A DNA stretch of 64,000 nt from Pseudolabrys sp. (GTDB taxonomy: Bacteria > Pseudomonadota > Alphaproteobacteria > Rhizobiales > Xanthobacteraceae), in assembly GCA_035651015.1 (NCBI GenBank), contig DASRGN010000034.1:6800-70799 (forward strand), given 5' to 3'. Below are positions 1-64,000 of this stretch, piece by piece. A program made the translations under genes and the position numbers. Under the pieces are notes generated by a model. The model ran no database searches, had not been told where the DNA came from, and saw only the letters and a program-made list of their open reading frames with translations. The number at the start of each line of letters is the position of its first letter. The first letter of the stretch is position 1.

Positions 1-605
1 ATAGTCGCCGGGATGGCAGCAACGAGGCCAATTGCGGTCGCAAACAGCGCCTCGGCAATACCAGGAGCCACCACCGCCAGCGAGGTGTTTTTCGAGGCGG
101 CGATCGACTGGAAGCTCGTCATAATGCCCCAGACGGTGCCGAACAGGCCGACAAAGGGGCCGGCCGAGCCGACCGTCGCCAGCACCAGGAGCCTGCGCTC
201 GAGCCGCTCGACCTCCCGGGCGATGGTCACGTCCATGACCTTTTCGATACGGGTCTGCAGGCCTGCGAAGGAGCGCGCGCTGCCCTCGAAGCTTCTTTTC
301 CACTCCCGCATGGCGGCGACAAACAGAGCCGCCATCGAATGGTTGGGCCGCGCCTGCAGCGAACGATAGAGTTCCTCGAGCGACTCGCCCGACCAGAACG
401 CCTGCTCGAACTGGTCCATGGCGCGCCGCGTGCGCGCATAGAGGAAGGTCTTGTCGATGGCGATCGCCCACACCCAGACAGAGCAGACGAGCAGCCCGAT
501 CATCACCGATTTGACGATCCAGTGCGCCTGCCAGAACAGCGTGAACAGGGAAACTTCGGAGGCAGGCAGCGGCAACACCGACTGTGCCACGTCGGCGGGA
601 TTCAT
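1..605 (-). CDS. tolQ: TolQ, Tol-Pal motor subunit (3' end truncated by window edge)
   Basis: Minus-strand translation from ATG 605: MNPADVAQ...LFWQAHWIVKSVMIGLL...FEQAFWSGESLEELY...LATVGSAGPFVGLFGTVWGIMTSFQSIAASKNTSLAVVAPGIAEALFATAIGL, the TolQ TM2/TM3 signature. Not in the ORF track because it has no stop in the window. Confidence 0.95.
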   Translation of the reverse strand, partial: MNPADVAQSVLPLPASEVSLFTLFWQAHWIVKSVMIGLLVCSVWVWAIAIDKTFLYARTRRAMDQFEQAFWSGESLEELYRSLQARPNHSMAALFVAAMREWKRSFEGSARSFAGLQTRIEKVMDVTIAREVERLERRLLVLATVGSAGPFVGLFGTVWGIMTSFQSIAASKNTSLAVVAPGIAEALFATAIGLVAAIPAT

Positions 606-814
606 GGGCACGTCCTTTCGGCTGTCCGGCTCCGTCGCTCCACCGGGTCGTACGGCGCGGCAAACGGTCAGGCGCGCCGTAAGAGCGCGATGCCCAGATC
701 CAATTTTCGCGAAAACCCGCGTGCCCGCCACCGGCAGGCGAGGAAATCCCCGCGAAACTTGACCAAACTAGGGCATCTGATCGGTCGTCGCCGGCCTAAC
801 CAGCCCGATTGTGG

Positions 815-829
815 TTAAGGAAGCGTTAG
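815..829. promoter_or_regulatory. Possible CtrA-type box TTAA-N7-TTAG upstream of tolQ
   Basis: TTAAggaagcgTTAG matches 7/8 of TTAA-N7-TTAA; about 210 bp upstream of the tolQ start. Confidence 0.3.
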
Positions 830-963
830 CGCGTCGACGCTGGAGGGGGCAAGGCTTCGGCGATGTGCCCGAACACGTGTCGGCTCTGTCTCCGAACGCC
901 CTGCCAAAAAGCGAGGGCCGCCGTCGGGGAACGGCGGCCCTGCTTTCCTGACCGAAAAGACCC

Positions 964-1446
964 TCAGCTCTGCGGGGGCTGCTGCGGTGCCTCGGGAGGA
1001 CGGCGATTGCGCCGCTCGGCCATGAACGCGTCGAATTCGGTTTTGTCTTTGGCGAAGCGCAGGCGATCGAGGAAATCGCGGAATTCCTTCTGCTCTTCCT
1101 CGAGGCGACGCAACGTCTCGGTGCGGTACTCATCGAAGGCGCGGTTTCCGCTCGAGGGTGCTGAGCCCCAGCCGCCAAACCCGCCGCCGAAGCGCTCCAT
1201 CTTGCTGCGCATGCGGTCCATCTTGTGCTGCCAGTGCTCGCTACCGTGACGCCAACATCCGCCCATGGCTTTGCTCCAGAAGATGTAGGCGAGCATCGCC
1301 AGCCCCATCGGCCACCAGAAGATGAAGCCGAGGATCATCAGGATGAAGAGACCCGGGTGCCAGTGGTGATGGTGCTCGTAGTAGCCGTGGCGAGACGCAC
1401 CCCAGGGACCCTGCGGACGATCATTGGCATCGGCGGCGTAGGACAT
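964..1446 (-). CDS. DUF2852 domain protein (one hydrophobic segment plus coiled coil)
   Basis: WHPGLFILMILGFIFWWPMGLAMLAYIFW and SSGNRAFDEYRTETLRRLEEEQKEFRDFLDRLRFAKDKTEFDAFM; ATG 1446 preceded by GAGG. Confidence 0.85.
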   Translation of the reverse strand: MSYAADANDRPQGPWGASRHGYYEHHHHWHPGLFILMILGFIFWWPMGLAMLAYIFWSKAMGGCWRHGSEHWQHKMDRMRSKMERFGGGFGGWGSAPSSGNRAFDEYRTETLRRLEEEQKEFRDFLDRLRFAKDKTEFDAFMAERRNRRPPEAPQQPPQS

Positions 1447-1463
1447 GACGGCCTCGCGTGTGA

Positions 1464-1482
1464 ATGTAAATAACATTTACAT
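1464..1482. promoter_or_regulatory. Inverted-repeat operator ATGTAAAT-AAC-ATTTACAT (putative TetR site 1)
   Basis: Perfect 8-bp arms; lies between the -10 box and the RBS of the DUF2852 gene. Confidence 0.75.
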
Positions 1483-1510
1483 AGCTAGACCTGAGGCCGC
1501 GGGCTGTCAA
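1482..1510 (-). promoter_or_regulatory. Sigma70-type promoter TTGACA-N17-TAGCTA for the DUF2852 gene
   Basis: Minus strand: perfect -35 (1510-1505), 17-nt spacer, TAGCTA (1487-1482). Confidence 0.65.
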
Positions 1511-1526
1511 GAAGACCTGCAAGATT

Positions 1527-2168
1527 TTAAGTGGGGCCAGTTCCCTCGGAGACGCCCAGGCCGCGCAGGTACAGGAGAAATCCGGCCTCAAGTAATTCGT
1601 GTTCCGGCATCGGCAAGGCCCGCCGGGCTGCGTCACCGCGTCCGAACAGCGACGCGATACCGTGGGTGAGCGCCCACATGTGCAGCGCCACCATCAGCGC
1701 CGGCGGGCGCTGGCGCGACGGCACCTGCAGCACAAGCTTCTCGGCAGCGCCGCGCAGCACTCCGAAGGCGCGCTCGCCGGCCGCACGCAGATCGGCGTTG
1801 GCCTCGAGCGGAATGCCGGCTTCGAACATCGCTGAGTAGTAAGCGGGCTCGCTCTTGGCGAAGTCGAGATAGGCGCGACCGAGCCGCTCGAAGGCAGTGA
1901 TCACATCGGGCGCGCCGTCATTCCAGGCGCGCGTCAGCGCCGTCTCGAAGAGGTCGAAGCCACGCCGCGCCACGTCGGCGAGCAGCTCGTCGCGATCGCG
2001 GAAATGTCGGTAGGGCGCCGCGGGGCTGACGCCGGCCCAGCGCGCCGCATCAGCGAAGGTGAAGCCCGCCGGTCCCTTCTCGGCAATGAGCTCGAGCGCG
2101 GCGCGGACCAGCGCTTCCTTCAGATTGCCGTGGTGATAGCCGCGCGAAGCGCGGTCCTTCCAGCTCAT
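1527..2168 (-). CDS. TetR/AcrR family regulator
   Basis: YHHGNLKEALVRAALELIAE...FTFADAARWAGVSPAAPYRHF N-terminal HTH; WHG-like C-terminus (WALTHGIASL). Confidence 0.92.
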   Translation of the reverse strand: MSWKDRASRGYHHGNLKEALVRAALELIAEKGPAGFTFADAARWAGVSPAAPYRHFRDRDELLADVARRGFDLFETALTRAWNDGAPDVITAFERLGRAYLDFAKSEPAYYSAMFEAGIPLEANADLRAAGERAFGVLRGAAEKLVLQVPSRQRPPALMVALHMWALTHGIASLFGRGDAARRALPMPEHELLEAGFLLYLRGLGVSEGTGPT

Positions 2169-2188
2169 GTTAATGGCTTTAACATGAG
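2164..2188. promoter_or_regulatory. Inverted-repeat operator CTCATGTTAA-TGGCT-TTAACATGAG over the TetR start codon (site 2)
   Basis: Perfect 10-bp arms; the 19-bp core ATGTTAATGGCTTTAACAT aligns with site 1. Confidence 0.75.
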
Positions 2189-2224
2189 TCCGATGGCAAG
2201 GTCACGGCCGCTCAGCCGGCAAGC

Positions 2225-2686
2225 TTAAGTGTTCGCCGCCTCGTTGTCCGCGCGCATGGCAATGCGCAGCGGCTTGGGGATCGGCCGCGCGCGGCCGCCG
2301 GAGACGAAAGCGACGCGCACCGAGGCCTCGACCAGTGTCTCGCGGTCACGGGTGACGAGCTGGTGCAGCGTCACCGAGGCGCCCTTCACCTCGGAGGGAT
2401 GCGTGACGATCTCGAGCACATCGTCCATGCGCGCGGGTTTGAGATAATCGATGGTCATCGAGCGCACGACGAAGGCGAAGCCCGGCGCCTCCTTCTCGGT
2501 CTGCTCGAACAGTGCGCGATGGTCGGCGCCGATCAGGCGCAGATAGTTGGTACGCCCGCGCTCCATGAGGCGCAGATAGCTGGCGTGATAGACGATGCCG
2601 GAAAAATCCGTGTCTTCGTAATAAATGCGCACCGGCTGCACGTGGCGGCCGTCGCGGATTTCACCATCGAGGGCGAGGTTGGTCAC
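2225..2686 (-). CDS. ybgC: Tol-Pal-associated acyl-CoA thioesterase YbgC
   Basis: VRIYYEDTDFSGIVYHASYLRLMERGRT hotdog motif; lies between ruvB and tolQ. Confidence 0.93.
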   Translation of the reverse strand: MTNLALDGEIRDGRHVQPVRIYYEDTDFSGIVYHASYLRLMERGRTNYLRLIGADHRALFEQTEKEAPGFAFVVRSMTIDYLKPARMDDVLEIVTHPSEVKGASVTLHQLVTRDRETLVEASVRVAFVSGGRARPIPKPLRIAMRADNEAANT

Positions 2687-2708
2687 AACACGCTCCGAGT
2701 TCGATCGA

Positions 2709-2807
2709 CCTCATGGTGAGGAGCGCGAAGCGCGTCTCCAACCATGAGGTCGGCACCGTGGCCGCCATCCTTCGAGACGCGCCCTGCGGGCGCTCCTCAG
2801 GATGAGG
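2709..2807. repeat. Palindromic intergenic element, family A copy 1
   Basis: cctcatggtgaggagcgcgaagcgcgtctc...ttcgagacgcgccctgcgggcgctcctcaggatgagg; related copies at 15708 and 25785. Confidence 0.8.
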
Positions 2808-2811
2808 CGGA

Positions 2812-2994
2812 TTAAGCTCCGTTGTCCGGCTTTAGTGAGCGCTGCGACGAACGAGCCTCGCGCAAGAACGCACCGAAATCCCACTCCCGAACCCTGCCAG
2901 ACATTATATCGGCCATGCCTCGGTCAATATCCTGCTTGAGCCGACGTAATTTGTCAGCGCGTTCCTGCGGATCGTCTGGCACTTCGGCCGTCAT
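2812..2994 (-). CDS. 60-aa protein resembling the C-terminal part of ParD-type antitoxins
   Basis: KLRRLKQDIDRGMADIMSGRVREWDFGAFLREAR; ATG overlaps the ruvB stop (TGATG). Confidence 0.5.
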   Translation of the reverse strand: MTAEVPDDPQERADKLRRLKQDIDRGMADIMSGRVREWDFGAFLREARSSQRSLKPDNGA

Positions 2995-4043
2995 CACGCG
3001 TCGTCTTCCTCACCGCCAAACAACCCGAACTGCGCCGGATCGCGCGTCGGTTCGGCAAGGCCGAGATGCTTGAAGGCGTGCGAGGTCAGCAGCCGTCCGC
3101 GCGGGGTGCGCTGGATGAAGCCCTTCTGGATGAGGAACGGCTCGATGATGTCCTCGATGGCGTCGCGCGGCTCGGAGAGCGCCGCGGCGAGCGTCTCGAC
3201 GCCGACCGGGCCGCCGCCATAGCTCTCGGCGATGGTCGTGAGATAGCGGCGATCCATGGAATCGAGCCCGGCGCCATCCACCTCGAGCTCGCCGAGCGCG
3301 CGGTCGGCGATCTTGCGATCGATCGTTGCGGCCTTGGCGACGTGGGCAAAGTCGCGCACGCGGCGCAGGAGCCGCCCTGCAATGCGCGGCGTGCCGCGGG
3401 CGCGGCGCGCGATCTCATTCGCCCCATCCGCGGTCATGCCGATGCCCAGCACGCGGGCGCCGCGATTGACGATCTGCTCGAGCTCGGCCTCGGAATAGAA
3501 ATTGAGGCGGATGGGAATGCCGAAACGGTCGCGCAGCGGATTTGTGAGCAGGCCCGCGCGCGTGGTGGCGCAGACCAGCGTGAATTTGGCGAGGTCGATC
3601 TTCACCGAGCGCGCGGCCGGGCCTTCGCCGATGATGAGATCGAGCTGGAAGTCCTCCATCGCCGGATAGAGGATTTCTTCCACGGCCGGATTGAGCCGGT
3701 GGATCTCGTCGATGAACAGCACGTCGCGGGCTTCGAGATTGGTGAGCAGCGCGGCGAGATCGCCGGCCTTGGCAATCACCGGGCCAGAGGTAGCGCGGAA
3801 GTTGACGCCAAGCTCGCGCGCGACGATCTGCGCCAGCGTGGTCTTGCCGAGCCCGGGCGGGCCGACGAAGAGCACGTGGTCGAGCGCCTCGTTGCGCGCC
3901 TTCGCCGCCTCGATGAACACCGAGAGGTTCGCCCGTGCCTTTTCCTGGCCGACAAATTCGGCGAGCGACAACGGACGCAACGAGGCATCCACATCCTCGT
4001 CGCGGCGTTCACCGGTGACCAAGCGTTTGGGCTGTGTGGCCAC
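2994..4043 (-). CDS. ruvB: Holliday junction helicase RuvB
   Basis: GPPGLGKTT Walker A, FIDEIHRL Walker [18 protein letters not shown]. Confidence 0.99.
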
Positions 4044-4486
4044 TAGAGATTCCGTTCGCGGCTGTATTTGTTGGGCAGCAACTCGCCGATCTCGATGACC
4101 ACCGGGCTCGCGCCACCGGGCACGATCACCCGCGCATTGCGATCATAATCCCAGATCAGCTCGCGGCAGGCGCCGCAGGGCGACACCACGGCCACGGTCT
4201 GGTCCGGCTCGTGCGGACGCGGATGGCGCACGGCGACGATGGTGTCGATGCCGGTCTCGCCGAGGTCAGTGACGAGCTTGCCGAGGCAGACGCCTTCGGC
4301 GCACACCGCATTGCGGCCGAGATAGGCGTCGAGATTGACGCCGGTGAGGATCTTGCCGGAGCGGCTGCGCAGCGCCGCGCCGACCTCCTGCCAGTCGTTG
4401 CGGTAGCGCTCGTTGATCGCCTGCGTCGCCGCAGCGATCAACTCGCGATCCTTGGCGGTGAGCGGAGAGACGGCGGCGTGCTTCAC
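4043..4486 (-). CDS. Cytidine deaminase family protein, blasticidin S deaminase (Bsr)-like
   Basis: CAE and PCGACRE zinc motifs (three-Cys, homotetrameric CDA type); overlaps both the ruvA stop and the ruvB start. Confidence 0.85.
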
Positions 4487-5100
4487 CGGGACAGTTCCTT
4501 CAACCCATGGCGGATCAAGGTCGCCGTATCGGCGCCCTCGCCCGCATTGCGCGCGGCGGCGGCGATCGCGGCCGCCGCCTGCGGCTGACCATAGCCGAGA
4601 TTGACCAGGGCCGAGACCGCGTCGGCGATGGGCCGCGGCGCGCGCTTCTCGTCGAGCGCGCCGGACAGTTGCACCACCGCCGGATCGACGCTGGCATAAG
4701 CCGGCGCTTTATCCTTCAACTCCGTGACGATGCGTTCGGCCACCTTCGGGCCGACGCCGGGCGTGCGCGCCACCATGGCCTTGTCGCGGGTGGCGATGGC
4801 GGTGGCGAGATCCGCGGGCTTGAGCGTGCCGAGCACCGACAACGCCACCTTCGCGCCGACACCCTGCACGGTCTGCAGCAGGCGGAACCACTCGCGCTCG
4901 AGATCGCTCTCGAAGCCGAACAGCTTGATCTGGTCCTCGCGCACATAGGTCTCGATGGACATGACCGCGGCCTCACCGCTCCCCGGCAGCGCCTGCAGCG
5001 TGCGCGCCGAGCAGTGCACCTGATAGCCGACACCGTTGACGTCGAGGATGATGAAGTCCTCGCCGTAAGAGTCGATGATGCCTTTGAGCTTGCCGATCAT
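4483..5100 (-). CDS. ruvA: Holliday junction DNA-binding protein RuvA
   Basis: MIGKLKG...VNGVGYQV...[14 protein letters not shown]...[10 protein letters not shown]...[19 protein letters not shown]; start re-picked at 5100. Confidence 0.98.
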
Positions 5101-5115
5101 GCTTTCTTCCTTCAT

Positions 5116-5222
5116 CTCCCCCGCTCGCGGGGGAGGTCGACGCGCGAAGCGCGGCGGGAGGGGGCATTTGCCGAGATATTCATTCCCCCTCCCCAACCCT
5201 CCCCCGCAAGCGGGTGAGGGAG
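5116..5222. repeat. Palindromic intergenic element, family B copy 1
   Basis: ctcccccgctcgcgggggagg...cccctccccaaccctcccccgcaagcgggtgagggag; related copy at 22657. Confidence 0.75.
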
Positions 5223-5245
5223 CGCGCTGATCGCGTAGCAAGTCA

Positions 5246-5752
5246 TCAGCCCACCTTCGCTCTCACGAGCGTACTCGTGCGATGATGCGCATGGGTCACC
5301 GCGATGGCCAGCGCATCGGCGGCGTCCTCCGACTGCGGATCGGCCTTGGGCAGCAGCACGCCGATCATCATGCGGATCTGTCCCTTCTCGCCGTGGCCGG
5401 AGCCGACGATGGTCTTCTTGATCAGGTTCGGCGCGTATTCGGCGACCTCGATGCCGGCGCGCGCGGGCACCAGCATGGCAATGCCGCGCGCCTGGCCGAG
5501 CTTGAGCGTCGAGACCGCATTGCCGTTGACGAAGGTCGCTTCCACCGCCGCTTCATGCGGCGCAAATTCGTCGATCACGCGGCAGAGCCCGTCATGGATG
5601 GCGACGAGCCGCCCGCCGAGCGCCACCTTCTCGCTCGTCTCTACCGAGCCGCAGGCAATAAAGATCAGCCGGTTGCCCTCAGCCTCGATCAGGCCCCAGC
5701 CGGTGCGGCGGAGCCCCGGATCGATGCCGAGGATGCGAATCGGGCGGCGCAT
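5246..5752 (-). CDS. ruvC: Crossover junction endodeoxyribonuclease RuvC
   Basis: [37 protein letters not shown]. Confidence 0.98.
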
Positions 5753-5902
5753 GCGACCCCGTTGATAGCCCGAACAGGCTGTTGGGCCTACCGGGGGAGC
5801 GTCTGTCCGAGCGGCGCATTGTGGCCATGCGACGCACCGCCTGGACAGCACGGCGTTGAATTCGCACACTGATTTTCAAGTTTGCCAGCCGGGCTTCCAT
5901 CC

Positions 5903-7123
5903 ATGCCGCGTGCGCGCCGTGCCGTCATCATCGGTGGCTCGATGTCGGGCCTTTTTGCCGCGGCGTTCCTGCGGCAGATCGGCTGGGACGTCGACGTCTA
6001 CGAACGCTCCGCGGTGGAGCTCGTCGGCCGCGGTGCCGGCATCACCACCCATCCGGAACTCATCGCCATGCTCGAGGCGAGCGGCGCCGGCACCAAGGAC
6101 CTCGGCGTCACCGTCGACCTGCGCATCGCGCTCGACCGCGACGGCAAGGTCATTGCCGAGAAGCCGCTGACGCAAATCCTCACCTCCTGGGACCGGCTGC
6201 AGCGGCTGCTGCGCGAGACCATCGACGCGGCGCACTACCATCTCGGCTGGGAGTTCGAAGGCGTCGAGCAGGACGGCTCGGGCGTCAACGTGCGCTTTTC
6301 CGGCGGCCGCAGCGAGCACGCCGACATCCTTGTCGGCGGCGACGGCATCCGCTCCGGCGTGCGCGCCGCGATCATGCCGGAGGTGCAGCCGATCTATGCC
6401 GGCTATTTCATCTGGCGCGGCGCGCCGAACGAGGCGGACCTGTCGCCCCGCGCGCTGAAGGAGGTGTTTCCGTATTTCTCCTTCTTCCTGCCGCCGCAGC
6501 AGGAGGTGATCTGCTATCCGATCTCCGGCTTCAACGAGGACCTGCGCCCAGGACACCGGCGCTTCAACTTCATCTGGTATCGCGTCGCCGACACCGCGTT
6601 GCTGAAAGAAATGTGTGTCGACGACAACGGCCACCAGCACGAACACTCGGTGCCGCCGCCGCTCATCCGCAAGGATCTGATCGCGGCGTTGCGCGCCGAA
6701 GCACAAGACGCGCTGCCGCCCGCGCTCAACGATTGCCTTGCCGCGATCGATCGCCCGTTCTTCACGCCGATCTACGATTTCATCGCACCGCGCATCACGC
6801 TCGGCCGTGTCGCGCTCATCGGCGATGCCGCCTCCAATGCGCGGCCGCATATGGGGTTCGGCGTGTCCAAAGCCGGCTGCGACGCGCATGCGCTGGCGCT
6901 GGCGCTGCGCGACCACGACGACATCGACGCGGCGCTCGCCGAGTATAATCGCGTCTGCCAGCCGATCGGCGCGACCATCGTCAAGCACAGCCGGCGGCTT
7001 GGCACGCATATGGGCGTAAACTTGCAGACAGATGAAGACCGCGCCATGCATGCGCTCTTGCAGGAGCCGCGCGCCATGATGGACTGGATCGCGGTGCCGA
7101 ATTTCCTGGACGAGTATCGATGA
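5903..7123 (+). CDS. FAD-dependent monooxygenase, 2,6-dihydroxypyridine 3-hydroxylase-like
   Basis: IIGGSMSGL, DVDVYERS, LVGGDGIRS and LIGDAA group-A flavoprotein motifs. Confidence 0.8.
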   Translation: MPRARRAVIIGGSMSGLFAAAFLRQIGWDVDVYERSAVELVGRGAGITTHPELIAMLEASGAGTKDLGVTVDLRIALDRDGKVIAEKPLTQILTSWDRLQRLLRETIDAAHYHLGWEFEGVEQDGSGVNVRFSGGRSEHADILVGGDGIRSGVRAAIMPEVQPIYAGYFIWRGAPNEADLSPRALKEVFPYFSFFLPPQQEVICYPISGFNEDLRPGHRRFNFIWYRVADTALLKEMCVDDNGHQHEHSVPPPLIRKDLIAALRAEAQDALPPALNDCLAAIDRPFFTPIYDFIAPRITLGRVALIGDAASNARPHMGFGVSKAGCDAHALALALRDHDDIDAALAEYNRVCQPIGATIVKHSRRLGTHMGVNLQTDEDRAMHALLQEPRAMMDWIAVPNFLDEYR

Positions 7124-8373
7124 GCGATCTTCCCAAGCCCGACCATGCACGCAATATGCGGCTCATCGCGCACAGCGATCAGGGCGGCCGGCCCGACGGT
7201 GTGCAGATCATGGTGCATCGCGGCTACGCCTATATCGGCCACATGTTCTCCAAGGGCTTCAGCGTTCTCGACGTGCGCGATGCGAAACATCCGCGCGCGG
7301 TGAACTATATTCCGGCACCACCGAACACCTGGACCATCCACCTGCAGACGCATGACGAGCTGCTCCTGGTGATCAACGCCAAGGACATGTTCGCCGCGAT
7401 CGAGTTCGCCGACGAGCGCGCCTATTACAAAGGCCAGCTCGGCAAGGTGGTCGGCACCGCGGAGAAGAAGGCTGCGACGCGCAACTGGACGGCGGGACTC
7501 GCGGTCTACGACATCAGCAAGCCGGAGGCGCCGCGACAGATCGGCTTCATGCCGGTCGAGGGCGGCGGCGTGCACCGCATCTGGTATACCGGCGGGCGAT
7601 GGGCCTATGTCTCGGCGCTGCTCGACGGCTTCACCGATTACATCTTCATGACCGTCGACATGAGCAATCCGGCGCAGCCGCGCGAAGCAGGGCGCTACTG
7701 GATCCCCGGCATGCATCAGGCTGAGGGCGAGATGCCGTCCTGGGCGCCGACCGCGCGCTATGGCTTGCATCACGCGATCATCCACGACGACACCGCCTAC
7801 GCGGCGTGGCGCGACGCCGGCATGGTGGTGATCGACATCGCCGACCGCACGCGGCCGAAGCTGATCACGCATCGCAACTGGGCGCCGCCCTTCGGCGGCG
7901 GCACGCATAATTGCCTGCCGCTCCCCGATCGCGATCTGCTCATCGTGCTCGACGAGGCCGTGCTCGACCATCAGGAGGATGGGCTCAAGCTGATCTGGGT
8001 GTTCGACAACCGCGACAAACGCAATCCGGTGAGCATCGCGACCTTCCCGACGCCTTCGGAAGCGGACTATGTGCGCAAGGGCGGCCATTTCGGCCCGCAC
8101 AATGTCCACGAGAACCGGCCGGACAGCTTCGTCTCATCCGACTTGATCTTCGCCACCTATCAGAATGCCGGTGTGCGCGTGTTCGACATCCGCGATCAAT
8201 TCCGCCCGGTGGAAGTCGGCGCATTCGTACCGCCGGCCCCCGCGCGGATGATGGATGGGCGGCCCAACCGCGCGCAGGTGATCCAGTCTGCCGACGTCTT
8301 CGTCGACAAGGCCGGCATCATCTATTCGACCGACTACAATGGCGGGCTTTACGTGCTCGAGTACAACGGCTGA
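7120..8373 (+). CDS. LVIVD-repeat beta-propeller protein
   Basis: Repeats FSVLDVRD, LAVYDISKP, MTVDMSNP, MVVIDIAD, VRVFDIRD; ATGA overlap with the monooxygenase. Confidence 0.8.
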   Translation: MSDLPKPDHARNMRLIAHSDQGGRPDGVQIMVHRGYAYIGHMFSKGFSVLDVRDAKHPRAVNYIPAPPNTWTIHLQTHDELLLVINAKDMFAAIEFADERAYYKGQLGKVVGTAEKKAATRNWTAGLAVYDISKPEAPRQIGFMPVEGGGVHRIWYTGGRWAYVSALLDGFTDYIFMTVDMSNPAQPREAGRYWIPGMHQAEGEMPSWAPTARYGLHHAIIHDDTAYAAWRDAGMVVIDIADRTRPKLITHRNWAPPFGGGTHNCLPLPDRDLLIVLDEAVLDHQEDGLKLIWVFDNRDKRNPVSIATFPTPSEADYVRKGGHFGPHNVHENRPDSFVSSDLIFATYQNAGVRVFDIRDQFRPVEVGAFVPPAPARMMDGRPNRAQVIQSADVFVDKAGIIYSTDYNGGLYVLEYNG

Positions 8374-8387
8374 TCCGGCATTTTGGA

Positions 8388-9236
8388 ATGACACCCGGCA
8401 TCGGACTTGCGCTCGTCGCCATGGCCTGCTTCGGCGCCGGCGATCTCATCTACAAGCGCGCCGCGGCGCATGGTGTCGAGCCGCGGCAATTCGTGATGTG
8501 GCAGGCCTGGGTGTTCTGCCCGAGCATCACGATCTATGCGTGGCTCACCGGAACGCTCGATCCGCACCTCCCCGCGCTGTGGGGCGCGGCGGCGGGCATC
8601 GCCTCGATCGTGGGCTTTTACAATTTCGCCCGCAGCCTGCAAGGCGGCGCGGTCAGCACCAATGCGCCGATCTTCCGCCTTAACTTCATCCTCACCGCGG
8701 CGCTCGCCATCGCGCTCCTCGGCGAGCCGCTGACCTTGGCCAAGCTCGGCGGCCTTCTCGGCGCACTCCTCGCTGTCTGGCTTTTGCTCGGCGAGCGGAC
8801 GAATGGCGGCGCGCATTCGGACACGAGTTCGTTGATGCGCGTTCTCATCGCCACCGTGGCCATCGCGCTCGCCAATTTCTTCTACAAGCTCGGGCTGCGC
8901 GGCGGCGCGCTGCCGGAGACCATGGTGGCGACGCAGGCGTGGGCGTTTTCGTCGACCGCAACGCTGTTCGCCTGGATGCGCGAGCGGCGCTTCAACTGGA
9001 CGCCAGGCACCTGGCGCTATGCGAGCCCGGCCGCGGTGCTGCTCCTGATCGGCTTTGTGCTGCTGCTGCGCGGGCTCGCGGTCGGGCCGGCGAGCGTACT
9101 GGTGCCGGTGGCGCAGATGGGCTTTGTGCTCACGGCGCTCCTTGGTGCGGCGCTGTTCCGTGAGCAGCTGAGTGCACGGAAATGGATCGGGCTTGCCGTG
9201 GCCGTCGCGGCGCTGGCACTGTTCGCGTTCAGCTGA
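8388..9236 (+). CDS. EamA/DMT family transporter
   Basis: Two roughly 140-aa hydrophobic repeats; GEPLTLAKLGG and REQLSARKWIG motifs; start re-picked at 8388. Confidence 0.85.
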   Translation: MTPGIGLALVAMACFGAGDLIYKRAAAHGVEPRQFVMWQAWVFCPSITIYAWLTGTLDPHLPALWGAAAGIASIVGFYNFARSLQGGAVSTNAPIFRLNFILTAALAIALLGEPLTLAKLGGLLGALLAVWLLLGERTNGGAHSDTSSLMRVLIATVAIALANFFYKLGLRGGALPETMVATQAWAFSSTATLFAWMRERRFNWTPGTWRYASPAAVLLLIGFVLLLRGLAVGPASVLVPVAQMGFVLTALLGAALFREQLSARKWIGLAVAVAALALFAFS

Positions 9237-9245
9237 CGGCCGCGG

Positions 9246-9992
9246 TTACGCGCTCATCTTCTGCATCAGCGTGTCGCTGACTTCGAAATTAGCGTAGACG
9301 TTCTGCACGTCGTCGTGCTCTTCCAGCGCCTCGATCATCTCGATCAGCTGCTCGCCCTTGGCGTCGTCGACCGCGACCGTGTTCTGCGGCTTCCAGATGA
9401 ACGCCGACTTGCGCGGCTCGCCGAACTTCGCCTCCAGCGCCTTCGACACGTCGCGCAGCGTGTCGGTCGTCGTCATCACCTGATGACCGTCAGGCGTCGA
9501 AGTCACGTCTTCGGCGCCAGCGTCGATCGCGGCTTCGAGCATGGCGTCGGCACTCGCCACCTTGGCGTCGTATTCGACGACGCCAACGTGGTCGAACATG
9601 AAGGAGACCGCGCCGGTCTCCGCAAGATTGCCGCCCTTCTTGGTGAAGGTCGCGCGCACTTCGCCGGCGGTGCGGTTGCGATTGTCGGTGAGCGCCTCGA
9701 CGATCACCGCGACGCCGCCCGGGCCGTAGCCCTCGTAACGGATCTCCTCGTAATTTTCCGAGTCGCTGCCGCTCGCCTTCTTGATGGCGCGCTCGATATT
9801 GTCCTTGGGCATGTTTTCCGCGCGCGCGGCGATGATGGCGGCGCGCAGGCGCGGGTTCATCGCCGGGTCTGGCAAGCCAAGTTTCGCCGCGACGGTGATT
9901 TCGCGCGCCAGCTTGCCGAAGAGCTTCGACCGCACGGCATCCTGTTTGCCCTTGCGGTGCATGATGTTCTTGAATTGCGAATGTCCGGCCAT
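9246..9992 (-). CDS. yebC: YebC/PmpR family protein
   Basis: [39 protein letters not shown]. Confidence 0.97.
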
Positions 9993-10095
9993 GGCCCCTA
10001 ACCAGCAAGGTTCCGGCACCCGCTGTTGCAGCGGCGTGCCTGATAATGATCCCGTGATGGCGCCTATATAGAAGGCTGCGCGGGGGAAATAAAGT

Positions 10096-10926
10096 TCAGA
10101 GCTGGCGGGTCCAGAAGGCCGGCACTGTCTGCTCCAGCACCCCACCCAGACGCACCGGGGCGACGCGCGTCGCCAGTCCGGTACCGTCGTCGGTCTCGAC
10201 CGCCAGGGCGCACAGGGTGGCCGGGCCATTGGCGGGCTCGAAGCGCGCGGTCGGGATGCGGCGCAGGAAGCGCTCGAGCGGCTGATCCTTGCCCATGCCA
10301 ATGACCGAATCGAAATCGCCGGTCATGCCGACATCGGAGATGAAGGCAGTGCCACCGGGCAGGATGCGGTGGTCGGCAGTCGGCGAATGCGTATGTGTGC
10401 CGACGACAAGGCTGGCGCGGCCGTCGAGGAAGAAGCCCATGGTCTGCTTCTCGCTCGTCGCCTCGCAGTGGAAGTCGATGATCGCCGCGTCCGCGCCCGA
10501 CTTGAGCGGACAAGCGGAGAGCTCGCGCTCGATGGCGGAGAAGGGATCGTCGAGCGGATCCATGAAGATGCGGCCCATGGCGTTGATGATGAGGGCGCGG
10601 GCGCCGTTTTTGGCGTCGACGAGCGCAGCGCCGCGGCCGGGCGTGCCCGGCGGATAGTTGAGCGGACGGATGAGCTTCGGCGCGCGCTCGATGAAGACCA
10701 GCGCCTCCTTCTGGTCCCAGGCGTGATTGCCCAGCGTCACCGCGTCGGCGCCGGCCTCGATCAGGTCATTGTAGATGACCTCGGTGATCCCGAAGCCGCC
10801 GGCGGCGTTCTCGCCGTTGACGACGACGAGGTCGAGCTTCCAGTCGGCGATCAGGCCGGGAAGCCGCTCGAGCACAATGGCGCGCCCGCTGCGCCCGACC
10901 ACATCGCCGACGAAAAGAATGCGCAT
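10096..10926 (-). CDS. YmdB/TIGR00282 metallophosphoesterase
   Basis: [46 protein letters not shown]. Confidence 0.95.
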
Positions 10927-10929
10927 CTC

Positions 10930-11520
10930 TCAAAACTTCCGGCAATCGATGATCTCGCGCTCGGTTAGCACGAAGTCGAGCCGCGCGTCGTGCGCCATCG
11001 CGGGGACCGCGTCGATTTGCTGCGCAGCAAAGGCGATGCCCAGCGCGACGATGGGCTTGAGCGAGCGCAAGCGGGAAATGGTCATGTCGAAATAGCCGGC
11101 GCCGTAGCCGATGCGGTGGCCGGTACGATCGAAGGCGGCGAGCGGCACGATCAGCATGTCAGGATCGACATCGCCCGCCTCGGGCTTCGGCTCACGGATG
11201 CCCCATTGCCCACGCGCCAATTCATCGCCGAGCGCATAGGCGCGCATGATCAGCGGTTTGCCGCGCCCGGCGATCGCCGGAAGCGCGAGCTTGGCTCCAT
11301 CGCCTGCCAGCCGGCGCAGCAGCGGCAGCGGGTTGATCTCGGTCTTCATCGGCATGAAGCCGGAAACGATGGCGCCCGGCGCGACCGCGATCGGCAGCCC
11401 GCGCGCGGCGATGGTCTCTGCCGCTACGGCGCGCATCTCGGCCGGCAGCGCGTCGCGCTTGGCGAGCGCCTCGGCGCGCAGCGTAGCCTTGGCATCGGGA
11501 TTGGGTGACTGGATCGACAT
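10930..11520 (-). CDS. ygfA: 5-formyltetrahydrofolate cyclo-ligase
   Basis: IVPLAAFDRTGHRIGYGAGYFD; directly downstream of 6S RNA. Confidence 0.95.
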   Translation of the reverse strand: MSIQSPNPDAKATLRAEALAKRDALPAEMRAVAAETIAARGLPIAVAPGAIVSGFMPMKTEINPLPLLRRLAGDGAKLALPAIAGRGKPLIMRAYALGDELARGQWGIREPKPEAGDVDPDMLIVPLAAFDRTGHRIGYGAGYFDMTISRLRSLKPIVALGIAFAAQQIDAVPAMAHDARLDFVLTEREIIDCRKF

Positions 11521-11527
11521 TGGCAAA

Positions 11528-11686
11528 CGAAGTGCGGAGCCACAGTGGCCGTCGGAGATATCGATCCCGGGTTCCCTACGAAAGTAGGTGGGCGCCATAT
11601 GTCCGGACCCACGAGCCCGGTCAGGGACAGCTCCCTTAAGGATCGATAAGGCCCCGGGGATATGATCTCCTAACGCGCCCCGCAGC
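11528..11686 (-). ncRNA. ssrS: 6S RNA
   Basis: Canonical zapA-6S-ygfA position; long imperfect self-complementarity (ggagatcatatccccggg / cccgggatcgatatctcc). Ends approximate. Confidence 0.9.
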
Positions 11687-11746
11687 CCCGCGTCACGCAA
11701 TGTAAGCGCGATAGCCGGCGGATGCCACCAGCATAAAGTGGGCTGG

Positions 11747-12130
11747 TTACCCCATGCCGACGCCGTCGCCGATCGTGTCCTTGAGCTTGCGGGTGATGCC
11801 CTCGATGCGCTCGGCCGCGGAATTGAACGCCGCGGCGACCGCGGTCTGGGCGGTGCGGGCGCGGTCGGCGGAAAGCACACGGGCATCGCGCAGGCCGGAG
11901 ATCTCTTCCTCGAGCTTGCGCAGGTCGCGCTTGGCTTCGCTGAGCTCGTCGGCGAGCGTGATCGCCGCCATGACGGTGAGCCGCGCGTCGCCGATCTCGC
12001 CGAACTTCTTGCGCAGCATGTCGATGCGCTGATCGAGATCGTTGGCGAGCGTCTGCAGGTGCTCTTCCTGGCCGTCCTCGCAGGCCATGCGGAACTGGCG
12101 CCCATTGATGGTGACGTTGACCTGCCCCAT
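11747..12130 (-). CDS. zapA: Cell division protein ZapA
   Basis: VNVTINGRQFRMACEDGQEEHL...RLTVMAAITLADEL. Confidence 0.93.
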   Translation of the reverse strand: MGQVNVTINGRQFRMACEDGQEEHLQTLANDLDQRIDMLRKKFGEIGDARLTVMAAITLADELSEAKRDLRKLEEEISGLRDARVLSADRARTAQTAVAAAFNSAAERIEGITRKLKDTIGDGVGMG

Positions 12131-12132
12131 CG

Positions 12133-12420
12133 TCAGTTCTCGTGCTCGTTGGCCTCGATGACCGTGCGGATCGTCGCCATCGCGGTATCGAGGCGCTTGG
12201 CGACCTCGCGATTGAGCGTCTCCAGCCCACGCGCGCGCGCTGTTTCGGCGTCGAGCTCGGCCGCGAGACGCGCGCGATCGTTGCCCAAAGCCTGCACCTG
12301 ATTGGCGAGCCCGTCCTCGCGGCCATCGGCTTCGCGGCGGTGCTCGACAGCGGCGTCCAACGCGTCGAGCGCGAGCGCCAGGCGCTTGACCGCCGCATCG
12401 ATCGCCGTCTGGTCCGTCAT
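12133..12420 (-). CDS. DUF4164 family coiled-coil protein
   Basis: Heptad-rich 95 aa (DRARLAAELD), immediately upstream of zapA. Confidence 0.8.
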   Translation of the reverse strand: MTDQTAIDAAVKRLALALDALDAAVEHRREADGREDGLANQVQALGNDRARLAAELDAETARARGLETLNREVAKRLDTAMATIRTVIEANEHEN

Positions 12421-12679
12421 GACGCGTGCACTCGGAAAATGTCTTTGGACAGCAAGGCCTTAGAAAGGGAAGCTTACGTGTCGCAAGACCTGGGCGTCAA
12501 CGCCCGGAAAGCGATATGCCCCGCTGTTTTCTCGGGCCTGTGCATGGGCTAACCGAGATCGGCCCGTTGCATTGACTCCGGGGGCTAAGATGCTATCCCG
12601 ACGCCACAACCCGGGCGCCTTCATGACCTCACCTGCATCGTCGAACGCCGTGGCGCACAGCAAACGCCATGAGGATCCG

Positions 12680-14674
12680 ATGTCACTGCCCGCTCTGCAC
12701 AATCGAATGGCCAACGCGATCCGGGCGCTCGCCATGGACGCGGTCGAGCAGGCGAAATCCGGCCATCCCGGCCTGCCCATGGGCGCGGCCGACATCGCCA
12801 CCGTGCTGTTCTCGCAGTTCCTGAAATTCGATCCGGCGGACCCGCAGTGGCCCGACCGCGACCGCTTCGTGCTCTCCGCCGGCCACGGCTCGATGCTGAT
12901 CTACGCTCTGCTCTACCTGCTCGGCTACGAGGGCATGAGCATCGAGGAGATCAAGCGCTTCCGCCAGCTCGGCTCGAAGACGCCGGGACATCCGGAAAAT
13001 TTCATCACCGCCGGCGTCGAGACCACCACCGGTCCGCTCGGCCAGGGGCTCGGCAATGCGGTGGGCATGGCGATTGCCGAGCGGCACCTCGCCGCTGAGT
13101 TCGGCGCCGACCTCGTCGACCACCGCACTTACGTGCTCGCCTCCGACGGCGACCTGATGGAAGGCATCAGCCAGGAAGCCATCGCGCTCGCGGGGCATCT
13201 CAAGCTCAACAAGCTGATCGTGCTGTTCGACGACAATGGCATCTCGATCGACGGCGCGCTGTCGCTCTCCGACAGCGTCGACCAGGTGAAGCGCTTCGAG
13301 GCCGCAGGCTGGACGGCGTCGCGCGTCGACGGCCACGATCCGCAGGCAATCGCCGCCGCGCTCGCCAAGGCGCAGAGCGCGGAGCGGCCGACGCTGATCG
13401 CCTGCCGCACCACGATCGGCTATGGCGCGCCGAAGAAAGCCGGCACCGAGAAATCCCACGGTTCGCCGCTCGGCGCCGAGGAAATCGCCGGTGCGCGGAC
13501 GGCGCTCAATTGGACCTATCCGCCGTTCGAAGTGCCGAGCGACGTGCGCGAGGCCTGGCTCTCGGCCGCGCAGCGCTCGAAGGCGGCGCAACGTGACTGG
13601 GTGAAGCGGCTCGAGGCGCTCGAGCCCGGCAAGCGTAGCGAGTTCAAGCGCCGCATGCGCGGCGATGTGCCGAAAGAAGCGCTGACCGCCGCGGTGCGCG
13701 CGCTCAAGGAAAAGCTCGCCGCCGCACCGAAGGAGATCGCGACGCGCTCGGCCTCCGAGCTCGCACTGGAAAGCCTGATCCCGGCGGTGCCGGAGATGGT
13801 CGGCGGCTCCGCCGACCTCACCGGCTCGAACAACACGCGCACCAAATCGATGAAGGCGATGTCGGCCGCGGATTATTCCGGCCGCTTCATCCATTACGGC
13901 ATCCGCGAGCACGGCATGGCCGCGGCCATGAACGGCATGGCGCTGCATGGCGGCATCATTCCGTATTCCGGCACATTCCTGGTGTTCGCCGATTACTGCC
14001 GGCCCTCGATCCGCCTGGCGGCGCTGATGGGCGAGCGCGTGATCCATGTGATGACGCACGACTCGATCGGGCTCGGCGAAGACGGCCCGACGCATCAACC
14101 GGTCGAGCATCTCGCGGCGTTGCGCGCCATTCCAGACCTCCTGGTATTCCGCCCGTGCGACGCGGTGGAGACGCTGGAGTGCTGGCAACTCGCGCTCGAA
14201 GCCCGCAACCGCCCGAGCGTGCTGGCTTTGACGCGGCAGAACCTGCCGCAGCTGCGCCAAGGTGTCGATGCGCAGAACCGCTGCGCCAACGGCGCCTATG
14301 AGATCGCGGCAGCCGACGGCGAAGCGCAAGTCTCGATCTTCGCCACCGGCTCGGAAGTCCCGCTCGCCGTCGAGGCGAAGAAGCTCCTCGCCGGCAAAGG
14401 CATTGCCGCACGCGTGGTCTCGGTGCCCTGCTTCGAGCTCCTCGCCTCAGCGCCGGCGGACGTGCGCCGCGCGGTGATCGGCCATGCGAAAGTAAACATT
14501 GGCGTTGAGGCCGCCGTGCGGCAAGGGTGGGACGCCATCATCGGTTCGGACGGTATTTTCGTCGGCATGACCGGTTTCGGGGCGAGCGCCCCATACAAGG
14601 ACCTTTTCCGCCATTTCGGCATTACACCGGAAGCAGTGGCCGAGGCGGCAGCAACGAAGCTTTCGCAGATTTAG
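12680..14674 (+). CDS. tkt: Transketolase
   Basis: [26 protein letters not shown]-like ThDP motif, GEDGPTHQP. Confidence 0.99.
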
Positions 14675-14690
14675 CCGAAAGGATTGTGAG

Positions 14691-15698
<1,008 letters not shown>

Positions 15699-15707
15699 CC
15701 GTCAATC

Positions 15708-15808
15708 CGTCATCCTGAGGTGCGCGCGAAGCGCGCCTCGAAGGATGAACGGCCCCGGCTGTCACCCTTCGAGGCTCGCGGCTTCGCCGCTCGCACCTCA
15801 GGGTGACG
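15708..15808. repeat. Palindromic intergenic element, family A copy 2
   Basis: cgtcatcctgaggtgcgcgcgaagcgcgcctcgaaggatg...cttcgaggctcgcggcttcgccgctcgcacctcagggtgacg, between gap and pgk. Confidence 0.8.
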
Positions 15809-15822
15809 ATCGAGGTAAGAGC

Positions 15823-17016
15823 ATGTCTTCATTTCGCACGCTTGATGACGTTGACGTTCGTGGAAAGCGCGTCCTCGTGCGCGTCGACCTCAACGTCCCA
15901 ATGGATGACGGCAAGGTCAGCGATGCGACGCGCATCGAGCGCGCGGCGACGACAATCAATGAGATCGCCGGCAAGGGCGGCAAAGTCATCTTGCTCTCAC
16001 ATTTCGGCCGGCCGAAGGGTCGCGATCCGAAACAATCGCTGAAGCCGGTCGCTGAAGCGGTCGCCGCGATCATCAAACGGCCGGTCGCCTTCGCAGACGA
16101 CTGCATCGGCGAGATCGCGGCGAAGGCCGTCGCGGCGATGAAGCCCGGCGACGTGCTCTGCCTCGAGAACACGCGCTTCCATAAGGAAGAAGAAAAGAAC
16201 GATCCGGCTTTCGTTGCCGAGCTCGCCAAGCTCGGCGACATCTACATCAACGACGCGTTCTCTGCCGCGCATCGCGCGCACGCATCGACCGAAGGGCTCG
16301 GCCACAAGCTCCCGGCCTATGCGGGGCGTAGCATGCAGGCGGAGCTCGAGGCGCTGAGCAAGGCGCTGGAAGCGCCGCAGCGACCGCTCGCCGCCATCGT
16401 CGGCGGCGCCAAGATATCCACCAAGCTCGATCTCCTCGGCAATCTGCTCGAGAAGGTCGATGTGCTGATCATTGGCGGCGCCATGGCGAACACGTTCTTG
16501 CTCGCGCAGGGCAAGACGGTGGGCAAATCGCTGGCCGAAAAAGATTTGCTCGATACCGCGCGCGAGATCATGAGCAAGGCGAAAGCCAAGCAGCGCGAGA
16601 TTGTGCTGCCGGTCGATGCCGTCGTCGCCGAGAGGTTCGAGGCGCATGCGCCCTCGCACGCGGTCGGCGTCGACAAGGTCGGCAACGGCGAGATGATCCT
16701 CGATATCGGACCGCGCAGCGTTGAGAACGTGGTGTCGGTGCTGGCGCGCACAAAGACGCTCGTTTGGAACGGCCCGTTCGGCGCCTTCGAGATGGAGCCG
16801 TTCGATACCGGAACCATCGAGGTCGCGGAAGCTGCCGCGGAACTGACGCAGGCCGGCAAGCTTGTTTCCGTAGCGGGGGGCGGCGACACAGTGGCTGCCT
16901 TGAATGCCGCAGGCGTGGTCGATCGGCTTAACTATGTTTCCACGGCAGGCGGTGCCTTCCTCGAGTGGATGGAGGGCAAGGCCTTGCCCGGTGTCGAGGT
17001 GTTACGGGTACAATAG
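15823..17016 (+). CDS. pgk: Phosphoglycerate kinase
   Basis: [44 protein letters not shown]. Confidence 0.99.
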
Positions 17017-17078
17017 TGTGGAGAGAGGTCCGCGCGCAATGCGCCTGCGGGCTTGATGCGAATGAAGGGGAGAGCGCG

Positions 17079-18104
17079 ATGAATCTTGCTGAACTCAACA
17101 AGGTCGCCGAGGCGATGGTGGCGCCCGGCAAGGGAATTCTCGCCGCCGACGAGTCGTCGGGCACGATCAAGAAGCGCTTCGATGCCATCGGCGTGGAATC
17201 CACCGAAGACACCCGCCGCGATTATCGGGAGCTGATGTTCCGCAGCAACGAAGCGATGTCGAAACACATCTCCGGCGTCATTCTGTATGACGAGACCATC
17301 TGGCAGAAGGCGAAGGACGGCACGCCGCTGGTCGAGGTGATCAAGAAGGCGGGCTCGATTCCCGGCATCAAGGTCGATGAAGGCACCAAGGCGCTGCCCG
17401 GCTGCCCCGGCGAAGTCATCACCGTCGGTCTCGACAAGCTCAGCGATCGGCTGCCGAAATATTACGACCAGGGTGCGCGCTTCGCGAAGTGGCGCGCGGT
17501 GATCGACATCGGCGCCGGCATCCCGAGCTGGACCTGCATTCACGCCAATGCGCACGCGCTGGCGCGCTATGCGGCGCTGTGCCAGGCGGCGCAGATCGTG
17601 CCGATCGTCGAGCCGGAAGTGCTGATGGACGGCGGTCACGACATCGACCGCTGCGCCGAGGTCACCGAATGGGTGCTCAAGGAGACGTTCCAGGAGCTGT
17701 TCTATAATCGCGTCGCGCTTGAAGGCATGGTGCTCAAGCCGAACATGGCGATCTCGGGCAAGAAGAGCGCGGAGCAGGCCTCCGTCGAGGAGGTCGCCGA
17801 GCGGACCGTGAAGGTGCTCAAGGCCTGCGTGCCGGGAGCCGTGCCGGGCATCGCCTTCCTCTCCGGCGGCCAGTCCGACGAAGAGGCGACCGCGCATCTC
17901 GACGCCATGAACAAGATCGGCAATCTGCCGTGGAAGCTCACCTTCTCCTACGGCCGCGCGTTGCAGCACGCGCCGCAGAAGGCATGGTCGGGCAAGACCG
18001 AGAACGTCGCCGCGGCGCAGCGCGCTTTCAATCACCGCGCGCGCATGAACGGGCTCGCCGCGCTCGGTCAGTGGAAGGCCGATCTGGAGAAGAAGGCGGC
18101 CTGA
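17079..18104 (+). CDS. fba: Class I fructose-bisphosphate aldolase
   Basis: KGILAADES, FAKWRAV, PIVEPEV, LKPNM, FSYGRALQ. Confidence 0.97.
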   Translation: MNLAELNKVAEAMVAPGKGILAADESSGTIKKRFDAIGVESTEDTRRDYRELMFRSNEAMSKHISGVILYDETIWQKAKDGTPLVEVIKKAGSIPGIKVDEGTKALPGCPGEVITVGLDKLSDRLPKYYDQGARFAKWRAVIDIGAGIPSWTCIHANAHALARYAALCQAAQIVPIVEPEVLMDGGHDIDRCAEVTEWVLKETFQELFYNRVALEGMVLKPNMAISGKKSAEQASVEEVAERTVKVLKACVPGAVPGIAFLSGGQSDEEATAHLDAMNKIGNLPWKLTFSYGRALQHAPQKAWSGKTENVAAAQRAFNHRARMNGLAALGQWKADLEKKAA

Positions 18105-18127
18105 CCCTCGAGACAAACAGTAAAGGC

Positions 18128-18157
18128 AAAAAGGCCGCGGTCACCCGCGGCCTTTTT
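18128..18157. terminator. Bidirectional intrinsic terminator
   Basis: aaaaaggccgcgg-tcac-ccgcggccttttt between convergent genes. Confidence 0.85.
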
Positions 18158-18179
18158 CATATGGCGATAGCCGGCTCGA

Positions 18180-18449
18180 TCAGCACTCTGTCTTCTTCAC
18201 GGTCTTGGACCCTTCGGGCCCTTCCTTGTGCACCGTCTTGCTGTCGCAGCCGGAGCCGGTGGTCTCGACTTTCGTCTTCTTCTCCACCACCGGAGCGTCG
18301 CGCTTCTCGATGGTCACCGAGGGTGCCGGCCTGTCTTTCTCGATCACGACACCGGGATCGCGCCGCTCCTCGATCACCGTTTGCGCGCCAGCACCCAGCG
18401 TGGTGAATGCGCTCACCGCCAGAGCGATGGCAAGGACATTGAGTTTCAT
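18180..18449 (-). CDS. Small secreted hypothetical protein (89 aa)
   Basis: Signal peptide ending AGA-Q; V(I/V)E(K/R) repeats; two Cys; GGAGG RBS. Confidence 0.75.
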   Translation of the reverse strand: MKLNVLAIALAVSAFTTLGAGAQTVIEERRDPGVVIEKDRPAPSVTIEKRDAPVVEKKTKVETTGSGCDSKTVHKEGPEGSKTVKKTEC

Positions 18450-18479
18450 CGTCGCCTCCTGCTAAGGGAACCTTGTGAG

Positions 18480-18505
18480 AACGTCGAACCCGTCGTCGAC
18501 GTTCC
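18480..18505 (-). promoter_or_regulatory. EcfG-type promoter GGAAC-N17-CGTT
   Basis: Minus strand GGAACgtcgacgacgggttcgaCGTT, about 30 nt upstream of ATG 18449. Confidence 0.7.
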
Positions 18506-18535
18506 CCCTCCTTTTCCAGCCAAGGAACCCAGACC

Positions 18536-19168
18536 GTGATCGATCTCTACACCTGGACCACGCCGAACGGCCGCAAGGCTTCCATCATGCTCGAGGAGAT
18601 CGGGCTGCCGTACACAGTGCATGCGGTCGACATCAGCAAGGACGAACAGTTCAAGCCGGACTTTCTCAAGATCGCGCCGAACAACCGCATCCCGGCGATC
18701 GTCGATCGCGACAACGGCATGTCGCTGATGGAGTCCGGCGCGATCCTCATCTATCTCGCCGACAAGACCGGCAAGCTGCTGCCGAAGTCCGGTGAAGGCC
18801 GCTATCGCACCATCGAGTGGCTGATGTGGCAGATGGGCGGCCCCGGCCCGATGCTCGGCCAGGTGCACCACTTCGTGAAATATAATCCGGGCAAGGCGCC
18901 CTACGCCGAAGAGCGCTACCTCAAGGAAGCGCATCGGCTTTATGGCGTGCTCAACAAGCGACTCGACGGCCGCGAGTTCGTGGCCGATGACTATTCCATC
19001 GCCGACATCGCGATCTGGCCGTGGATCTCGCGCTTCGAGTGGCAGACCATCGACCTCAAGCAATATCCGAACGTGAAGCGCTGGTACGAGACCATCGCCG
19101 CGCGGCCGGCCGTGCAGAAGGGCTACAAGGTTCCGAAGGACATGGGCCCGATCCCGATGCCGGCCTAG
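18536..19168 (+). CDS. Glutathione S-transferase, YfcG-like (Nu class)
   Basis: TTPNGRK, PNNRIPAIVD, MESGAIL, SIADIAIWPW. Confidence 0.92.
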   Translation: MIDLYTWTTPNGRKASIMLEEIGLPYTVHAVDISKDEQFKPDFLKIAPNNRIPAIVDRDNGMSLMESGAILIYLADKTGKLLPKSGEGRYRTIEWLMWQMGGPGPMLGQVHHFVKYNPGKAPYAEERYLKEAHRLYGVLNKRLDGREFVADDYSIADIAIWPWISRFEWQTIDLKQYPNVKRWYETIAARPAVQKGYKVPKDMGPIPMPA

Positions 19169-19620
19169 AGGCGATCGCGACACGCTAATCCGCCTGCGAT
19201 GGCCGGGCTCCCGCTGACGAGCATCCGGCCATTCGCTTTCCAAGAGCGGAAACGATTCGCCCGCGTGCAGCGTCGCGTGGCCTCAGCGGTATGATGATGC
19301 GAAGTCGGTCATCGCGTGCGGCGATGAAGCGCGGTGATAATGACACGTGCGACAAAAAAATAAGGCATGCACGCATCGCGGAACTCCACGAAGGAACTCG
19401 CTAAGCTCGCGCACCGACAACGAAATCAGAAAAGCGCGAAGGGAACTGAGGCAACATCGCGGCGCGTTCCATCACAATTTCAATTTCGCGCCTTCGCGCG
19501 TTCACAAATTCGTCAGCATCGAACGGCACGTCCGCGCACTCATTCGCGGGGAAAACTTCTCCATCAAAAAACAACAACGGGCAGTGGCCGCGTTCGAAGA
19601 GCCACGCCTGCGACAGGGAT

Positions 19621-20742
19621 GTGCCACCGATGCGCCGGCTCTCGCTTCCGACGTGTGTGTTTCTTTTGGTGTGGACGACAATGACCGGCTCGGAAGAGCT
19701 CCTGAACTCCGCGGAGGCGGAGACGGTCACTGTGATCGACAAGACGACGCGCGTCGCTACGTCAGAGCAGACGCCGCCAACCGCGCCGGCAACGAGCGAA
19801 GATCCTGCGCCGAATGATGATACGCAGGACACGCCGACAAACTCGCAGATCGACATCGACATTCCGTTGCCGCCGCCGGTGACAACGCTGGCTCCGGAAT
19901 TGCGCGACCCGACCGACAGCTTCATCGCCGAAAAGGCCGCCGACCGCGCTGCGAAGCCGGCGGTTGCCGATCGCATCGCGAAGCCGGCAAACGTTCCGCT
20001 GCCGGTGCGACGTGAACCGTCGCGCGCGGAAGTCTGCGCGCAGCTTGCATCCGCGGCGCAGAACAACGACATCCCGGTGCCGTTCCTCATCCGCCTCATC
20101 TGGCAGGAAAGCGGCTTCGATCCCAAGGCGGTGAGCCGCGTCGGCGCGCAGGGCATGGCGCAATTCATGCCGGAGACAGCGCGCACCGTCGGCTTGCAGA
20201 ATCCGTTCGACCCATTGCAGGCGGTCGCTGCCGCGGCGCGGCTGCTGCGCGGTCTCGTGCAGCAATTCGGCAATCTCGGTCTCGCGGCCGCCGCTTACAA
20301 CGCGGGACCAAAACGCATCTCCGATTGGGTCAGCCATCGCGGCAAGCTGCCGGCGGAAACCCGCTCCTATGTGACCAACATCACCGGCCAGGCGCCGGAG
20401 CGTTGGAAGGGAGCGAGCGCGCAGGCTGCGATGACCGTGCCGCGTCACGCGCCGTGCCAGCGTGAAGCGCTGATCGCCGCCATGAACGCACCGCATCCCG
20501 TTGACCCCGCGCCGCAGGTCGTCGCGGCGGAGCCAGTGGCCAAGCCGGCGCAGAAGGTCATTGCGCTGGTGCCGCGCAAGTCGAAAGGCCGCATGAGCAT
20601 GGTGATCAAGATCGCCGCGCTTCCGCGCCGCGGCTCGGCACCGGCCCCGATCCAACTCAGCGCCCATTCGCGGGTGGCGGCGAAGGGCCATCCGGCCGCC
20701 GCCAAGAGGGTGCACATCGCCATGAGCGGACACCGGCACTGA
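19621..20742 (+). CDS. SLT-domain lytic transglycosylase
   Basis: IWQESGF, GAQGMAQFMPETA, AAAYNAG, ETRSYV. Start uncertain. Confidence 0.88.
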   Translation: MPPMRRLSLPTCVFLLVWTTMTGSEELLNSAEAETVTVIDKTTRVATSEQTPPTAPATSEDPAPNDDTQDTPTNSQIDIDIPLPPPVTTLAPELRDPTDSFIAEKAADRAAKPAVADRIAKPANVPLPVRREPSRAEVCAQLASAAQNNDIPVPFLIRLIWQESGFDPKAVSRVGAQGMAQFMPETARTVGLQNPFDPLQAVAAAARLLRGLVQQFGNLGLAAAAYNAGPKRISDWVSHRGKLPAETRSYVTNITGQAPERWKGASAQAAMTVPRHAPCQREALIAAMNAPHPVDPAPQVVAAEPVAKPAQKVIALVPRKSKGRMSMVIKIAALPRRGSAPAPIQLSAHSRVAAKGHPAAAKRVHIAMSGHRH

Positions 20743-20744
20743 AA

Positions 20745-20773
20745 AGGCCTCGGCACTGAAAGGGCCGAGGTTT
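20745..20773 (+). terminator. Probable hairpin terminator
   Basis: cctcggc/gccgagg stem followed by ttt, just after the stop codon. Confidence 0.45.
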
Positions 20774-20797
20774 CAACAGGGGGAGAGGCTAAGCGTC

Positions 20798-20964
20798 GCA
20801 AGTGTCCCGATTGCGAAGTTCGCCAGATTGTGCAGCCAGTCAGGAGCGAACTTCGCAATCAAAGGGACACTTGCAAGCTTATGATACTAGTGCCCCTTTT
20901 GAACCCGAAGTTCGCAATCGGACTCGCGGCAGAAATTGTGCGAACTTCGGTTCGGGGCACTAGT
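20798..20964. repeat. Double-hairpin element, family D copy 1
   Basis: Two long hairpins with GAAGTTC/GAACTTC cores joined by the spacer caagcttatgata. Confidence 0.8.
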
Positions 20965-21006
20965 CCCCGCCCCCATTTTTCCACGATGCGCTAACATGGG
21001 ATTCCC

Positions 21007-21660
21007 ATGGCAGCGCCCCGTCCCGCCTCCCGCCCCGAGCCGTGTCTCTATCTCGTGACACCCGAGATTGACGACGCGGCCGCCTTTGCCGGCACACTCG
21101 CCGCCGCGATGGGTGCGGCCGATGTCGCCGCGGTGCTGCTGCGGCTCAGGCCGGACGGCGAGAACGCGCTCACCAAGCGCGTGAAGGCGCTCGCCACCAT
21201 CGTGCAGGACAAAGCGGCGGCGCTGGTGCTCTACGGACATCCGGATCTGGTGGCACGGGCCGGCGCCGACGGCGCACACCTTGCCGAAATCGAGGCTTTT
21301 CTTGCTGCTGCTCCCGGGCTGAAGCCCGAGCGCATCGCCGGCGCCGGCGGCCTCGTCACGCGCCATGACGCGATGATCGCCGCCGAGAATGGCGCCGACT
21401 ATGTGATGTTCGGTGAACCGAATGCACGCGGACAACGTCCGGCCTTCGACGCTATCCTCGAGCGCGTGCAGTGGTGGGCTGAAGTGTTCGAAGCGCCTTG
21501 CGTCGGCTATGCCGCGCGCATCGAGGACGTCGCGCCGCTTGCCGCGGCCGGCGCGGATTTCATCGCGCTCGGCAATTGCGTCTGGGAGGACCCGCGCGGT
21601 GCGGCTGCAGCCATGACCGACGCGGCATCACGCCTGGCGCTGGCGGAGGCAGGCGCGTGA
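21007..21660 (+). CDS. Thiamine phosphate synthase (ThiE)-like TIM-barrel protein
   Basis: LYLVTP, GADGAHL, GADYVMFG, GADFIAL; lacks the usual QLR motif, so function uncertain. Confidence 0.75.
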   Translation: MAAPRPASRPEPCLYLVTPEIDDAAAFAGTLAAAMGAADVAAVLLRLRPDGENALTKRVKALATIVQDKAAALVLYGHPDLVARAGADGAHLAEIEAFLAAAPGLKPERIAGAGGLVTRHDAMIAAENGADYVMFGEPNARGQRPAFDAILERVQWWAEVFEAPCVGYAARIEDVAPLAAAGADFIALGNCVWEDPRGAAAAMTDAASRLALAEAGA

Positions 21661-22598
21661 ACGCCCGGCAGCTCATCCTCGGGCTCGGCGTGATCGGCGC
21701 ACTCGGGTTGGGCGCGCACCCGCTGGCGGCGCAGACGGCGAGGCCAAACAGCCACGCACCGGATATCGCCTATGGCGCGTTCCAGCGCGGCTTCTACATG
21801 ACCGCCTTCACTGAGGCGAGCAAACGCGCCGAGCAGAATGACTTCAAGGCCATGACGTTGCTCGGCGAGCTCTATGCCAACGGCCTCGGCGTAGCGCGCG
21901 ACGATCAGAAGGCCGCTGAATGGTACAAGCGCGCGGCCGACCACGGCGACCGTGAGGCCATGTTCGCGCTGGGCATGTTCTACATGGATGGGCGCGGCGG
22001 AGCTGCCAATCGCGACCAGGGCGCGAAACTCCTCGCCTCCGCAGCCAAGCTCGGAAATTCCAGCGCGGCGTACAATCTCGGGCTGCTCTATCTCGAAGGC
22101 CAGCAGTTTCCCCAGGACTTCACGCGCGCCGGCGAGCTGTTTCGCGCGGCCGCGCGCGCCGGCAATCCCGATGCGCAATACGCGCTGGCCACGATGTACA
22201 AAGAAGGCCGCGGCGTCAGTAAGGATCCGCGCGAGGCGGCGCGGCTGATGGGACAAGCGGCGCTTGCGGAAAATCTCGACGCCATCGTCGAATACGCGAT
22301 CATGCTGTTCAACGGCGAAGGCATCACCAAGGACGAGAAGACCGCGGCGGCGCTGCTCGAGAAGGCCGCGCATCGCGGCAGCCCGATCGCGCAGAACCGC
22401 CTTGCCAATCTCCTGGCGGTCGGCCGCGGTCTGCCCGCCAATCCAACGGAAGCGATCAAGTGGCACATCATCGCCAAATCCGGCGGTGCCGCCGATCCCG
22501 CGCTCGACGACTTCATGGCCCGGCAGAAGCCGGACGTCCGCTCCGCCGGCGAAGCCGCCGCCGAGCACTGGCTGGCGACGCTGGCACGCCAGGGGTGA
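21657..22598 (+). CDS. Sel1-repeat exported protein
   Basis: Repeated A(M/Q)xxLGxxYxxGxGv...A..W/L motifs; signal peptide; GTGA overlap with the upstream gene. Confidence 0.88.
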   Translation: MNARQLILGLGVIGALGLGAHPLAAQTARPNSHAPDIAYGAFQRGFYMTAFTEASKRAEQNDFKAMTLLGELYANGLGVARDDQKAAEWYKRAADHGDREAMFALGMFYMDGRGGAANRDQGAKLLASAAKLGNSSAAYNLGLLYLEGQQFPQDFTRAGELFRAAARAGNPDAQYALATMYKEGRGVSKDPREAARLMGQAALAENLDAIVEYAIMLFNGEGITKDEKTAAALLEKAAHRGSPIAQNRLANLLAVGRGLPANPTEAIKWHIIAKSGGAADPALDDFMARQKPDVRSAGEAAAEHWLATLARQG

Positions 22599-22656
22599 CG
22601 CTCTCTACCGAGCAATTAAGCGACGCGCCCTCCCGGCCTTGACGCGCCTTTCTTCA

Positions 22657-22783
22657 TCCCTCCCCTTCAGGGGAGGGTCGGCTCGCGTTAGCGAGCCGGG
22701 GTGGGGTGATCAATTCAAATGTGCTAAGCGCCCCCTCCCGAGCCTCGCTCTGCTCGGCCCACCCTCCCCTTTCGGGGGAGGGA
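22657..22783. repeat. Palindromic intergenic element, family B copy 2
   Basis: tccctccccttcaggggagggtcggctcgcg...ggcccaccctcccctttcgggggaggga. Confidence 0.75.
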
Positions 22784-22795
22784 AAAAGGAAGAAG

Positions 22796-23587
22796 ATGCT
22801 CCATTCCGCCCTCCTCAATGTGATGATCCAGGCAGCGCGCAAAGCCGGGCGCGCGCTCAAACGCGACTTCGGCGAAATCGAGAAGTTGCAGGTCTCGATG
22901 AAAGGTCCGGCCAACTTCGTCTCCGCCGCCGACCGGCGCGCAGAGGAAACGCTGTTTGCCGAACTGACCAAAGCGCGCCCCGGTTACGGCTTTCTCGGCG
23001 AGGAAGGCGGACACCGCGACGGCGCCGACAAGACCCATACCTGGATTGTCGACCCGCTCGACGGCACCTCCAACTTCCTGCACGGCATCCCGCATTTCGC
23101 CATTTCGATCGCGCTCGAGCGCGAGGGCACGATCGTTGCCGGGTTGGTCTACAATCCGGCGAGCGACGAGATGTTCATCGCCGAGCGCGGCAAGGGCGCC
23201 TTCGTCAACGAGCAGCGCATTCGCGTCGCCGCCCGCCGGCGGCTGAATGAGGCCGTCGCGGCCTGCGGCCTGCCGCATCTCGGCCATGGCGATATCCCAC
23301 GCAACCGCCGCGAGGTCGCCGCCCTGCAGGATCAGGTGGCCGGCCTGCGGCGGTTCGGCGCCGCGGCGCTTGACCTCGCCTGGCTCGCCGCCGGACGTTT
23401 CGACGTCTATTGGGAACGTGATCTCAAGCCCTGGGATCTGGCCGCCGGGATCATCCTTGTCCGCGAGGCAGGAGGATTTGCAACCGATCTCGACGGCGGC
23501 GATGCCATCCTCGAGAAGGGCCACGTGATCGCCGGCAATGAGATCCTGCACCGGGACGTGCTGCGGGTCCTGAAAGCCGCCGGTTAA
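22796..23587 (+). CDS. suhB: Inositol monophosphatase family protein SuhB
   Basis: LGEEGG, WIVDPLDGTSNF, RRFGAAALDL, WDLAAG. Confidence 0.95.
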   Translation: MLHSALLNVMIQAARKAGRALKRDFGEIEKLQVSMKGPANFVSAADRRAEETLFAELTKARPGYGFLGEEGGHRDGADKTHTWIVDPLDGTSNFLHGIPHFAISIALEREGTIVAGLVYNPASDEMFIAERGKGAFVNEQRIRVAARRRLNEAVAACGLPHLGHGDIPRNRREVAALQDQVAGLRRFGAAALDLAWLAAGRFDVYWERDLKPWDLAAGIILVREAGGFATDLDGGDAILEKGHVIAGNEILHRDVLRVLKAAG

Positions 23588-23738
23588 CGGGGCCTAAGAC
23601 CGCAATTTCAACTCAATCCGCCCGTTAATGCCTTCAACGAAGTCCGCTTTTTTCCCGTCACGGGTCTGTGGCATAGTTCTTGGGGCTGGCTTCTTCGAAC
23701 TTGCCCGGTATTGACCAAGAGCGACTGACCGAGCGCGT

Positions 23739-24722
23739 ATGGCCAAAGACATCGACCCTTTGAAGCTTTCTTCCCCCGGCATCTACCTCGTCCGGATGCT
23801 GGTGTTTGTCGTGCTTTGCGGGCTGGTCGCCTTCCTGCTGCAGAAGCAGGTGATGGTGGCATTCCAATCCAACCCGGGCCTCAACGCGCTGATCATCGGC
23901 GTGCTGCTCATCGGCATCGTGTTCGCCTTCCGCCAGGTGGTGCGGCTCTATCCGGAGATCTCCTGGGTCAATAATTTGCGGCTGGCCGATCCCGGCCTCG
24001 CCATCGAGCGGCCGCCCACCCTGCTGGCGCCGATGGCCGCGATCCTCGGCACCCGCATGGGCCGCATGGCCGTGTCGGCGCAGCTGATGCGCAGCATGCT
24101 CGACTCCATCGCCACCCGCCTCGACGAGGCGCGCGACATCTCCCGCTACATGACCGGGCTGCTGGTCTTTCTCGGCCTGCTCGGCACCTTCTGGGGCCTG
24201 ATCGAAACCGTGGGCTCGGTCGGTACCGTCATCAGCGGCCTCAAGGCCGGCGGCGATGCCGGCACCATGTTCGACTCGCTGCGCGAGGGCCTCGCCGCAC
24301 CGCTCAGCGGCATGGGCATCTCATTCTCGTCCTCGCTGTTCGGCCTCGCCGGCTCGCTGATCCTCGGCTTCCTCGATTTGCAATCGAGCCAGGGACAGAA
24401 CCGCTTCTACACCGAGCTCGAAGACTGGCTTTCGACCACAGTCTATGACATCGGCACCGAGCCCGGCGTGGGCGCCGCGCCGGCCGTCTCCGGCGAGATG
24501 CGCAACGCCATCGACAAGCTCAAGGAAGCGATCGGCGAAGCCGGATCGAGCAAGGCCGCGACCAGCGCCATGGCCAATCTCGCGGAGGCGATCCAGGGTC
24601 TCGTCCATCACATGCGCACCGAGCAGCAGATGATTCGCGACTGGGTCGACTCCCAGGCCGAGCAACATCGCGACATCAAGAAGCTCCTCGAAGTGCTCGT
24701 GCGCGAAACGAGTAAATTGTAA
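23739..24722 (+). CDS. MotA/TolQ/ExbB-like membrane protein
   Basis: LGLLGTFWGL and GMGISFSSSLFGLAGSL channel helices; two N-terminal TM segments; C-terminal cytoplasmic helix. Confidence 0.85.
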   Translation: MAKDIDPLKLSSPGIYLVRMLVFVVLCGLVAFLLQKQVMVAFQSNPGLNALIIGVLLIGIVFAFRQVVRLYPEISWVNNLRLADPGLAIERPPTLLAPMAAILGTRMGRMAVSAQLMRSMLDSIATRLDEARDISRYMTGLLVFLGLLGTFWGLIETVGSVGTVISGLKAGGDAGTMFDSLREGLAAPLSGMGISFSSSLFGLAGSLILGFLDLQSSQGQNRFYTELEDWLSTTVYDIGTEPGVGAAPAVSGEMRNAIDKLKEAIGEAGSSKAATSAMANLAEAIQGLVHHMRTEQQMIRDWVDSQAEQHRDIKKLLEVLVRETSKL

Positions 24723-24724
24723 CG

Positions 24725-25753
24725 ATGGCCCTCGCCCGCGCCCGCCGCGGCGAAAGCGGCATGAATTACTGGCCGGGATTCGTCGACGCGCTGTCGACGC
24801 TGGTGCTGAGCATCATCTTCCTGCTCACCGTCTTCGTCGTCGTGCAGTTCTATCTGCAGCAGGAAGTGGCCGGAAAAGATACCGCGCTAAGCCGCCTCAA
24901 TGCACAGATCGCGCAGCTCACCGATCTCCTCTCCATGGAGAAGACGGGCAAGGTCGATCTGCAGCAGCAGCTCGCGCAATTGCAAGCAAGTCTCGCCGGC
25001 GCCGAAAGCGAGCGCGAGCGCCTGAAAGGGCTCTATGAAGGTGCCGGCGGTAGCGTCGCCGCCGCGCAGGGCCGCGCCAATGAGCTCGCCGGGCAGCTCG
25101 AAGGCGAGAAGCAGATCTCCTCGCGCGCGCTGGCCCAAGTCGAGGTGCTCAACCAGCAGATCGCGGCGCTGCGCCGCCAGCTCGCTGCGCTGGAGGATGC
25201 GCTCAACACCTCGGAGCAGAAAGATAAGGACTCGCAAGCGCGCGTCGCTGAGCTCGGCCAGCGCCTCAACCTTGCGCTGGCGCAGCGCGTGCAGGAGCTC
25301 TCGCGCTACCGCTCTGACTTCTTCGGCCGGCTGCGCGCCATCCTCGGCGACCGCCCTGACGTGCGCATCGTCGGCGACCGCTTCGTGCTGCAGACGGAAG
25401 TGTTCTTCGACACCGGCAAGGCTGATCTCCTTCCCGAGGGCCGCGACGAGCTCGACAAGATCGCGAGCGCGCTGCTCGACCTGCAGCAGCAGATCCCGGC
25501 GGATATCGCCTGGGTGCTGCGCGTCGACGGCCACACCGACGTGCGCCCGATCAATAGCCCGACCTTCAAGTCGAACTGGGACCTCTCTGCCGCACGCGCC
25601 ATCTCGGTGGTGCAGTATCTGATCAGCAAAGGCATCTCGCCGCAGCGCCTGGTCGCCGCCGGTTTTGGTGAATTCCAGCCGCTCGACACCGATCGCACCG
25701 AAGACGCCTTCAAGAAGAACCGCCGCATCGAGCTCAAGCTCACCGAGCGGTGA
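24725..25753 (+). CDS. MotB/OmpA-like peptidoglycan-binding protein with long coiled coil
   Basis: YWPGFVDALS (Asp next to TM), coiled coil, then VDGHTD...NWDLSAARA...NRRIELKL. Confidence 0.9.
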   Translation: MALARARRGESGMNYWPGFVDALSTLVLSIIFLLTVFVVVQFYLQQEVAGKDTALSRLNAQIAQLTDLLSMEKTGKVDLQQQLAQLQASLAGAESERERLKGLYEGAGGSVAAAQGRANELAGQLEGEKQISSRALAQVEVLNQQIAALRRQLAALEDALNTSEQKDKDSQARVAELGQRLNLALAQRVQELSRYRSDFFGRLRAILGDRPDVRIVGDRFVLQTEVFFDTGKADLLPEGRDELDKIASALLDLQQQIPADIAWVLRVDGHTDVRPINSPTFKSNWDLSAARAISVVQYLISKGISPQRLVAAGFGEFQPLDTDRTEDAFKKNRRIELKLTER

Positions 25754-25784
25754 GCCTGAGCGTCTCGCGCCTCATGGCCCATCT

Positions 25785-25881
25785 CCGTCATCCTGAGGTG
25801 CGAGCGCAGCGAGCCTCGAAGGATGCACGGCCCGGGCCGTCGCCCTTCGAGGGCCGCTCCGCGGCCACCTCAGGGTGACGG
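25785..25881. repeat. Palindromic intergenic element, family A copy 3
   Basis: ccgtcatcctgaggtgcgagcgcagcgagcctcgaaggatg...cttcgagggccgctccgcggccacctcagggtgacgg. Confidence 0.8.
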
Positions 25882-25903
25882 CGGAGAATCTGAGCTCTTG
25901 TCG

Positions 25904-26353
25904 ATGCCGTCCTTCACGCTCCGCCCCTACATCGCCGCCGATGAAGACGCCGCCATCGAGCTGTGGCGGCGTACCTGGCAGCAGCATTATCCGCACATCG
26001 ATTTCGGCGCGCGCGTCGAGTGGTGGCGCGAGCGCTGGCGCAGTGAGCTCGTCCCAGTGGCACAGATCGTTGTCGCCGATCAGGCCGGCGCCATGGCCGG
26101 CTTCGTCACCATCGACGTGAAGACCGGCTACCTCGACTCCATCGTCGTCGCGCCGGAAGCCTGGGGCGGCGGCGTCGCCAAGGCGCTCCTCGACGAAGCC
26201 AAGCGCCGCTCGCCGTCGGGCATCGAGCTCCTGGTCAACAAGGACAATACTCGCGCCATCGGCTTTTATGAGAAGCACGGCTTCGTCTATGCCGGCGAGG
26301 ACAAGAACCCGGTCTCCGGTAAGCCGGTGAACCGCATGCGGTGGGCACCATAA
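25904..26353 (+). CDS. GNAT N-acetyltransferase
   Basis: VVAPEAWGGGVAKALL acetyl-CoA motif and NTRAIGFYEKHGF. Confidence 0.9.
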   Translation: MPSFTLRPYIAADEDAAIELWRRTWQQHYPHIDFGARVEWWRERWRSELVPVAQIVVADQAGAMAGFVTIDVKTGYLDSIVVAPEAWGGGVAKALLDEAKRRSPSGIELLVNKDNTRAIGFYEKHGFVYAGEDKNPVSGKPVNRMRWAP

Positions 26354-26454
26354 GCCTCTGTTGTCGCGCAAAAAGCCGGAAAAACCCGCTTTTCTCCTAA
26401 GCCAAAATTTACCCCGACGCGCTTGAATCCGGTCGTTCCACCCGGAGCCTTGCC

Positions 26455-27483
26455 TTGGACTTCTCGCCCGTCATCGCCTTCGTGCTCGGCCAGATGCAGC
26501 GGCTGTTTTTCTCGCTGGGCTCGCACTTCTCGGTGACGTCGCTCGTCGCGGCGATGCTGTTCGCCATCGTCTTCCTCATCCTGAAGCGCCTCGAGCGTGG
26601 ACGCCGGATCCGCGTGCGCACGCTGTGGCGCGCGCTGTTTCCGGCCCGCATCCTCAAGAGCCGCTCGAATATCGCCGACCTCGGCTTCATGGCGTTCAAC
26701 GTCTTCATGTTCGGCATCATCTTCGGCTGGGCTGTGCTGCATTATCAGGTCATCGCCAACGGGCTGACGCATCTGCTCGCGCTCGCCTTCGGCGCGCCGG
26801 CGCCGAGTGCCCTGCCCGCCTTCGTGCAGCGCGCGATCATCACCGTGATGCTGTTTCTCTCCTACGAGCTCGGCTACTGGCTCAATCATTGGCTCGCGCA
26901 TCGCGTGCCGCTGCTCTGGGAATTCCACAAGGTGCACCACACCGCGACGGTGCTCACGCCGTTCACCAATTTCCGTGTGCACCCGATCTATGCCTGGGTG
27001 TTCGCCAACATCCTCGCCTTCACCGCGGCGGCCGCCAACGGGCTCGGCAGCTACATGTTCGGCGACATGTCGTATCAATATGCGCTGTCGGACACGAACA
27101 TCATCCTGGTGTTCTTCATCCACACCTACGTGCATCTGCAGCACACCGAGCTGTGGATCGCCTTCACCGGCGCCCTCGGCCGCGTGCTGGTGAGCCCGGC
27201 ACATCACCAGGTGCATCACTCCGCCGACCCGAAGCATTTCAATAAGAATTACGGCAGCTGCCTTGCGCTGTGGGATTGGATGTTCGGAACGCTCTACATC
27301 CCCGCGCGCACGCCAGAGAAGCTGTCATTCGGCGTCGATCCCAATCGCGCCGACGCGCACACGTTCGCCGGCGAAATGCTGGCGCCGTTCGCCCATGGTG
27401 CCGCACGCATTCGCGAGCTCGCACAATTGCCGCAAGGCGCGAGCGTCACTGCGCGCGACGAGAAGCAGGCGCAGAAAGCGTAA
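26455..27483 (+). CDS. Sterol desaturase / fatty acid hydroxylase family protein
   Basis: His boxes HWLAH, HKVHH, HLQH and HHQVHH; several TM segments; TTG start. Confidence 0.85.
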   Translation: MDFSPVIAFVLGQMQRLFFSLGSHFSVTSLVAAMLFAIVFLILKRLERGRRIRVRTLWRALFPARILKSRSNIADLGFMAFNVFMFGIIFGWAVLHYQVIANGLTHLLALAFGAPAPSALPAFVQRAIITVMLFLSYELGYWLNHWLAHRVPLLWEFHKVHHTATVLTPFTNFRVHPIYAWVFANILAFTAAAANGLGSYMFGDMSYQYALSDTNIILVFFIHTYVHLQHTELWIAFTGALGRVLVSPAHHQVHHSADPKHFNKNYGSCLALWDWMFGTLYIPARTPEKLSFGVDPNRADAHTFAGEMLAPFAHGAARIRELAQLPQGASVTARDEKQAQKA

Positions 27484-27490
27484 GCGTCGC

Positions 27491-27535
27491 CGCGCAACCG
27501 AGCCGCGAATAACGCGCAACCGAGCCGCGAATAAC
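27491..27535. repeat. Exact 22-bp tandem duplication
   Basis: (gcgcaaccgagccgcgaataac) x2. Confidence 0.9.
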
Positions 27536-27615
27536 CTGACCGAAATTTAATCCGCGGAATCGCGTGCAAACGCCTTTTAAAACAAGCCATTCACCGGCCG
27601 TTCACCGCGAAAATC

Positions 27616-27641
27616 GGAACCTTGTGCGCAAGTTCAAAGTT
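27616..27641 (+). promoter_or_regulatory. Possible EcfG-type promoter GGAAC-N17-AGTT
   Basis: 34 nt upstream of ATG 27675; one mismatch in the -10 element. Confidence 0.5.
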
Positions 27642-27674
27642 AACGCTCCGACTTATTGAGAAAGAGGTGACGCC

Positions 27675-27968
27675 ATGACCAAGATCCTGACAGCCCTTGC
27701 TGTGGCTGCGACGCTGGCGGTTGCCGCCGTCGCGGCTCCGCAACCGGCCGAGGCTCGTGGCGGTGCCCTTGCCGCCGGCATCATCGGCGGCCTGGCCGCC
27801 GGCGCGATCATCGGCTCGGCTGCAGCCAACGGCCCGTATTACGGCTACGGCCCCGGCCCCTACTACTATGGTGCGGCGCCCGGCTATTACGGTGGTTGCT
27901 ACTGGACCCATCAGCGTTGGTGGGACGGCTACGGCTGGCGCTTCCGCCGCGTCCGCGTTTGCGACTAG
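27675..27968 (+). CDS. Small secreted Gly/Tyr-rich protein, paralogue 1
   Basis: Signal peptide AEA; AGIIGGLAAGAIIGSA; C-terminal Cys pair; GAGG RBS. Confidence 0.85.
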   Translation: MTKILTALAVAATLAVAAVAAPQPAEARGGALAAGIIGGLAAGAIIGSAAANGPYYGYGPGPYYYGAAPGYYGGCYWTHQRWWDGYGWRFRRVRVCD

Positions 27969-28000
27969 CGGTCCGGCCGGCAGGCAATCCGCCTGACGAA

Positions 28001-28042
28001 AAAGGCCCGGTTTCCTCTGTGGAAACCGGGCTTTCGCTTTTT
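28001..28042 (+). terminator. Intrinsic terminator
   Basis: gcccggtttcc/ggaaaccgggc stem followed by a T-rich tail. Confidence 0.75.
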
Positions 28043-28164
28043 GTGTGGGTCGCAGGGCGGGTTCCACCAACAAATTTCCGCCAAATTGCGGACCCCTCTT
28101 TACAGGTTCCGGCGCTTGACTAAGGCTCCTCCTTGGTCCGGTCCGGACCTTGGAGGGAGACCCA

Positions 28165-28479
28165 ATGAAGAAAGGCCTGATTGCTCTCGCCGCGGCGGCC
28201 ACGCTGGCGGCTGCGACTTTCGCCGCGCCGCAACCGGCTGACGCCCGCTGCTTCGGCTGCGCCGTCGGTGCCGGCATCGTTGGCGGCGCCATCCTCGGCG
28301 CGGCCATCGCCAACAGCCAGCCGCGCTATTACGCGCCGGCTCCGGGCTACGTGGCCTATCCGGGATACGCGGTTGCGGCTCCCTATGGCTGCCCGGGCGG
28401 CTACTGGGCGCGTCGCCCGCTCTACGACCGCTTCGGTAACGTGGTCGGCTACAGCCGTCCGCGCTTCTTCTGTCCTTAA
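28165..28479 (+). CDS. Small secreted protein, paralogue 2
   Basis: Signal peptide ADA; CFGCAVGAGIVGGAILGAAIA; C-terminal Cys pair. Confidence 0.85.
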   Translation: MKKGLIALAAAATLAAATFAAPQPADARCFGCAVGAGIVGGAILGAAIANSQPRYYAPAPGYVAYPGYAVAAPYGCPGGYWARRPLYDRFGNVVGYSRPRFFCP

Positions 28480-28538
28480 TGAACGCGTAACGGGCTTGCC
28501 CGCATGATCGCCGCCACGACAACCCCGTGGAGAAAGTC

Positions 28539-28844
28539 ATGAGGAAAGCCATCATCGCGCTCGCCGCGACCGCGACGTTCGCCGCCCTGGCGCCGGCCCC
28601 TGCCGACGCCGGCTGTCGCGGTTGCGCCGTGGGCGCTGGCGTGATCGGCGGCCTTGCCGCCGGCGCCATCATCGGCTCGGCGCTCGCCGGGCCGCCTGCA
28701 CCGGCCCCCGTCTATGTCGCACCGGCTCCGGTCTATGCGCCGCCGCCGGTGGAATATGTCGACGAGCCGGTCTGCCATATCGAACGCCAGCAATTCTGGG
28801 ACGGCTACGCCTATCGCTGGCGGCGGATCCAGGTCTGCGACTGA
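28539..28844 (+). CDS. Small secreted Pro-rich protein, paralogue 3
   Basis: Signal peptide ADA; CRGCAVGAGVIGGLAAGAIIGSA; ends CHIERQQFWDGYAYRWRRIQVCD. Confidence 0.85.
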   Translation: MRKAIIALAATATFAALAPAPADAGCRGCAVGAGVIGGLAAGAIIGSALAGPPAPAPVYVAPAPVYAPPPVEYVDEPVCHIERQQFWDGYAYRWRRIQVCD

Positions 28845-28870
28845 CCGCGTTTGTCGATCACGCAATGCAT

Positions 28871-28903
28871 AGCGCCCGGCTGATTGCCGGGCGCTTTCAT
28901 TTT
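28871..28903 (+). terminator. Intrinsic terminator
   Basis: agcgcccggc/gccgggcgct stem followed by ttcatttt. Confidence 0.7.
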
Positions 28904-28986
28904 CAGGACTCATTCGCGAGGCCTTCACGCGAGGCGAACCGGAACGGCGCGCGAACGTTGTCTTCCCAACCTTTGTGGAGGATGCC

Positions 28987-29310
28987 ATGCGCGCGATCTC
29001 GTCACTTGTTGTTGCCGCTGCGGTGACCTTCAGCGTTCCCGCCTTCGCGCAAGCGCCGAACCTGCAGGCGCAGCCCTGCCCGGGCGTGCCGTCGGCAGCG
29101 ATGGCCACGACAGGGTCCGGATCAGGCCTCAAAGCCGAGGAAGCTTATCCGCCCGGCTGGCGCGCGTCGGACCACGCCGTCGCCGATGCCGCGACCGGCG
29201 GACGCGCCGAGCCGACCGCACCGGCGGCACAGCCGAGCACCCGCGGACTCGTCGCCAGCAACGAGTGTCCGAAGGACGTCAACCGCCTCGACAACCCACG
29301 CCGGCAGTAA
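28987..29310 (+). CDS. Small secreted hypothetical protein
   Basis: Signal peptide AFA-Q; GGAGG RBS; two Cys. Confidence 0.6.
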   Translation: MRAISSLVVAAAVTFSVPAFAQAPNLQAQPCPGVPSAAMATTGSGSGLKAEEAYPPGWRASDHAVADAATGGRAEPTAPAAQPSTRGLVASNECPKDVNRLDNPRRQ

Positions 29311-29313
29311 GCT

Positions 29314-30522
29314 TTAGTTCCGCATCGCGCCGAGCAGCGCCGGCGTCGGCCAGCAGTCGACCTTGAGCCCGTTGGCCTTCTGATAGGCGCCGAGTGCCGC
29401 GCGGGTGAACATGCCGGCCTTGCCGTCGATCTTGTCCTTGTAGAAGCCGCGCTCGCTGAGCACGCGCTGCATCGCCTGCACGTCGGTGCTGCGCAGCTGG
29501 TCGGTCTTGCTCCAAGGCGTCGCGAACGGCCGCGGATCGCTGATGCGGTCGGCAAGGTGCCCGACGAACAGCACGTAGAGATCGGATGGATTGTAACCCT
29601 TGAGCACGTGGTAGTTCCGGGTGATCAGGAACGCGGGCCCGTAACTGCCTTCGGGCTGCAGCAGCGAGACGTCTTCCGCGAGCTCGGCCGTTGAGAGCTT
29701 GCGCCCGTAAACCGGCACGAAGCCGCGCTTGAGCCACTCGGCCATCGGCAAGGCGTGGTCGGGGCTCCCCACGCTGCAATCGGCATTCGCCGGCGCGCGC
29801 ACCTCGTAGGCCCAGGGGGTGCCTGCATGCCAGCCCTTCACCACCAGTTGCTTGGCGGCGGCCGCGAGCGAGTCGGGCACCGAGTTGAAGATGTCGATGC
29901 GGCCATCGCCGTCGAAATCGGTACCGTAGAGGTAGTACTCCGACGGCATCAACTGCACGAAGCCCATGGCGCCGCCCCAGGAGCTGCGCATTTGCGCGCG
30001 CGGCACGCCGTCCTGCAGCATCTTGAAGGCGATGATCAGCTCGTCGCGGAACATGTCCTTGCGGTTGCCGAGATAGGCTTGCGTCGCCAACACGCGGACG
30101 ACATCGCGTCCGACCTTGTAGCTCCCGTAATCGGTCTCGCGGCCCCAGATCGCCAGCACAATCGGGCCGGGGACGCCGAACTCCTTCTCGATGCGATCGA
30201 GCGTGGCCTTGTGCTGGACCGCCAGCGCCCGGCCCTTGGCCGTCAGGCGATCGAAGGTCGCTTCCTTCAAATAGGCCGATGGTGGTTGCACGAACTCGGC
30301 CTGCGGCGGCTGCGCCTCGACGCGGCCAGGGATGATGAGGTCAGGCAGCGTCAGGTCGGGCTCGAGGTCCTTGATCGCGGCATCGAAGACCTCGCGGGAG
30401 ACGCCCTTGGCTTGCGCTTCGGGCCAAAGCGCTTGCAGGAATTGCTGGAACTCGGGATCGGCCGCGCGCGCAGGTGCGCCGAGCAGAAAACCGGTCAGAA
30501 TTATCGAAAGCGCGATCCGCAT
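29314..30522 (-). CDS. Lytic murein transglycosylase (SltB/MltB-like) with C-terminal PG-binding domain
   Basis: AIWGRETDYG, SSWGGAMG, DFDGDGRIDIF, YNPSDLY, IDGKAGMFTRAALGAYQ. Confidence 0.92.
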   Translation of the reverse strand: MRIALSIILTGFLLGAPARAADPEFQQFLQALWPEAQAKGVSREVFDAAIKDLEPDLTLPDLIIPGRVEAQPPQAEFVQPPSAYLKEATFDRLTAKGRALAVQHKATLDRIEKEFGVPGPIVLAIWGRETDYGSYKVGRDVVRVLATQAYLGNRKDMFRDELIIAFKMLQDGVPRAQMRSSWGGAMGFVQLMPSEYYLYGTDFDGDGRIDIFNSVPDSLAAAAKQLVVKGWHAGTPWAYEVRAPANADCSVGSPDHALPMAEWLKRGFVPVYGRKLSTAELAEDVSLLQPEGSYGPAFLITRNYHVLKGYNPSDLYVLFVGHLADRISDPRPFATPWSKTDQLRSTDVQAMQRVLSERGFYKDKIDGKAGMFTRAALGAYQKANGLKVDCWPTPALLGAMRN

Positions 30523-30525
30523 TCT

Positions 30526-30618
30526 CGTCATGCCCGCGCTTGTCGCGGGCATCCACGTCTTCTTGTCCGAATCACAGCTTGAAAGACGTGGATGGCCGGC
30601 ACAAGGCCGGCCATGACG
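30526..30618. repeat. Palindromic intergenic element, family C copy 1
   Basis: cgtcatgcccgcgcttgtcgcgggcatccacgtc...gacgtggatggccggcacaaggccggccatgacg. Confidence 0.8.
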
Positions 30619-30629
30619 GCTGCGGCAAG

Positions 30630-32285
30630 TCAGCGCGAGAACTTCTTGTACTTGATGCGATGCGGGATCGTTGAATCCGTACCCAGCCGCCGCATCTTGT
30701 CCTGCTCGTATTCCTGGAAGTTTCCCTCGAACCACTCGACATGGCTCTCGTCTTCGAAGGACAGGATGTGAGTTGCGATGCGGTCGAGGAACCAGCGGTC
30801 GTGGCTGATGATCACGGCGCAGCCGGCGAAGTCCTCGAGCGCCTCTTCCAGCGCGCGCAGCGTGTCGACGTCGAGGTCATTAGTCGGCTCGTCGAGCAGC
30901 AGCAGATTGGCGCCTGAGCGCAGCATCTTGGCGAGGTGCACGCGGTTGCGTTCACCGCCGGAGAGCTGGCCGACCTTCTTCTGCTGGTCCGAGCCCTTGA
31001 AGTTGAAGGCCGCGCAATAAGCCCGCGAGTTCACCTCGCGCTTGCCAAGGAGGAGAATGTCGTTGCCCTCGGAAATCTCCTCCCACACGGTCTTCTTGCC
31101 GTCGAGCGCGTCGCGCGACTGGTCGACATAGCCGAGCTGCACCGACTCGCCGACCTTGATCGAGCCGGCGTCGGGCTTCTCCTGGCCGACGATCATGCGG
31201 AACAGCGTGGTCTTGCCGGCACCGTTCGGGCCGATCACGCCGACGATGCCGCCCGGCGGCAGCTTGAAGGTCAGATCATCGATGAGGAGATGGTCGCCGT
31301 AGCCTTTGCGCAGGTGCTCGAAGTCCACCACGTTCTGCCCGAGCCGCTCCGCCACCGGGATGACGATCTGCGCGGTCTGGGTCTGCTTCTCACTCGCCTG
31401 CTTGAGCAGCTCCTCGTAGCGTTGATAGCGCGCTTTCGACTTGGCCTGCCGCGCCCGCGGCGAGGCGCCGATCCATTCCTGCTCGCGCGCGAGCGTGCGC
31501 TGGCGCGCCTCTTCCTCGCGGCCTTCCTGCTCGAGGCGCTTCTGCTTCTGCCCGAGCCAGGAGGAGTAGTTGCCCTGATAGGGAATGCCGTGGCCGCGAT
31601 CGAGCTCGAGGATCCAGCCGGTGACATTGTCGAGGAAGTAGCGGTCGTGGGTCACGATCAGGATGGCGCCGGGATAGTTGCGCAGATGCCCTTCGAGCCA
31701 GGCCACGCTTTCGGCGTCGAGATGGTTGGTCGGCTCGTCGAGCAGCAGCAGATTCGGCTGCTCGAGCAGAAGCTTGCACAGTGCCACGCGGCGGCGCTCA
31801 CCGCCGGAGAGCTTGGCGACGTCGGCATCGTCGTCAGGGCAGCGCAGCGCATCCATGGCCTGAGTCACCTGAGCATCGAGATCCCAGAGGTTCTGGCTGT
31901 CGATAGCGTCCTGCAGCTTCGCCATCTCGTCGGCGGTCTCGTCGGAATAGTTGGAGGCGATCTCGTTGTAGCGGTCGAGCAGCGCGCGCTTGGCGGCGAC
32001 GCCCTCCATGACGTTCTCGCGCACCGTCTTATCAGGATCGAGCTGCGGCTCCTGCGGCAGGTAGCCGACCGTCGCACCTTCCGCGACCCAGGCCTCACCG
32101 CTGAACTCCGTGTCGATGCCGCCCATGATGCGCAGCAGCGTCGACTTGCCGGAACCGTTGACGCCGAGCACGCCGATCTTGGCGTCCGGGTAAAACTGGA
32201 GATGGATGTTGTCCAAGACCTTGCGGCCGCCCGGATAGGTCTTGGACAGGCCCTGCATGTGGTAGATGAATTGGCGACCGTTCAT
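30630..32285 (-). CDS. ettA: Energy-dependent translational throttle A (ABC-F)
   Basis: Two ABC cassettes ([31 protein letters not shown]); ends HRIKYKK. Confidence 0.97.
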
Positions 32286-32317
32286 TGACGTCCTCGTGCG
32301 CGGAAAGGCCGCCTTAC

Positions 32318-32485
32318 AAGTGCGGCCGATTTGAAGTTCCTGTCCCACCCGCAGCGATTTCGTTCAGGAACTTCAAAATCGAAAAGCCGCACTAGAATCA
32401 TATGCTTGCTAGTGCCCCTTTGCTTCCGAAGTTCGTGTCCGAGAGTGCCGCGATGTTTCACGAACTTCGGAAGCGGGGCACTAGT
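32318..32485. repeat. Double-hairpin element, family D copy 2 (inverted relative to copy 1)
   Basis: GAAGTTC/GAACTTC hairpins, ctagtgcccc/ggggcactag ends, spacer aatcatatgcttg. Confidence 0.8.
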
Positions 32486-32727
32486 CGCCACCGCTGACAT
32501 TGTCGGGAAAATCGCCGCTGATGTAGCGGCGCGGCTGCGAAAGAGCAAGCCGCGGTTCCTTCAGTAAAGGCTCTGGAAAGGCTGTTCGGAAATCGGCGGT
32601 GGCGGGCTGCCGCGCGAACCCACCCTTAAGACCTTCGGGCGCATACTGCCAACCATGAACCGGGTCGCGTCAAGGCGCGACCAAGGGACATGCGGCCGAT
32701 CAAGGTCGCAGTTCCGGGGACGATGTC

Positions 32728-32928
32728 ATGGGACGCGCAATCGCAGCCATTTCGATCCAGGCCGCAGCCCTGCTGCCCCGTCCCGCGATTTTCGCCCCGT
32801 CGCAAGCCGTCGAGGCGCTCCGCAAGATGCTGCGCGAGCTGTTCAACCCCTACCATCCCGAGCGCCATTACATGCGCGGCCCCGGCCCGAAATGGCGCGA
32901 GAAGCACGGCCAAATCGCCATCTTCTGA
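32728..32928 (+). CDS. Small hypothetical protein with PYHPERHYMRGPGPKW motif
   Basis: Distinctive C-terminal motif that I recall from conserved rhizobial small proteins; unverified. Confidence 0.6.
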   Translation: MGRAIAAISIQAAALLPRPAIFAPSQAVEALRKMLRELFNPYHPERHYMRGPGPKWREKHGQIAIF

Positions 32929-32943
32929 GCTGATCCACTGCTT

Positions 32944-33021
32944 GTCGTTGCCGGGCTTGACCCGGCAACCCATCCCCTTTGCTTGATCTGATGGATGCGC
33001 GGGACGAGCCCGCGCATGACG
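32944..33021. repeat. Palindromic intergenic element, family C copy 2
   Basis: gtcgttgccgggcttgacccggcaacccatc...gatggatgcgcgggacgagcccgcgcatgacg. Confidence 0.75.
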
Positions 33022-33098
33022 AGGGCGGAGGGTCCTTGTCGTTTGCCCGCGCCTGTGGTGAGTCGGCGGGCTTTTGGCGTGGCGATGAGGACAGGGAC

Positions 33099-34064
33099 AT
33101 GGCGTATCGCGGGGCAATTCTCGACGACTACCAGAACGTGGTGCTGAAGACGGCCGACTGGTCGGGCGTGACCAAGGACATCGATTTCACGGTGTTCAAC
33201 GAGCCGATCCTCGGCGGGCCGGACAAGGTGGTCGCCGCGCTCAAGGACTTCGAGATCGTCTGCCTGATGCGTGAGCGCACGCTGTTCCGCGCCGACGTGA
33301 TCAACGCCCTACCCAAGCTCAAGCTGATCCTGACCAGCGGCATGCGCAACGCGGCGATCGACGTGAACGCCGCGGCGGAGCGCGGCATCCCGGTCTGCGG
33401 CACCGAGTCGCTCGGCCACCCGACCGCGGAGCTGACCTTCGGGCTGATGCTCGAGCTCACCCGCCACATCGGCTACGAGAACGCCCGCATGAAGGCCGGG
33501 CAAAAGTGGCAGATCACGATCGGCGAGGACCTCAACGGCAAGACGCTCGGCATTCTCGGGCTCGGCAAGCTCGGCTCACGGGTCGCCAAGGTCGGCAAGG
33601 CCTTCGGCATGAAAGTCATAGCCTGGAGCCAGAACCTCACCGCCGAAAAGGCCGCCGAGGCCGGCGCCACGCTGGTGAGCAAGGAAGAGCTGTTCAAGCA
33701 ATCCGACTTCGTCACCGTGCATCTGCAACTCAGCGGCCGCACCAAGGGCCTGGTCGGCGCCGCCGAATTGGGGCTGATGAAGCCGACCGCTTACTTCATC
33801 AATACCTCGCGCGGTCCCATTGCGGACGAGAAGGCGATCGAAGCCGCGCTGCGCGGCAAGAAGATCAAAGGCGCCGCGCTCGACGTCTACGATGTCGAGC
33901 CGCTGGCGCTCGACCACCCGTTCCGCAAGCTCGACAATCTGATCACCACGCCGCACCTCGGCTATGTCACCGCCGAAAATTACAAGGGCTATTTCGTGCA
34001 GTTCGTCGAAGACCTGCGCGCCTGGCTCGACGGCAAGCCGGTAAGGGTCATTCCGGCGAAGTGA
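33099..34064 (+). CDS. D-2-hydroxyacid dehydrogenase family protein
   Basis: LGLGKLG, INTSRG, ALDVYDVEP, TPHLGY. Confidence 0.92.
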   Translation: MAYRGAILDDYQNVVLKTADWSGVTKDIDFTVFNEPILGGPDKVVAALKDFEIVCLMRERTLFRADVINALPKLKLILTSGMRNAAIDVNAAAERGIPVCGTESLGHPTAELTFGLMLELTRHIGYENARMKAGQKWQITIGEDLNGKTLGILGLGKLGSRVAKVGKAFGMKVIAWSQNLTAEKAAEAGATLVSKEELFKQSDFVTVHLQLSGRTKGLVGAAELGLMKPTAYFINTSRGPIADEKAIEAALRGKKIKGAALDVYDVEPLALDHPFRKLDNLITTPHLGYVTAENYKGYFVQFVEDLRAWLDGKPVRVIPAK

Positions 34065-34065
34065 C

Positions 34066-35016
34066 TTAGAGGCGGAAGAACTTCGCCGCGTTCTCGTAAG
34101 CCACAGCCATCCTCACCTTCTCGTCCATTGCGGCACCGTCCATGTATTGCGCGGCCTCGTCAGAAGACTCGAACGGATAATCCGCCGCGAACATCACGTG
34201 ATCAAGCCCGAGCGCGGCAATGGCACAGTCGAGCGGCTCGTTGGAGTACATGCCGGAATTGGCCACGTAGAGATTGCGCTTGATGTAGAACGACGGCGGA
34301 TGCGGCAGACTGAAGCCGTAGAGCTTGGAGCGGCTGTCGAAGCGCCAGAGGAGATAGGGCAGCGTCTCGCCCATATGCCCGAGCATCAGCTTCACCTTCG
34401 GGAAGCGCTCGAAGATGCCGGCAAAGACGAGCCGCAACGCATGCGAGCCGGTCTCAAAGCCCCATTCCCAGGTGGCGCGGCGCAGCGCGCGATGGCCGTC
34501 GAGAACGCCCGCTACCGACACCGGATCGGTCGGATGGATATAGATCACGGCGCCGAGCGCGTCGGCACGCTCCCAGAATGGCGCCAGCGACGGGTGATCG
34601 AGATATTGCCCGTTGGTGTGGCCGTTGATCATGGCGCCGCAGAATTTGAGCTCGCGGACCGAACGCTCAAGCTCGTCGGCGGCGGCCTTGGCGTCCTGCA
34701 TGGCGAGATGCGCAAAGCCTGAATAACGATCCGGGCGCTTGGCGATCTCCTTGGCGAGGAAGTCGTTGCCCGCTTTGGCGGTGCGCACGGCCTTGGCCAC
34801 ATCGGGCTCGGCCTGCACACCAGGGCCGGTGATCGAGAGCACCGCGCGCGTAATGCCGCAGCGGTCCATGGTCTCGAGCCGCTGGCCGGAGAAATCCGAG
34901 AGCTGCTTGATCAGGCGATCGACGCGCTCGGGCGCGACCTCGCTCATGGTCGGCCGCCAATAATCCTCGAAGCCGGGGTAAAGAAAGTGTTCTTCCAGCG
35001 CGATTTTCTTGACCAC
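34066..35016 (-). CDS. Amidohydrolase_2 non-oxidative aromatic acid decarboxylase (gamma-resorcylate/LigW-like)
   Basis: IALEEHF, YIHP, LGHMGETLP and AADYPF metal ligands; GTG start with GGAGA RBS. Confidence 0.85.
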   Translation of the reverse strand: MVKKIALEEHFLYPGFEDYWRPTMSEVAPERVDRLIKQLSDFSGQRLETMDRCGITRAVLSITGPGVQAEPDVAKAVRTAKAGNDFLAKEIAKRPDRYSGFAHLAMQDAKAAADELERSVRELKFCGAMINGHTNGQYLDHPSLAPFWERADALGAVIYIHPTDPVSVAGVLDGHRALRRATWEWGFETGSHALRLVFAGIFERFPKVKLMLGHMGETLPYLLWRFDSRSKLYGFSLPHPPSFYIKRNLYVANSGMYSNEPLDCAIAALGLDHVMFAADYPFESSDEAAQYMDGAAMDEKVRMAVAYENAAKFFRL

Positions 35017-35067
35017 GGCCTCTCCCAGAATCCGGACACTTGCCTGTCCGGCGCATTTGGTGTTTCT

Positions 35068-35103
35068 TGTACCGTATATTGAGCTTAAGTGTACCGCGAT
35101 ACA
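35068..35103. promoter_or_regulatory. Candidate IclR operator pair
   Basis: TGTACCGTATATTG and TGTACCGCGATACA, starting 22 bp apart in the divergent promoter. Confidence 0.4.
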
Positions 35104-35156
35104 AGGCATAAGAACCTTGCTGCGGACAAAGTCCAGGGCGGAGCGTCGCGTATCCC

Positions 35157-35930
35157 ATGAACAAGCAGCTCGTTCCCAACGAGAAGAGCCAGGTGCAGGT
35201 GATCGCGCGCGCGGCGACGATCCTGCGCGCGCTGGAAGATGAAAATGCCGGGCTGAGCCTCGGGCAGATCGCGCAGCGCGTGAACCTCGCCCGCTCAACC
35301 GTGCAACGCATCGTCGCGGCGCTGGAGACCGAGAAGCTGGTCATCGCCGCCTCGCCGAACGGCCGCGTGCGGCTCGGACCGACCATCCTGCGGCTCGCCG
35401 CTTCGGTGCGCAGCGACTTCGTCTCCATGGCGCGGCCGTTCCTGGTGCGCCTGTCCAACGAGCTACGCGAAACCGTCGACCTGTCGATGGTGAAGAAAGA
35501 TCACCTGGTGTTCATCGACCAGGTGATCGGCTCGCACCGCCTGCGCACAGTGTCTGCGGTCGGCGAGACCTTCCCGCTGCATTGCACCGCCAATGGCAAG
35601 GCTTACCTCGCCACACTCGACGATCCGGCGATCGAGCGGCTGATCGGCCGCCACTATGAGGCGCGCACGCCGAAGACGCTCACCAAATTCGAGACGCTCA
35701 GCGCCGAGCTCAAGCCGGTGCGCAGGAGCGGCGTCGCCTTCGACCGCGAGGAGCATACGCTCGGCATCTGCGCCACCGGCGTCGCCATGCAGGATCCGCT
35801 CGGCAACTGGGTCGCGATCTCGGTGCCGGTGCCGACGCTGCGCTTCCAGAACCAGCACGCGATGATTGCCGAGCGCCTCTCCGCCACCAAGCACGCGCTC
35901 GAAGCGCACATGAACTCGATCGCGGCGTAA
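35157..35930 (+). CDS. IclR family regulator
   Basis: SLGQIAQRVNLARSTVQRI HTH; HCTANGKA; FDREEH. Confidence 0.95.
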   Translation: MNKQLVPNEKSQVQVIARAATILRALEDENAGLSLGQIAQRVNLARSTVQRIVAALETEKLVIAASPNGRVRLGPTILRLAASVRSDFVSMARPFLVRLSNELRETVDLSMVKKDHLVFIDQVIGSHRLRTVSAVGETFPLHCTANGKAYLATLDDPAIERLIGRHYEARTPKTLTKFETLSAELKPVRRSGVAFDREEHTLGICATGVAMQDPLGNWVAISVPVPTLRFQNQHAMIAERLSATKHALEAHMNSIAA

Positions 35931-35995
35931 GCGTCAGGCTTGCGCTGAATCAAGAAACGCAAGGCGCGCCAGCGCTGCAACAAGGAGACTAAGCC

Positions 35996-36838
35996 GTGGC
36001 CAAAAGAATTCGCGGCGTCATGTTCGAGGAAAACCTGAACAACAGCATGGGGCTGCAGTTCTACAACCTGTCCCATCGCTTCGGCTATCAGTCCCCGAAC
36101 TGGCCGTATTTCGAAGACGTCAAGATCGAACGCATCCACTACATGGCGAAGTCGGGCGTGCTGTCGCAGCGCATTACGACGTCCATGCACAACACCACGC
36201 ATATCGACGCGCCGGCGCATGTGGTGCAGGGCACGCCATTCATCGACGAGGTGCCGCTGCCGCACTTCTTCGGCTCGGGCATCGTGATCTCGATCCCGAA
36301 GAAGAAGTGGGAGCCGATCACCTATGACGATCTGCAGAAGGCCGCCGGCAAGATCGTGCGCCCGCGCGACGTGGTGATCGTCAACACCGGCTGGCACAAG
36401 CTCTACGACGACAGCGAGGACTATTTCTGCCGCTCGCCCGGCTTCGTGCCTTCCGCCGCGAAATGGTTCATCGAGAAGAAGGTGAAGGTCGTCGGCCACG
36501 ACACCCAGGCCAACGACCATCCGCTCGCCACTGCCATCGGTCCGCAGCGCAACGGCCCCTTACATCCGCATCTCGCCCAGGAATACAAGGAATGGTCCGG
36601 CGGCCGCGACTGGAAGGATGACTTCCCGGAATGGGAGCCGGTGCACCGCGCGCTGTTCAAGAACGGCATCATGGGCATCGAGAATGTCGGCGGCGACATC
36701 GACAAGGTCACCGGCCGGCGCTGCACCTTCGCCTATTTCCCGTGGAACTGGGATCGTGGCGACGGTTGCATCGTGCGCCTCGTCGCCATGCTCGATCCGA
36801 AACAGAAATTCCGGATCGAGCGCGGGGAGAAGTTCTGA
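35996..36838 (+). CDS. Cyclase family (kynurenine formamidase-like) metal hydrolase
   Basis: MHNTTHIDAPAH motif, VVIVNTGW, GIENV. Confidence 0.88.
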   Translation: MAKRIRGVMFEENLNNSMGLQFYNLSHRFGYQSPNWPYFEDVKIERIHYMAKSGVLSQRITTSMHNTTHIDAPAHVVQGTPFIDEVPLPHFFGSGIVISIPKKKWEPITYDDLQKAAGKIVRPRDVVIVNTGWHKLYDDSEDYFCRSPGFVPSAAKWFIEKKVKVVGHDTQANDHPLATAIGPQRNGPLHPHLAQEYKEWSGGRDWKDDFPEWEPVHRALFKNGIMGIENVGGDIDKVTGRRCTFAYFPWNWDRGDGCIVRLVAMLDPKQKFRIERGEKF

Positions 36839-37176
36839 TGATCGTGCGCAAATTCTCCGAAGCCAAACCTTACGAAGCACCGAACCATCGCGAGTACAAG
36901 TCGTTCCGCGTGTTCGGCGCCGAGATGGGCGGTTCGCAAACGCTCGTCTTCGGCATTTCCCACTTCCTGCCGGGCGGCGGCGCCGGGCCGGACTCCTCGC
37001 CGCCGGAGAAGATCTACTACGTGCTGGCCGGCGAGCTTACCGTGATCGCCGGCGGCAAAGAGCAGGTCATCAAAGCCGGCGACGCTTGCTATATCGGTCC
37101 CAACGAAAGCCGCGAGATCATCAATCGCGGCCATGATGTCTGCACGATTGCGGTCGCGGTCGCGCCGGTGAAATGA
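36838..37176 (+). CDS. Small cupin protein
   Basis: EKIYYVLAGEL and GDACYIGPNESR cupin strands; canonical His ligands not evident. Confidence 0.8.
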   Translation: MIVRKFSEAKPYEAPNHREYKSFRVFGAEMGGSQTLVFGISHFLPGGGAGPDSSPPEKIYYVLAGELTVIAGGKEQVIKAGDACYIGPNESREIINRGHDVCTIAVAVAPVK

Positions 37177-37200
37177 ACTGAGGGCAACAACAAGCGCCGG

Positions 37201-37282
37201 CGTCATCGCCCGCGCAGGCGGGCGATCCAGTAAACGCCGACCGTTGTGATTACTGGATGCCCCGCCTTCGCGGGGCATGACA
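37201..37282. repeat. Palindromic intergenic element, family C-like copy 3
   Basis: cgtcatcgcccgcgcaggcgggcgatccagta...tactggatgccccgccttcgcggggcatgac. Confidence 0.7.
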
Positions 37283-37304
37283 GGCTGTGCAGGTAGGAAA
37301 CGCC

Positions 37305-38108
37305 ATGTCCGAAGACTTTCTGAAAAATCCGCTGTCGCTGTTCGACGTCAAAGGCAAGGTCGCCATCGTGACTGGTGCGTCCGGCGCCTTCGGCGCGCTG
37401 GCGGCGAAAGTGCTGGCTGGCGCCGGCGCGCATGTCGTGCTCGCCGCCGGCAAGGCCGACGAGCTCAAGAAGGTCGCCGCCGAATGCGAGGCGCTGGGAG
37501 CCAAGACCGCGAGCGTCGCCGTGCGCCCGAGCTCGGAAGCCAATTGCGACAGAATCGTGCAGGCCGCGGTCGATAAATTCGGCCGCGTCGACATTCTCGT
37601 CGTCGGCTCCGGCAAGAACGATGTGTCGAAGATTACCGACATGGCACCGGAGCGTTTCCTCGATGTCATGGACGCCAATGTCACGCAGTCTTGGCTGATC
37701 GCACGCGCCGCCGGCAAGCAGATGCTCAAGCAGGGCGAGGGCGGCAAGGTGATCCTCATGTCGTCCGCGCGCGGGCTCCTCGGCCATCCGGCCGGCTACA
37801 CCGCCTATTGCGCGTCGAAATCCGCCGTCGACGGCATCACCAAGGCGCTCGGCTGCGAATGGGGCGACACCGGCATCACGGTGAACGCCATCGCGCCGAC
37901 CGTCTTCCGCTCGGCGCTGACCGCATGGATGTTCGATGACACCGATCGCGCCAAGGACGTGCGTAAGGCGTTCCTCGCCCGCGTGCCGAAGGGCCGGCTC
38001 GGCGAAGCGTCCGACCTCGCCGGACCGCTCCTCTTCCTCGCCTCGCGCGCATCGGATTTCTACACCGGCCACATCCTCTACGCGGACGGCGGCTATACGG
38101 CGGGCTGA
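37305..38108 (+). CDS. SDR oxidoreductase (gluconate 5-dehydrogenase-like)
   Basis: TGASGAFG, YCASK, VNAIAP. Confidence 0.9.
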   Translation: MSEDFLKNPLSLFDVKGKVAIVTGASGAFGALAAKVLAGAGAHVVLAAGKADELKKVAAECEALGAKTASVAVRPSSEANCDRIVQAAVDKFGRVDILVVGSGKNDVSKITDMAPERFLDVMDANVTQSWLIARAAGKQMLKQGEGGKVILMSSARGLLGHPAGYTAYCASKSAVDGITKALGCEWGDTGITVNAIAPTVFRSALTAWMFDDTDRAKDVRKAFLARVPKGRLGEASDLAGPLLFLASRASDFYTGHILYADGGYTAG

Positions 38109-38112
38109 TATT

Positions 38113-39018
38113 ATGAGCAAAGCGCGTATCGCCGTGATCGGTGCCGGGCTGATGGGCCACGGCATCGCGCAGGTGTTCGCGCTCGCCGGCCATGACGTCA
38201 GCATCTACGATTCTTTCGCCGCGACGCTGTCGAGCGCCAAGGAGCGCGTCGCCGCCAATCTGCGCGATCTCGGCGACGACACGACCGCCGTCGAACGGGT
38301 GACGCCGATCGCGGACCTCGCGCAAGCCGTGCGCGACGCCGATTATGTAGTCGAGGCAGTGCTCGAGGATCTGCCGCTGAAGCAGAAGCTGTTCGCCGAG
38401 ATCGAGCAGCATGTGCGCGGCAACACCATCCTCGCCAGCAACACATCGGTCATCCCGATCACCAAGATCATGGAGGGCCTGCGCGATCGCTCACGCGCGC
38501 TCGGCACCCACTGGTGGAATCCGCCCTATCTGGTGCCGCTGGTCGAAGTGATCGAGACGCAGTGGACCGCGCCAAAGGTCGTCGACTGGACCATGGCGCT
38601 GCATCGCGACGCGGGGAAGAAGCCGGCGCATGTGAAGAAGGACGTGCCGGGCTTCATCGGCAACCGGTTGCAACACGCTTTGTGGCGCGAGGCGATCGCG
38701 CTGGTCGAGCACGGGGTTTGCGATGCGCAGACCGTCGATGAGGTGATCAAGGCCGCGTTCGGACGCCGGCTGGCGGTCCTTGGGCCGCTGGAGAATGCCG
38801 ACATGGTCGGCACTGATCTGACGCTGGCGATCCACAAGACCGTGCTCGGCGATATCGACAGCCGTCCCGGCCCCTCGCCCTATCTCGAAGCATTGGTGAA
38901 AACCGGTAAGCTGGGCTTCAAAAGCGGCGAAGGCTTCCGCAGTTGGAGCCCGGAGCAGCAGGCTGCGCTGCGCCAAAAAGTGCTGGAGCACCTGAAGAAC
39001 GCGCGGGCGCAGGACTAA
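38113..39018 (+). CDS. 3-hydroxyacyl-CoA dehydrogenase family protein
   Basis: GAGLMGHG, EAVLEDL, ASNTS, HWWNPP, PGFIGNRL. Confidence 0.9.
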   Translation: MSKARIAVIGAGLMGHGIAQVFALAGHDVSIYDSFAATLSSAKERVAANLRDLGDDTTAVERVTPIADLAQAVRDADYVVEAVLEDLPLKQKLFAEIEQHVRGNTILASNTSVIPITKIMEGLRDRSRALGTHWWNPPYLVPLVEVIETQWTAPKVVDWTMALHRDAGKKPAHVKKDVPGFIGNRLQHALWREAIALVEHGVCDAQTVDEVIKAAFGRRLAVLGPLENADMVGTDLTLAIHKTVLGDIDSRPGPSPYLEALVKTGKLGFKSGEGFRSWSPEQQAALRQKVLEHLKNARAQD

Positions 39019-39029
39019 GGGAGACGACC

Positions 39030-40307
39030 ATGGCTCAGCAAACGACGATCTCACGGCGGACGCTGGTCAAGTCTGGCATCGGCGCATTGGCGGCGCCGGC
39101 GCTGCTCGGCGTCAGTGACGCGCAGGCGCAATCGGCAGTGATCAAGATCGGCCTGGTGAGCCCACGCACCGGACCGCTGGCCGGCTTCGGCGAGGCCGAC
39201 GGCTTCATCATCGACCAGGTGCGCAGCGTGCTCGCCAAGGGTCTGAGCAATAGCGGCAAGACCTACAAGGTCGAGATCATCGCCAAGGACAGCCAGTCGA
39301 ATGCCAGCCGTGCGTCGGAAGTCGCGTCCGAGCTCATCCTCGGCGACAAGGTCAACCTGATCATCGCCTCGGCGACGCCCGACACCACCAATCCGGTCGC
39401 CGACCAGGCGGAGGTCAACGAGGTCCCCTGCATCACCACCAATTGCCCGTGGCAGCCTTATTTCTTCGGCCGTAACGGCGATCCGGCGAAGGGCTTCACC
39501 TGGACCTACCATTTCTTCTGGGGGCTCGAAGACGTCATCGGCGCGTTCCTGGCTTTGTGGGACGAGTTGCCGACCAACAAGGTTGTCGGAGGCCTATTCC
39601 CCAACGACGCCGACGGCAATGCCTGGGGCGATCCCAAGCTCGGCCTGCCGCCTTCCTTGTCGAAAGCCGGCTACAAGCTCATCGATCCCGGCCGCTATCA
39701 GCTGATGAACAACGACTTCACCTCGCAGATCTCGGCGTTCAAGGCGGCGGGCGCGGAGATCGTCACCGGCAACATGATCCCGCCCGACTTCGCCACCTTC
39801 TGGTCGCAGGCGGCGCAGCAGGGCTTCAAGCCGAAGGTCGTCACCATCGGCAAGGCGCTCCTCTTCCCGTCGGTGATCGATTCACTGGGCGTCCGCGGCA
39901 ACGGGCTCACCAGCGAGGTCTGGTGGACGCCGCACCATCCCTACAAGTCAGGCCTCACCGGCCAGAGCGCAAAGGCGCTCACCGACGCGTATACCGCCGC
40001 GACCAAGCGGCCGTGGACGCAGCCGATCGGCTTCCAGCACGCGCTGTTCGAGGTGGCGATAGACGTGCTCAAGCGCGCCAAGAATCCAGCCGATGCCAAG
40101 TCGATCCTCGATGCCATTATCGCCACCGACTACAAGTCGATCGTTGGCCCGGTGAAATGGACCGGACAGCCGGTGAAGAACGTCACCAAGACGCCGCTCG
40201 TTGCCGGGCAGTGGCAGAAACAGGGCGACAAGTTCGAGCTGGTGATCGCCGAGAACAAGACCGCGCCGGATATCCCGCTCGGCGGCAAGCTCAAGCCGCT
40301 CTCGTAA
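39030..40307 (+). CDS. HAAT-type ABC substrate-binding protein with Tat signal
   Basis: SRRTLVK twin-arginine leader; IKIGLVSPRTGPLAGFG. Confidence 0.92.
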   Translation: MAQQTTISRRTLVKSGIGALAAPALLGVSDAQAQSAVIKIGLVSPRTGPLAGFGEADGFIIDQVRSVLAKGLSNSGKTYKVEIIAKDSQSNASRASEVASELILGDKVNLIIASATPDTTNPVADQAEVNEVPCITTNCPWQPYFFGRNGDPAKGFTWTYHFFWGLEDVIGAFLALWDELPTNKVVGGLFPNDADGNAWGDPKLGLPPSLSKAGYKLIDPGRYQLMNNDFTSQISAFKAAGAEIVTGNMIPPDFATFWSQAAQQGFKPKVVTIGKALLFPSVIDSLGVRGNGLTSEVWWTPHHPYKSGLTGQSAKALTDAYTAATKRPWTQPIGFQHALFEVAIDVLKRAKNPADAKSILDAIIATDYKSIVGPVKWTGQPVKNVTKTPLVAGQWQKQGDKFELVIAENKTAPDIPLGGKLKPLS

Positions 40308-40320
40308 TCGCCGGCACTGC

Positions 40321-41049
40321 ATGGCCCCGATCCTCGCGCTCGAAAATATCGCGAAGCGGTTCGGGGCCATTGTCGTCGCCGACGGCATCGACCTCGCGCT
40401 CGCGGATGGTGAAGCGCTCGGGATCATCGGCCCGAACGGCGCCGGCAAGACCTCGCTGTTCGGCATCATCACTGGAACGCTTGCCCCTGATGCCGGCCGC
40501 GTGCTGCTCGGGAGCGAAGACGTCACGAGGCTCACGCCGGAGCGGCGCTGCCGCAAAGGCCTCGCCCGCTCCTTCCAGATCCCGCAGCCGTTCGGCGGCA
40601 TGACCGTGTTCGAGAATCTCGTCGTCGCGGCCGCGTTCGGTTCAGGGCGCGCGGAGCGCGACGTTTATGCGGCGAGCGCGCAGTTGCTCGAACGCTGTGG
40701 GCTCACCGACAAGGCCAATCGCGCCGCCAGCAGGTTGACGCTGCTCGACCGCAAGCGGCTCGAGCTCGCGCGTGCGCTGGCGACGCAGCCGCGCGTGCTG
40801 CTGCTCGACGAGGTGGCGGGCGGTCTCACCGAGCACGAATGCGCGGCGCTGATCGCGCTGATCAAGGAGGTGCGCGCGAGCGGCATTTCCATCATCTGGA
40901 TCGAGCATGTGGTGCATGCGCTCCTTGCCAGCGTGGATCGATTGCTCGTGCTGCACAGCGGCCGCTTCATCGCGCAAGGGGACCCGCAGACCGTGATCCG
41001 CAGCCCGCAGGTCGCGGAAATCTATATGGGGATCGCCGCCGATGCCTGA
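40321..41049 (+). CDS. ABC ATPase, LivG-like
   Basis: [17 protein letters not shown]. Confidence 0.92.
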   Translation: MAPILALENIAKRFGAIVVADGIDLALADGEALGIIGPNGAGKTSLFGIITGTLAPDAGRVLLGSEDVTRLTPERRCRKGLARSFQIPQPFGGMTVFENLVVAAAFGSGRAERDVYAASAQLLERCGLTDKANRAASRLTLLDRKRLELARALATQPRVLLLDEVAGGLTEHECAALIALIKEVRASGISIIWIEHVVHALLASVDRLLVLHSGRFIAQGDPQTVIRSPQVAEIYMGIAADA

Positions 41050-41746
41050 GCCGCTGCTCGAAGTGCGCGGGCTCGACGCCTATTACGGCGACTTCCAGGC
41101 GCTGTTCGGCGTCAACCTGCGCGTCGAGGCGGGCGAGGTCGTCGCCGCGATCGGCGCCAACGGCGCCGGCAAGTCGACGCTGCTGAAAAGCATCGCCGGG
41201 CTGATGCGGCCGCAACGCGGCGACATCTTGTTCGACGGCGCGCCGATCGGCGGCCTGCCCGCATTCAGCGTCGTCGGGTGCGGCATTGCGCTGGTGCCGG
41301 AAGGCCGCCGCCTGTTCCCGTCGCTATCGCTCGAAGAAAATCTGCTGATCGGCGGCCAACTGCGGCGACCCGGACCATGGACCCTGCAACGCGTCTACGA
41401 GCTCTTCCCAATGCTCGCCGAGCGCAAGCACATGCCGGCGCCGGCACTCTCCGGCGGCCAGCAGCAGATGGTCGCCATCGGCCGCGCGTTGATGGCGAAC
41501 CCGAAGCTTCTCTTGTGTGATGAGATCAGTCTCGGCCTGGCACCGATCGTCGTGCGCGACATCTATGCGCGATTGCCGCAGATCGTCGGCGAAGGCTCAT
41601 CGCTCGTCATCGTCGAGCAGGACATCGTGCAGGCACTCAAGGCCGCGCGCCACGTCACCTGCCTGCAGGAAGGCCGCGTAGCGCTGCAAGGCGAGGCCGC
41701 GAGCCTCACCGCTAAGTCGATCTCCGCGGCGTATTTCGGGATGTGA
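41042..41746 (+). CDS. ABC ATPase, LivF-like
   Basis: GANGAGKST, LSGGQQQM, VPEGRRLF. Confidence 0.92.
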   Translation: MPEPLLEVRGLDAYYGDFQALFGVNLRVEAGEVVAAIGANGAGKSTLLKSIAGLMRPQRGDILFDGAPIGGLPAFSVVGCGIALVPEGRRLFPSLSLEENLLIGGQLRRPGPWTLQRVYELFPMLAERKHMPAPALSGGQQQMVAIGRALMANPKLLLCDEISLGLAPIVVRDIYARLPQIVGEGSSLVIVEQDIVQALKAARHVTCLQEGRVALQGEAASLTAKSISAAYFGM

Positions 41747-41749
41747 TGC

Positions 41750-42616
41750 GTGAACTGGGTCAACATCATCCTGCAAGGCGTGCTGGTGGGCGGGCTCTAC
41801 GCCATGTTCGCCGCCGGCCTCGCTTTGATCTTCGGGGTGATGCGGCTCGTCAACATCGCCCATGGCGACCTGATCGTGCTCGCGGCCTATGTGGCGCTGA
41901 TGGTGACGAGCGCGGTCGGGCTCAATCCGCTCGTCTCGCTCGTGCTCGTGGTGCCGATCATGGCGGCGATCGGCTACCTGCTGCAGCGTGGTCTCCTCAA
42001 CCGCACGCTCGGCGACGATCTCCTGCCACCACTCCTCGTCACCTTCGGGCTCTCGATCATCATCCAGAACGGATTGCTCGAGCTGTTCACCGCCGACAGC
42101 CGCAAGCTGCAGGCGGGATCGATCGAGGTCGCCGCCTTCCAGGCGATTCCCGATGTGTGGATCGGCGTGCTGCCGCTCATTCAATTCGTCGTTGCGGTGG
42201 CGGTCATCGGCGGATTGCAGCTCTTGTTTTATCGCACGGCGCTTGGCCGCGCCTTTCGCGCCACCTCGGACGACCAGGCGGTGGCGCAACTCATGGGCCT
42301 CGATACCCGCCGCGTCTTCGCGCTGGCCATGGCGCTGTCGCTCGCCGTCGTCGCCATTGCGGGCGTGTTCCTTGCGGTGCGCGCCAATTTCGACCCGGCC
42401 ATAGGCCCGGCGCGGCTGATCTTCGGGTTCGAGGCGGTGATCATCGGTGGCCTCGGCAGCATGTGGGGCACGCTCGCCGGCGGTATCATCCTCGGGGTCG
42501 CGCAGGCCGTCGGCGCGCAGATCGATCCCGGCTGGCAGGTGCTCGCCGGGCATGTCGCCTTTCTCGTTGTGCTGGCGCTGCGCCCCGGCGGCCTGTTTCC
42601 GAAGGTTGCGGCATGA
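41750..42616 (+). CDS. ABC permease, LivH-like
   Basis: GVMRLVNIAHG; IIGGLGS. Confidence 0.92.
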   Translation: MNWVNIILQGVLVGGLYAMFAAGLALIFGVMRLVNIAHGDLIVLAAYVALMVTSAVGLNPLVSLVLVVPIMAAIGYLLQRGLLNRTLGDDLLPPLLVTFGLSIIIQNGLLELFTADSRKLQAGSIEVAAFQAIPDVWIGVLPLIQFVVAVAVIGGLQLLFYRTALGRAFRATSDDQAVAQLMGLDTRRVFALAMALSLAVVAIAGVFLAVRANFDPAIGPARLIFGFEAVIIGGLGSMWGTLAGGIILGVAQAVGAQIDPGWQVLAGHVAFLVVLALRPGGLFPKVAA

Positions 42617-43623
42617 AGGTCGCACATGCCACTCGCTCCAGTCAGATCGGCACCGCGCTGTTCGCGCTGGCGCTGGTGATCCTCGCCGCCGCCCCACTCT
42701 GGGGCGACCGGCAGGCCCTGCGGCTGCTCGCGGAGATCTACACCTTCGTCGCCTTGGCCAGTCTGTGGAACCTGCTCGCCGGCTATGCCGGCCTTGTCTC
42801 GGTCGGACAGCAGGCCTTCGTCGGCTTCGGCGGTTATCTCCTCTTCGCGCTCACCATGCTCGCCGGCGTGCATCCGCTCCTCGCCATCCCGATTGCCGGG
42901 TTTGCCGCCGCCATCGTCTCGGTGCCGGTCGCCGCGCTGATGTTTCGGCTGCGGGGCCACTATTTCGCCATCGGCACCTGGGTGATGGCGGAAGTCTTCC
43001 GCCTGGTGGCGGCGCAGATCTCTGTGCTGGGCGGCGGCTCCGGCGTCAGCCTGCCGGCCTCGATCGTCATCGGCATGGCGCCGACGCGGACGCTGCGCGA
43101 GTTCGAGACCTATTGGCTGGCGCTCGTGCTCGTCGCCGGGATCATCACCGCCATCGTCATGCTGCTGCGCTCGCGCTACGGATTGGCGCTCACCGCCATC
43201 CGCGACAACGAGCTCGCGGCGCGCAGCAACGGCGTCAACGTGCTGCGCATCAAATACATCGTCTATGTGATCACCGCCTTCGGCACGGCGATGGTCGGCG
43301 CGCTCATTTTCCTGCAGAAGCTGCGCATCTCGCCGGACACCGCCTTCAGCGTCAACGATTGGACCGCCTATGTGATTTTCATCACCGTGATCGGCGGGAT
43401 CGGCCGCGTCGAAGGGCCGATCATCGGCACGGTCATCTTCTTCCTGCTGCGGCAGACGCTGGCCGATCTCGGCAGTCTCTACCTGATGATGCTCGGCGTC
43501 GTGGCGATCGTGGTCATGCTGTGGGCGCCGAAAGGTCTGTGGGGGCTTGTCGTCGCGCGTTTCGGCTGGCAGGCATTCCCCCTGCAGCGGCGGCTCATTG
43601 TCAGCACGCCCGAGGAAGGATGA
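42613..43623 (+). CDS. ABC permease, LivM-like
   Basis: WNLLAGYAGLVSVG, RLRGHYFAIGT, AIRDNELAARSNG. Confidence 0.92.
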   Translation: MKVAHATRSSQIGTALFALALVILAAAPLWGDRQALRLLAEIYTFVALASLWNLLAGYAGLVSVGQQAFVGFGGYLLFALTMLAGVHPLLAIPIAGFAAAIVSVPVAALMFRLRGHYFAIGTWVMAEVFRLVAAQISVLGGGSGVSLPASIVIGMAPTRTLREFETYWLALVLVAGIITAIVMLLRSRYGLALTAIRDNELAARSNGVNVLRIKYIVYVITAFGTAMVGALIFLQKLRISPDTAFSVNDWTAYVIFITVIGGIGRVEGPIIGTVIFFLLRQTLADLGSLYLMMLGVVAIVVMLWAPKGLWGLVVARFGWQAFPLQRRLIVSTPEEG

Positions 43624-44633
43624 GCATGAGCGACACGATCATCGATATTTTTTGCCATATCTTCCCGGACCGCTTCTTCCAGGAGATGACCGCGGCCGCA
43701 CCGAAGCTCGAGAATATCGGCATGCGCTTGCGTGGCATCAAGAAGCTGTTCGACCTCGATGAGCGCTTCCGCGAAATGGATCAGTTCGGCGATTACCGCG
43801 AGATCATCTCGCTGCCCAATCCGGCGATCGAGGATCTGGTCAAGCCGGATGTCGGCCTGCGGCTTGCGCGCATCGCCAACGACGCCATGGCAGAGCTGTG
43901 CGCCAAGCACCCCAAGCGCTTCCCCGCTTTCGCCGCCGCTATCTGTCTTACGGACATCGACGGCTCGATCAAGGAGGCCGAGCGCGCGATCACAACGCTC
44001 GGGGCGCGCGGCGTACAGATCTTCACCAGCATCGCCGGCGAGCCCCTCGATCAGCCGAAATTCGATCCGTTCTTTGCGTTACTGGCGAGGCACGGCCTGC
44101 CGGTGTGGCTGCATCCGGTGCGCACCGCGGCGATGCCGGATTATCCGTCCGAGCAGAAGTCACGTTACGAGATGTGGTGGTGCTTCGGCTGGCCTTACGA
44201 CACCTCCGTCGCCATGCTGCGCCTGGTGTTTAGCGGCCTGCTCGACCGCTATCCGAAGCTCAAGATCATCACCCACCATCTCGGCGGCATGATCCCGTTC
44301 TATGACGGACGCGTCGGCCCCGGCCTGAAGGTGCTCGGCGCCCGCACCTCGGATGAGAACTATTCGCAGGTGCTACCATCGCTCAAACGCCCGCACATGG
44401 ACTATCTGCACGACTTTTACGGCGATACCGCGCTGTTCGGCGGCGGTGTGCATGCCGTGCGCTGCGGGCTCGAATTCTTCGGCGCCGAGCACGTGGTGTT
44501 CGCTACCGACACACCGCTCGGCCCGATCGCACCAACGATCAAGGCCATCGATGCGCTCGGGCTCACCGCCGAAGATCGCCGGAAAATTCTCTGTGGGAAC
44601 GCGGAGCGGCTGCTGAATATGAAGTTCAGCTAG
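43620..44633 (+). CDS. Amidohydrolase_2 family protein
   Basis: DIFCH, WLHP, THHLGG, FATDTP. Confidence 0.88.
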   Translation: MSMSDTIIDIFCHIFPDRFFQEMTAAAPKLENIGMRLRGIKKLFDLDERFREMDQFGDYREIISLPNPAIEDLVKPDVGLRLARIANDAMAELCAKHPKRFPAFAAAICLTDIDGSIKEAERAITTLGARGVQIFTSIAGEPLDQPKFDPFFALLARHGLPVWLHPVRTAAMPDYPSEQKSRYEMWWCFGWPYDTSVAMLRLVFSGLLDRYPKLKIITHHLGGMIPFYDGRVGPGLKVLGARTSDENYSQVLPSLKRPHMDYLHDFYGDTALFGGGVHAVRCGLEFFGAEHVVFATDTPLGPIAPTIKAIDALGLTAEDRRKILCGNAERLLNMKFS

Positions 44634-44642
44634 CCCGCATTC

Positions 44643-44855
44643 TTAGTGCGACCTGACCTTCTTCTTGGCTTCGCCCAAGATCACGCCGGTCCAGCTCGGT
44701 GGATCGCTGGCGGGGAAGCTGTCTTCTGAACTGATCACGACCTCATCGTCCTTGGCGCTGACCTGGCTGCGCTCCTTCTGCTTTTGCTGTTTGTCCCCCT
44801 TATCCTTTTCCAAATGCGGATCGGGGTGTTGATGGCGATTCATGCCTGTCTCCAT
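44643..44855 (-). CDS. Small hypothetical protein with SFPASDPP motif
   Basis: SSEDSFPASDPPSWT; start at 44855 or 44843. Confidence 0.65.
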   Translation of the reverse strand: METGMNRHQHPDPHLEKDKGDKQQKQKERSQVSAKDDEVVISSEDSFPASDPPSWTGVILGEAKKKVRSH

Positions 44856-44919
44856 GGATAAGCGGCGCCATGCCGCAAACACCTTAAGCAACGGAACTCG
44901 TTGAATTTCCCGCACTATA

Positions 44920-44944
44920 GGAACTGCCAAGGCGGCGGGACGTT
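44920..44944 (+). promoter_or_regulatory. EcfG-type promoter GGAAC-N16-CGTT
   Basis: GGAACtgccaaggcggcgggaCGTT, 64 nt before ATG 45009. Confidence 0.7.
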
Positions 44945-45008
44945 CCCCGGGGAAGCGCGCATGCCCAGCCGGCGGCGCGCATCCACGCAACAAGCCGAAT
45001 TTGAGCCC

Positions 45009-45638
45009 ATGACAGCGTCTCGCCCCGCTCCATCGTCCTCCTCACGCGGCTTCAGCCGGCGGAACTTCCTCACCTCCACGGTGGTATCGACCATGAGTGT
45101 CAGCCTCCTCGAGCGGCCGTCCGCCGCCAAACCCGCGGCCGCGACGCCATCCGACGTGCGCAGCCCTCTATCCATGACGTTGCGCATCAACGGCAGCGAC
45201 CACCACCTGGCACTCGACTCGCGCACCACGCTGCTCGATGCGCTGCGTGAGCACATCGGGCTCACCGGCAGCAAGAAAGGCTGCGATCAGGGCCAGTGCG
45301 GCGCCTGCACGGTGCTCATCGACGGGCGCCGCGTCCTCTCCTGCCTGACGCTCGCCGCGGTGGCCGAAGGCCATGAGGTCGTCACCATCGAAGGTCTCGC
45401 CAAGGCAGATGGGACGCTGCATCCGATGCAGCAGGCCTTCATCGATCACGACGCTTTCCAGTGCGGTTATTGCACGCCCGGCCAGATCATGTCGGCAGTC
45501 GGCTGCGTCAACGAAGGACACGCCGGGAGCGATGCGCAGATACGCGAATACATGAGCGGCAATCTCTGCCGCTGCGGCGCTTATGTGAACATCGTCGACG
45601 CCATCAATCAGGCGAAGACCAAGATGAAGGAGGCCTGA
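45009..45638 (+). CDS. PaoA/YagT-like 2Fe-2S subunit with Tat signal
   Basis: SRRNFL; GCDQGQCGACT; QCGYC; NLCRCG. Confidence 0.92.
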   Translation: MTASRPAPSSSSRGFSRRNFLTSTVVSTMSVSLLERPSAAKPAAATPSDVRSPLSMTLRINGSDHHLALDSRTTLLDALREHIGLTGSKKGCDQGQCGACTVLIDGRRVLSCLTLAAVAEGHEVVTIEGLAKADGTLHPMQQAFIDHDAFQCGYCTPGQIMSAVGCVNEGHAGSDAQIREYMSGNLCRCGAYVNIVDAINQAKTKMKEA

Positions 45639-45639
45639 C

Positions 45640-46668
45640 ATGCGCCCCTTCCAATACGAGCGCATCGCCGATGCGCACGCCGCCGTGCAGGCCGGCATGA
45701 CCGCAGCTTCGCCGGCGAAAGAGCCCTCGGTGCTGACCCCCGTGCAATATCTAGCCGGCGGCACCAATCTGATCGACATGATGAAGCTCGACATCATGCG
45801 GCCGCAGCGGCTCGTCGATATCAATGCGCTCGGGCAAGGGCGGCTCGGCCGCATCGAGACGAACGGGAACGGACTATGGCTCGGGGCGCTCGCGCGCATG
45901 GCGCAGGTGGCCGACCATCCCGAGGTGAAGCAGAATTATCCCGTGATCGCCGAAGCGCTCGCGCTGGCCGCCAGCGCGCAGCTGCGCAACATGGCGAGCC
46001 TCGGCGGCAACGTGCTGCAGCGAACGCGCTGCAGCTATTATCGCGATGTCTCGTACACCGAATGCAACAAGCGCAATCCAGGCTCCGGCTGTGCGGCCAT
46101 GGACGGCGTCAACCGCACGCACGCCGTGCTCGGCGTCAGCGATCAGTGTATCGCGACGTATCCCGGCGACTTCGCCCAGGCGCTGATCGCGCTCGACGCC
46201 AAGGTCGAAGTGGCGGGAACGCGCGGTTCGCGCAACATTCCTTTTGCCGAGCTGCATCGCCTGCCGGGGAGCACGCCGCAGCTCGAAACGGCGCTGGCGC
46301 CGGGTGAGCTGATTGTCGCGTTTTCGATCCCGGCGCTGCCGTTCGCCAAGCGCTCGCGCTATCTCAAAGTCCGCGATCGCGAATCCTACGAGTTCGCGCT
46401 GGCCTCCGCCGCGGTCGCTCTCGAGATGGACGGCAACACGGTGCGTCAGGCGCGTATCGCGCTCGGCGGCGTCGCCACCGTGCCGTGGCGTGCGCGCACC
46501 GCGGAAGAGCGGCTCAAAGGCGTCACGCTCGACGACGAGGCGCTCAACGGCGCAGCCGATCTCGCCTTCGCCAATGCGGCGCCACGCGCCCACAACGCCT
46601 TCAAGGTCGAGCTCGGCAAACGCACCCTGATCCGCGCGCTGCGCGAGACCGCGGCCATGGAGATCTGA
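45640..46668 (+). CDS. PaoB/YagS-like FAD subunit
   Basis: AGGTNLID, QLRNMASLGGN, four Cys (RC..C..GC..C), KVRDRESYEFA. Confidence 0.92.
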   Translation: MRPFQYERIADAHAAVQAGMTAASPAKEPSVLTPVQYLAGGTNLIDMMKLDIMRPQRLVDINALGQGRLGRIETNGNGLWLGALARMAQVADHPEVKQNYPVIAEALALAASAQLRNMASLGGNVLQRTRCSYYRDVSYTECNKRNPGSGCAAMDGVNRTHAVLGVSDQCIATYPGDFAQALIALDAKVEVAGTRGSRNIPFAELHRLPGSTPQLETALAPGELIVAFSIPALPFAKRSRYLKVRDRESYEFALASAAVALEMDGNTVRQARIALGGVATVPWRARTAEERLKGVTLDDEALNGAADLAFANAAPRAHNAFKVELGKRTLIRALRETAAMEI

Positions 46669-46669
46669 C

Positions 46670-48952
46670 ATGAACCGAGCCGCTCCCGAAGCCAAAGCCA
46701 ATATGGGCCAGCCCGTCCCGCGTTACGACGCGCGGCTCAAGGTCACCGGCGAAGCGCGCTACCCTTCCGACATGCCGGTCGGAAATCCAGCCTTTGCCAT
46801 GCTGGTGACGAGCCCGATCGCCCGAGGCCGCATCAACACGATCGATGCGAGCGAAGCGCAGGCCGTGCCCGGCGTGCTCGACATCCTCACCTACGAAAAC
46901 ACGCAGGAGCTCAAGCAGATCAAATACGCCCCCGGTGGCGGCGGTCCGAGCACCTCGATCCAGGGCTACGGACCGGAAATCGCGCATGACGGACAGATCG
47001 TGGCGCTCGTCGTCGCCGAAACCTACGAGGCGGCGCGCGAGGCGCACTACAAGCTGAAGATCGACTACGTATCCGAACAGCCGAGCGCCAGTTTCGGCGC
47101 GCCAGGTGCCTCGGAAGAAGACGCCAGCAAAGCCTCGGCGCGGGCGAAGGAGCTGCCGCAAGCCGGCGACGCCGAAGGGGCATTCTCCTCTGCCGAGGTG
47201 AAGCTCGACGTCGAATACGCCACGCCGACCCAGCATCACAATGCGATGGAGCTGTTCACCACCACCTGTGCGTGGACCGACGGGCAATTGACCGTCCACG
47301 AGCCGAGCCAGTTCATGTACGGCTTGAAGAACGCAACGGCGCAGCGGCTTGGCATCAGCCCCGACAAGGTGCGTGCCGTGAGCCGCTTCGTCGGCGGCGC
47401 CTTTGGCTCCAAAGCGCAGCAGACGCCGCGCACGGCGCTGGTTGCGCTCGCCGCCAAGCGGTTGAACCGGCCGGTGAAGCTCGTCCCCACGCGCGACCAG
47501 GGCTTCACCATCGCGACTTATCGCGCCGAGACCAAGCATCACATCCGCATGGGCGCGCAGCGTGACGGCAAGATTGCTTCCTTCATCCACGAAGGCTTCG
47601 AGGTCACCTCGCGGCCCGATCCGTACTGCGTCGCTGGCGTCGAGGACAGTGCGCGCATGTACGGCTATGGCGCGGTGAAGACGCATGTGACGATTGTGCA
47701 TGCCGACCGCAACACGCCGGGCTTCATGCGCTCGCCGCCGGTGGTGCCCTATATCTACGCGCTGGAAAGCGCCATGGACGAGCTCGCGATCAAGCTCAAC
47801 ATGGATCCGGTCGAGCTGCGCCGCGTCAACGACGCCATGCAGGACGCGACCGGCAAGCCCTGGAGTAGCCGCTCATTGATGCAGTGTTACGATGCGGCGA
47901 AGGAGGCCTTCGGCTGGTCGAGGCACAATCCGCAGCCGGGATCGATGCGCGAGGGCAACTGGTTGATCGGCTGGGGCTGCGCCAGCGCGTTCTATCCGAG
48001 CCATGTCGGCGCCGCGGCGGCGCGCGTCCGGCTTATGTCGAACGGCGAAGCGATCGTGCAAATTGCCGGCCACGATATCGGCACCGGCGCGTACACCGTG
48101 ATCGGGCAGATGGCCGCGGAACGCCTGGGCCTTCCGGTCGAAGCGGTGACCGTCGAAATTGGCGACAGCAACCTGCCGCCCTGCCCCGTTGCCGGTGGCT
48201 CGAACAACACCGCCAGTACCGGCTGCGCGGTGACGAAGGCTTGCGACGCCATCCGCGATCGCCTGGCGCGCGCCGGCGCCAACCAGGAAGCACCGCAGCG
48301 GCGACCGCCCGCCAACGTGCCGGAAACGCAAGGCCGCGGCGCCCCGGCGCCGCAGGATGCGCGACAGCTGCGCGAGACCGCCTTCAAGAAGCTCGGCGTC
48401 GGGGCCATCGAGGAATATGCCGAATTCCTCCCCGAGGGCAGCAAGCCCGACGCGATGCAGAAGCTCTATGCCGGGCAGCCGTCACTCGGCGGCGGCTCGA
48501 TGGGCAAGAAGCTGATGTATGCCATGGGCGCTGAATTCGTCGAGGTGCGCGTGCACGCGTTGACCCGTGAAATTCGCGTGCCGCGCATCATCGGCGCTTT
48601 TGCCGGCGGCCACATCGTCAATCCGCGCACCGCGCGCAGCCAGTATATCGGCGGCATGGTCTGGGGCATTGCCTCGGCGCTGCACGAAGCGACCGAGATC
48701 GACGAACGGAATGCGCGCTACATCAACGACAACTTCGCCGACTACCTGGTGCCGGTGAATGCCGACATCCAGGAGATGGAAGCAATCCTCATCTCGGAGG
48801 AGGATCACGACGTCAATCCCATCGGCGTCAAAGGCATCGGCGAGCTCGCCAATGTCGGCACCGCTGCCGCGGTCGCCAATGCGGTCTATCACGCCACCGG
48901 CGTGCGCGTGCGGCAACTGCCGATCCGCTTGGAGAAGTTGTTGACGACGTAG
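46670..48952 (+). CDS. PaoC/YagR-like molybdopterin subunit
   Basis: KVTGEARY, HHNAME, GGAFGSK, DIGTG, KGIGE. Confidence 0.9.
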   Translation: MNRAAPEAKANMGQPVPRYDARLKVTGEARYPSDMPVGNPAFAMLVTSPIARGRINTIDASEAQAVPGVLDILTYENTQELKQIKYAPGGGGPSTSIQGYGPEIAHDGQIVALVVAETYEAAREAHYKLKIDYVSEQPSASFGAPGASEEDASKASARAKELPQAGDAEGAFSSAEVKLDVEYATPTQHHNAMELFTTTCAWTDGQLTVHEPSQFMYGLKNATAQRLGISPDKVRAVSRFVGGAFGSKAQQTPRTALVALAAKRLNRPVKLVPTRDQGFTIATYRAETKHHIRMGAQRDGKIASFIHEGFEVTSRPDPYCVAGVEDSARMYGYGAVKTHVTIVHADRNTPGFMRSPPVVPYIYALESAMDELAIKLNMDPVELRRVNDAMQDATGKPWSSRSLMQCYDAAKEAFGWSRHNPQPGSMREGNWLIGWGCASAFYPSHVGAAAARVRLMSNGEAIVQIAGHDIGTGAYTVIGQMAAERLGLPVEAVTVEIGDSNLPPCPVAGGSNNTASTGCAVTKACDAIRDRLARAGANQEAPQRRPPANVPETQGRGAPAPQDARQLRETAFKKLGVGAIEEYAEFLPEGSKPDAMQKLYAGQPSLGGGSMGKKLMYAMGAEFVEVRVHALTREIRVPRIIGAFAGGHIVNPRTARSQYIGGMVWGIASALHEATEIDERNARYINDNFADYLVPVNADIQEMEAILISEEDHDVNPIGVKGIGELANVGTAAAVANAVYHATGVRVRQLPIRLEKLLTT

Positions 48953-48954
48953 GC

Positions 48955-49575
48955 TTATGCGGCGGCCAGCTCACCGAGCGCCCGCACGCAGCCCTTGAGG
49001 TCGCGAACGAACGCGCGGTACTGCGCCGCCTTGTCGGCCTCATCGTCGATGCGCAAGAGATACGACGGGTGGATGGTCGCAATCATGCTGCCGCCGTCTG
49101 CAAGCGGAATCACCGTGCCGCGGATTTTTGAGATCGTCAGCGGCCGCCCGGAGATGCTGCGCACCGCGGTCGCGCCAAGCGCGACAATGAGCTGTGGCCT
49201 GACGATCGTGCGCTCGAGGTCGACCCACCAATGGCAGCGCTCGATCTCGTAAGCATTCGGGCGCTTGTGCAGGCGACGCTTGCCGCGCGGCTCGAACTTG
49301 AAGTGTTTCACCGCATTCGTGACGAAAACCTTCTTGCGGTCGATGCCGGCTTCTTCAATGGCCTGATCCAGCATGCGCCCGGCCGGCCCGACGAACGGCT
49401 GCCCCGCGATGTCTTCCTTATCGCCCGGCTGCTCGCCGACCATCATGATCGGCGCCCGTGTGGGCCCTTCGCCTGGCACAACCTGCGTCGCGTGCTTGTA
49501 AAGCGGGCAGCGCGTGCAGCTAGCCTCGGCGTCGCGCAGCGCTTTCAGGGTCCTGATGGCGGGCAGCTCGGCCAT
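48955..49575 (-). CDS. udgX: UdgX-type uracil-DNA binding protein
   Basis: CTRC (4Fe-4S), GEQPG, GKRRLHK R-loop, HPSYLLR. Confidence 0.88.
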   Translation of the reverse strand: MAELPAIRTLKALRDAEASCTRCPLYKHATQVVPGEGPTRAPIMMVGEQPGDKEDIAGQPFVGPAGRMLDQAIEEAGIDRKKVFVTNAVKHFKFEPRGKRRLHKRPNAYEIERCHWWVDLERTIVRPQLIVALGATAVRSISGRPLTISKIRGTVIPLADGGSMIATIHPSYLLRIDDEADKAAQYRAFVRDLKGCVRALGELAAA

Positions 49576-49582
49576 GTTGGTC

Positions 49583-49608
49583 AACCGCCGCCGCCAAGCG
49601 GGAGTTCC
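49583..49608 (-). promoter_or_regulatory. EcfG-type promoter GGAAC-N17-GGTT
   Basis: The -10 element ends 7 nt before the udgX ATG; no RBS is present. Confidence 0.6.
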
Positions 49609-49610
49609 CG

Positions 49611-51497
49611 CTACAAATCCTGCTCGATCCAGCTGCGCTGCACGTCTTCGCACCAGTTGCCGACGTTCCACTCGCCCCAGGCGCCGAGACCGCCGAGCTC
49701 GTGCGCCCCGCAATAGACCGGCACGTGGACGACCGAGAGGCCGTCATGCGCGTGCGCGGCTTTCAGCGCGGCCCCCAAGCTCGCCGCATCGAGCCCGCCA
49801 TTCAGTGCGTGAACGCCGGACGCGGCGGAGGCCAGGCGCACATAATCGACCGCGACACGGTCATTGGTGCGGAAGTCCTGCCCATATTGCGCGAGCTGCA
49901 GTCCAGTGATCGCCGCCATGCGGCGGTTGTCGAAGATCACGATCATGCCGCGAACGCCGTGCTCGACCGCATCGATCAGGATCTGCGGATTCATCATGAA
50001 GGAACCGTCGCCGCAGAAGGCGATGCCATAGCGCGGCTTGTCGGCTAGTGCTGAGGCGAGCAGCGCGCTCGGCGCGAAGCCCATGTAAGAGGCGCCGGCT
50101 TCGGTGAACGTGTCGCCCGTGCGGTCGTCCTCGACGATCTGGAAGCCGTTGGCCTGCACGTCGCCGGCGTCGAAGAACTTCGCCGCGCCGATCGATTTGG
50201 CAAAGTCGGTGACGATCTTGATCGCCGCCGGCTGCGGCAGCACCGCCTTGTCCCAGGCGGCATCGGCCAAGGGACCGGAGTCGAAGCGTGCACGCTTATA
50301 GGTGGCCCATTCCGCCTTCTTGGCGGCACAGGCGTCGAGCCAGGCACGCTTGTTACTGCTCGCCTTCGCCGCCTCAAGCTTTTGCGCCAGCCGGTCAGCG
50401 ACGGCGCCGATATCGCCTATGAGCGCCAACGTCTTGTTGTAGTGCAAGGCGTCGGCGAGATCACCGTTGATATTGATCACCGCTTGCGCCGACTTGTAGC
50501 CGATGCCGGAGCAGTCGGCCTGACACACGGCGCGCGAGCCCGCGACGACGAGGAGGTCGGCCTCGGCCATCGCGAAATTGCCGCTGATCGAACCCTTGGA
50601 GCCACCGACATGCATGTTTTGCGGATGCGCGTCGGGAAGCACACCGGTCGAACCGGGTGAGAGCACGACCGCGGCGCCCGCGGCTTCGGCGAGCCGACGC
50701 AGCGCCGCGTCATGTCCGCGTGTGCCGCCGCCGGCCTTGATGGCGACTTTCGCTGCTTTGGCGATCAGCGCCGCCGCCTGGTCGATTGCGGTATCGTCTG
50801 CCGGCGCGAGCTTCGGCAATTGCGGGCGCTCGGGCAGCGCCGCGACGTTCACCGTCAGGCGCGCCGGCTGGGTGTTGAGCGGCAACAGCAGATAAAACGG
50901 GCCGGCGCGATAGGGATGGTTGACGCAGAGCGCGCCGCGCCGTAGCGCGTCACGCACCGCTTCCGGCGTATGCAGCACATAGGACTGGCCGAGCGTCGCG
51001 GTCATGCGGCCGAACAGGCCCTGCTCCTCCTTCGGCACCTGCTGCATGTTGTAGCCTTCGCCGAAGGTCGTCTCGTCGCCATAGATGTGATAGACGCCGA
51101 CACCGTTCGAGGCGCTGGCCAGCGATCCAGCGAAGGCCTGCATCGCGCCAGGCCCGATCGAGGTCACCACTGCGGAGACTTCGCCATATTCCCAGCGCAG
51201 CGCGGTCGCCGCGTGCGCCATCTCCACTTCGTTGCGGCAATTGATGGTGCGGGTGACGCCTTCCGCTTCATAGATGCGCAGCACCTCGCCGAGATCGGTC
51301 GAGCCGTGGCCGAAGATGGCGAAATATTTGCGCACGCCCTGCTTGAGCAAGCCAAGCACCAGCGCTTCGGACAGCGTCGTCTCGATCAGCTTCGGGAAAC
51401 TTCCGTGAGACAGCGCCGCCGCAAGACCGCCAGCCTCGCGGATGGCGCGCGCGCGTGCGTGCATCGCGGCATGAGGATCGGTCTCACGATCGAGCAT
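49611..51497 (-). CDS. ThDP-dependent enzyme, IolD-like
   Basis: AIFGHG, RNEVEMAHAA, TSIGPGA, GDGSFMM...FDN ThDP motif. Confidence 0.82.
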   Translation of the reverse strand: MLDRETDPHAAMHARARAIREAGGLAAALSHGSFPKLIETTLSEALVLGLLKQGVRKYFAIFGHGSTDLGEVLRIYEAEGVTRTINCRNEVEMAHAATALRWEYGEVSAVVTSIGPGAMQAFAGSLASASNGVGVYHIYGDETTFGEGYNMQQVPKEEQGLFGRMTATLGQSYVLHTPEAVRDALRRGALCVNHPYRAGPFYLLLPLNTQPARLTVNVAALPERPQLPKLAPADDTAIDQAAALIAKAAKVAIKAGGGTRGHDAALRRLAEAAGAAVVLSPGSTGVLPDAHPQNMHVGGSKGSISGNFAMAEADLLVVAGSRAVCQADCSGIGYKSAQAVININGDLADALHYNKTLALIGDIGAVADRLAQKLEAAKASSNKRAWLDACAAKKAEWATYKRARFDSGPLADAAWDKAVLPQPAAIKIVTDFAKSIGAAKFFDAGDVQANGFQIVEDDRTGDTFTEAGASYMGFAPSALLASALADKPRYGIAFCGDGSFMMNPQILIDAVEHGVRGMIVIFDNRRMAAITGLQLAQYGQDFRTNDRVAVDYVRLASAASGVHALNGGLDAASLGAALKAAHAHDGLSVVHVPVYCGAHELGGLGAWGEWNVGNWCEDVQRSWIEQDL

Positions 51498-51507
51498 TGG
51501 AGTAGCC

Positions 51508-52491
51508 CTAGTTCGTCTTCGCTGCCGCCTCTTTGAGGATCGGCCCCCAGCGCTTGATCTCGGTGGTGAGCAGATGCTCGAGATTGGCCGGCCCACGCTC
51601 CTCCTTGGGCGGCACCGAGCCGCCAAGCGTGATCAGACGTTGCTGCACGGCGGGATCATCGAGGGTCTTGTCGAGCGCTTCGGCGAGCTTGTCGACAGCC
51701 TGTTTCGGCGTGCCCGCTGGCGCGAAGATCGCACTCCAGATGCTCATCTGGTAGTCCGGTGCGCCTGCAGTGATCGCCGGCGGCACGCCGGCCAACGCCG
51801 GCACCGGCGCCGGCGCCGAGACGGCATAGGCTTTGACGGTCCCGCTCTTTACGGCCGGGGCGACACTGACGATCTGCTCGCAGAAGAAATCGACATGTCC
51901 GCCGATCACATCGTTGAGCGCCGGGCCGGTGCCACGATAGGCGACGAGCGCCGGCTTCAATCCGAGCTTGGCGGTGAACAGAAGGCACGCCATGTGCGAG
52001 GACGAGCCGATGCCGCCATGAGCCTGCTTCACCTTATCGCCGTTCTCCTTGAGATAGGCGATGAACTCCTTGAGATCCTTGGCCGGGAAGTCCTTGCGCG
52101 CGATGATCGCCGCCGGCGCGTGCGCGGTCAGCCCGATCGGCGTGAAATCCTTGGTCGAGTCGTATTTCAGGTTCGGGTAGAAGGCCGGCGCGGCAACATG
52201 CGAGCCCATGCTGGCGGCGAGCAAAGTGTAGCCGTCGGCATCAGCCGCCGCGGCACGCGCAGTACCGATGGTGCCGCCGGCACCGCCGACATTCTCGATG
52301 ATGACCGATTGCCCCAGCACCCGCCCCATGCCGTCGGCCATGATGCGCGCGACAACATCACTCGGCCCGCCGGCAGGGTAAGGCACGATCATGGTGATGG
52401 TGCGCGACGGGTAGTTTTGTGCTCCGGCCGATGCGGCCATGCACAGCAATGCGGCGCCCGCAACCACCGCTTTCCGAACCCCACGCATCAC
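51508..52491 (-). CDS. Bug/TctC substrate-binding protein
   Basis: VPYPAGGPSD, ENVGGAGG, YRGTGPAL. Confidence 0.93.
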   Translation of the reverse strand: MMRGVRKAVVAGAALLCMAASAGAQNYPSRTITMIVPYPAGGPSDVVARIMADGMGRVLGQSVIIENVGGAGGTIGTARAAAADADGYTLLAASMGSHVAAPAFYPNLKYDSTKDFTPIGLTAHAPAAIIARKDFPAKDLKEFIAYLKENGDKVKQAHGGIGSSSHMACLLFTAKLGLKPALVAYRGTGPALNDVIGGHVDFFCEQIVSVAPAVKSGTVKAYAVSAPAPVPALAGVPPAITAGAPDYQMSIWSAIFAPAGTPKQAVDKLAEALDKTLDDPAVQQRLITLGGSVPPKEERGPANLEHLLTTEIKRWGPILKEAAAKTN

Positions 52492-52528
52492 ATCGTCTCC
52501 CTATTCCCAGTGTTCTTGTCCGTCGTCT

Positions 52529-53395
52529 TCAAAGCTTCAATTGTCCGCCGAGCAACCCCGATTTGATCAGCGAGGCAAACAGCGCATCATCATGGGTCAC
52601 CAGAATCGCAAGCTCGCGCTCATTGCGGCTCGTAGCATTGAGCCAGCGCAGCTGGCCCATGATCCGCGGCACATCCTCTTTCACCCAGGGCGCAGCCTTG
52701 CCCTTGATGCGGCGGATGTTCTCCATGTTCCAGGCGGAGTCGACGCTGTGCAGCACCTCGCGGCCGGAGGCGAGTGCGATGAACACCATTTGCGAATCGA
52801 CGCTGTGGCCGGGCGCTTTGATGAGCACGATACCTGGCGCGACCGGATAATATTGCCGGTAGTCGAGCAGCACGAAGCGATTCACGACCTCAGACGCGAG
52901 CTTGAGATGCGGCCGGTGCGGTGTCTCCACCATGCAGCGCGCCATCTCGCTGCTGACGATGGTTTTCCCCGCCAGCTCGGCGAAATTCGCCGCAGTGAGC
53001 ACGCCGCCGACGTGATCGGCATGATGGTGCGTGAGCACGATCAGCCGCGCAGCGTCGAGCGCGCGCTTGAGCTTCGCGAATTCCTCCGGGAAATACGGCT
53101 CCTGCCCGCCGAAGGATTCGTGGGTGGTCTGATCGAAGCCCGAATCAATCATCACCGTGCAGTCGGGATAGACCACCTGATAGGCAGTGCGCGGCATGGT
53201 CACCGGCGTGTCGTCGCCACCCTCGATGACGAAGCGTTGCGGACGGATGCTCGCGGCGATGCGCGCGCCATTCACGGCAATCGGCAGCGCGCCGGGAAGC
53301 ACACGCGCCAGCTTGCGGACGATGGGCAGATCGACGTCGAACGGGATTTCCGCCGCCCAAGCCTCCGTCCTGCTCGCTGCGCTCACTGCACTCAT
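52529..53395 (-). CDS. Metallo-beta-lactamase fold hydrolase
   Basis: THHHADH, APGH, VDSAW, VTHD. Confidence 0.85.
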   Translation of the reverse strand: MSAVSAASRTEAWAAEIPFDVDLPIVRKLARVLPGALPIAVNGARIAASIRPQRFVIEGGDDTPVTMPRTAYQVVYPDCTVMIDSGFDQTTHESFGGQEPYFPEEFAKLKRALDAARLIVLTHHHADHVGGVLTAANFAELAGKTIVSSEMARCMVETPHRPHLKLASEVVNRFVLLDYRQYYPVAPGIVLIKAPGHSVDSQMVFIALASGREVLHSVDSAWNMENIRRIKGKAAPWVKEDVPRIMGQLRWLNATSRNERELAILVTHDDALFASLIKSGLLGGQLKL

Positions 53396-53404
53396 GCGCG
53401 CATC

Positions 53405-54415
53405 CTACTCCGCCGCCTGCAGTGCAGCGCGGCGCTCTTTGTCGCGGATCGCCATCAGCACCTTCTCCGGCGTCGCCGGAAGCGAGGTGATGCGCACACC
53501 GACGGCATCATAAATCGCGTTCATGATCGCCGGAATGGTCGGCACCATGGCCGGCTCGCCGATGCCTTTGACGCCGAGTGGTCCGATCGGATCCGGATCC
53601 TCGACGATGATCGAGTTGATCTGCGGCACATCGAGCGACGTGGGCAGGATGTATTTGGCAAAGCCCGATGTGCTGGTGCGGCCCTGCTCGAGCTTGTAGT
53701 CCTCCATCAGGCCTTGGCCGAGTGCCTGCACGATACCGCCCTCGATCTGGCCTTCGACGCCCTTGGGGTTGACGGCACGGCCGACGTCGTGCGCGGCCCA
53801 GATGCCGAGCACCTGCACTTCGCCGGTGACCGTGTCGACCTCGACCTCGGCGACCTGGCAGCCGAACACATAGGCCTGCCAAGGCTTGCCGGCACCGTCG
53901 ACGGGATCGAGCCCGCCGGTATCGGTGCCGAAGGATGCGGAGCCAACCGGCACCAACCCGCGCGACTTCGCGAGCTTGATCGCCTCGTCCATGGTGATGC
54001 GATGATTGCTGTCGTCGGCCCACACCTCGCCATTGGCGGTGTGGATGCGCTCGGCCGCGACATCCCACTGACCGGCGAGAAAATCGACCAGCTTGCCGCG
54101 CGCCTCGCGGCAAGCGAGCGCGACCACATTGCCGATCATGTAGGTCTGTCGAGTCGCGCCGGCATGCGCGGCCTCCGGCGACCGTGCGGTGTCGTTGTCG
54201 CCGATCACGATGTCTTGCGGACGGATGCCGAGCTCCTGCGCGGCGATCTGCGCCAGCACGGTGAGGATGCCTTCGCCGATCTCGGTGACGCCGGTGACGA
54301 TCTTGGCGGTGCCGCCGTCGTCGAGCTCGGCCCAGGCGCCGGCGCGATCGACCGTCGCGGTCCGGGCGATCCCGTACCAGCACGCCGCCATGCCCCTGCC
54401 GCGCTTGCGAGCCAT
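53405..54415 (-). CDS. Molybdenum hydroxylase, C-terminal Mo-binding (medium) subunit
   Basis: KRGRGMAACWYG start, EIGEG, GQIEGG, KGIGEP catalytic Glu; own GGAG RBS. Confidence 0.88.
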   Translation of the reverse strand: MARKRGRGMAACWYGIARTATVDRAGAWAELDDGGTAKIVTGVTEIGEGILTVLAQIAAQELGIRPQDIVIGDNDTARSPEAAHAGATRQTYMIGNVVALACREARGKLVDFLAGQWDVAAERIHTANGEVWADDSNHRITMDEAIKLAKSRGLVPVGSASFGTDTGGLDPVDGAGKPWQAYVFGCQVAEVEVDTVTGEVQVLGIWAAHDVGRAVNPKGVEGQIEGGIVQALGQGLMEDYKLEQGRTSTSGFAKYILPTSLDVPQINSIIVEDPDPIGPLGVKGIGEPAMVPTIPAIMNAIYDAVGVRITSLPATPEKVLMAIRDKERRAALQAAE

Positions 54416-54418
54416 CGC

Positions 54419-56296
54419 CTACTCCGCCGCCTCTTGCCGGTCGGGGTTGTTGAACCGTGCGCCCAGCGCGCAGGGCGGACGCATGCCGTTGCGATTGAGA
54501 TCGCGCCGCGTGGCGCCGCGCGAGGTCGGTGCGCCGGCTTCCCAGCCGGAGCCCTCCTCTGCCGCGTCGAGCACACGCGTGAGGCTCACCGAATTGAGCG
54601 TCTGCTTGGTGTGCGTCCTCGCGCCGTCGCGCATGGCATTGATACGACGGATCGCGAATGGATCGAGCCCGAGCCGCTCGGCGCAGATGTCGAGATGCGT
54701 CTCCGTGGCGAATTGCGTTTGCAGCGCGCCGAAGCTGCGGAAAGCGCCGGACGGCGTGTTGTTGGTGTAGATGCCGTAGGTGTCCACCTGCACGTTCGGG
54801 ATGGCATAGGGCCCGGCGCCGAGGATCGCGGCCTTGCGCATCACGCCCTCGGTCGACAGCCCATAGGCGCCGCCGTCGCAGATCATCGTCATGTGCGAGG
54901 CGAGGATGCGCCCTTCCCGCGTCAGCCCCATGCGCAAGGTGGTGCGCGAGGGATGCCGCTTCGCCGTGGAGACGATCGATTCCTCCCGGGTGAAGACCAG
55001 CCGCACCGGCCGCCGCGTCTGCATCGCCAGCAGCGCCAGCATGCCCTGGTAGATCATGTCCTCCTTGCCGCCGAAGCCGCCGCCCACCGGGCTCATGATG
55101 AAGCGCACCTTGCTGATCGGCTTGGCAATGATGCGCGCCAGCATGTGGCGGTGATGCGTGATGTTCTGGCTCGGCGACACCACCGTGACCACGCCGTCGG
55201 CATCGACGTAGGAAAGCCCAGCCTCGGGCTCTAGATAAGCGTGCTCGATCGGCTGCGTCTCATAGGTCTCCTCGACCACCAGATCGGATTCGGCAAAGCC
55301 CTTGCGCACATCGCCGACGCGGATCGGGATGTGCTTGGTGAGGTTGTCCGGCGCGTAGTCGTGCAGCACCGGCGCGCCGGGCTGCCTCGCCGCCTCGGGA
55401 TTAAACACCGCGGGCAGCGGCTCGTAGATCACTTTGATCGCATCACAGGCGCGCCGCGCGGTCAACGGATCTTCCGCGGCAACCGCCGCGATTGCCTCGC
55501 CGATATAGCGCACCTTGTCGCGCGCCATGATCGGCTGATCGTTGACGAAGACACCGAAGCCATCGACGCCGGGCACATCGGCGCTGGTGATCACGCCCTC
55601 GACACCGTCCATCGCGGCAGCCACTGAGGTGTCGATCGAGACGATGCGCGCATGCGGATGCGGCGAGCGCAGCACCTGCACATGCAGCATGCCGGGCATC
55701 AGCATGTCGCCGGCATATTTGAGCGCGCCGGAGACCTTCGAGGGCGCATCGATGCGCCGCACATTGGCGCCGATGAAGTGGCCTTCGTCGGCTTCCGCTT
55801 CGGCGAGCGCGGTCGCCGGCAGTCGGCCGTTCTGCACATCGCGAGCGAGCTCGACCGCGTCGAAGATCTTCTGATAACCGGTGCAGCGGCAGATGTTGCC
55901 GCCGAGCCGTTCCTTGATCTCCTCGCGATCGGCGAACGGATTGGCGCGCAGCGCCGCGGTTGCCGCCATCACCATGCCGGGAATGCAGTAGCCGCATTGG
56001 CTGGCGCCGGCCTTGTGGAACGCCTGCTGCAGCACGCTGAGCTCGCCGGTCTTGGCCAGCGCTTCGACCGTCTCGATGCTCGCGCCCTGCGCCTTGGCGA
56101 CCGGCATCAGGCAAGACTTGTGCAGCACACCGTCCACAAAGACCGAGCAAGTGCCACACTCGCCGGCACCGCAGCCTTCCTTGTTGCCGGTGAGATTGAG
56201 GTCGTCGCGGATAAAATCGAGCAGCCGCTGATACGGTTTGGCATTGCGCTTGACCTTGCGGCCGTTGACGGTGGCCTCGATGTGGAGGTCAGGCAT
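54419..56296 (-). CDS. Molybdenum hydroxylase, fused 2Fe-2S plus N-terminal Mo-binding subunit
   Basis: GCGAGECGTC, QCGYC, NICRCTGY, then KVSGALKY, SPSQN, GGGFGGKED, AFRSFG. Confidence 0.9.
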   Translation of the reverse strand: MPDLHIEATVNGRKVKRNAKPYQRLLDFIRDDLNLTGNKEGCGAGECGTCSVFVDGVLHKSCLMPVAKAQGASIETVEALAKTGELSVLQQAFHKAGASQCGYCIPGMVMAATAALRANPFADREEIKERLGGNICRCTGYQKIFDAVELARDVQNGRLPATALAEAEADEGHFIGANVRRIDAPSKVSGALKYAGDMLMPGMLHVQVLRSPHPHARIVSIDTSVAAAMDGVEGVITSADVPGVDGFGVFVNDQPIMARDKVRYIGEAIAAVAAEDPLTARRACDAIKVIYEPLPAVFNPEAARQPGAPVLHDYAPDNLTKHIPIRVGDVRKGFAESDLVVEETYETQPIEHAYLEPEAGLSYVDADGVVTVVSPSQNITHHRHMLARIIAKPISKVRFIMSPVGGGFGGKEDMIYQGMLALLAMQTRRPVRLVFTREESIVSTAKRHPSRTTLRMGLTREGRILASHMTMICDGGAYGLSTEGVMRKAAILGAGPYAIPNVQVDTYGIYTNNTPSGAFRSFGALQTQFATETHLDICAERLGLDPFAIRRINAMRDGARTHTKQTLNSVSLTRVLDAAEEGSGWEAGAPTSRGATRRDLNRNGMRPPCALGARFNNPDRQEAAE

Positions 56297-57209
56297 AGGC
56301 CGCCTCCAGCGCGGGCGCGAGCGCTTGCGGATCGGCGCCGGCGCGGCGCGCGGCATTGAAGAGCCCGCGCACGACAAAGCCGCGCACCACCTCGCGGCGA
56401 TACTCCTGCCGCGTGCGTGAGGCGACGCGCCCGATCGGCATCTCAGCGGCGCGTTCCAGCAAATCCACGGACAGCACGGCGCCGCGCAGAGCGCCCTCGA
56501 CCTCGGCGAGCCGCTGCGGCGTCGCGGCAACGCCGGCGAGCGCCAGCCGCGCATCTTCGATGACGCGACCAGCCGCATCGAGCCGCAGCAGCGCCGCCAG
56601 GCAAACGGTGGAAATGACCAGCGAGCGGCGGTGCCCGACCTTCTCGAAGCTACCGCCGTAACCCGGCAGCGCGTCGCATTCAATGGCGATGAGCAGCTCG
56701 CCCGGCTCGAGCGCCGTCTTGCCGGCACCGCGGACGAAGGCGGCGAGAGGCATGCGCCGGCGGACGATCTGGCCTTGCTGTCGCACAGCAAGTTCGATCT
56801 GCGCATCATGTGCCAGCAGGCACGGCGTGCCGTCGGCGGCCGGCGAGGCATTGACGAGATTGCCGCCGATCGTCGCCTGCTCGCGGATCTGATCATCGGC
56901 GAACCACACCGCGCAACGCGGCATGTCAGGCATGGCGCGCTGCAACGCCGGGTCGTCGAGAAAGCGCTGGATCGGCGTCGCCGCCCCGAGGCGGACGCGT
57001 TTCTCCTCGACGCGCCGCTCGCGCAGCTCGGGAATGCGGGTCACGTCGATCAGAGCGGGGATATGCACGTCGCCGGCGCGGCCTTGTCGCGCCCAGGGCA
57101 GCGTGTCGGTCGCGCCGGCGACGATCCGATAGGCGCCGCGATGGGCGTCCATCGCGTCGAACGCCTCATCCAGCGAGCGCGGCGTCAGGTAGTCGTCGCA
57201 GGTGAGCAC
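56289..57209 (-). CDS. Molybdenum hydroxylase FAD subunit
   Basis: VAGATD, QIREQATIGGNLVNASPAADG; GTG start. Confidence 0.9.
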   Translation of the reverse strand: MLTCDDYLTPRSLDEAFDAMDAHRGAYRIVAGATDTLPWARQGRAGDVHIPALIDVTRIPELRERRVEEKRVRLGAATPIQRFLDDPALQRAMPDMPRCAVWFADDQIREQATIGGNLVNASPAADGTPCLLAHDAQIELAVRQQGQIVRRRMPLAAFVRGAGKTALEPGELLIAIECDALPGYGGSFEKVGHRRSLVISTVCLAALLRLDAAGRVIEDARLALAGVAATPQRLAEVEGALRGAVLSVDLLERAAEMPIGRVASRTRQEYRREVVRGFVVRGLFNAARRAGADPQALAPALEAAYA

Positions 57210-57257
57210 GTCTGCATTTCCTTGTTGATCCCGGCGATCAGCGAGGATCAGGAGGAA

Positions 57258-58421
57258 TTACTCCGCAGCTTCCTTCTGCACGGCATCCATCTTGCGCTTC
57301 ACCACCACCTTGATCGCGTCTTCGATGCGGTCTTTGGCGTAGCGGATCGCTGTCGGCAGATCCTCCAGCGGGAAGGTGTGGGTATGGATCTTGGTCGCGT
57401 CGAAGCGTTTCTGCCGCATGAAGGCTTCGGCGCGATGCGTGGCGCTCTTGCCTTCGCCGCGGATGCCGTAAACGTAGATGTTGTTGCGCACGATATGCGC
57501 GATATCGACCGCGGCATCCTCGTGCGGGAACGCGGCGAGGCAGACCCGGCCGCCGCGATTGACCATGCGCACGGCTTCATTGACGGCATTCGCCGCCGCG
57601 GAGCATTCGACCACGTAGTCGACGCCCTTGCCGCCATTGAGCCGGCGCACGGCCTCGACCGCATCTTCCTTGCGCACATTGACGACGTGGTCGGCGCCGA
57701 GCTCCTGACCGATCTTCAACCGGTTGTCGCGCGTGCCGGTGAGGATGACCGGCTGCGCGCCGAGCGCCTTGGCGACCGCGACCGCCATCAGGCCGATCGG
57801 ACCCGGACCGGTGACCGCGACGCTCTCACCGGCAACGAGGCCGCCGAGCTCGGTGAGGCCGTACATCGCCGTGCCGGCGGTGACGACCAGCGTACCCTCC
57901 TCATCCGACATGTCGTCCTGGATGGCGACCAGGGTGTTGATGTTGTTGACCTGGTACTCGCAGAAGCCGCCGTCGGTGGTGAAGCCGTTGGCGCGGTGGC
58001 CTTTGTCCACGTCGCCGTAGTTGAGCCCATAGTTGTGGCACGAGGTGTACATACCTTCGCGGCAGCGTTTGCACTGCCCGCAGCCGGCATGGATCTCCAC
58101 CGCGATGCGCTGGCCGATCTTGTACTCGTCGACGCCGGGACCGAGCGCGACCACCGTGCCCATATATTCATGCCCAGGCGTGAAGTTCTTGTTATAGGGC
58201 GCGCCGCCTTGGATGATCGCCGGCGGACCGTGATAGATGATCTCGAGGTCGGTGGCGCAGATCGCGACCGCGTCGATGCGCACCAGCACTTCCGCGCGCT
58301 TGGGTACCGGCACCGGCTTGTCCTTGAGGATGAGCTGACCAGGATCGCCGAGCACCCAGGCCTTCATCGTATCCGGGACCGGAAACTCCTTGCTGGTCTT
58401 CACACCGGCGGGCGCGTACAT
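57258..58421 (-). CDS. Zn-dependent (MDR) polyol/threonine dehydrogenase-like protein
   Basis: CATD, GHEY, CGQCKRCREGMYTSC, GPGPIG. Confidence 0.92.
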   Translation of the reverse strand: MYAPAGVKTSKEFPVPDTMKAWVLGDPGQLILKDKPVPVPKRAEVLVRIDAVAICATDLEIIYHGPPAIIQGGAPYNKNFTPGHEYMGTVVALGPGVDEYKIGQRIAVEIHAGCGQCKRCREGMYTSCHNYGLNYGDVDKGHRANGFTTDGGFCEYQVNNINTLVAIQDDMSDEEGTLVVTAGTAMYGLTELGGLVAGESVAVTGPGPIGLMAVAVAKALGAQPVILTGTRDNRLKIGQELGADHVVNVRKEDAVEAVRRLNGGKGVDYVVECSAAANAVNEAVRMVNRGGRVCLAAFPHEDAAVDIAHIVRNNIYVYGIRGEGKSATHRAEAFMRQKRFDATKIHTHTFPLEDLPTAIRYAKDRIEDAIKVVVKRKMDAVQKEAAE

Positions 58422-58462
58422 CACTGTCTCCCAATCGTCATTCGCTCCGGACTACTCCGGCT

Positions 58463-59305
58463 TTATTCCGCGGCTTGTGGCCGTTCGATCTGCGCGCCGA
58501 GCTCGGCGCTGAGCCCGCGCGCGGCAGCGACCACTTCCGTGCACATCAGCTCGATGTGCTCATCGCTTGCGCGCATGCTCGGGGTCGAGGCGCTGATCGC
58601 GCCGACCACGGTGCCGGCCTGGTCGCGGATCGCGGCACCGATGCAGATCACGCCCGGCTGGAATTCCTCGCGATCGAAGGCAAAGCCCTTGCGGCGGACG
58701 AGGCGCAGATCCTCGATCAGCTCGGCAAAATCGGTGATGGTCTGCGGCGTGAACCGCGTCATGCCGCCGGAGAGGATGCGGCGCATCTCGTCCTCGGGCA
58801 GCCAGGCGAGCATGGCCTTGCCGATCGCGGTGGCATGTGCCGCCTCGGTGCGGCCGGCGCCGCCGGTGGTGACGCGCACGGCGTGCCGCGACTCCCGTGT
58901 CAGCAGCGTAACGATCGCCTCGCCCTGCAATGCGGCGAGCAGCACGGTTTCGCCGGTGGTGCGGCTGATGCGGTCGATGAACGGCTGCGCCCGGCGCGGC
59001 AGGTCGACCTGCAGGCAGGCATGGCCGAGATAGAGAATGCGCGCCCCCAGCGCGTAAAGCCTGCGGCCGGGGACCTTGGCGGCGAAGCCGCGCATAATCA
59101 ACGTCGCCAGAAGATGATGGCAGGTCGAGATGTTGAGCCCGGTGCGGTTCGACAGCTCGGTCAGCGTCGCCTCGCCGCCGCATTCGGCGATGGTCTCGAG
59201 CAGGAACAGCGCGCGATCGACAGACTGAATGCTGTGCCGCTCCGCGCCGGTGCGCGCCTTCGGTTTGATGCTCGCAACCGGCTTGGTCTCAGCCTTGGCG
59301 TCCAT
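58463..59305 (-). CDS. IclR family regulator
   Basis: IQSVDRAL, TLTELSNRTGLNISTCHHLL, HATAIGKA, FDREE. Confidence 0.95.
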   Translation of the reverse strand: MDAKAETKPVASIKPKARTGAERHSIQSVDRALFLLETIAECGGEATLTELSNRTGLNISTCHHLLATLIMRGFAAKVPGRRLYALGARILYLGHACLQVDLPRRAQPFIDRISRTTGETVLLAALQGEAIVTLLTRESRHAVRVTTGGAGRTEAAHATAIGKAMLAWLPEDEMRRILSGGMTRFTPQTITDFAELIEDLRLVRRKGFAFDREEFQPGVICIGAAIRDQAGTVVGAISASTPSMRASDEHIELMCTEVVAAARGLSAELGAQIERPQAAE

Positions 59306-59459
59306 GACAGGCCCCTCAATGGTCGGCCGAAGCAAATGGGTCCGAAGGGTTGAAGTCAAGCAATTTTCGAAATGGCGAATTGGACTTTCATAACACGAAA
59401 ATGGTGCGAAAGGACCCTCTCCTCGACGAGCGCCTAACCAATTGATGGATTGTCAGATT

Positions 59460-60038
59460 CTAAGCGAGGTCGAGCTCGATCTCAATCGCCCCGCACAGCA
59501 TCTGCCCGAGCGTGATGTGCATCTCCTGGATGCGGGCCGTGGTGCTCGAGGGCACGAGAAGAAGATGGTCCGCGAGCTTCGGCAATTCGCCGCCGGTCCC
59601 GCCGGTGAGCCCGGCGGTGACGAGGCCGAGCGCCCTCGCCTGCTTGAGCGCGGCCAGCACATTCGGACTTTTGCCGGAGGTGGAGATGCCGACGGCGACG
59701 TCGCCACGTTTGCCGAGCGCCTCGATCTGGCGGGCGAAGATTGCCTCGAAGCCGAGATCGTTGCCCGCGGCGGTGAGCGCCGAGGTGTCGGTGGTGAGCG
59801 CGATCGCCGCGATCGCCGGACGATTTTTCTTGTAGCGGATGGCGAGCTCGGTCGCGAGATGCTGCGCATCGGCAGCGCTGCCGCCATTGCCGAAAAACAA
59901 AAGCTTGCCGCCGGAGCGAAGTGAGCCAACGCAGGCAGCGAGCAGGCCGGCGAACGCATCGCCCAGCGCTGCTTCCGTGCGCGTCATCACCTCGCGGTGC
60001 TCCGCGAACTCGGCTTTGAAGAATGCTGCAACGTCCAC
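59460..60038 (-). CDS. gmhA: D-sedoheptulose 7-phosphate isomerase
   Basis: GNGGSAADAQH, TAAGND, STSGKS, TARIQEMH. Confidence 0.95.
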   Translation of the reverse strand: MDVAAFFKAEFAEHREVMTRTEAALGDAFAGLLAACVGSLRSGGKLLFFGNGGSAADAQHLATELAIRYKKNRPAIAAIALTTDTSALTAAGNDLGFEAIFARQIEALGKRGDVAVGISTSGKSPNVLAALKQARALGLVTAGLTGGTGGELPKLADHLLLVPSSTTARIQEMHITLGQMLCGAIEIELDLA

Positions 60039-60051
60039 GCCCGCCTCCTCC

Positions 60052-61962
60052 CTAAGCCGCTTCGCCGCGGAAATCCGGCACCGCGTCGCGCAGGACGCGA
60101 TAGATCGCGGTGCGATCATTGCCGGCGAGCCCGCGCTCCAAGGTCGTAAGCCAGGCGCGCATGGTCTCGAGCGACGGCTGCACCGGTTTGGCGGCGACGA
60201 TGCCGGCGATGCCGATATCAGTATTGGCCTCTTCGCGCGCGAACAGGATCTCGTTGAGCCGCTCGCCCGGACGGATGCCGGTAAAGGTGATGTCGATGTC
60301 GCGCCCAGGCTCTAGGCCGGTGAGGCGGATCATGCGTTCGGCGAGATCGAGGATCTTCACCGGCTGACCCATATTGAGCACATAGACGGAAACATCGCTG
60401 CGCTGCGGCCCGAGCGCATGCGTCGCCGCGGTCACCACCAGATCGCAGGCTTCGCGGATGGTCATGAAGTAGCGCACCATTTCCGGATGCGTGACGGTAA
60501 CCGGGCCGCCGGCCTCGATTTGCGCCTTGAATTTCGGCACCACCGACCCATTCGAGGCGAGCACATTGCCGAAACGCACCGAGATCAGCCGCATCGGCGC
60601 CTTTCCGCCATTGCCGTGATGCGCGAAGTCATTATCGAGCGCCTGGCAATACATCTCAGCAAGCCGCTTCGTGGCGCCGAGCACCGAGACGGGCTCGATG
60701 GCCTTGTCGGTGGAGATCATGACCATCGCCGTCGCGCCGGCGGCGGCCGCGGCGTCGGCGACGTTCACCGAGCCGAACACATTGGTCTTGATGCCCTCGT
60801 CCCAGTCGCGCTCGAGCAGCGGCACATGCTTGAGCGCCGCGGCATGAAACACGATATCGGGCTTGAAGGCGGCGATCAGCGCCGTGATGCGCTCGCGATC
60901 ACGCACATCGGCGATGCGCGCTTCCACCGCCGCGCCGCCGTGCTTTGCGGCCAGCGCCTCGGTCACCGCGTGCAGCGCCGGCTCTGAATTCTCGATGACC
61001 ATGAGGCGTGCGGCGCCGAAGGTGACGACGCGATCGCAGATTTCCGAGCCGATCGACCCGCCGCCGCCGGTCACCACCACCGATTTGCCGCTGACGAAGC
61101 CTTCGAGCCGCGCATAGTCGATGGAGACGCTGGGCCGCAGCAGCAGGTCTTCGACCGCGACTGGCTGCAGCCGCACCGCCTCGCCGCCGGCGGCCAGCGA
61201 GGGCATCTGACTCATGGTGAGACCGAGACGGCGCGCGCGCATCAGGATCGCTTCCGGCCGCGCCTCCGGCGCCAGCGCCGACGGGGCCAGAATCAGCCGG
61301 GTGACGCGGTTACCCCGCGCCACGAACTCCGCCACCACGCCTTCGAGGTCATCAACGTCGCCGAGCACCGGCACACCGCGCACCGCCTGCCCCTGATCCG
61401 CCGACGAAGGCGACAGAATGCCGATCGGCCAAATCTTCTTCACCGCACCGCTTTCCACGCCGCGCAGCAGCACTTCAGCATCGGCGGCGCGGCCGAGGAT
61501 CAGCGCACGGGCGGCATCGTCGATACGCGCGCGGTGCAGGGTGCGTGAGTAGTGCAGATAACGATAGGCAATGCGCGACCCGCCGAGGAAGAACAGCTGC
61601 ACAAACCAATACAGCAGGATGGTGATCTTGCCGAAGAAGAAGGTGCCATAGACGTTCGGCGCGAGCAGCACGTAGTCGAGCGCGAGCAGCGAGACCGCCA
61701 GCACCGTGGTGGCCCGGAAGATGTTGTAGAGATCGGGCACCGAGGTGAAGCGCCACTTATTCCAGTGCAGCCGGAAGACGAAATAAATGATCCCGGCATA
61801 AGCGACGAACAGCGGCAGATATTTCAGGCCGACGAGGCGCGAGGTGAGCTCAGAGCCCTCGAAGCGCATGAGAAATGTAACGAGGATCGCCGCGGCGGTC
61901 ATCGCGAGATCGTGCAGCACGATCAACATCTGGCGGGGCGTGAGGCGCTGGCGTCGCAACAT
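60052..61962 (-). CDS. Membrane-anchored nucleotide-sugar 4,6-dehydratase (PglF/WbpM/CapD family)
   Basis: Four TM segments, then TGGGGSIGSE, HAAALKHVP, STDKA, RFGNVLASNGSV. Confidence 0.93.
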   Translation of the reverse strand: MLRRQRLTPRQMLIVLHDLAMTAAAILVTFLMRFEGSELTSRLVGLKYLPLFVAYAGIIYFVFRLHWNKWRFTSVPDLYNIFRATTVLAVSLLALDYVLLAPNVYGTFFFGKITILLYWFVQLFFLGGSRIAYRYLHYSRTLHRARIDDAARALILGRAADAEVLLRGVESGAVKKIWPIGILSPSSADQGQAVRGVPVLGDVDDLEGVVAEFVARGNRVTRLILAPSALAPEARPEAILMRARRLGLTMSQMPSLAAGGEAVRLQPVAVEDLLLRPSVSIDYARLEGFVSGKSVVVTGGGGSIGSEICDRVVTFGAARLMVIENSEPALHAVTEALAAKHGGAAVEARIADVRDRERITALIAAFKPDIVFHAAALKHVPLLERDWDEGIKTNVFGSVNVADAAAAAGATAMVMISTDKAIEPVSVLGATKRLAEMYCQALDNDFAHHGNGGKAPMRLISVRFGNVLASNGSVVPKFKAQIEAGGPVTVTHPEMVRYFMTIREACDLVVTAATHALGPQRSDVSVYVLNMGQPVKILDLAERMIRLTGLEPGRDIDITFTGIRPGERLNEILFAREEANTDIGIAGIVAAKPVQPSLETMRAWLTTLERGLAGNDRTAIYRVLRDAVPDFRGEAA

Positions 61963-61964
61963 GA

Positions 61965-62723
61965 TCAAGGCGTCCGTTGCAGCGCCTGGCGCATGCGAAC
62001 CGTGCTCGCCGGCAGGCGGAAGAGCGTGGTGGCGAAGGCGTAAAGATACCAGCGCAGATAGGCGGGAATCCACCGCAGCACGCGAAAGCGGCTGGTGCCG
62101 GCGCTGCGCTCGAACCATCGGGCCGGCACCTCGCCGACGCGCCAGCCGAGCCGATGCGCTTTGACCAGGAGCTCGAGGCTGTAGCAGAAGCCGGTCTCGG
62201 ACTCGACCGTAATGCCGTCGATGACGCGACGGGAAAACAGACGGAAGCCGTTGCTGGCGTCACGCGTCGGTAGCCGCGCCAGATGAAAGAGCGTGAAGTT
62301 GGCTGCGCGCACTAGCACCGCTTTCAGCCACGGACAATCGACCATGCAACCACCAGGCATGAAACGGCTGGCGCAGACGATGGCATTGCCCTCCTCGGCC
62401 TTCGCCACCATGCCGTCGAGGATGCCGGCGTTGTAATCGTCGTCGGCCGGATACATCAGCACGTAAGGCGCGCGGCTTTCAGCAAAGCCGGTCATCACCG
62501 CGCCATGCGCGCCCCGGGTTTTGTTGAGCACGTACTCGATGGTGAGATCCTGTTGCAGCTCGGGATGCGCGGCGATGGTCGACAGCGTGTCGTCGTCGGG
62601 CTTGTCATAGCAGATGAGAATGCGCGCCGGCGTCTTCACCTCCCGGCGCAATGCCGCGAGAGTGCCAAGGATGACCGGTCCCTCGTTGTAGACCGGGATG
62701 ACGATGTCGAGGCGCGGCGTCAT
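61965..62723 (-). CDS. GT2 glycosyltransferase (polyprenol-phosphate type)
   Basis: VIPVYNE, PADD (DxD-like), ASRF, DASNGFRL. Confidence 0.88.
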   Translation of the reverse strand: MTPRLDIVIPVYNEGPVILGTLAALRREVKTPARILICYDKPDDDTLSTIAAHPELQQDLTIEYVLNKTRGAHGAVMTGFAESRAPYVLMYPADDDYNAGILDGMVAKAEEGNAIVCASRFMPGGCMVDCPWLKAVLVRAANFTLFHLARLPTRDASNGFRLFSRRVIDGITVESETGFCYSLELLVKAHRLGWRVGEVPARWFERSAGTSRFRVLRWIPAYLRWYLYAFATTLFRLPASTVRMRQALQRTP

Positions 62724-62726
62724 CGA

Positions 62727-63968
62727 TCAGTAGACGCGGTTGGCGTTCTCAAGGAAGCCCCAGACGTCGACCACCGGCTTACCCTTGAGGTCGGCGTCGC
62801 GATACGCGGAATGCGGCGTGCACAAAATGAGCAGATCGCTGCGCGTGATGACAGTGTCGAGCGGCAGCAGCGAGGCATCGGTGGTGACAAACGGGTCGGT
62901 GGTCAGCACGTCGCGCGCGCAGGCGCGCAGCGCGTTCTTGAACTTGTAGCTGAGCGAGGCGCGCGTGTCGTCGACTTCGGCTTTGAACGCCATGCCGAGC
63001 AGCCCGACGGTCATGGTGCCGAGGTCGTAATTGCGCCGCAGATCGTCGACCACCTGCAGCACCAGGCCTTCGTTGACCTGCATGGCCGCGTGACCGATGC
63101 CGAATTGATTGCGCGCGAAGGCGGCAAGCTGCATCGTATCTTTGAACAGGCAGGGTCCTGCAGCAAAGCCGGGGCGCGGGATCGAGGCGAGGCGCGGATA
63201 TTTGTGCTTCATCGCCTTCATGATCGCCTGATAGTCGGCGCCCGCCGACTTCGCGATCATGTAGAACTGGTTGGTCGCGGCGAATTCGATGTAGCGATAG
63301 GCGTTGCTGAACAGCTTGGCGAATTCCGCTTCGAGCGGCTTCACCACGACGAGCTCGGGCGCGATCCGCCGGAACAGCGCCGCCGCTTCCGCTTCCGCTT
63401 CGGGCGTTGTCCCCGACACGATCTGCGGCATCTCACGCAATTCGCGGATGCCGTGGCCTTGCACGACGCGCTCGGGACAGAACGCGAGCTTGAGCTTGCG
63501 GCCGAGCTGCTTGAGGTAGCCGTCGAGCCAATCGGTGGTGCCAGGATAGACCGTGGAGCGCAGGATCAGCAGCTGGTCGTCGGCGAGATGCGGCAGCAGC
63601 GCGTCGATGCAGGCCTGCACCTCCTTCTGCACCGGATTGAGGAACTCGTCGACTGGTGTGCCGATGGTGACGATCACCGGTCCTTTGCGCGAAATCTCAG
63701 CCGGCGCCGAGCTGAAGGTCAGCCGGTGTTCCGCGAGCGCCTTGGTGAGCAGCGGCGCGGCGCCGTATTCGATGAACGGCAGCTTGCCAGCACGCAGCGT
63801 CGCCAGAGTATCCTTATTCAGATCGTTGACGTTGACCGTGAGCCCGGCCTCGGCGAAGGCCAGCACCAGTGGAATACCCACGTGACCGGCCCCGCCCACG
63901 ACCGTGAGGTCGGCGTCGGTCGCCGTCCGGCTGCGTTCCGGTGCTGTTGCAGTGCTGCCGTAGTTCAA
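62727..63968 (-). CDS. UDP-glucose/GDP-mannose dehydrogenase family protein
   Basis: GGAGHVG, FCPERV, AKLFSNAYR, GPCLFKD, GMAFKAEVDD. Confidence 0.92.
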   Translation of the reverse strand: MNYGSTATAPERSRTATDADLTVVGGAGHVGIPLVLAFAEAGLTVNVNDLNKDTLATLRAGKLPFIEYGAAPLLTKALAEHRLTFSSAPAEISRKGPVIVTIGTPVDEFLNPVQKEVQACIDALLPHLADDQLLILRSTVYPGTTDWLDGYLKQLGRKLKLAFCPERVVQGHGIRELREMPQIVSGTTPEAEAEAAALFRRIAPELVVVKPLEAEFAKLFSNAYRYIEFAATNQFYMIAKSAGADYQAIMKAMKHKYPRLASIPRPGFAAGPCLFKDTMQLAAFARNQFGIGHAAMQVNEGLVLQVVDDLRRNYDLGTMTVGLLGMAFKAEVDDTRASLSYKFKNALRACARDVLTTDPFVTTDASLLPLDTVITRSDLLILCTPHSAYRDADLKGKPVVDVWGFLENANRVY

Positions 63969-64000
63969 GCGAGGCTCCAGGTTGGCCGATCCTTTAGCAG

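Follow-up and report, generated by a model that had tools for sequence, protein, structure and literature searches.

A predicted phloroglucinol degradation operon in Pseudolabrys, linked to a gamma-resorcylate-type decarboxylase

The closest described system is the reductive phloroglucinol pathway of Clostridium scatologenes, in which a reductase of the SDR family (PGR), a cyclase-family dihydrophloroglucinol cyclohydrolase (DPGC), TfD, and the triacetate acetoacetate-lyase TAL, a BKACE protein, have been characterised (Zhou et al., mBio 2023, PMC10470551). TfD is annotated as a 3-hydroxyacyl-CoA dehydrogenase (HACD family) yet works on a free acid, and it is distinguished by the absence of the CoA-contact Lys and Asn (PMC10470551). 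The supplementary protein mass-spectrometry data on C. scatologenes include a 113-aa cupin. Phloroglucinol clusters were also reported in Bradyrhizobium, Mesorhizobium and Novosphingobium pentaromativorans US6-1, and the DPGC of N. pentaromativorans is among those listed (PMC10470551).

Several other clusters serve as references. Acetoanaerobium carries a clostridial-type cluster with the same gene set. Plasmid pLA3 of N. pentaromativorans has the order cyclase-cupin-SDR-HACD-MFS-BKACE, and pUSP2 of Aminobacter sp. MSH1 and pDY25-C of Pacificitalea manganoxidans have IclR/cyclase-cupin-SDR-HACD-ABC-BKACE. These three predicted phloroglucinol clusters all finish with TAL. The regulator on pLA3 is a TetR rather than an IclR protein, and the Aminobacter and Pacificitalea clusters contain an extra MBL-fold hydrolase. 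The Rv1714-Rv1716 region of Mycobacterium tuberculosis, represented here by a plasmid of Mycobacterium riyadhense, also brings together SDR, HACD, cyclase, cupin, BKACE and IclR, but in another gene order and with neither decarboxylase nor ABC importer. Its BKACE comes from a different subfamily and shares about 32% identity with the alphaproteobacterial TAL.

The locus described here lies at positions 34066-44633 of a 64,000-nucleotide stretch of Pseudolabrys sp. DNA (DASRGN010000034.1:6800-70799; hereafter the window), from a soil alphaproteobacterium and not a Clostridium. Pfam, NCBIfam and PDB searches showed all 13 genes to be real and in place; every gene named in an initial annotation was recovered, and coordinates were refined. 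On the forward strand, an IclR-family regulator (35157-35930; PF09339 and PF01614) is followed by a cyclase-family protein, the predicted DPGC (35996-36838; PF04199), a small cupin of 112 aa (36838-37176; PF07883), an SDR protein that is the predicted NADPH-dependent PGR (37305-38108; PF13561/PF00106), and an HACD-like protein, the predicted TfD (38113-39018; PF02737 and PF00725). Next comes a complete HAAT ABC importer (39030-43623) with a Tat-signal substrate-binding protein (SBP; 39030-40307; PF13458, Peripla_BP_6), two ATPases (40321-41049 and 41042-41746; PF00005) and two permeases (41750-42616 and 42613-43623; PF02653, BPD_transp_2), the second of which was recognised from its translated sequence and its 62-69% identity to permeases annotated elsewhere. 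A second amidohydrolase_2, AH2 (43620-44633; PF04909), closes the series. On the opposite strand, divergent from iclR, is DC1 (34066-35016; PF04909), a gamma-resorcylate/LigW-type amidohydrolase_2 and predicted decarboxylase. DC1 starts at a GTG codon, which gives 316 aa; a 410-aa reading frame was rejected because it would run into iclR.

Genes of the cluster overlap or are separated by 0-13 bp, with two exceptions, the iclR-cyclase gap of 65 bp and the cupin-SDR gap of 128 bp. The latter is occupied by a REP-like palindromic repeat (37198-37281), which folds at -64 kcal/mol (z = -4.2) and has 66 blastn matches genome-wide, many of them about 85 nt long with 85-90% identity. The same gene order recurs in dozens of related genomes of Pseudolabrys and other Xanthobacteraceae, and the arrangement is therefore not due to chance. 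As had been noted initially, no CoA ligase or thiolase is found within about 5 kb of the cluster.

The likeness to the C. scatologenes cluster is evident in the presence, within one operon, of an SDR reductase, a cyclase-family C-C hydrolase and an HACD-like, probably free-acid dehydrogenase, together with a small cupin, a regulator and the DPGC signature residues. Differences are also clear. TAL, thiolase and CoA-transferase are not in the Pseudolabrys cluster, an ABC importer takes the place of the MFS transporter, and DC1 and AH2 are additional. Identity to the clostridial-type genes of Acetoanaerobium is only 35-45%. The cyclase-cupin-SDR-HACD order is the same as in pLA3, pUSP2 and pDY25-C, and identities to the reference clusters are 64-78% for the cyclase (64% to that of pLA3), 62-76% for the SDR and 55-62% for the HACD-like protein. 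Aminobacter and Pacificitalea have the HAAT transporter and IclR in common with Pseudolabrys; the SBP and its positional counterpart in Pacificitalea are 65% identical, and IclR is 45-50% identical to that of the Aminobacter, Pacificitalea and M. riyadhense clusters. The M. riyadhense plasmid shows 62% identity for the cyclase, 49% for the SDR and 50% for IclR. It should be pointed out that iclR is the divergent gene in pUSP2 and pDY25-C, whereas here it heads the operon and DC1 is divergent. DC1 is absent from all three plasmid clusters, and AH2 stands where they have TAL.

Sequence motifs support the assignment of individual enzymes. The cyclase contains the metal motif MHNTTHIDAPAH (pattern HxxTHxDxPxH), and its W36-P-Y38 corresponds to Trp20/Tyr22 of C. 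scatologenes DPGC, the substrate-recognition pair that sets this enzyme apart from isatin hydrolase, where Ile/Leu are found. The SDR protein has as its top PDB match 5g4k/5g4l (174 bits, about 43% identity; the runner-up scores 140 bits) and has the PTVFRSxLTxWMFD loop in common with it. We take 5g4k to be a phloroglucinol reductase (the enzyme of Conradt et al. 2016). The top PDB and NCBIfam match of the HACD-like protein is FHMPC dehydrogenase, a family member that uses a free acid, and its identity to the clostridial-type homologue is 45%. By orthology it is assigned as the probable TfD, a (S)-3-hydroxy-5-oxohexanoate dehydrogenase acting on the free acid, which agrees with the earlier guess that this enzyme may use such a substrate. 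The PGR, DPGC and TfD steps are thus putative, assigned through orthology with a pathway whose biochemistry has been characterised. The cupin has lost the canonical His metal ligands, with substitutions in both the HxH and the His of the second motif. It is nevertheless a conserved companion of the pathway, being found in alphaproteobacterial, mycobacterial and clostridial clusters; among NCBIfam models it best matches NF050094, for the 113-aa cupin of M. tuberculosis, and in P0005 it is fused in frame with the cyclase.

DC1 has the gamma-resorcylate (2,6-dihydroxybenzoate) decarboxylases 3s4t (Polaromonas sp. JS666; 233 bits) and 2dvt (Rhizobium sp. MTP-10005; 224 bits) as its top PDB matches, at about 40% identity over the full length. 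Its ALEEHF (E-x-H), YIHP, GHMGE and ADYPFE segments align with both; the E-x-H of the first, the His residues of the next two and the Asp of the last are presumably the metal and catalytic residues of this enzyme family. DC1 forms its own subfamily, which is associated with phloroglucinol genes instead of a resorcinol hydroxylase/hydroxyquinol pathway. In 73 of 83 loci, which come from related species and are not independent events, it lies directly upstream of the phloroglucinol genes. These are the sole pathway genes clustered with it there; no resorcinol context was found. Among 250 sampled Xanthobacteraceae genomes, 48 of 53 DC1 orthologues (at least 59% identity) are within 5 kb of a cyclase orthologue, by a hand tally from coordinate tables, and relatives at 49-56% identity are located elsewhere. 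In one relative, G009, DC1 comes after TAL in the same operon. Gamma-resorcylate decarboxylase reportedly accepts 2,4,6-trihydroxybenzoate (Sheng et al. 2018), and we infer that this is the only o,o'-dihydroxybenzoate that would give phloroglucinol on decarboxylation. DC1 is therefore best read as a predicted 2,4,6-trihydroxybenzoate decarboxylase that makes phloroglucinol, a substrate suggested by context and family; compared with gamma-resorcylate, this substrate has an extra 4-hydroxyl.

The DC1-iclR spacer contains an element (35067-35105) in which a pair of TGTACC half-sites is spaced by 22 bp. This is the only conserved block among 42 distinct aligned DC1-iclR intergenic regions, and its pattern occurs once in the 5.6-Mb genome. 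The element is a candidate IclR operator common to both divergent promoters. Tight linkage and this common conserved element are consistent with co-regulation of the decarboxylase and the operon, a point on which the initial annotation had staked its reading.

The operon is thus probably an IclR-controlled system for reductive, oxygen-independent phloroglucinol degradation, in a form specific to Xanthobacteraceae. The HAAT transporter would take up the substrate. The starting compound would be 2,4,6-trihydroxybenzoate, or phloroglucinol carboxylate, which is a fragment of the flavonoid A-ring. DC1 would decarboxylate it to phloroglucinol, which PGR would reduce with NADPH to dihydrophloroglucinol. 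Retro-Claisen hydrolysis by the Mn-dependent DPGC would then open the ring and give (S)-3-hydroxy-5-oxohexanoate, and TfD would oxidise this free acid to triacetate, with the His-less cupin as a conserved accessory. The cluster contains no hydroxylase or ring-cleavage dioxygenase gene, and ring reduction, hydrolytic opening by DPGC and a free-acid TfD would explain why an oxygenase is absent. The route first proposed for the cluster, built on decarboxylation, hydrolysis and NAD(P) redox steps, therefore appears to be right. The substrate had been left unspecified; since the core (cyclase, SDR and HACD-like proteins, with cupin and IclR) matches the PGR/DPGC/TfD pathway (PMC10470551), it no longer need be. 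A match to a described pathway was what the initial annotation had named as refuting its reading, and for the core such a match exists. The core reductive pathway has been known since 2023, and what is lineage-specific is the link to DC1, the absence of TAL and the coupling to AH2.

A profile search for TAL (BKACE, PF05853) finds no gene in this cluster, and 63 of 69 loci, this one included, have none in theirs (again related species and hence not independent events). Triacetate must therefore be dealt with elsewhere. The genome carries four BKACE genes outside the cluster, the best of which, on contig C46, is 55-60% identical to cluster TALs. This genus-wide gene may process triacetate, or, less likely, the co-transcribed AH2 may do so; the C46 gene is also present in genomes without the cluster and so gives no specific support for a role in the pathway. 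AH2 belongs to the decarboxylase branch of amidohydrolase_2 and is related to 3ij6, which it matches at 150 bits (LigW, 115-120 bits). Its N-terminal motif is IDxxxH, and the His residues of WLHP and HHLGG are kept, as is the Asp of ATDTP. Its start overlaps the stop of the second permease as ATGA, and it is thus translationally coupled. However, the connection of AH2 to the pathway is loose: it adjoins the cluster in 23 of the 69 loci, and is also seen away from it and in genomes that lack it.

Could AH2 replace TAL, by decarboxylating or hydrolysing the beta-keto acid triacetate in a CoA-independent end to the pathway? It sits in the exact slot after the second permease that TAL has in Aminobacter and Pacificitalea, with the permease overlap, and it keeps the Asp and His that are catalytic in the decarboxylase branch; a TAL-type BKACE occurs only in G009 among the 24 nearest relatives, and other clusters without TAL have unrelated amidohydrolase_2 subfamilies at their 3' end. 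Yet TAL and AH2 are side by side in five loci and both absent in 33 of the 69 related-species loci, and AH2 orthologues far from the cluster or in cluster-less genomes have no conserved neighbours. The replacement is quite improbable on this evidence. Slightly less improbable, though still doubtful, is that the substrate is a phloroglucinol analogue (methyl- or acyl-phloroglucinol or another 1,3,5-oxygenated ring), with DC1 and AH2 decarboxylating the matching substituted acids. Two decarboxylase-type amidohydrolase_2 genes do flank the operon, different amidohydrolase_2 subfamilies are found at the 3' end of other cluster variants, and a paralogous cluster type in the same bacterial family, which carries two cyclases in tandem (about 50% identical), suggests diversified substrates. 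Against this, the cyclase, SDR and HACD-like proteins are 55-78% identical to those of TAL-carrying clusters listed as phloroglucinol clusters, and the Trp/Tyr pair of DPGC is kept.

The heterocyclic acid initially entertained as a substrate finds no support. A three-subunit molybdenum enzyme of the XDH family is encoded directly downstream (45009-48952), and it could be imagined to hydroxylate a ring such as hydroxypicolinate ahead of decarboxylation and hydrolysis; at a second locus, on contig C19, a molybdenum hydroxylase occurs alongside a cyclase, an HACD-like gene and a pair of amidohydrolase_2 genes. But the enzyme is PaoABC-like and has a Tat signal, and is thus of the periplasmic aldehyde oxidoreductase type. 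The syntenic loci checked lack its genes (the large subunit was found in 0 of the 80 closest), and in G015 the udgX homologue lies about 330 bp past AH2. The core, moreover, is orthologous to phloroglucinol clusters that have no molybdenum enzyme. The molybdenum hydroxylase was accordingly rejected as a pathway member and is an unrelated insertion, and an N-heterocyclic route is very improbable. A sugar-acid or lactone pathway, with a sugar dehydrogenase of the SDR family, an HACD protein like L-gulonate-3-dehydrogenase and amidohydrolase_2 lactonases, has even less in its favour. Gluconate 5-dehydrogenase and KduD are the top NCBIfam matches of the SDR, and lambda-crystallin is among the PDB matches of the HACD-like protein, but all such matches fall under the family cut-offs, both amidohydrolase_2 proteins match decarboxylases and not lactonases, and the ties to phloroglucinol clusters by orthology and synteny far outweigh these matches.

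Phloroglucinol degradation thus remains the preferred reading of the operon. Perhaps Pseudolabrys-type clusters go further and dispense with the published last enzyme altogether, triacetate passing through another, CoA-independent enzyme (e.g. AH2) and DC1 being the first dedicated phloroglucinol-carboxylate decarboxylase, although this combination is an unlikely one. If true, the pathway would have a CoA-independent ending that is previously undescribed, and DC1 would be the first such decarboxylase to feed the reductive pathway.

Flavonoids, tannins and phlorotannins all release phloroglucinol as a common ring fragment. In the reductive pathway of phloroglucinol degradation, phloroglucinol reductase (PGR), an SDR, converts phloroglucinol to dihydrophloroglucinol; dihydrophloroglucinol cyclohydrolase (DPGC), a Mn-dependent enzyme of the cyclase family, opens the ring via retro-Claisen hydrolysis; TfD, which is annotated as a 3-hydroxyacyl-CoA dehydrogenase (HACD), oxidises the resulting free acid to triacetate; and triacetate acetoacetate-lyase (TAL), a BKACE enzyme, cleaves triacetate with acetyl-CoA (Zhou et al., mBio 2023, PMC10470551). 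According to Data Set S4 of that work, several Alphaproteobacteria have such clusters, among them Novosphingobium pentaromativorans US6-1 (PMC10470551).

The core of the cluster at 34066–44633 fits this described pathway in synteny, identity and signature residues. The initial annotation had left the substrate of the cluster as unknown, a view that no longer holds for the core, and the lack of both an oxygenase and CoA-activating enzymes in the cluster is explained by the reductive phloroglucinol route. The window cyclase carries the metal motif MHNTTHIDAPAH, and its W36-P-Y38 corresponds to Trp20/Tyr22, the residues that separate DPGC from isatin hydrolase (PMC10470551). The closest characterised relative of the HACD-like protein is FHMPC dehydrogenase, which acts on a free acid. 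The best solved relative of the SDR is 5g4k/5g4l, at approximately 43% identity and with a clear lead over the next SDR; we take this to be the Clostridium PGR, the structure of which was reportedly described by Conradt et al. in 2016.

Plasmids searched by tblastn with the window cyclase gave three informative records. Aminobacter sp. MSH1 pUSP2 and Pacificitalea manganoxidans pDY25-C have IclR, cyclase, cupin, SDR, HACD, a HAAT ABC transporter and BKACE, whereas N. pentaromativorans pLA3 has TetR, cyclase, cupin, SDR, HACD, MFS and BKACE. The cyclase-cupin-SDR-HACD order of pLA3, pUSP2 and pDY25-C is identical to that of the window, and identities between the window and the reference clusters are 64–78% for the cyclase, 62–76% for the SDR, 55–62% for HACD, 65% for the substrate-binding protein of the importer and 45–50% for IclR. 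SDR, cyclase, cupin, BKACE and IclR are present on a Mycobacterium riyadhense plasmid, and according to a published note, M. tuberculosis Rv1714–Rv1716 resemble the Clostridium phloroglucinol genes. An Acetoanaerobium record displays the clostridial-type order cupin-SDR-HACD-cyclase-BKACE, with 35–45% identity to the window. No homologue of phloretin/DAPG hydrolase was found in the source genome with an Acetoanaerobium query. A scan for similar loci brought up close relatives alone, and the contigs that carry distant cyclases were short.

All genes named in the initial annotation were confirmed, and their boundaries refined, by ORF listing, translation and Pfam/NCBIfam scans. Eleven genes lie head to tail from iclR (35157) to AH2, the second amidohydrolase_2 gene (end at 44633). 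The start of the 112-aa cupin overlaps the cyclase stop, and AH2 starts at 43620 in an ATGA overlap with the second permease gene (42613–43623, from ORF and translation). Sizeable gaps occur at two places only in this run: downstream of iclR (65 bp) and between the cupin and SDR genes (128 bp). Within the latter gap, and thus inside the operon, there is an 85-nt REP-like nested palindrome (37198–37281), with a fold of −64 kcal/mol (z = −4.2) and 66 blastn matches across the genome. Related copies are found in the same gap of several other Pseudolabrys loci, and the palindrome may have an effect on mRNA stability or on the relative expression of the two operon halves.

The divergent gamma-resorcylate/LigW-type gene, DC1 (34066–35016, minus strand), starts with a GTG at 35016 and encodes 316 aa with the N-terminus MVKKIALEEHF; a TTG farther upstream would overlap iclR. 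The protein shares approximately 40% identity with two gamma-resorcylate decarboxylases (PDB 3s4t and 2dvt), and residues are kept at the positions that we take to be the metal-ligand and catalytic sites of these enzymes. Among 250 Xanthobacteraceae genomes, 48 of 53 DC1 orthologues (at least 59% identity) are within 5 kb of a cyclase orthologue, as counted by hand from coordinate tables, and DC1 is just upstream of the cluster in 73 of the 83 loci with a cyclase at least 83% identical to that of the window; the loci counted are from related species, and the counts overstate independence. The linkage of DC1 to phloroglucinol genes is strong, and the association spans many genera. In one related genome, G009, the order is IclR-cyclase-cupin-SDR-HACD-TAL-DC1 on a single strand. 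More distant DC1 relatives, at 49–56% identity, are found elsewhere in the genome and also in genomes without the cluster, and have no conserved neighbours; a neighbourhood comparison of those at 50–56% identity revealed no shared genes. When the sequences between DC1 and iclR are compared over 42 distinct loci, the only common block is that at 35067–35105, which contains two TGTACC half-sites 22 bp apart, a pattern unique in the genome.

Gamma-resorcylate decarboxylase is reported to have a promiscuous activity on 2,4,6-trihydroxybenzoate, and this compound is the only o,o′-dihydroxybenzoate that gives phloroglucinol on decarboxylation. Since DC1 has to yield a compound on which PGR can act, DC1 is predicted to be a phloroglucinol-carboxylate (2,4,6-trihydroxybenzoate) decarboxylase. 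It would convert 2,4,6-trihydroxybenzoate to phloroglucinol and in this way feed PGR.

There is no BKACE gene within the window cluster, and TAL is found in cis in only six of 69 related loci that have enough downstream sequence. A TAL-type BKACE (77% identity to the Aminobacter TAL) is present in just one of the 24 nearest relatives, G009. Four BKACE genes are present elsewhere in the source genome. The closest, a stand-alone gene on contig C46 (66131–67063, minus strand; positions 1474–2409 of locus L011), is 55–60% identical to the TALs of alphaproteobacterial clusters; it is a plausible but unproven stand-in, and may be a relocated TAL. Its presence proves nothing, because BKACEs of this type occur in every Pseudolabrys genome checked, including six without a cyclase orthologue, and in other families as well; they are 77–95% identical across Pseudolabrys whether the phloroglucinol cluster is present or not. 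In another genome, the in-cluster TAL is broken by TGA and TAG stops (G443:C38:43332–44187, locus L107), which looks like a snapshot of TAL loss from the cluster.

AH2 (43620–44633, plus strand) can also be considered as a replacement for TAL. It is in the exact TAL slot of Aminobacter and Pacificitalea, and falls within the decarboxylase branch of amidohydrolase_2, with catalytic Asp and His residues kept. A strict replacement is weakened by five loci where TAL and AH2 are side by side and by AH2 orthologues that are far from the cluster or in genomes that lack it; neighbourhood comparison of the remote copies shows no conserved neighbours. These loci and remote copies, together with the 33 of 69 loci that have neither TAL nor AH2, weaken the tie of AH2 to the pathway itself. 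In other clusters without TAL, the 3′ end is taken by different amidohydrolase_2 subfamilies. The recurrent 3′ amidohydrolase_2 genes could encode further feeder decarboxylases, or enzymes that dispose of triacetate in another way.

The cupin is a companion of the pathway in Alphaproteobacteria, mycobacteria and Clostridia alike. The supplement with the protein mass spectrometry of C. scatologenes in the published work includes a 113-aa cupin, which the text of the paper leaves unmentioned (PMC10470551). A protein of 394 aa (P0005) and other PF04199+PF07883 proteins are in-frame fusions of a DPGC-type cyclase and a cupin, and these fusions argue that cyclase and cupin act together. Invariant residues across phyla are a Tyr, a His, PGG, an Asp, an Arg and an Asn. 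Three of the four canonical metal ligands are missing, and a Dke1-like acetylacetone dioxygenase was rejected on this basis. An Atlas search with the cupin returned generic cupin clusters only.

The nearby Mo-enzyme genes and a D-2-hydroxyacid dehydrogenase gene are outside the pathway. A PaoABC-like Mo enzyme of three subunits (45009–48952; Tat-signal 2Fe-2S, FAD and Mo subunits), of the periplasmic aldehyde oxidoreductase type, is inserted between AH2 and udgX; in one related genome (G015) the udgX homologue is approximately 330 bp beyond AH2. A search of the 80 closest loci did not reveal the large subunit, and the Mo hydroxylase was rejected as a cluster member because the syntenic loci checked lack it. 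The interval from AH2 to the Mo-enzyme genes holds a small antisense ORF (44643–44845, minus strand) with a hydrophilic product of approximately 67 aa in which Lys, Asp and Glu are abundant. The D-2-hydroxyacid dehydrogenase gene (32979–34064) shows synteny limited to the genus and is not part of the cluster.

Paralogous genes are found at a second locus of the source genome, L015 (contig C19, about 47.5–60.2 kb), with an HACD-like gene (37%), a gamma-resorcylate decarboxylase-like gene (39% to DC1), another amidohydrolase_2, an ABC transporter, Mo-hydroxylase large and small subunits and a cyclase paralogue (31–33%). It has no SDR or cupin and was rejected as a true phloroglucinol cluster; it appears to represent a separate pathway, possibly for an N-heterocycle. 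Another paralogous type, found in many Xanthobacteraceae, has two tandem cyclases approximately 50% identical to that of the window, followed by a cupin (L020, 3940–5955; also L127, where SDR and HACD-like genes follow), and one protein, P0123, is a fusion of two cyclases. Clusters of this type may encode a sister pathway that acts on a related ring compound.

In the sample of 250 Xanthobacteraceae genomes, 68 have a cyclase orthologue; in a set of 400 genomes spread evenly over the class, three do. The cyclases are 85–93% identical across Pseudolabrys. The cluster is real and well conserved, and is a lineage-specific variant of a pathway known since 2023. Neither the pathway nor its chemistry is new; the interest is in the predicted dedicated feeder decarboxylase, the missing TAL, the cupin and AH2. 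Two gaps in the published scheme are exposed, i.e. what replaces TAL in the many TAL-less clusters, and the role of the universally co-inherited cupin. Abundant soil Xanthobacteraceae possess the pathway in a highly conserved version with its own putative feeder decarboxylase. The reductive pathway makes phloroglucinol a carbon source without oxygenases, and the feeder decarboxylase points to a direct entry of flavonoid A-ring acids, e.g. 2,4,6-trihydroxybenzoate, into the pathway.

Follow-up and report, generated by a model that had tools for sequence, protein, structure and literature searches.

An IclR-led operon that joins a split molybdenum hydroxylase to an uncharacterised family of ThDP-dependent enzymes

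Eight co-oriented, close-packed genes run along the minus strand from position 59359 to 49611 of the window, by which we mean the whole 64,000-nucleotide stretch of Pseudolabrys sp. DNA that was analysed (Table 1). From the regulator onwards they encode an IclR protein, a Zn-dehydrogenase (ZnDH), the FAD subunit of a molybdenum (Mo) hydroxylase, a [2Fe-2S]-Mo N-half fusion, the Mo C-half, an MBL-fold hydrolase, a Bug/TctC binding protein and a ThDP enzyme, all as described in an earlier note on this DNA. Neighbouring genes overlap by up to 8 nt or lie at most 48 nt apart, although the IclR-ZnDH gap may reach 95 nt when ZnDH is taken to begin at its later start. At the IclR end of the operon, positions 59485-59457 contain a sigma-70-like site, and none of the genes for the Mo C-half, MBL and Bug is followed by a terminator-like site. 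The ThDP gene is directly followed by UdgX.

Table 1. Genes of the operon in order of transcription; positions are those of the window.
Feature	Position	Strand	Details
IclR-family regulator, operon head	58463-59359	-	Probable ATG at 59305; Pfam HTH_IclR + IclR_C
Zn-dependent MDR dehydrogenase, polyol/threonine-dehydrogenase type	57258-58424	-	Pfam ADH_N + ADH_zinc_N; alternative ATG 58367
Mo hydroxylase FAD subunit, CoxM/XdhB type	56289-57209	-	Pfam FAD_binding_5 + CO_deh_flav_C
[2Fe-2S] fused to Mo N-half	54419-56296	-	Pfam Fer2, Fer2_2, Ald_Xan_dh_C, MoCoBD_1
Mo C-half, NdhM-like	53405-54415	-	Pfam MoCoBD_2
MBL-fold hydrolase, accessory	52529-53395	-	Pfam Lactamase_B
TctC/Bug periplasmic binding protein, signal peptide	51508-52491	-	Pfam TctC
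ThDP-dependent enzyme, uncharacterised family	49611-51497	-	Pfam TPP_enzyme_N, M, C

The operon is real and widely conserved. Its core consists of the IclR, ZnDH, three Mo-enzyme and ThDP genes, to which a carboxylate uptake component is also counted (TctC here; TctCBA or DctA in relatives). The cluster is co-linear in 73 species-level loci, with the Mo C-half and ThDP genes co-oriented and 89-5314 bp between them. Within the family sample these two genes have a patchy distribution, confined to the same 21 of 200 genomes, and in the window's own genus they occur together in two of four genomes. The class sample contained the ThDP gene in 3 of 400 genomes, each time without a close Mo relative, while no Mo relative was found among the 320 genomes of the phylum sample. 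In a different bacterial order, plasmid pS26_248 of Phaeobacter piscinae carries IclR-ZnDH-FAD-FeS/MoN-MoC-TctCBA-ThDP-ALDH-IlvD, with identities to the window proteins of 82% (ZnDH), 57, 70, 75 and 66%, and of 40% for IclR. With 73 co-oriented loci, and with the two genes either both present or both absent in each of the 200 family genomes, the arrangement is far from anything that chance would produce. The claim of a single conserved operon is thus borne out, and the co-occurrence on which it depended extends to other genomes, another order included.

The division of the Mo subunit between two genes is genuine, since it recurs in two family loci (L111 and L112, where the junction differs, being a 4-nt overlap) and in the annotation of the Phaeobacter plasmid. 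All features of an XDH-family Mo hydroxylase are present, namely Fer2/Fer2_2, hammerhead, MoCoBD_1 and MoCoBD_2 domains, a FAD_binding_5 subunit and the catalytic Glu. Among solved structures, the N-half comes closest to NdhL of Eubacterium barkeri nicotinate dehydrogenase (NDH; 3HRD_A, 4.5e-99, spanning N-half residues 176-584), and 3HRD_B aligns end to end with the C-half (5.9e-74; 2-329 on residues 3-327). The motifs GGGFGGKED and VMRKA vary little or not at all among some 70 orthologues, and the equivalent of Tyr13M (WYG) and the catalytic Glu (GEPAM) are kept in every match. Glu stands at the bovine E802 position. Compared with the NDH sites, the Leu of GGGFGGKLD has become Glu, and the Arg at the bovine R880 position has become Lys, preceded by Arg. 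Tyr13M of NDH has been modelled as acting on the ring nitrogen (PMC5746545). The Mo enzyme would appear to carry residues of the heterocycle-hydroxylase type, and these favour the oxidation of a precursor over that of the aldehyde product, both of which the earlier note had allowed.

The ThDP protein shows the features of the ALS/POX/IolD superfamily (N, M and C domains, a cofactor-activating Glu and the GDG...N ThDP-Mg motif), and its motifs NEVEMAH, GDGSFMMN and FDNRRM hardly vary among about 83 orthologues. Its close homologues carry the JGI name IolD, and the protein had been called IolD-like from the window; this label proves weak. The IolD equivalog model TIGR04377 is indeed its best NCBIfam match, but at 153.3 bits against a cut-off of 715, and it ranks only sixth by that model in its own genome, where five other ThDP proteins score higher. 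Searched with phmmer, true IolDs match it at 63-107 bits, slightly above the ALS-like paralogues of the same genome. In a tree of 27 proteins, the ThDP family, eight true IolDs and six paralogues form separate clades with 99-100% support, the stem leading to the ThDP family being 2.55 long. A tree of the ThDP family does not settle the grouping of the Mo-linked copies into one clade. The family itself amounts to a handful of full-length clusters at 50% identity. Judged by these comparisons, the enzyme belongs to a family of its own, apart from IolD, and the name 'IolD' is a routine mislabel of it. An AF2 model of the protein (pLDDT 83) retrieved AHAS, GCL and CDH with Foldseek at a probability of 1.00.

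In Alphaproteobacteria, genes of the ThDP family are succeeded first by one for an SSADH-like aldehyde dehydrogenase (ALDH) and then by one for an IlvD/Edd sugar-acid dehydratase, an order that is fixed. This trunk is orthologous in Phaeobacter, Salipiger, Labrenzia, Sinorhizobium and family loci L046, L111 and L112; its IlvD/Edd member is L-arabinonate-dehydratase-like (676-686 bits) and its ALDH SSADH/KGSADH-like. Three alternative upstream modules feed it: firstly, a sugar ABC importer with a Gfo/Idh/MocA dehydrogenase; secondly, a TRAP importer with a beta-hydroxyacid dehydrogenase and a TIM-barrel isomerase; and thirdly, TTT/DctA with ZnDH and the Mo hydroxylase. The window belongs with the trunk through its orthologous ThDP gene (62-66% identity or more) and its IclR regulator, while its operon contains neither ALDH nor IlvD/Edd genes, UdgX lying in their place. 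The best ALDH relative in this genome has about 50% identity. An IlvD/Edd orthologue (79% identity) lies on another contig, C14, where it has no related neighbour genes and so may be a housekeeping paralogue. With its last two genes missing from this copy, the conserved trunk is invisible from the window.

The remaining members of the operon differ in their constancy. An orthologue of the IclR regulator, which NCBIfam places nearest to BhcR (184 bits, with the cut-off at 350), precedes the cluster in 54 loci. ZnDH matches Tdh (216 bits) and IolM (196 bits), both below cut-off, and is the best-conserved gene of the cluster, with 84-90% identity among family loci; its Zn motifs, catalytic and structural alike, are intact and show next to no variation among 62 orthologues. 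The MBL protein has weak matches only, to AHL lactonases and 4-pyridoxolactonase. It had been given a step in the pathway, yet it is an accessory, dispensable member, which 27 of the 73 loci contain and the Phaeobacter cluster lacks. TctC occurs in 53 of the 73 loci, DctA takes its place in three, and a full TctCBA set lies inside the cluster in locus L032 and in Phaeobacter. The window operon has TctC alone, with six TctA genes elsewhere in the genome.

These observations suggest that the eight genes form a single catabolic operon under IclR control, whose substrate is anionic and hydroxylated, a reading to which, jointly with the scheme that follows, we assign a probability of roughly 0.45. 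The operon most likely degrades an acidic compound, each chemical step being drawn from family membership and gene context. The acid would enter via the TTT system. The Zn dehydrogenase may then convert a secondary alcohol to a ketone and the Mo enzyme add oxygen, either at a C-H beside a heteroatom of a ring or at the carbon of an aldehyde or lactol, so that the two steps would jointly yield a 2-oxo or vicinal-dicarbonyl acid. The ThDP enzyme would cut the C-C bond beside a carbonyl and release an aldehyde, whether by 2-oxo-acid decarboxylation or by dione hydrolysis of the IolD/CDH type. In complete versions of the cluster, the ALDH would convert this aldehyde to an acid, which IlvD/Edd may dehydrate to a 2-oxo acid that belongs to central metabolism; both genes appear to have left the operon in this genome. 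The MBL, alpha/beta hydrolase, Gfo/Idh/MocA and TIM-barrel proteins could provide optional entry or lactone-opening steps. One element fits poorly, in that the closest characterised relative of the Mo enzyme acts on an aromatic N-heterocycle while the trunk is sugar-acid-like. We found no characterised pathway that matches the operon, in keeping with the initial impression from the window that the combination was unfamiliar.

A rival proposal, possible though with the odds against it, is an oxidative route for sugar acids. ZnDH and a Mo aldehyde/lactol oxidoreductase would turn an imported aldonate or uronate into a dicarboxylic or keto sugar acid, with lactones opened by the MBL or alpha/beta hydrolase; IlvD/Edd would form a 2-keto-3-deoxy acid, the ThDP enzyme would serve as a 2-oxo-acid decarboxylase, and the ALDH would oxidise the resulting semialdehyde. 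The trunk and all accessory genes come from oxidative sugar or sugar-acid families (Gfo/Idh/MocA, lactonase-like hydrolases, IlvD/Edd, ALDH), and the transporters are of the TTT, DctA and TRAP types. A Zn alcohol dehydrogenase with a Mo aldehyde oxidoreductase is moreover a classical pairing, which the present one would repeat, and Desulfovibrio gigas aldehyde oxidoreductase ranks second among the solved relatives. However, the Mo enzyme retains both the Glu at the E802 position and the Tyr modelled in NDH for the ring nitrogen, and relatives at 42-45% identity adjoin hydantoinase/oxoprolinase or M24/creatinase-type genes.

We regard as doubtful a strict version of the scheme in the earlier note, in which a cyclitol, diol or hydroxy-heterocycle is converted to a cyclic 1,2-dione by the dehydrogenase, alone or together with the Mo enzyme, and the ThDP protein, as a hydrolase of the IolD/CDH type, opens it to an omega-oxo acid for oxidation (by the ALDH in complete clusters) and dehydration by IlvD/Edd. 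The rank of IolD among NCBIfam matches, the slight lead of true IolDs over the ALS-like paralogues and the top TM-score of CDH (0.77) are consistent with it, as are optional partners from the families of IolG, IolE/IolO and IolM; the fixed ThDP-ALDH-IlvD order and the SSADH-like ALDH would likewise suit an aldehyde-acid product. Against these stand the far sub-threshold IolD score and the separate, deep clade of the ThDP family, as well as a sequence profile by which AHAS, JanthE and pyruvate oxidase rank above CDH. Most Gfo-linked clusters, furthermore, have a single dehydrogenase and no dehydratase with which a dione could be formed, and neutral cyclitols are at odds with carboxylate importers.

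An oxygenase-independent opening of a heterocyclic (N- or O-) hydroxy-acid we consider unlikely. Here an NDH-type Mo hydroxylase would add an oxo group next to the heteroatom, oxidation of the adjacent CHOH by ZnDH would produce an alpha-keto-lactam or -lactone, and the ThDP enzyme would split the C-C bond between the carbonyls; we know of no ThDP enzyme that performs such a cleavage on these compounds. That the Mo/ZnDH genes and the ThDP gene serve unrelated functions and are neighbours by accident is more improbable still. The ThDP family does occur without any Mo enzyme in other lineages, and in many loci the two parts are separated by transporter and accessory genes, but accident sits badly with the shared presence and absence in the family despite its patchiness, with two loci in which the ThDP gene follows the Mo C-half at a distance of no more than about 100 bp, with the repetition of the combination on a plasmid of another order, and with the tight, terminator-free junctions. 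Finally, we reject the view that the protein is a genuine IolD from the canonical myo-inositol pathway with its partner genes elsewhere, the JGI names of its homologues notwithstanding, on its score (153 against 715 bits), on its clade apart from the eight true IolDs, and on the lack of any match to iolE, iolB or a true iolD, and of any above cut-off to iolC, in the 99.99% complete genome as well as in the window, where the absence of iolE, iolB and iolC had already been noted.

Returning to the single catabolic operon that we prefer, its enzymes recall several known systems. E. barkeri NDH (NdhF/S/L/M, PDB 3HRD), to which both Mo halves come closest among solved structures, has its Mo subunit split at the same point and a separate FAD subunit, and shares the Tyr13M equivalent and the catalytic Glu. 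In contrast to the four NDH genes (F, S, L, M), the present enzyme has three, its FeS domain being fused to the L-like half; it has Glu for Leu in GGGFGGK(E/L)D, and Lys preceded by Arg where NDH and XDH have Arg. The cluster also lacks genes of the nicotinate-fermentation families (6-hydroxynicotinate reductase, enamidase and others), and its host is an aerobic soil alphaproteobacterium.

The cyanobacterial TCA variant (2-oxoglutarate decarboxylase with succinate-semialdehyde dehydrogenase) pairs an ALS-like ThDP enzyme with an SSADH-like ALDH, as the trunk does, and Weimberg-type sugar-acid pathways employ an IlvD/Edd dehydratase, a Gfo/Idh/MocA dehydrogenase and lactonase-like hydrolases, as found among the cluster's partners. 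Their likeness to the cluster is one of enzyme family, orthology not being established, and to our knowledge neither includes a Mo hydroxylase.

With IolD, its best-scoring curated family, the ThDP enzyme has the same three-domain fold in common, and it likely shares an aldehyde-forming C-C cleavage; optional neighbours here also come from the IolG, IolE/IolO and IolM families. The score, however, is a fifth of the cut-off, the clade is separate, no iolE, iolB, iolC or iolJ was found, and the neighbours are instead a Mo hydroxylase, a Zn dehydrogenase, an SSADH-like ALDH and IlvD/Edd. CDH of Azoarcus (PDB 2PGN/4D5E) has about 20% identity, a profile rank below AHAS, JanthE, pyruvate oxidase and HACL, and an alicyclic-diol context that the cluster does not share; it nevertheless gives the best superposition on the AF2 model (TM 0.77, rmsd 3.8 A) and is a precedent for the opening of a cyclic dione by a ThDP enzyme.

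The eight-gene cluster that opens with an IclR regulator and closes with a ThDP enzyme is a real operon, conserved, horizontally mobile, uncharacterised and catabolic. An ORF listing and family scans confirmed the eight co-oriented genes which an earlier note, made from sequence alone, had proposed as a cyclic-dione cleavage pathway with an IolD-like ThDP enzyme. Neighbouring genes overlap by up to 8 nt or lie at most about 50 nt apart. A sigma-70-like site lies 5' of the IclR gene, and a scan of the cluster found no terminator-like site after the Mo C-half, after MBL or after Bug. As the flanks consist of UdgX downstream and a SIS-domain gene with polysaccharide genes upstream, the cluster is self-contained.

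Features in and beside the cluster (window coordinates)
Feature	Position	Strand	Basis
Eight-gene cluster	59359 to 49611	-	ORF listing, family scans
Gene 1, IclR regulator		-	family scan
Gene 2, Zn-dependent MDR dehydrogenase (ZnDH)		-	family scan
Gene 3, CoxM-type FAD subunit (FAD)		-	family scan
Gene 4, two [2Fe-2S] domains fused to hammerhead and MoCoBD_1 domains (FeS/MoN)		-	family scan
Gene 5, separate MoCoBD_2 protein (MoC, the Mo C-half)		-	family scan
Gene 6, MBL-fold hydrolase		-	family scan
Gene 7, TctC/Bug binding protein, signal peptide	51508-52491	-	family scan
Gene 8, ThDP enzyme, three domains		-	family scan
ThDP residues 605-620, C-terminal motif	about 49635-49685		
UdgX-family uracil-DNA-binding protein	48955-49590	-	
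Second Mo hydroxylase	45009-48952	+	
Its FeS subunit, Tat-type RRNFL signal	45009-45638	+	
Its FAD subunit	45640-46668	+	
Its large subunit, unsplit	46670-48952	+	

UdgX directly follows the ThDP gene, as it also does in 14 of 73 related loci, making it a frequent, not a fixed, neighbour. The second Mo hydroxylase, which converges on UdgX, is unrelated to the cluster enzyme and looks like a periplasmic aldehyde oxidoreductase of the PaoABC type. A link between it and the cluster was rejected, as only 2 of about 80 related loci have the two side by side.

Searching species-representative genomes with the ThDP protein returned 517 relatives, the best 80 of which all belong to Pseudolabrys, Undibacter, Pseudorhodoplanes or other Xanthobacteraceae (78-85% identity). 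The Mo C-half and ThDP genes share an orientation and are separated by 89-5314 bp in 73 loci, namely those of 71 of the best 80 relatives together with two fetched Xanthobacteraceae loci, L111 and L112; IclR, ZnDH, FAD and FeS/MoN also lie on the fetched piece in 54 of the 73. Because ThDP had been the query of this search, the Mo C-half and the ThDP protein were then searched separately in the same sample of 200 Xanthobacteraceae genomes. Both matched an identical set of 21 genomes, covering 13 of 62 genera and including two of the four genomes from the window's own genus. Outside the Xanthobacteraceae both genes are rare. The ThDP gene occurred in three of 400 genomes of the class (62-66% identity), all without the Mo enzyme, whose closest relatives there are only 42-45% identical, and no relative of the Mo enzyme was found in 320 genomes of the phylum.

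The decisive case for joint conservation comes from the Rhodobacterales, where Phaeobacter piscinae S26 has a plasmid, pS26_248, with the order IclR-ZnDH-FAD-FeS/MoN-MoC-TctC-TctB-TctA-ThDP-ALDH-IlvD/Edd. Identities to the window proteins are 82% for ZnDH, 70% for FeS/MoN, 75% for MoC and 66% for ThDP, and the FeS fusion and the Mo split are the same. Given this plasmid and the shared set of 21 genomes, we conclude that the cluster genes travel together; the prospect that they might not co-occur elsewhere, which would have told against the earlier proposal, is thus removed by these two findings and the 73 loci. The ThDP tree is compatible with one or several origins of the Mo-linked copies. 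In this cultured marine bacterium (locus L125, NZ_CP080276.1, 131635-150217) the genes next after the cluster encode a PntAB transhydrogenase, a BLUF protein and a Mo-cofactor chaperone of the XdhC family; XdhC is absent from the window's cluster.

Not all eight genes are equally constant. Counting the genes that separate the Mo C-half from ThDP, or that come immediately after ThDP, in the 73 loci, we found Bug/TctC in 53, MBL in 27, a RutD/PcaD-like alpha/beta hydrolase in 13, Gfo/Idh/MocA in 11, an AP_endonuc_2 TIM barrel in 10 and DctA in place of Bug in three, while ALDH follows ThDP in four and IlvD/Edd does so in three. Two loci place ThDP directly after the Mo C-half, and the Phaeobacter cluster lacks MBL. 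On these grounds the core consists of IclR, ZnDH, the Mo enzyme and ThDP, and MBL is accessory. The IclR-ZnDH pair may be a module of its own, since locus L123, from another alphaproteobacterial family (G240:C2, 7505-14302), holds an IclR of 45% and a ZnDH of about 71-72% identity amid other genes: an MFS carrier, an uncharacterised 293-aa protein, a CoA ligase of the AMP-forming type and a divergent aldolase resembling RraA. This context offered no clear lead.

The canonical inositol pathway is ruled out as an explanation of the cluster. IolD is the best curated family for the ThDP protein, at 153 bits against a cut-off of 715, and five further ThDP proteins encoded by this genome match that model better; a phmmer comparison with eight true IolDs taken from the window organism's order gave only 63-107 bits. 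The phylogeny against IolD that the earlier note had called for, run by maximum likelihood, resolved the ThDP family, the IolDs and ALS-like paralogues as three clades, each well supported, with very long branches between them. In addition, no iolD, iolE or iolB was found in the 99.99% complete genome, and iolC had only matches below the cut-off. That the ThDP enzyme is a true IolD with its partner genes encoded elsewhere is thereby excluded. An exhaustive search of 1.8 billion representatives yielded no more than about five clusters (50% identity, full length) for its family, beyond which similarity falls to around 30%. Among solved structures, AHAS, JanthE and pyruvate oxidase rank above cyclohexane-1,2-dione hydrolase (CDH) against the family profile. 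By TM-score the AF2 model (pLDDT 83) fits CDH best (0.77), whereas Foldseek E-values favour AHAS and glyoxylate carboligase, so that the fold search does not separate CDH-like from AHAS-like. Near the C-terminus, all family members down to 38% identity share the motif G-x-W-N-V-G-N-W-C without variation, although the model has low confidence there; the motif may form a lid over the active site and could be used as a signature of the family.

Genomic context offers a further view of this family. On annotated plasmids of cultured Alphaproteobacteria, ThDP is always followed by an SSADH-like ALDH and an IlvD/Edd dehydratase: in Labrenzia (CUT1 sugar ABC, IclR-Gfo/Idh/MocA-ThDP-ALDH-IlvD), Salipiger (IclR-ThDP-beta-hydroxyacid dehydrogenase-GlcG-like-TIM barrel-TRAP-ALDH-IlvD), Sinorhizobium mexicanum (ThDP-ALDH-IlvD) and Phaeobacter, which has the Mo/ZnDH version. 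The ALDHs are orthologous, with 54-70% identity among clusters, and the dehydratases, L-arabinonate-dehydratase-like and above the PRK06131-subfamily cut-off, share 67-75%. The lower trunk ThDP-ALDH-IlvD/Edd is fixed, and three upstream modules are interchangeable. More distant family members adjoin Gfo/Idh/MocA, IclR and sugar ABC importers, and others either RpiB and a split transketolase, or ALDH, or a TIM barrel together with an MFS carrier. The basal Xanthobacteraceae clusters L046, L111 and L112 keep ALDH and IlvD after ThDP, genes which the operon has lost in the window's lineage. An IlvD orthologue, 79% identical to that of L112, lies on another contig of the window's genome (C14) with no related genes found near it, so that its setting was uninformative, and the best ALDH of that genome is only about 50% identical.

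Every transporter in the Mo-linked version and in the TRAP version imports carboxylates. Beside the gene families, linkage, trunk and transporter types observed here, a route may be sketched: the tripartite tricarboxylate transporter would import an acid; ZnDH would oxidise a secondary alcohol; the Mo enzyme would hydroxylate a C-H beside a heteroatom, or oxidise an aldehyde or lactol carbon; the ThDP enzyme would cut beside the new carbonyl, freeing an aldehyde; and ALDH, then IlvD/Edd, would convert this to a 2-oxo acid. Three versions of the ThDP step are live, in which a cyclic dione is opened in the manner of IolD or CDH, a 2-oxo sugar acid is decarboxylated, or an alpha-keto-lactam made from an N-heterocycle is opened. 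The conserved ThDP-ALDH-IlvD order and the SSADH-like ALDH fit an aldehyde with a distal carboxylate, which would come from either dione ring opening or 2-oxo-dicarboxylate decarboxylation. The scheme in the earlier note is thus partly supported: the operon is conserved and co-occurs, and its ThDP enzyme is not a true IolD, but an IolD-like cyclic-dione pathway is one of three live versions, and MBL is not essential.

Full-text literature searches returned no description of this gene combination, in keeping with the view that the pathway had not been described. The ThDP family is widespread, commonly mis-annotated as IolD and without an assigned reaction, and the cluster shows its fixed trunk fed by interchangeable modules, one of them a Mo hydroxylase of unusual architecture. 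Pseudolabrys-type bacteria are abundant in soils, and the substrate is therefore probably a common soil or algal organic acid. With cultured carriers available in Phaeobacter piscinae S26 (pS26_248), Labrenzia and Salipiger, the reaction is directly testable; with the substrate identified, thousands of annotations would be put right, and a new way of cleaving C-C bonds could come to light.

The nearest relatives of the Mo enzyme beyond the Xanthobacteraceae, at L109 (G129:C131) and L110 (G081:C57), differ from it in architecture and in their neighbours. L109 has an unsplit large subunit with separate FeS and FAD genes, adjoining hydantoinase/oxoprolinase, SDR and IclR genes; L110 has four separate genes, as in Eubacterium barkeri nicotinate dehydrogenase (NDH), adjoined by HMGL-like and M24/creatinase-like genes. 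NDH is the best solved relative of both Mo halves and is split at the same residue. In alignment, the window enzyme reads GGGFGGKED where XDH ends in KET and NDH in KLD, VMRKA where these have IMERA and VITRA, and AFRSFG, in which the conserved Arg and Phe are retained, where both have AFRGFG. A Tyr matching Tyr13M of NDH and the catalytic Glu are also present, and all five features are near-invariant in about 70 orthologues. These residues favour a polar heterocycle as the substrate, although it may be a hydroxylated or carboxylated aldehyde, or a lactol. In its arrangement of FAD, FeS/MoN and MoC, the enzyme is a hybrid, combining the split of NDH with an FeS fusion of the Desulfovibrio type.
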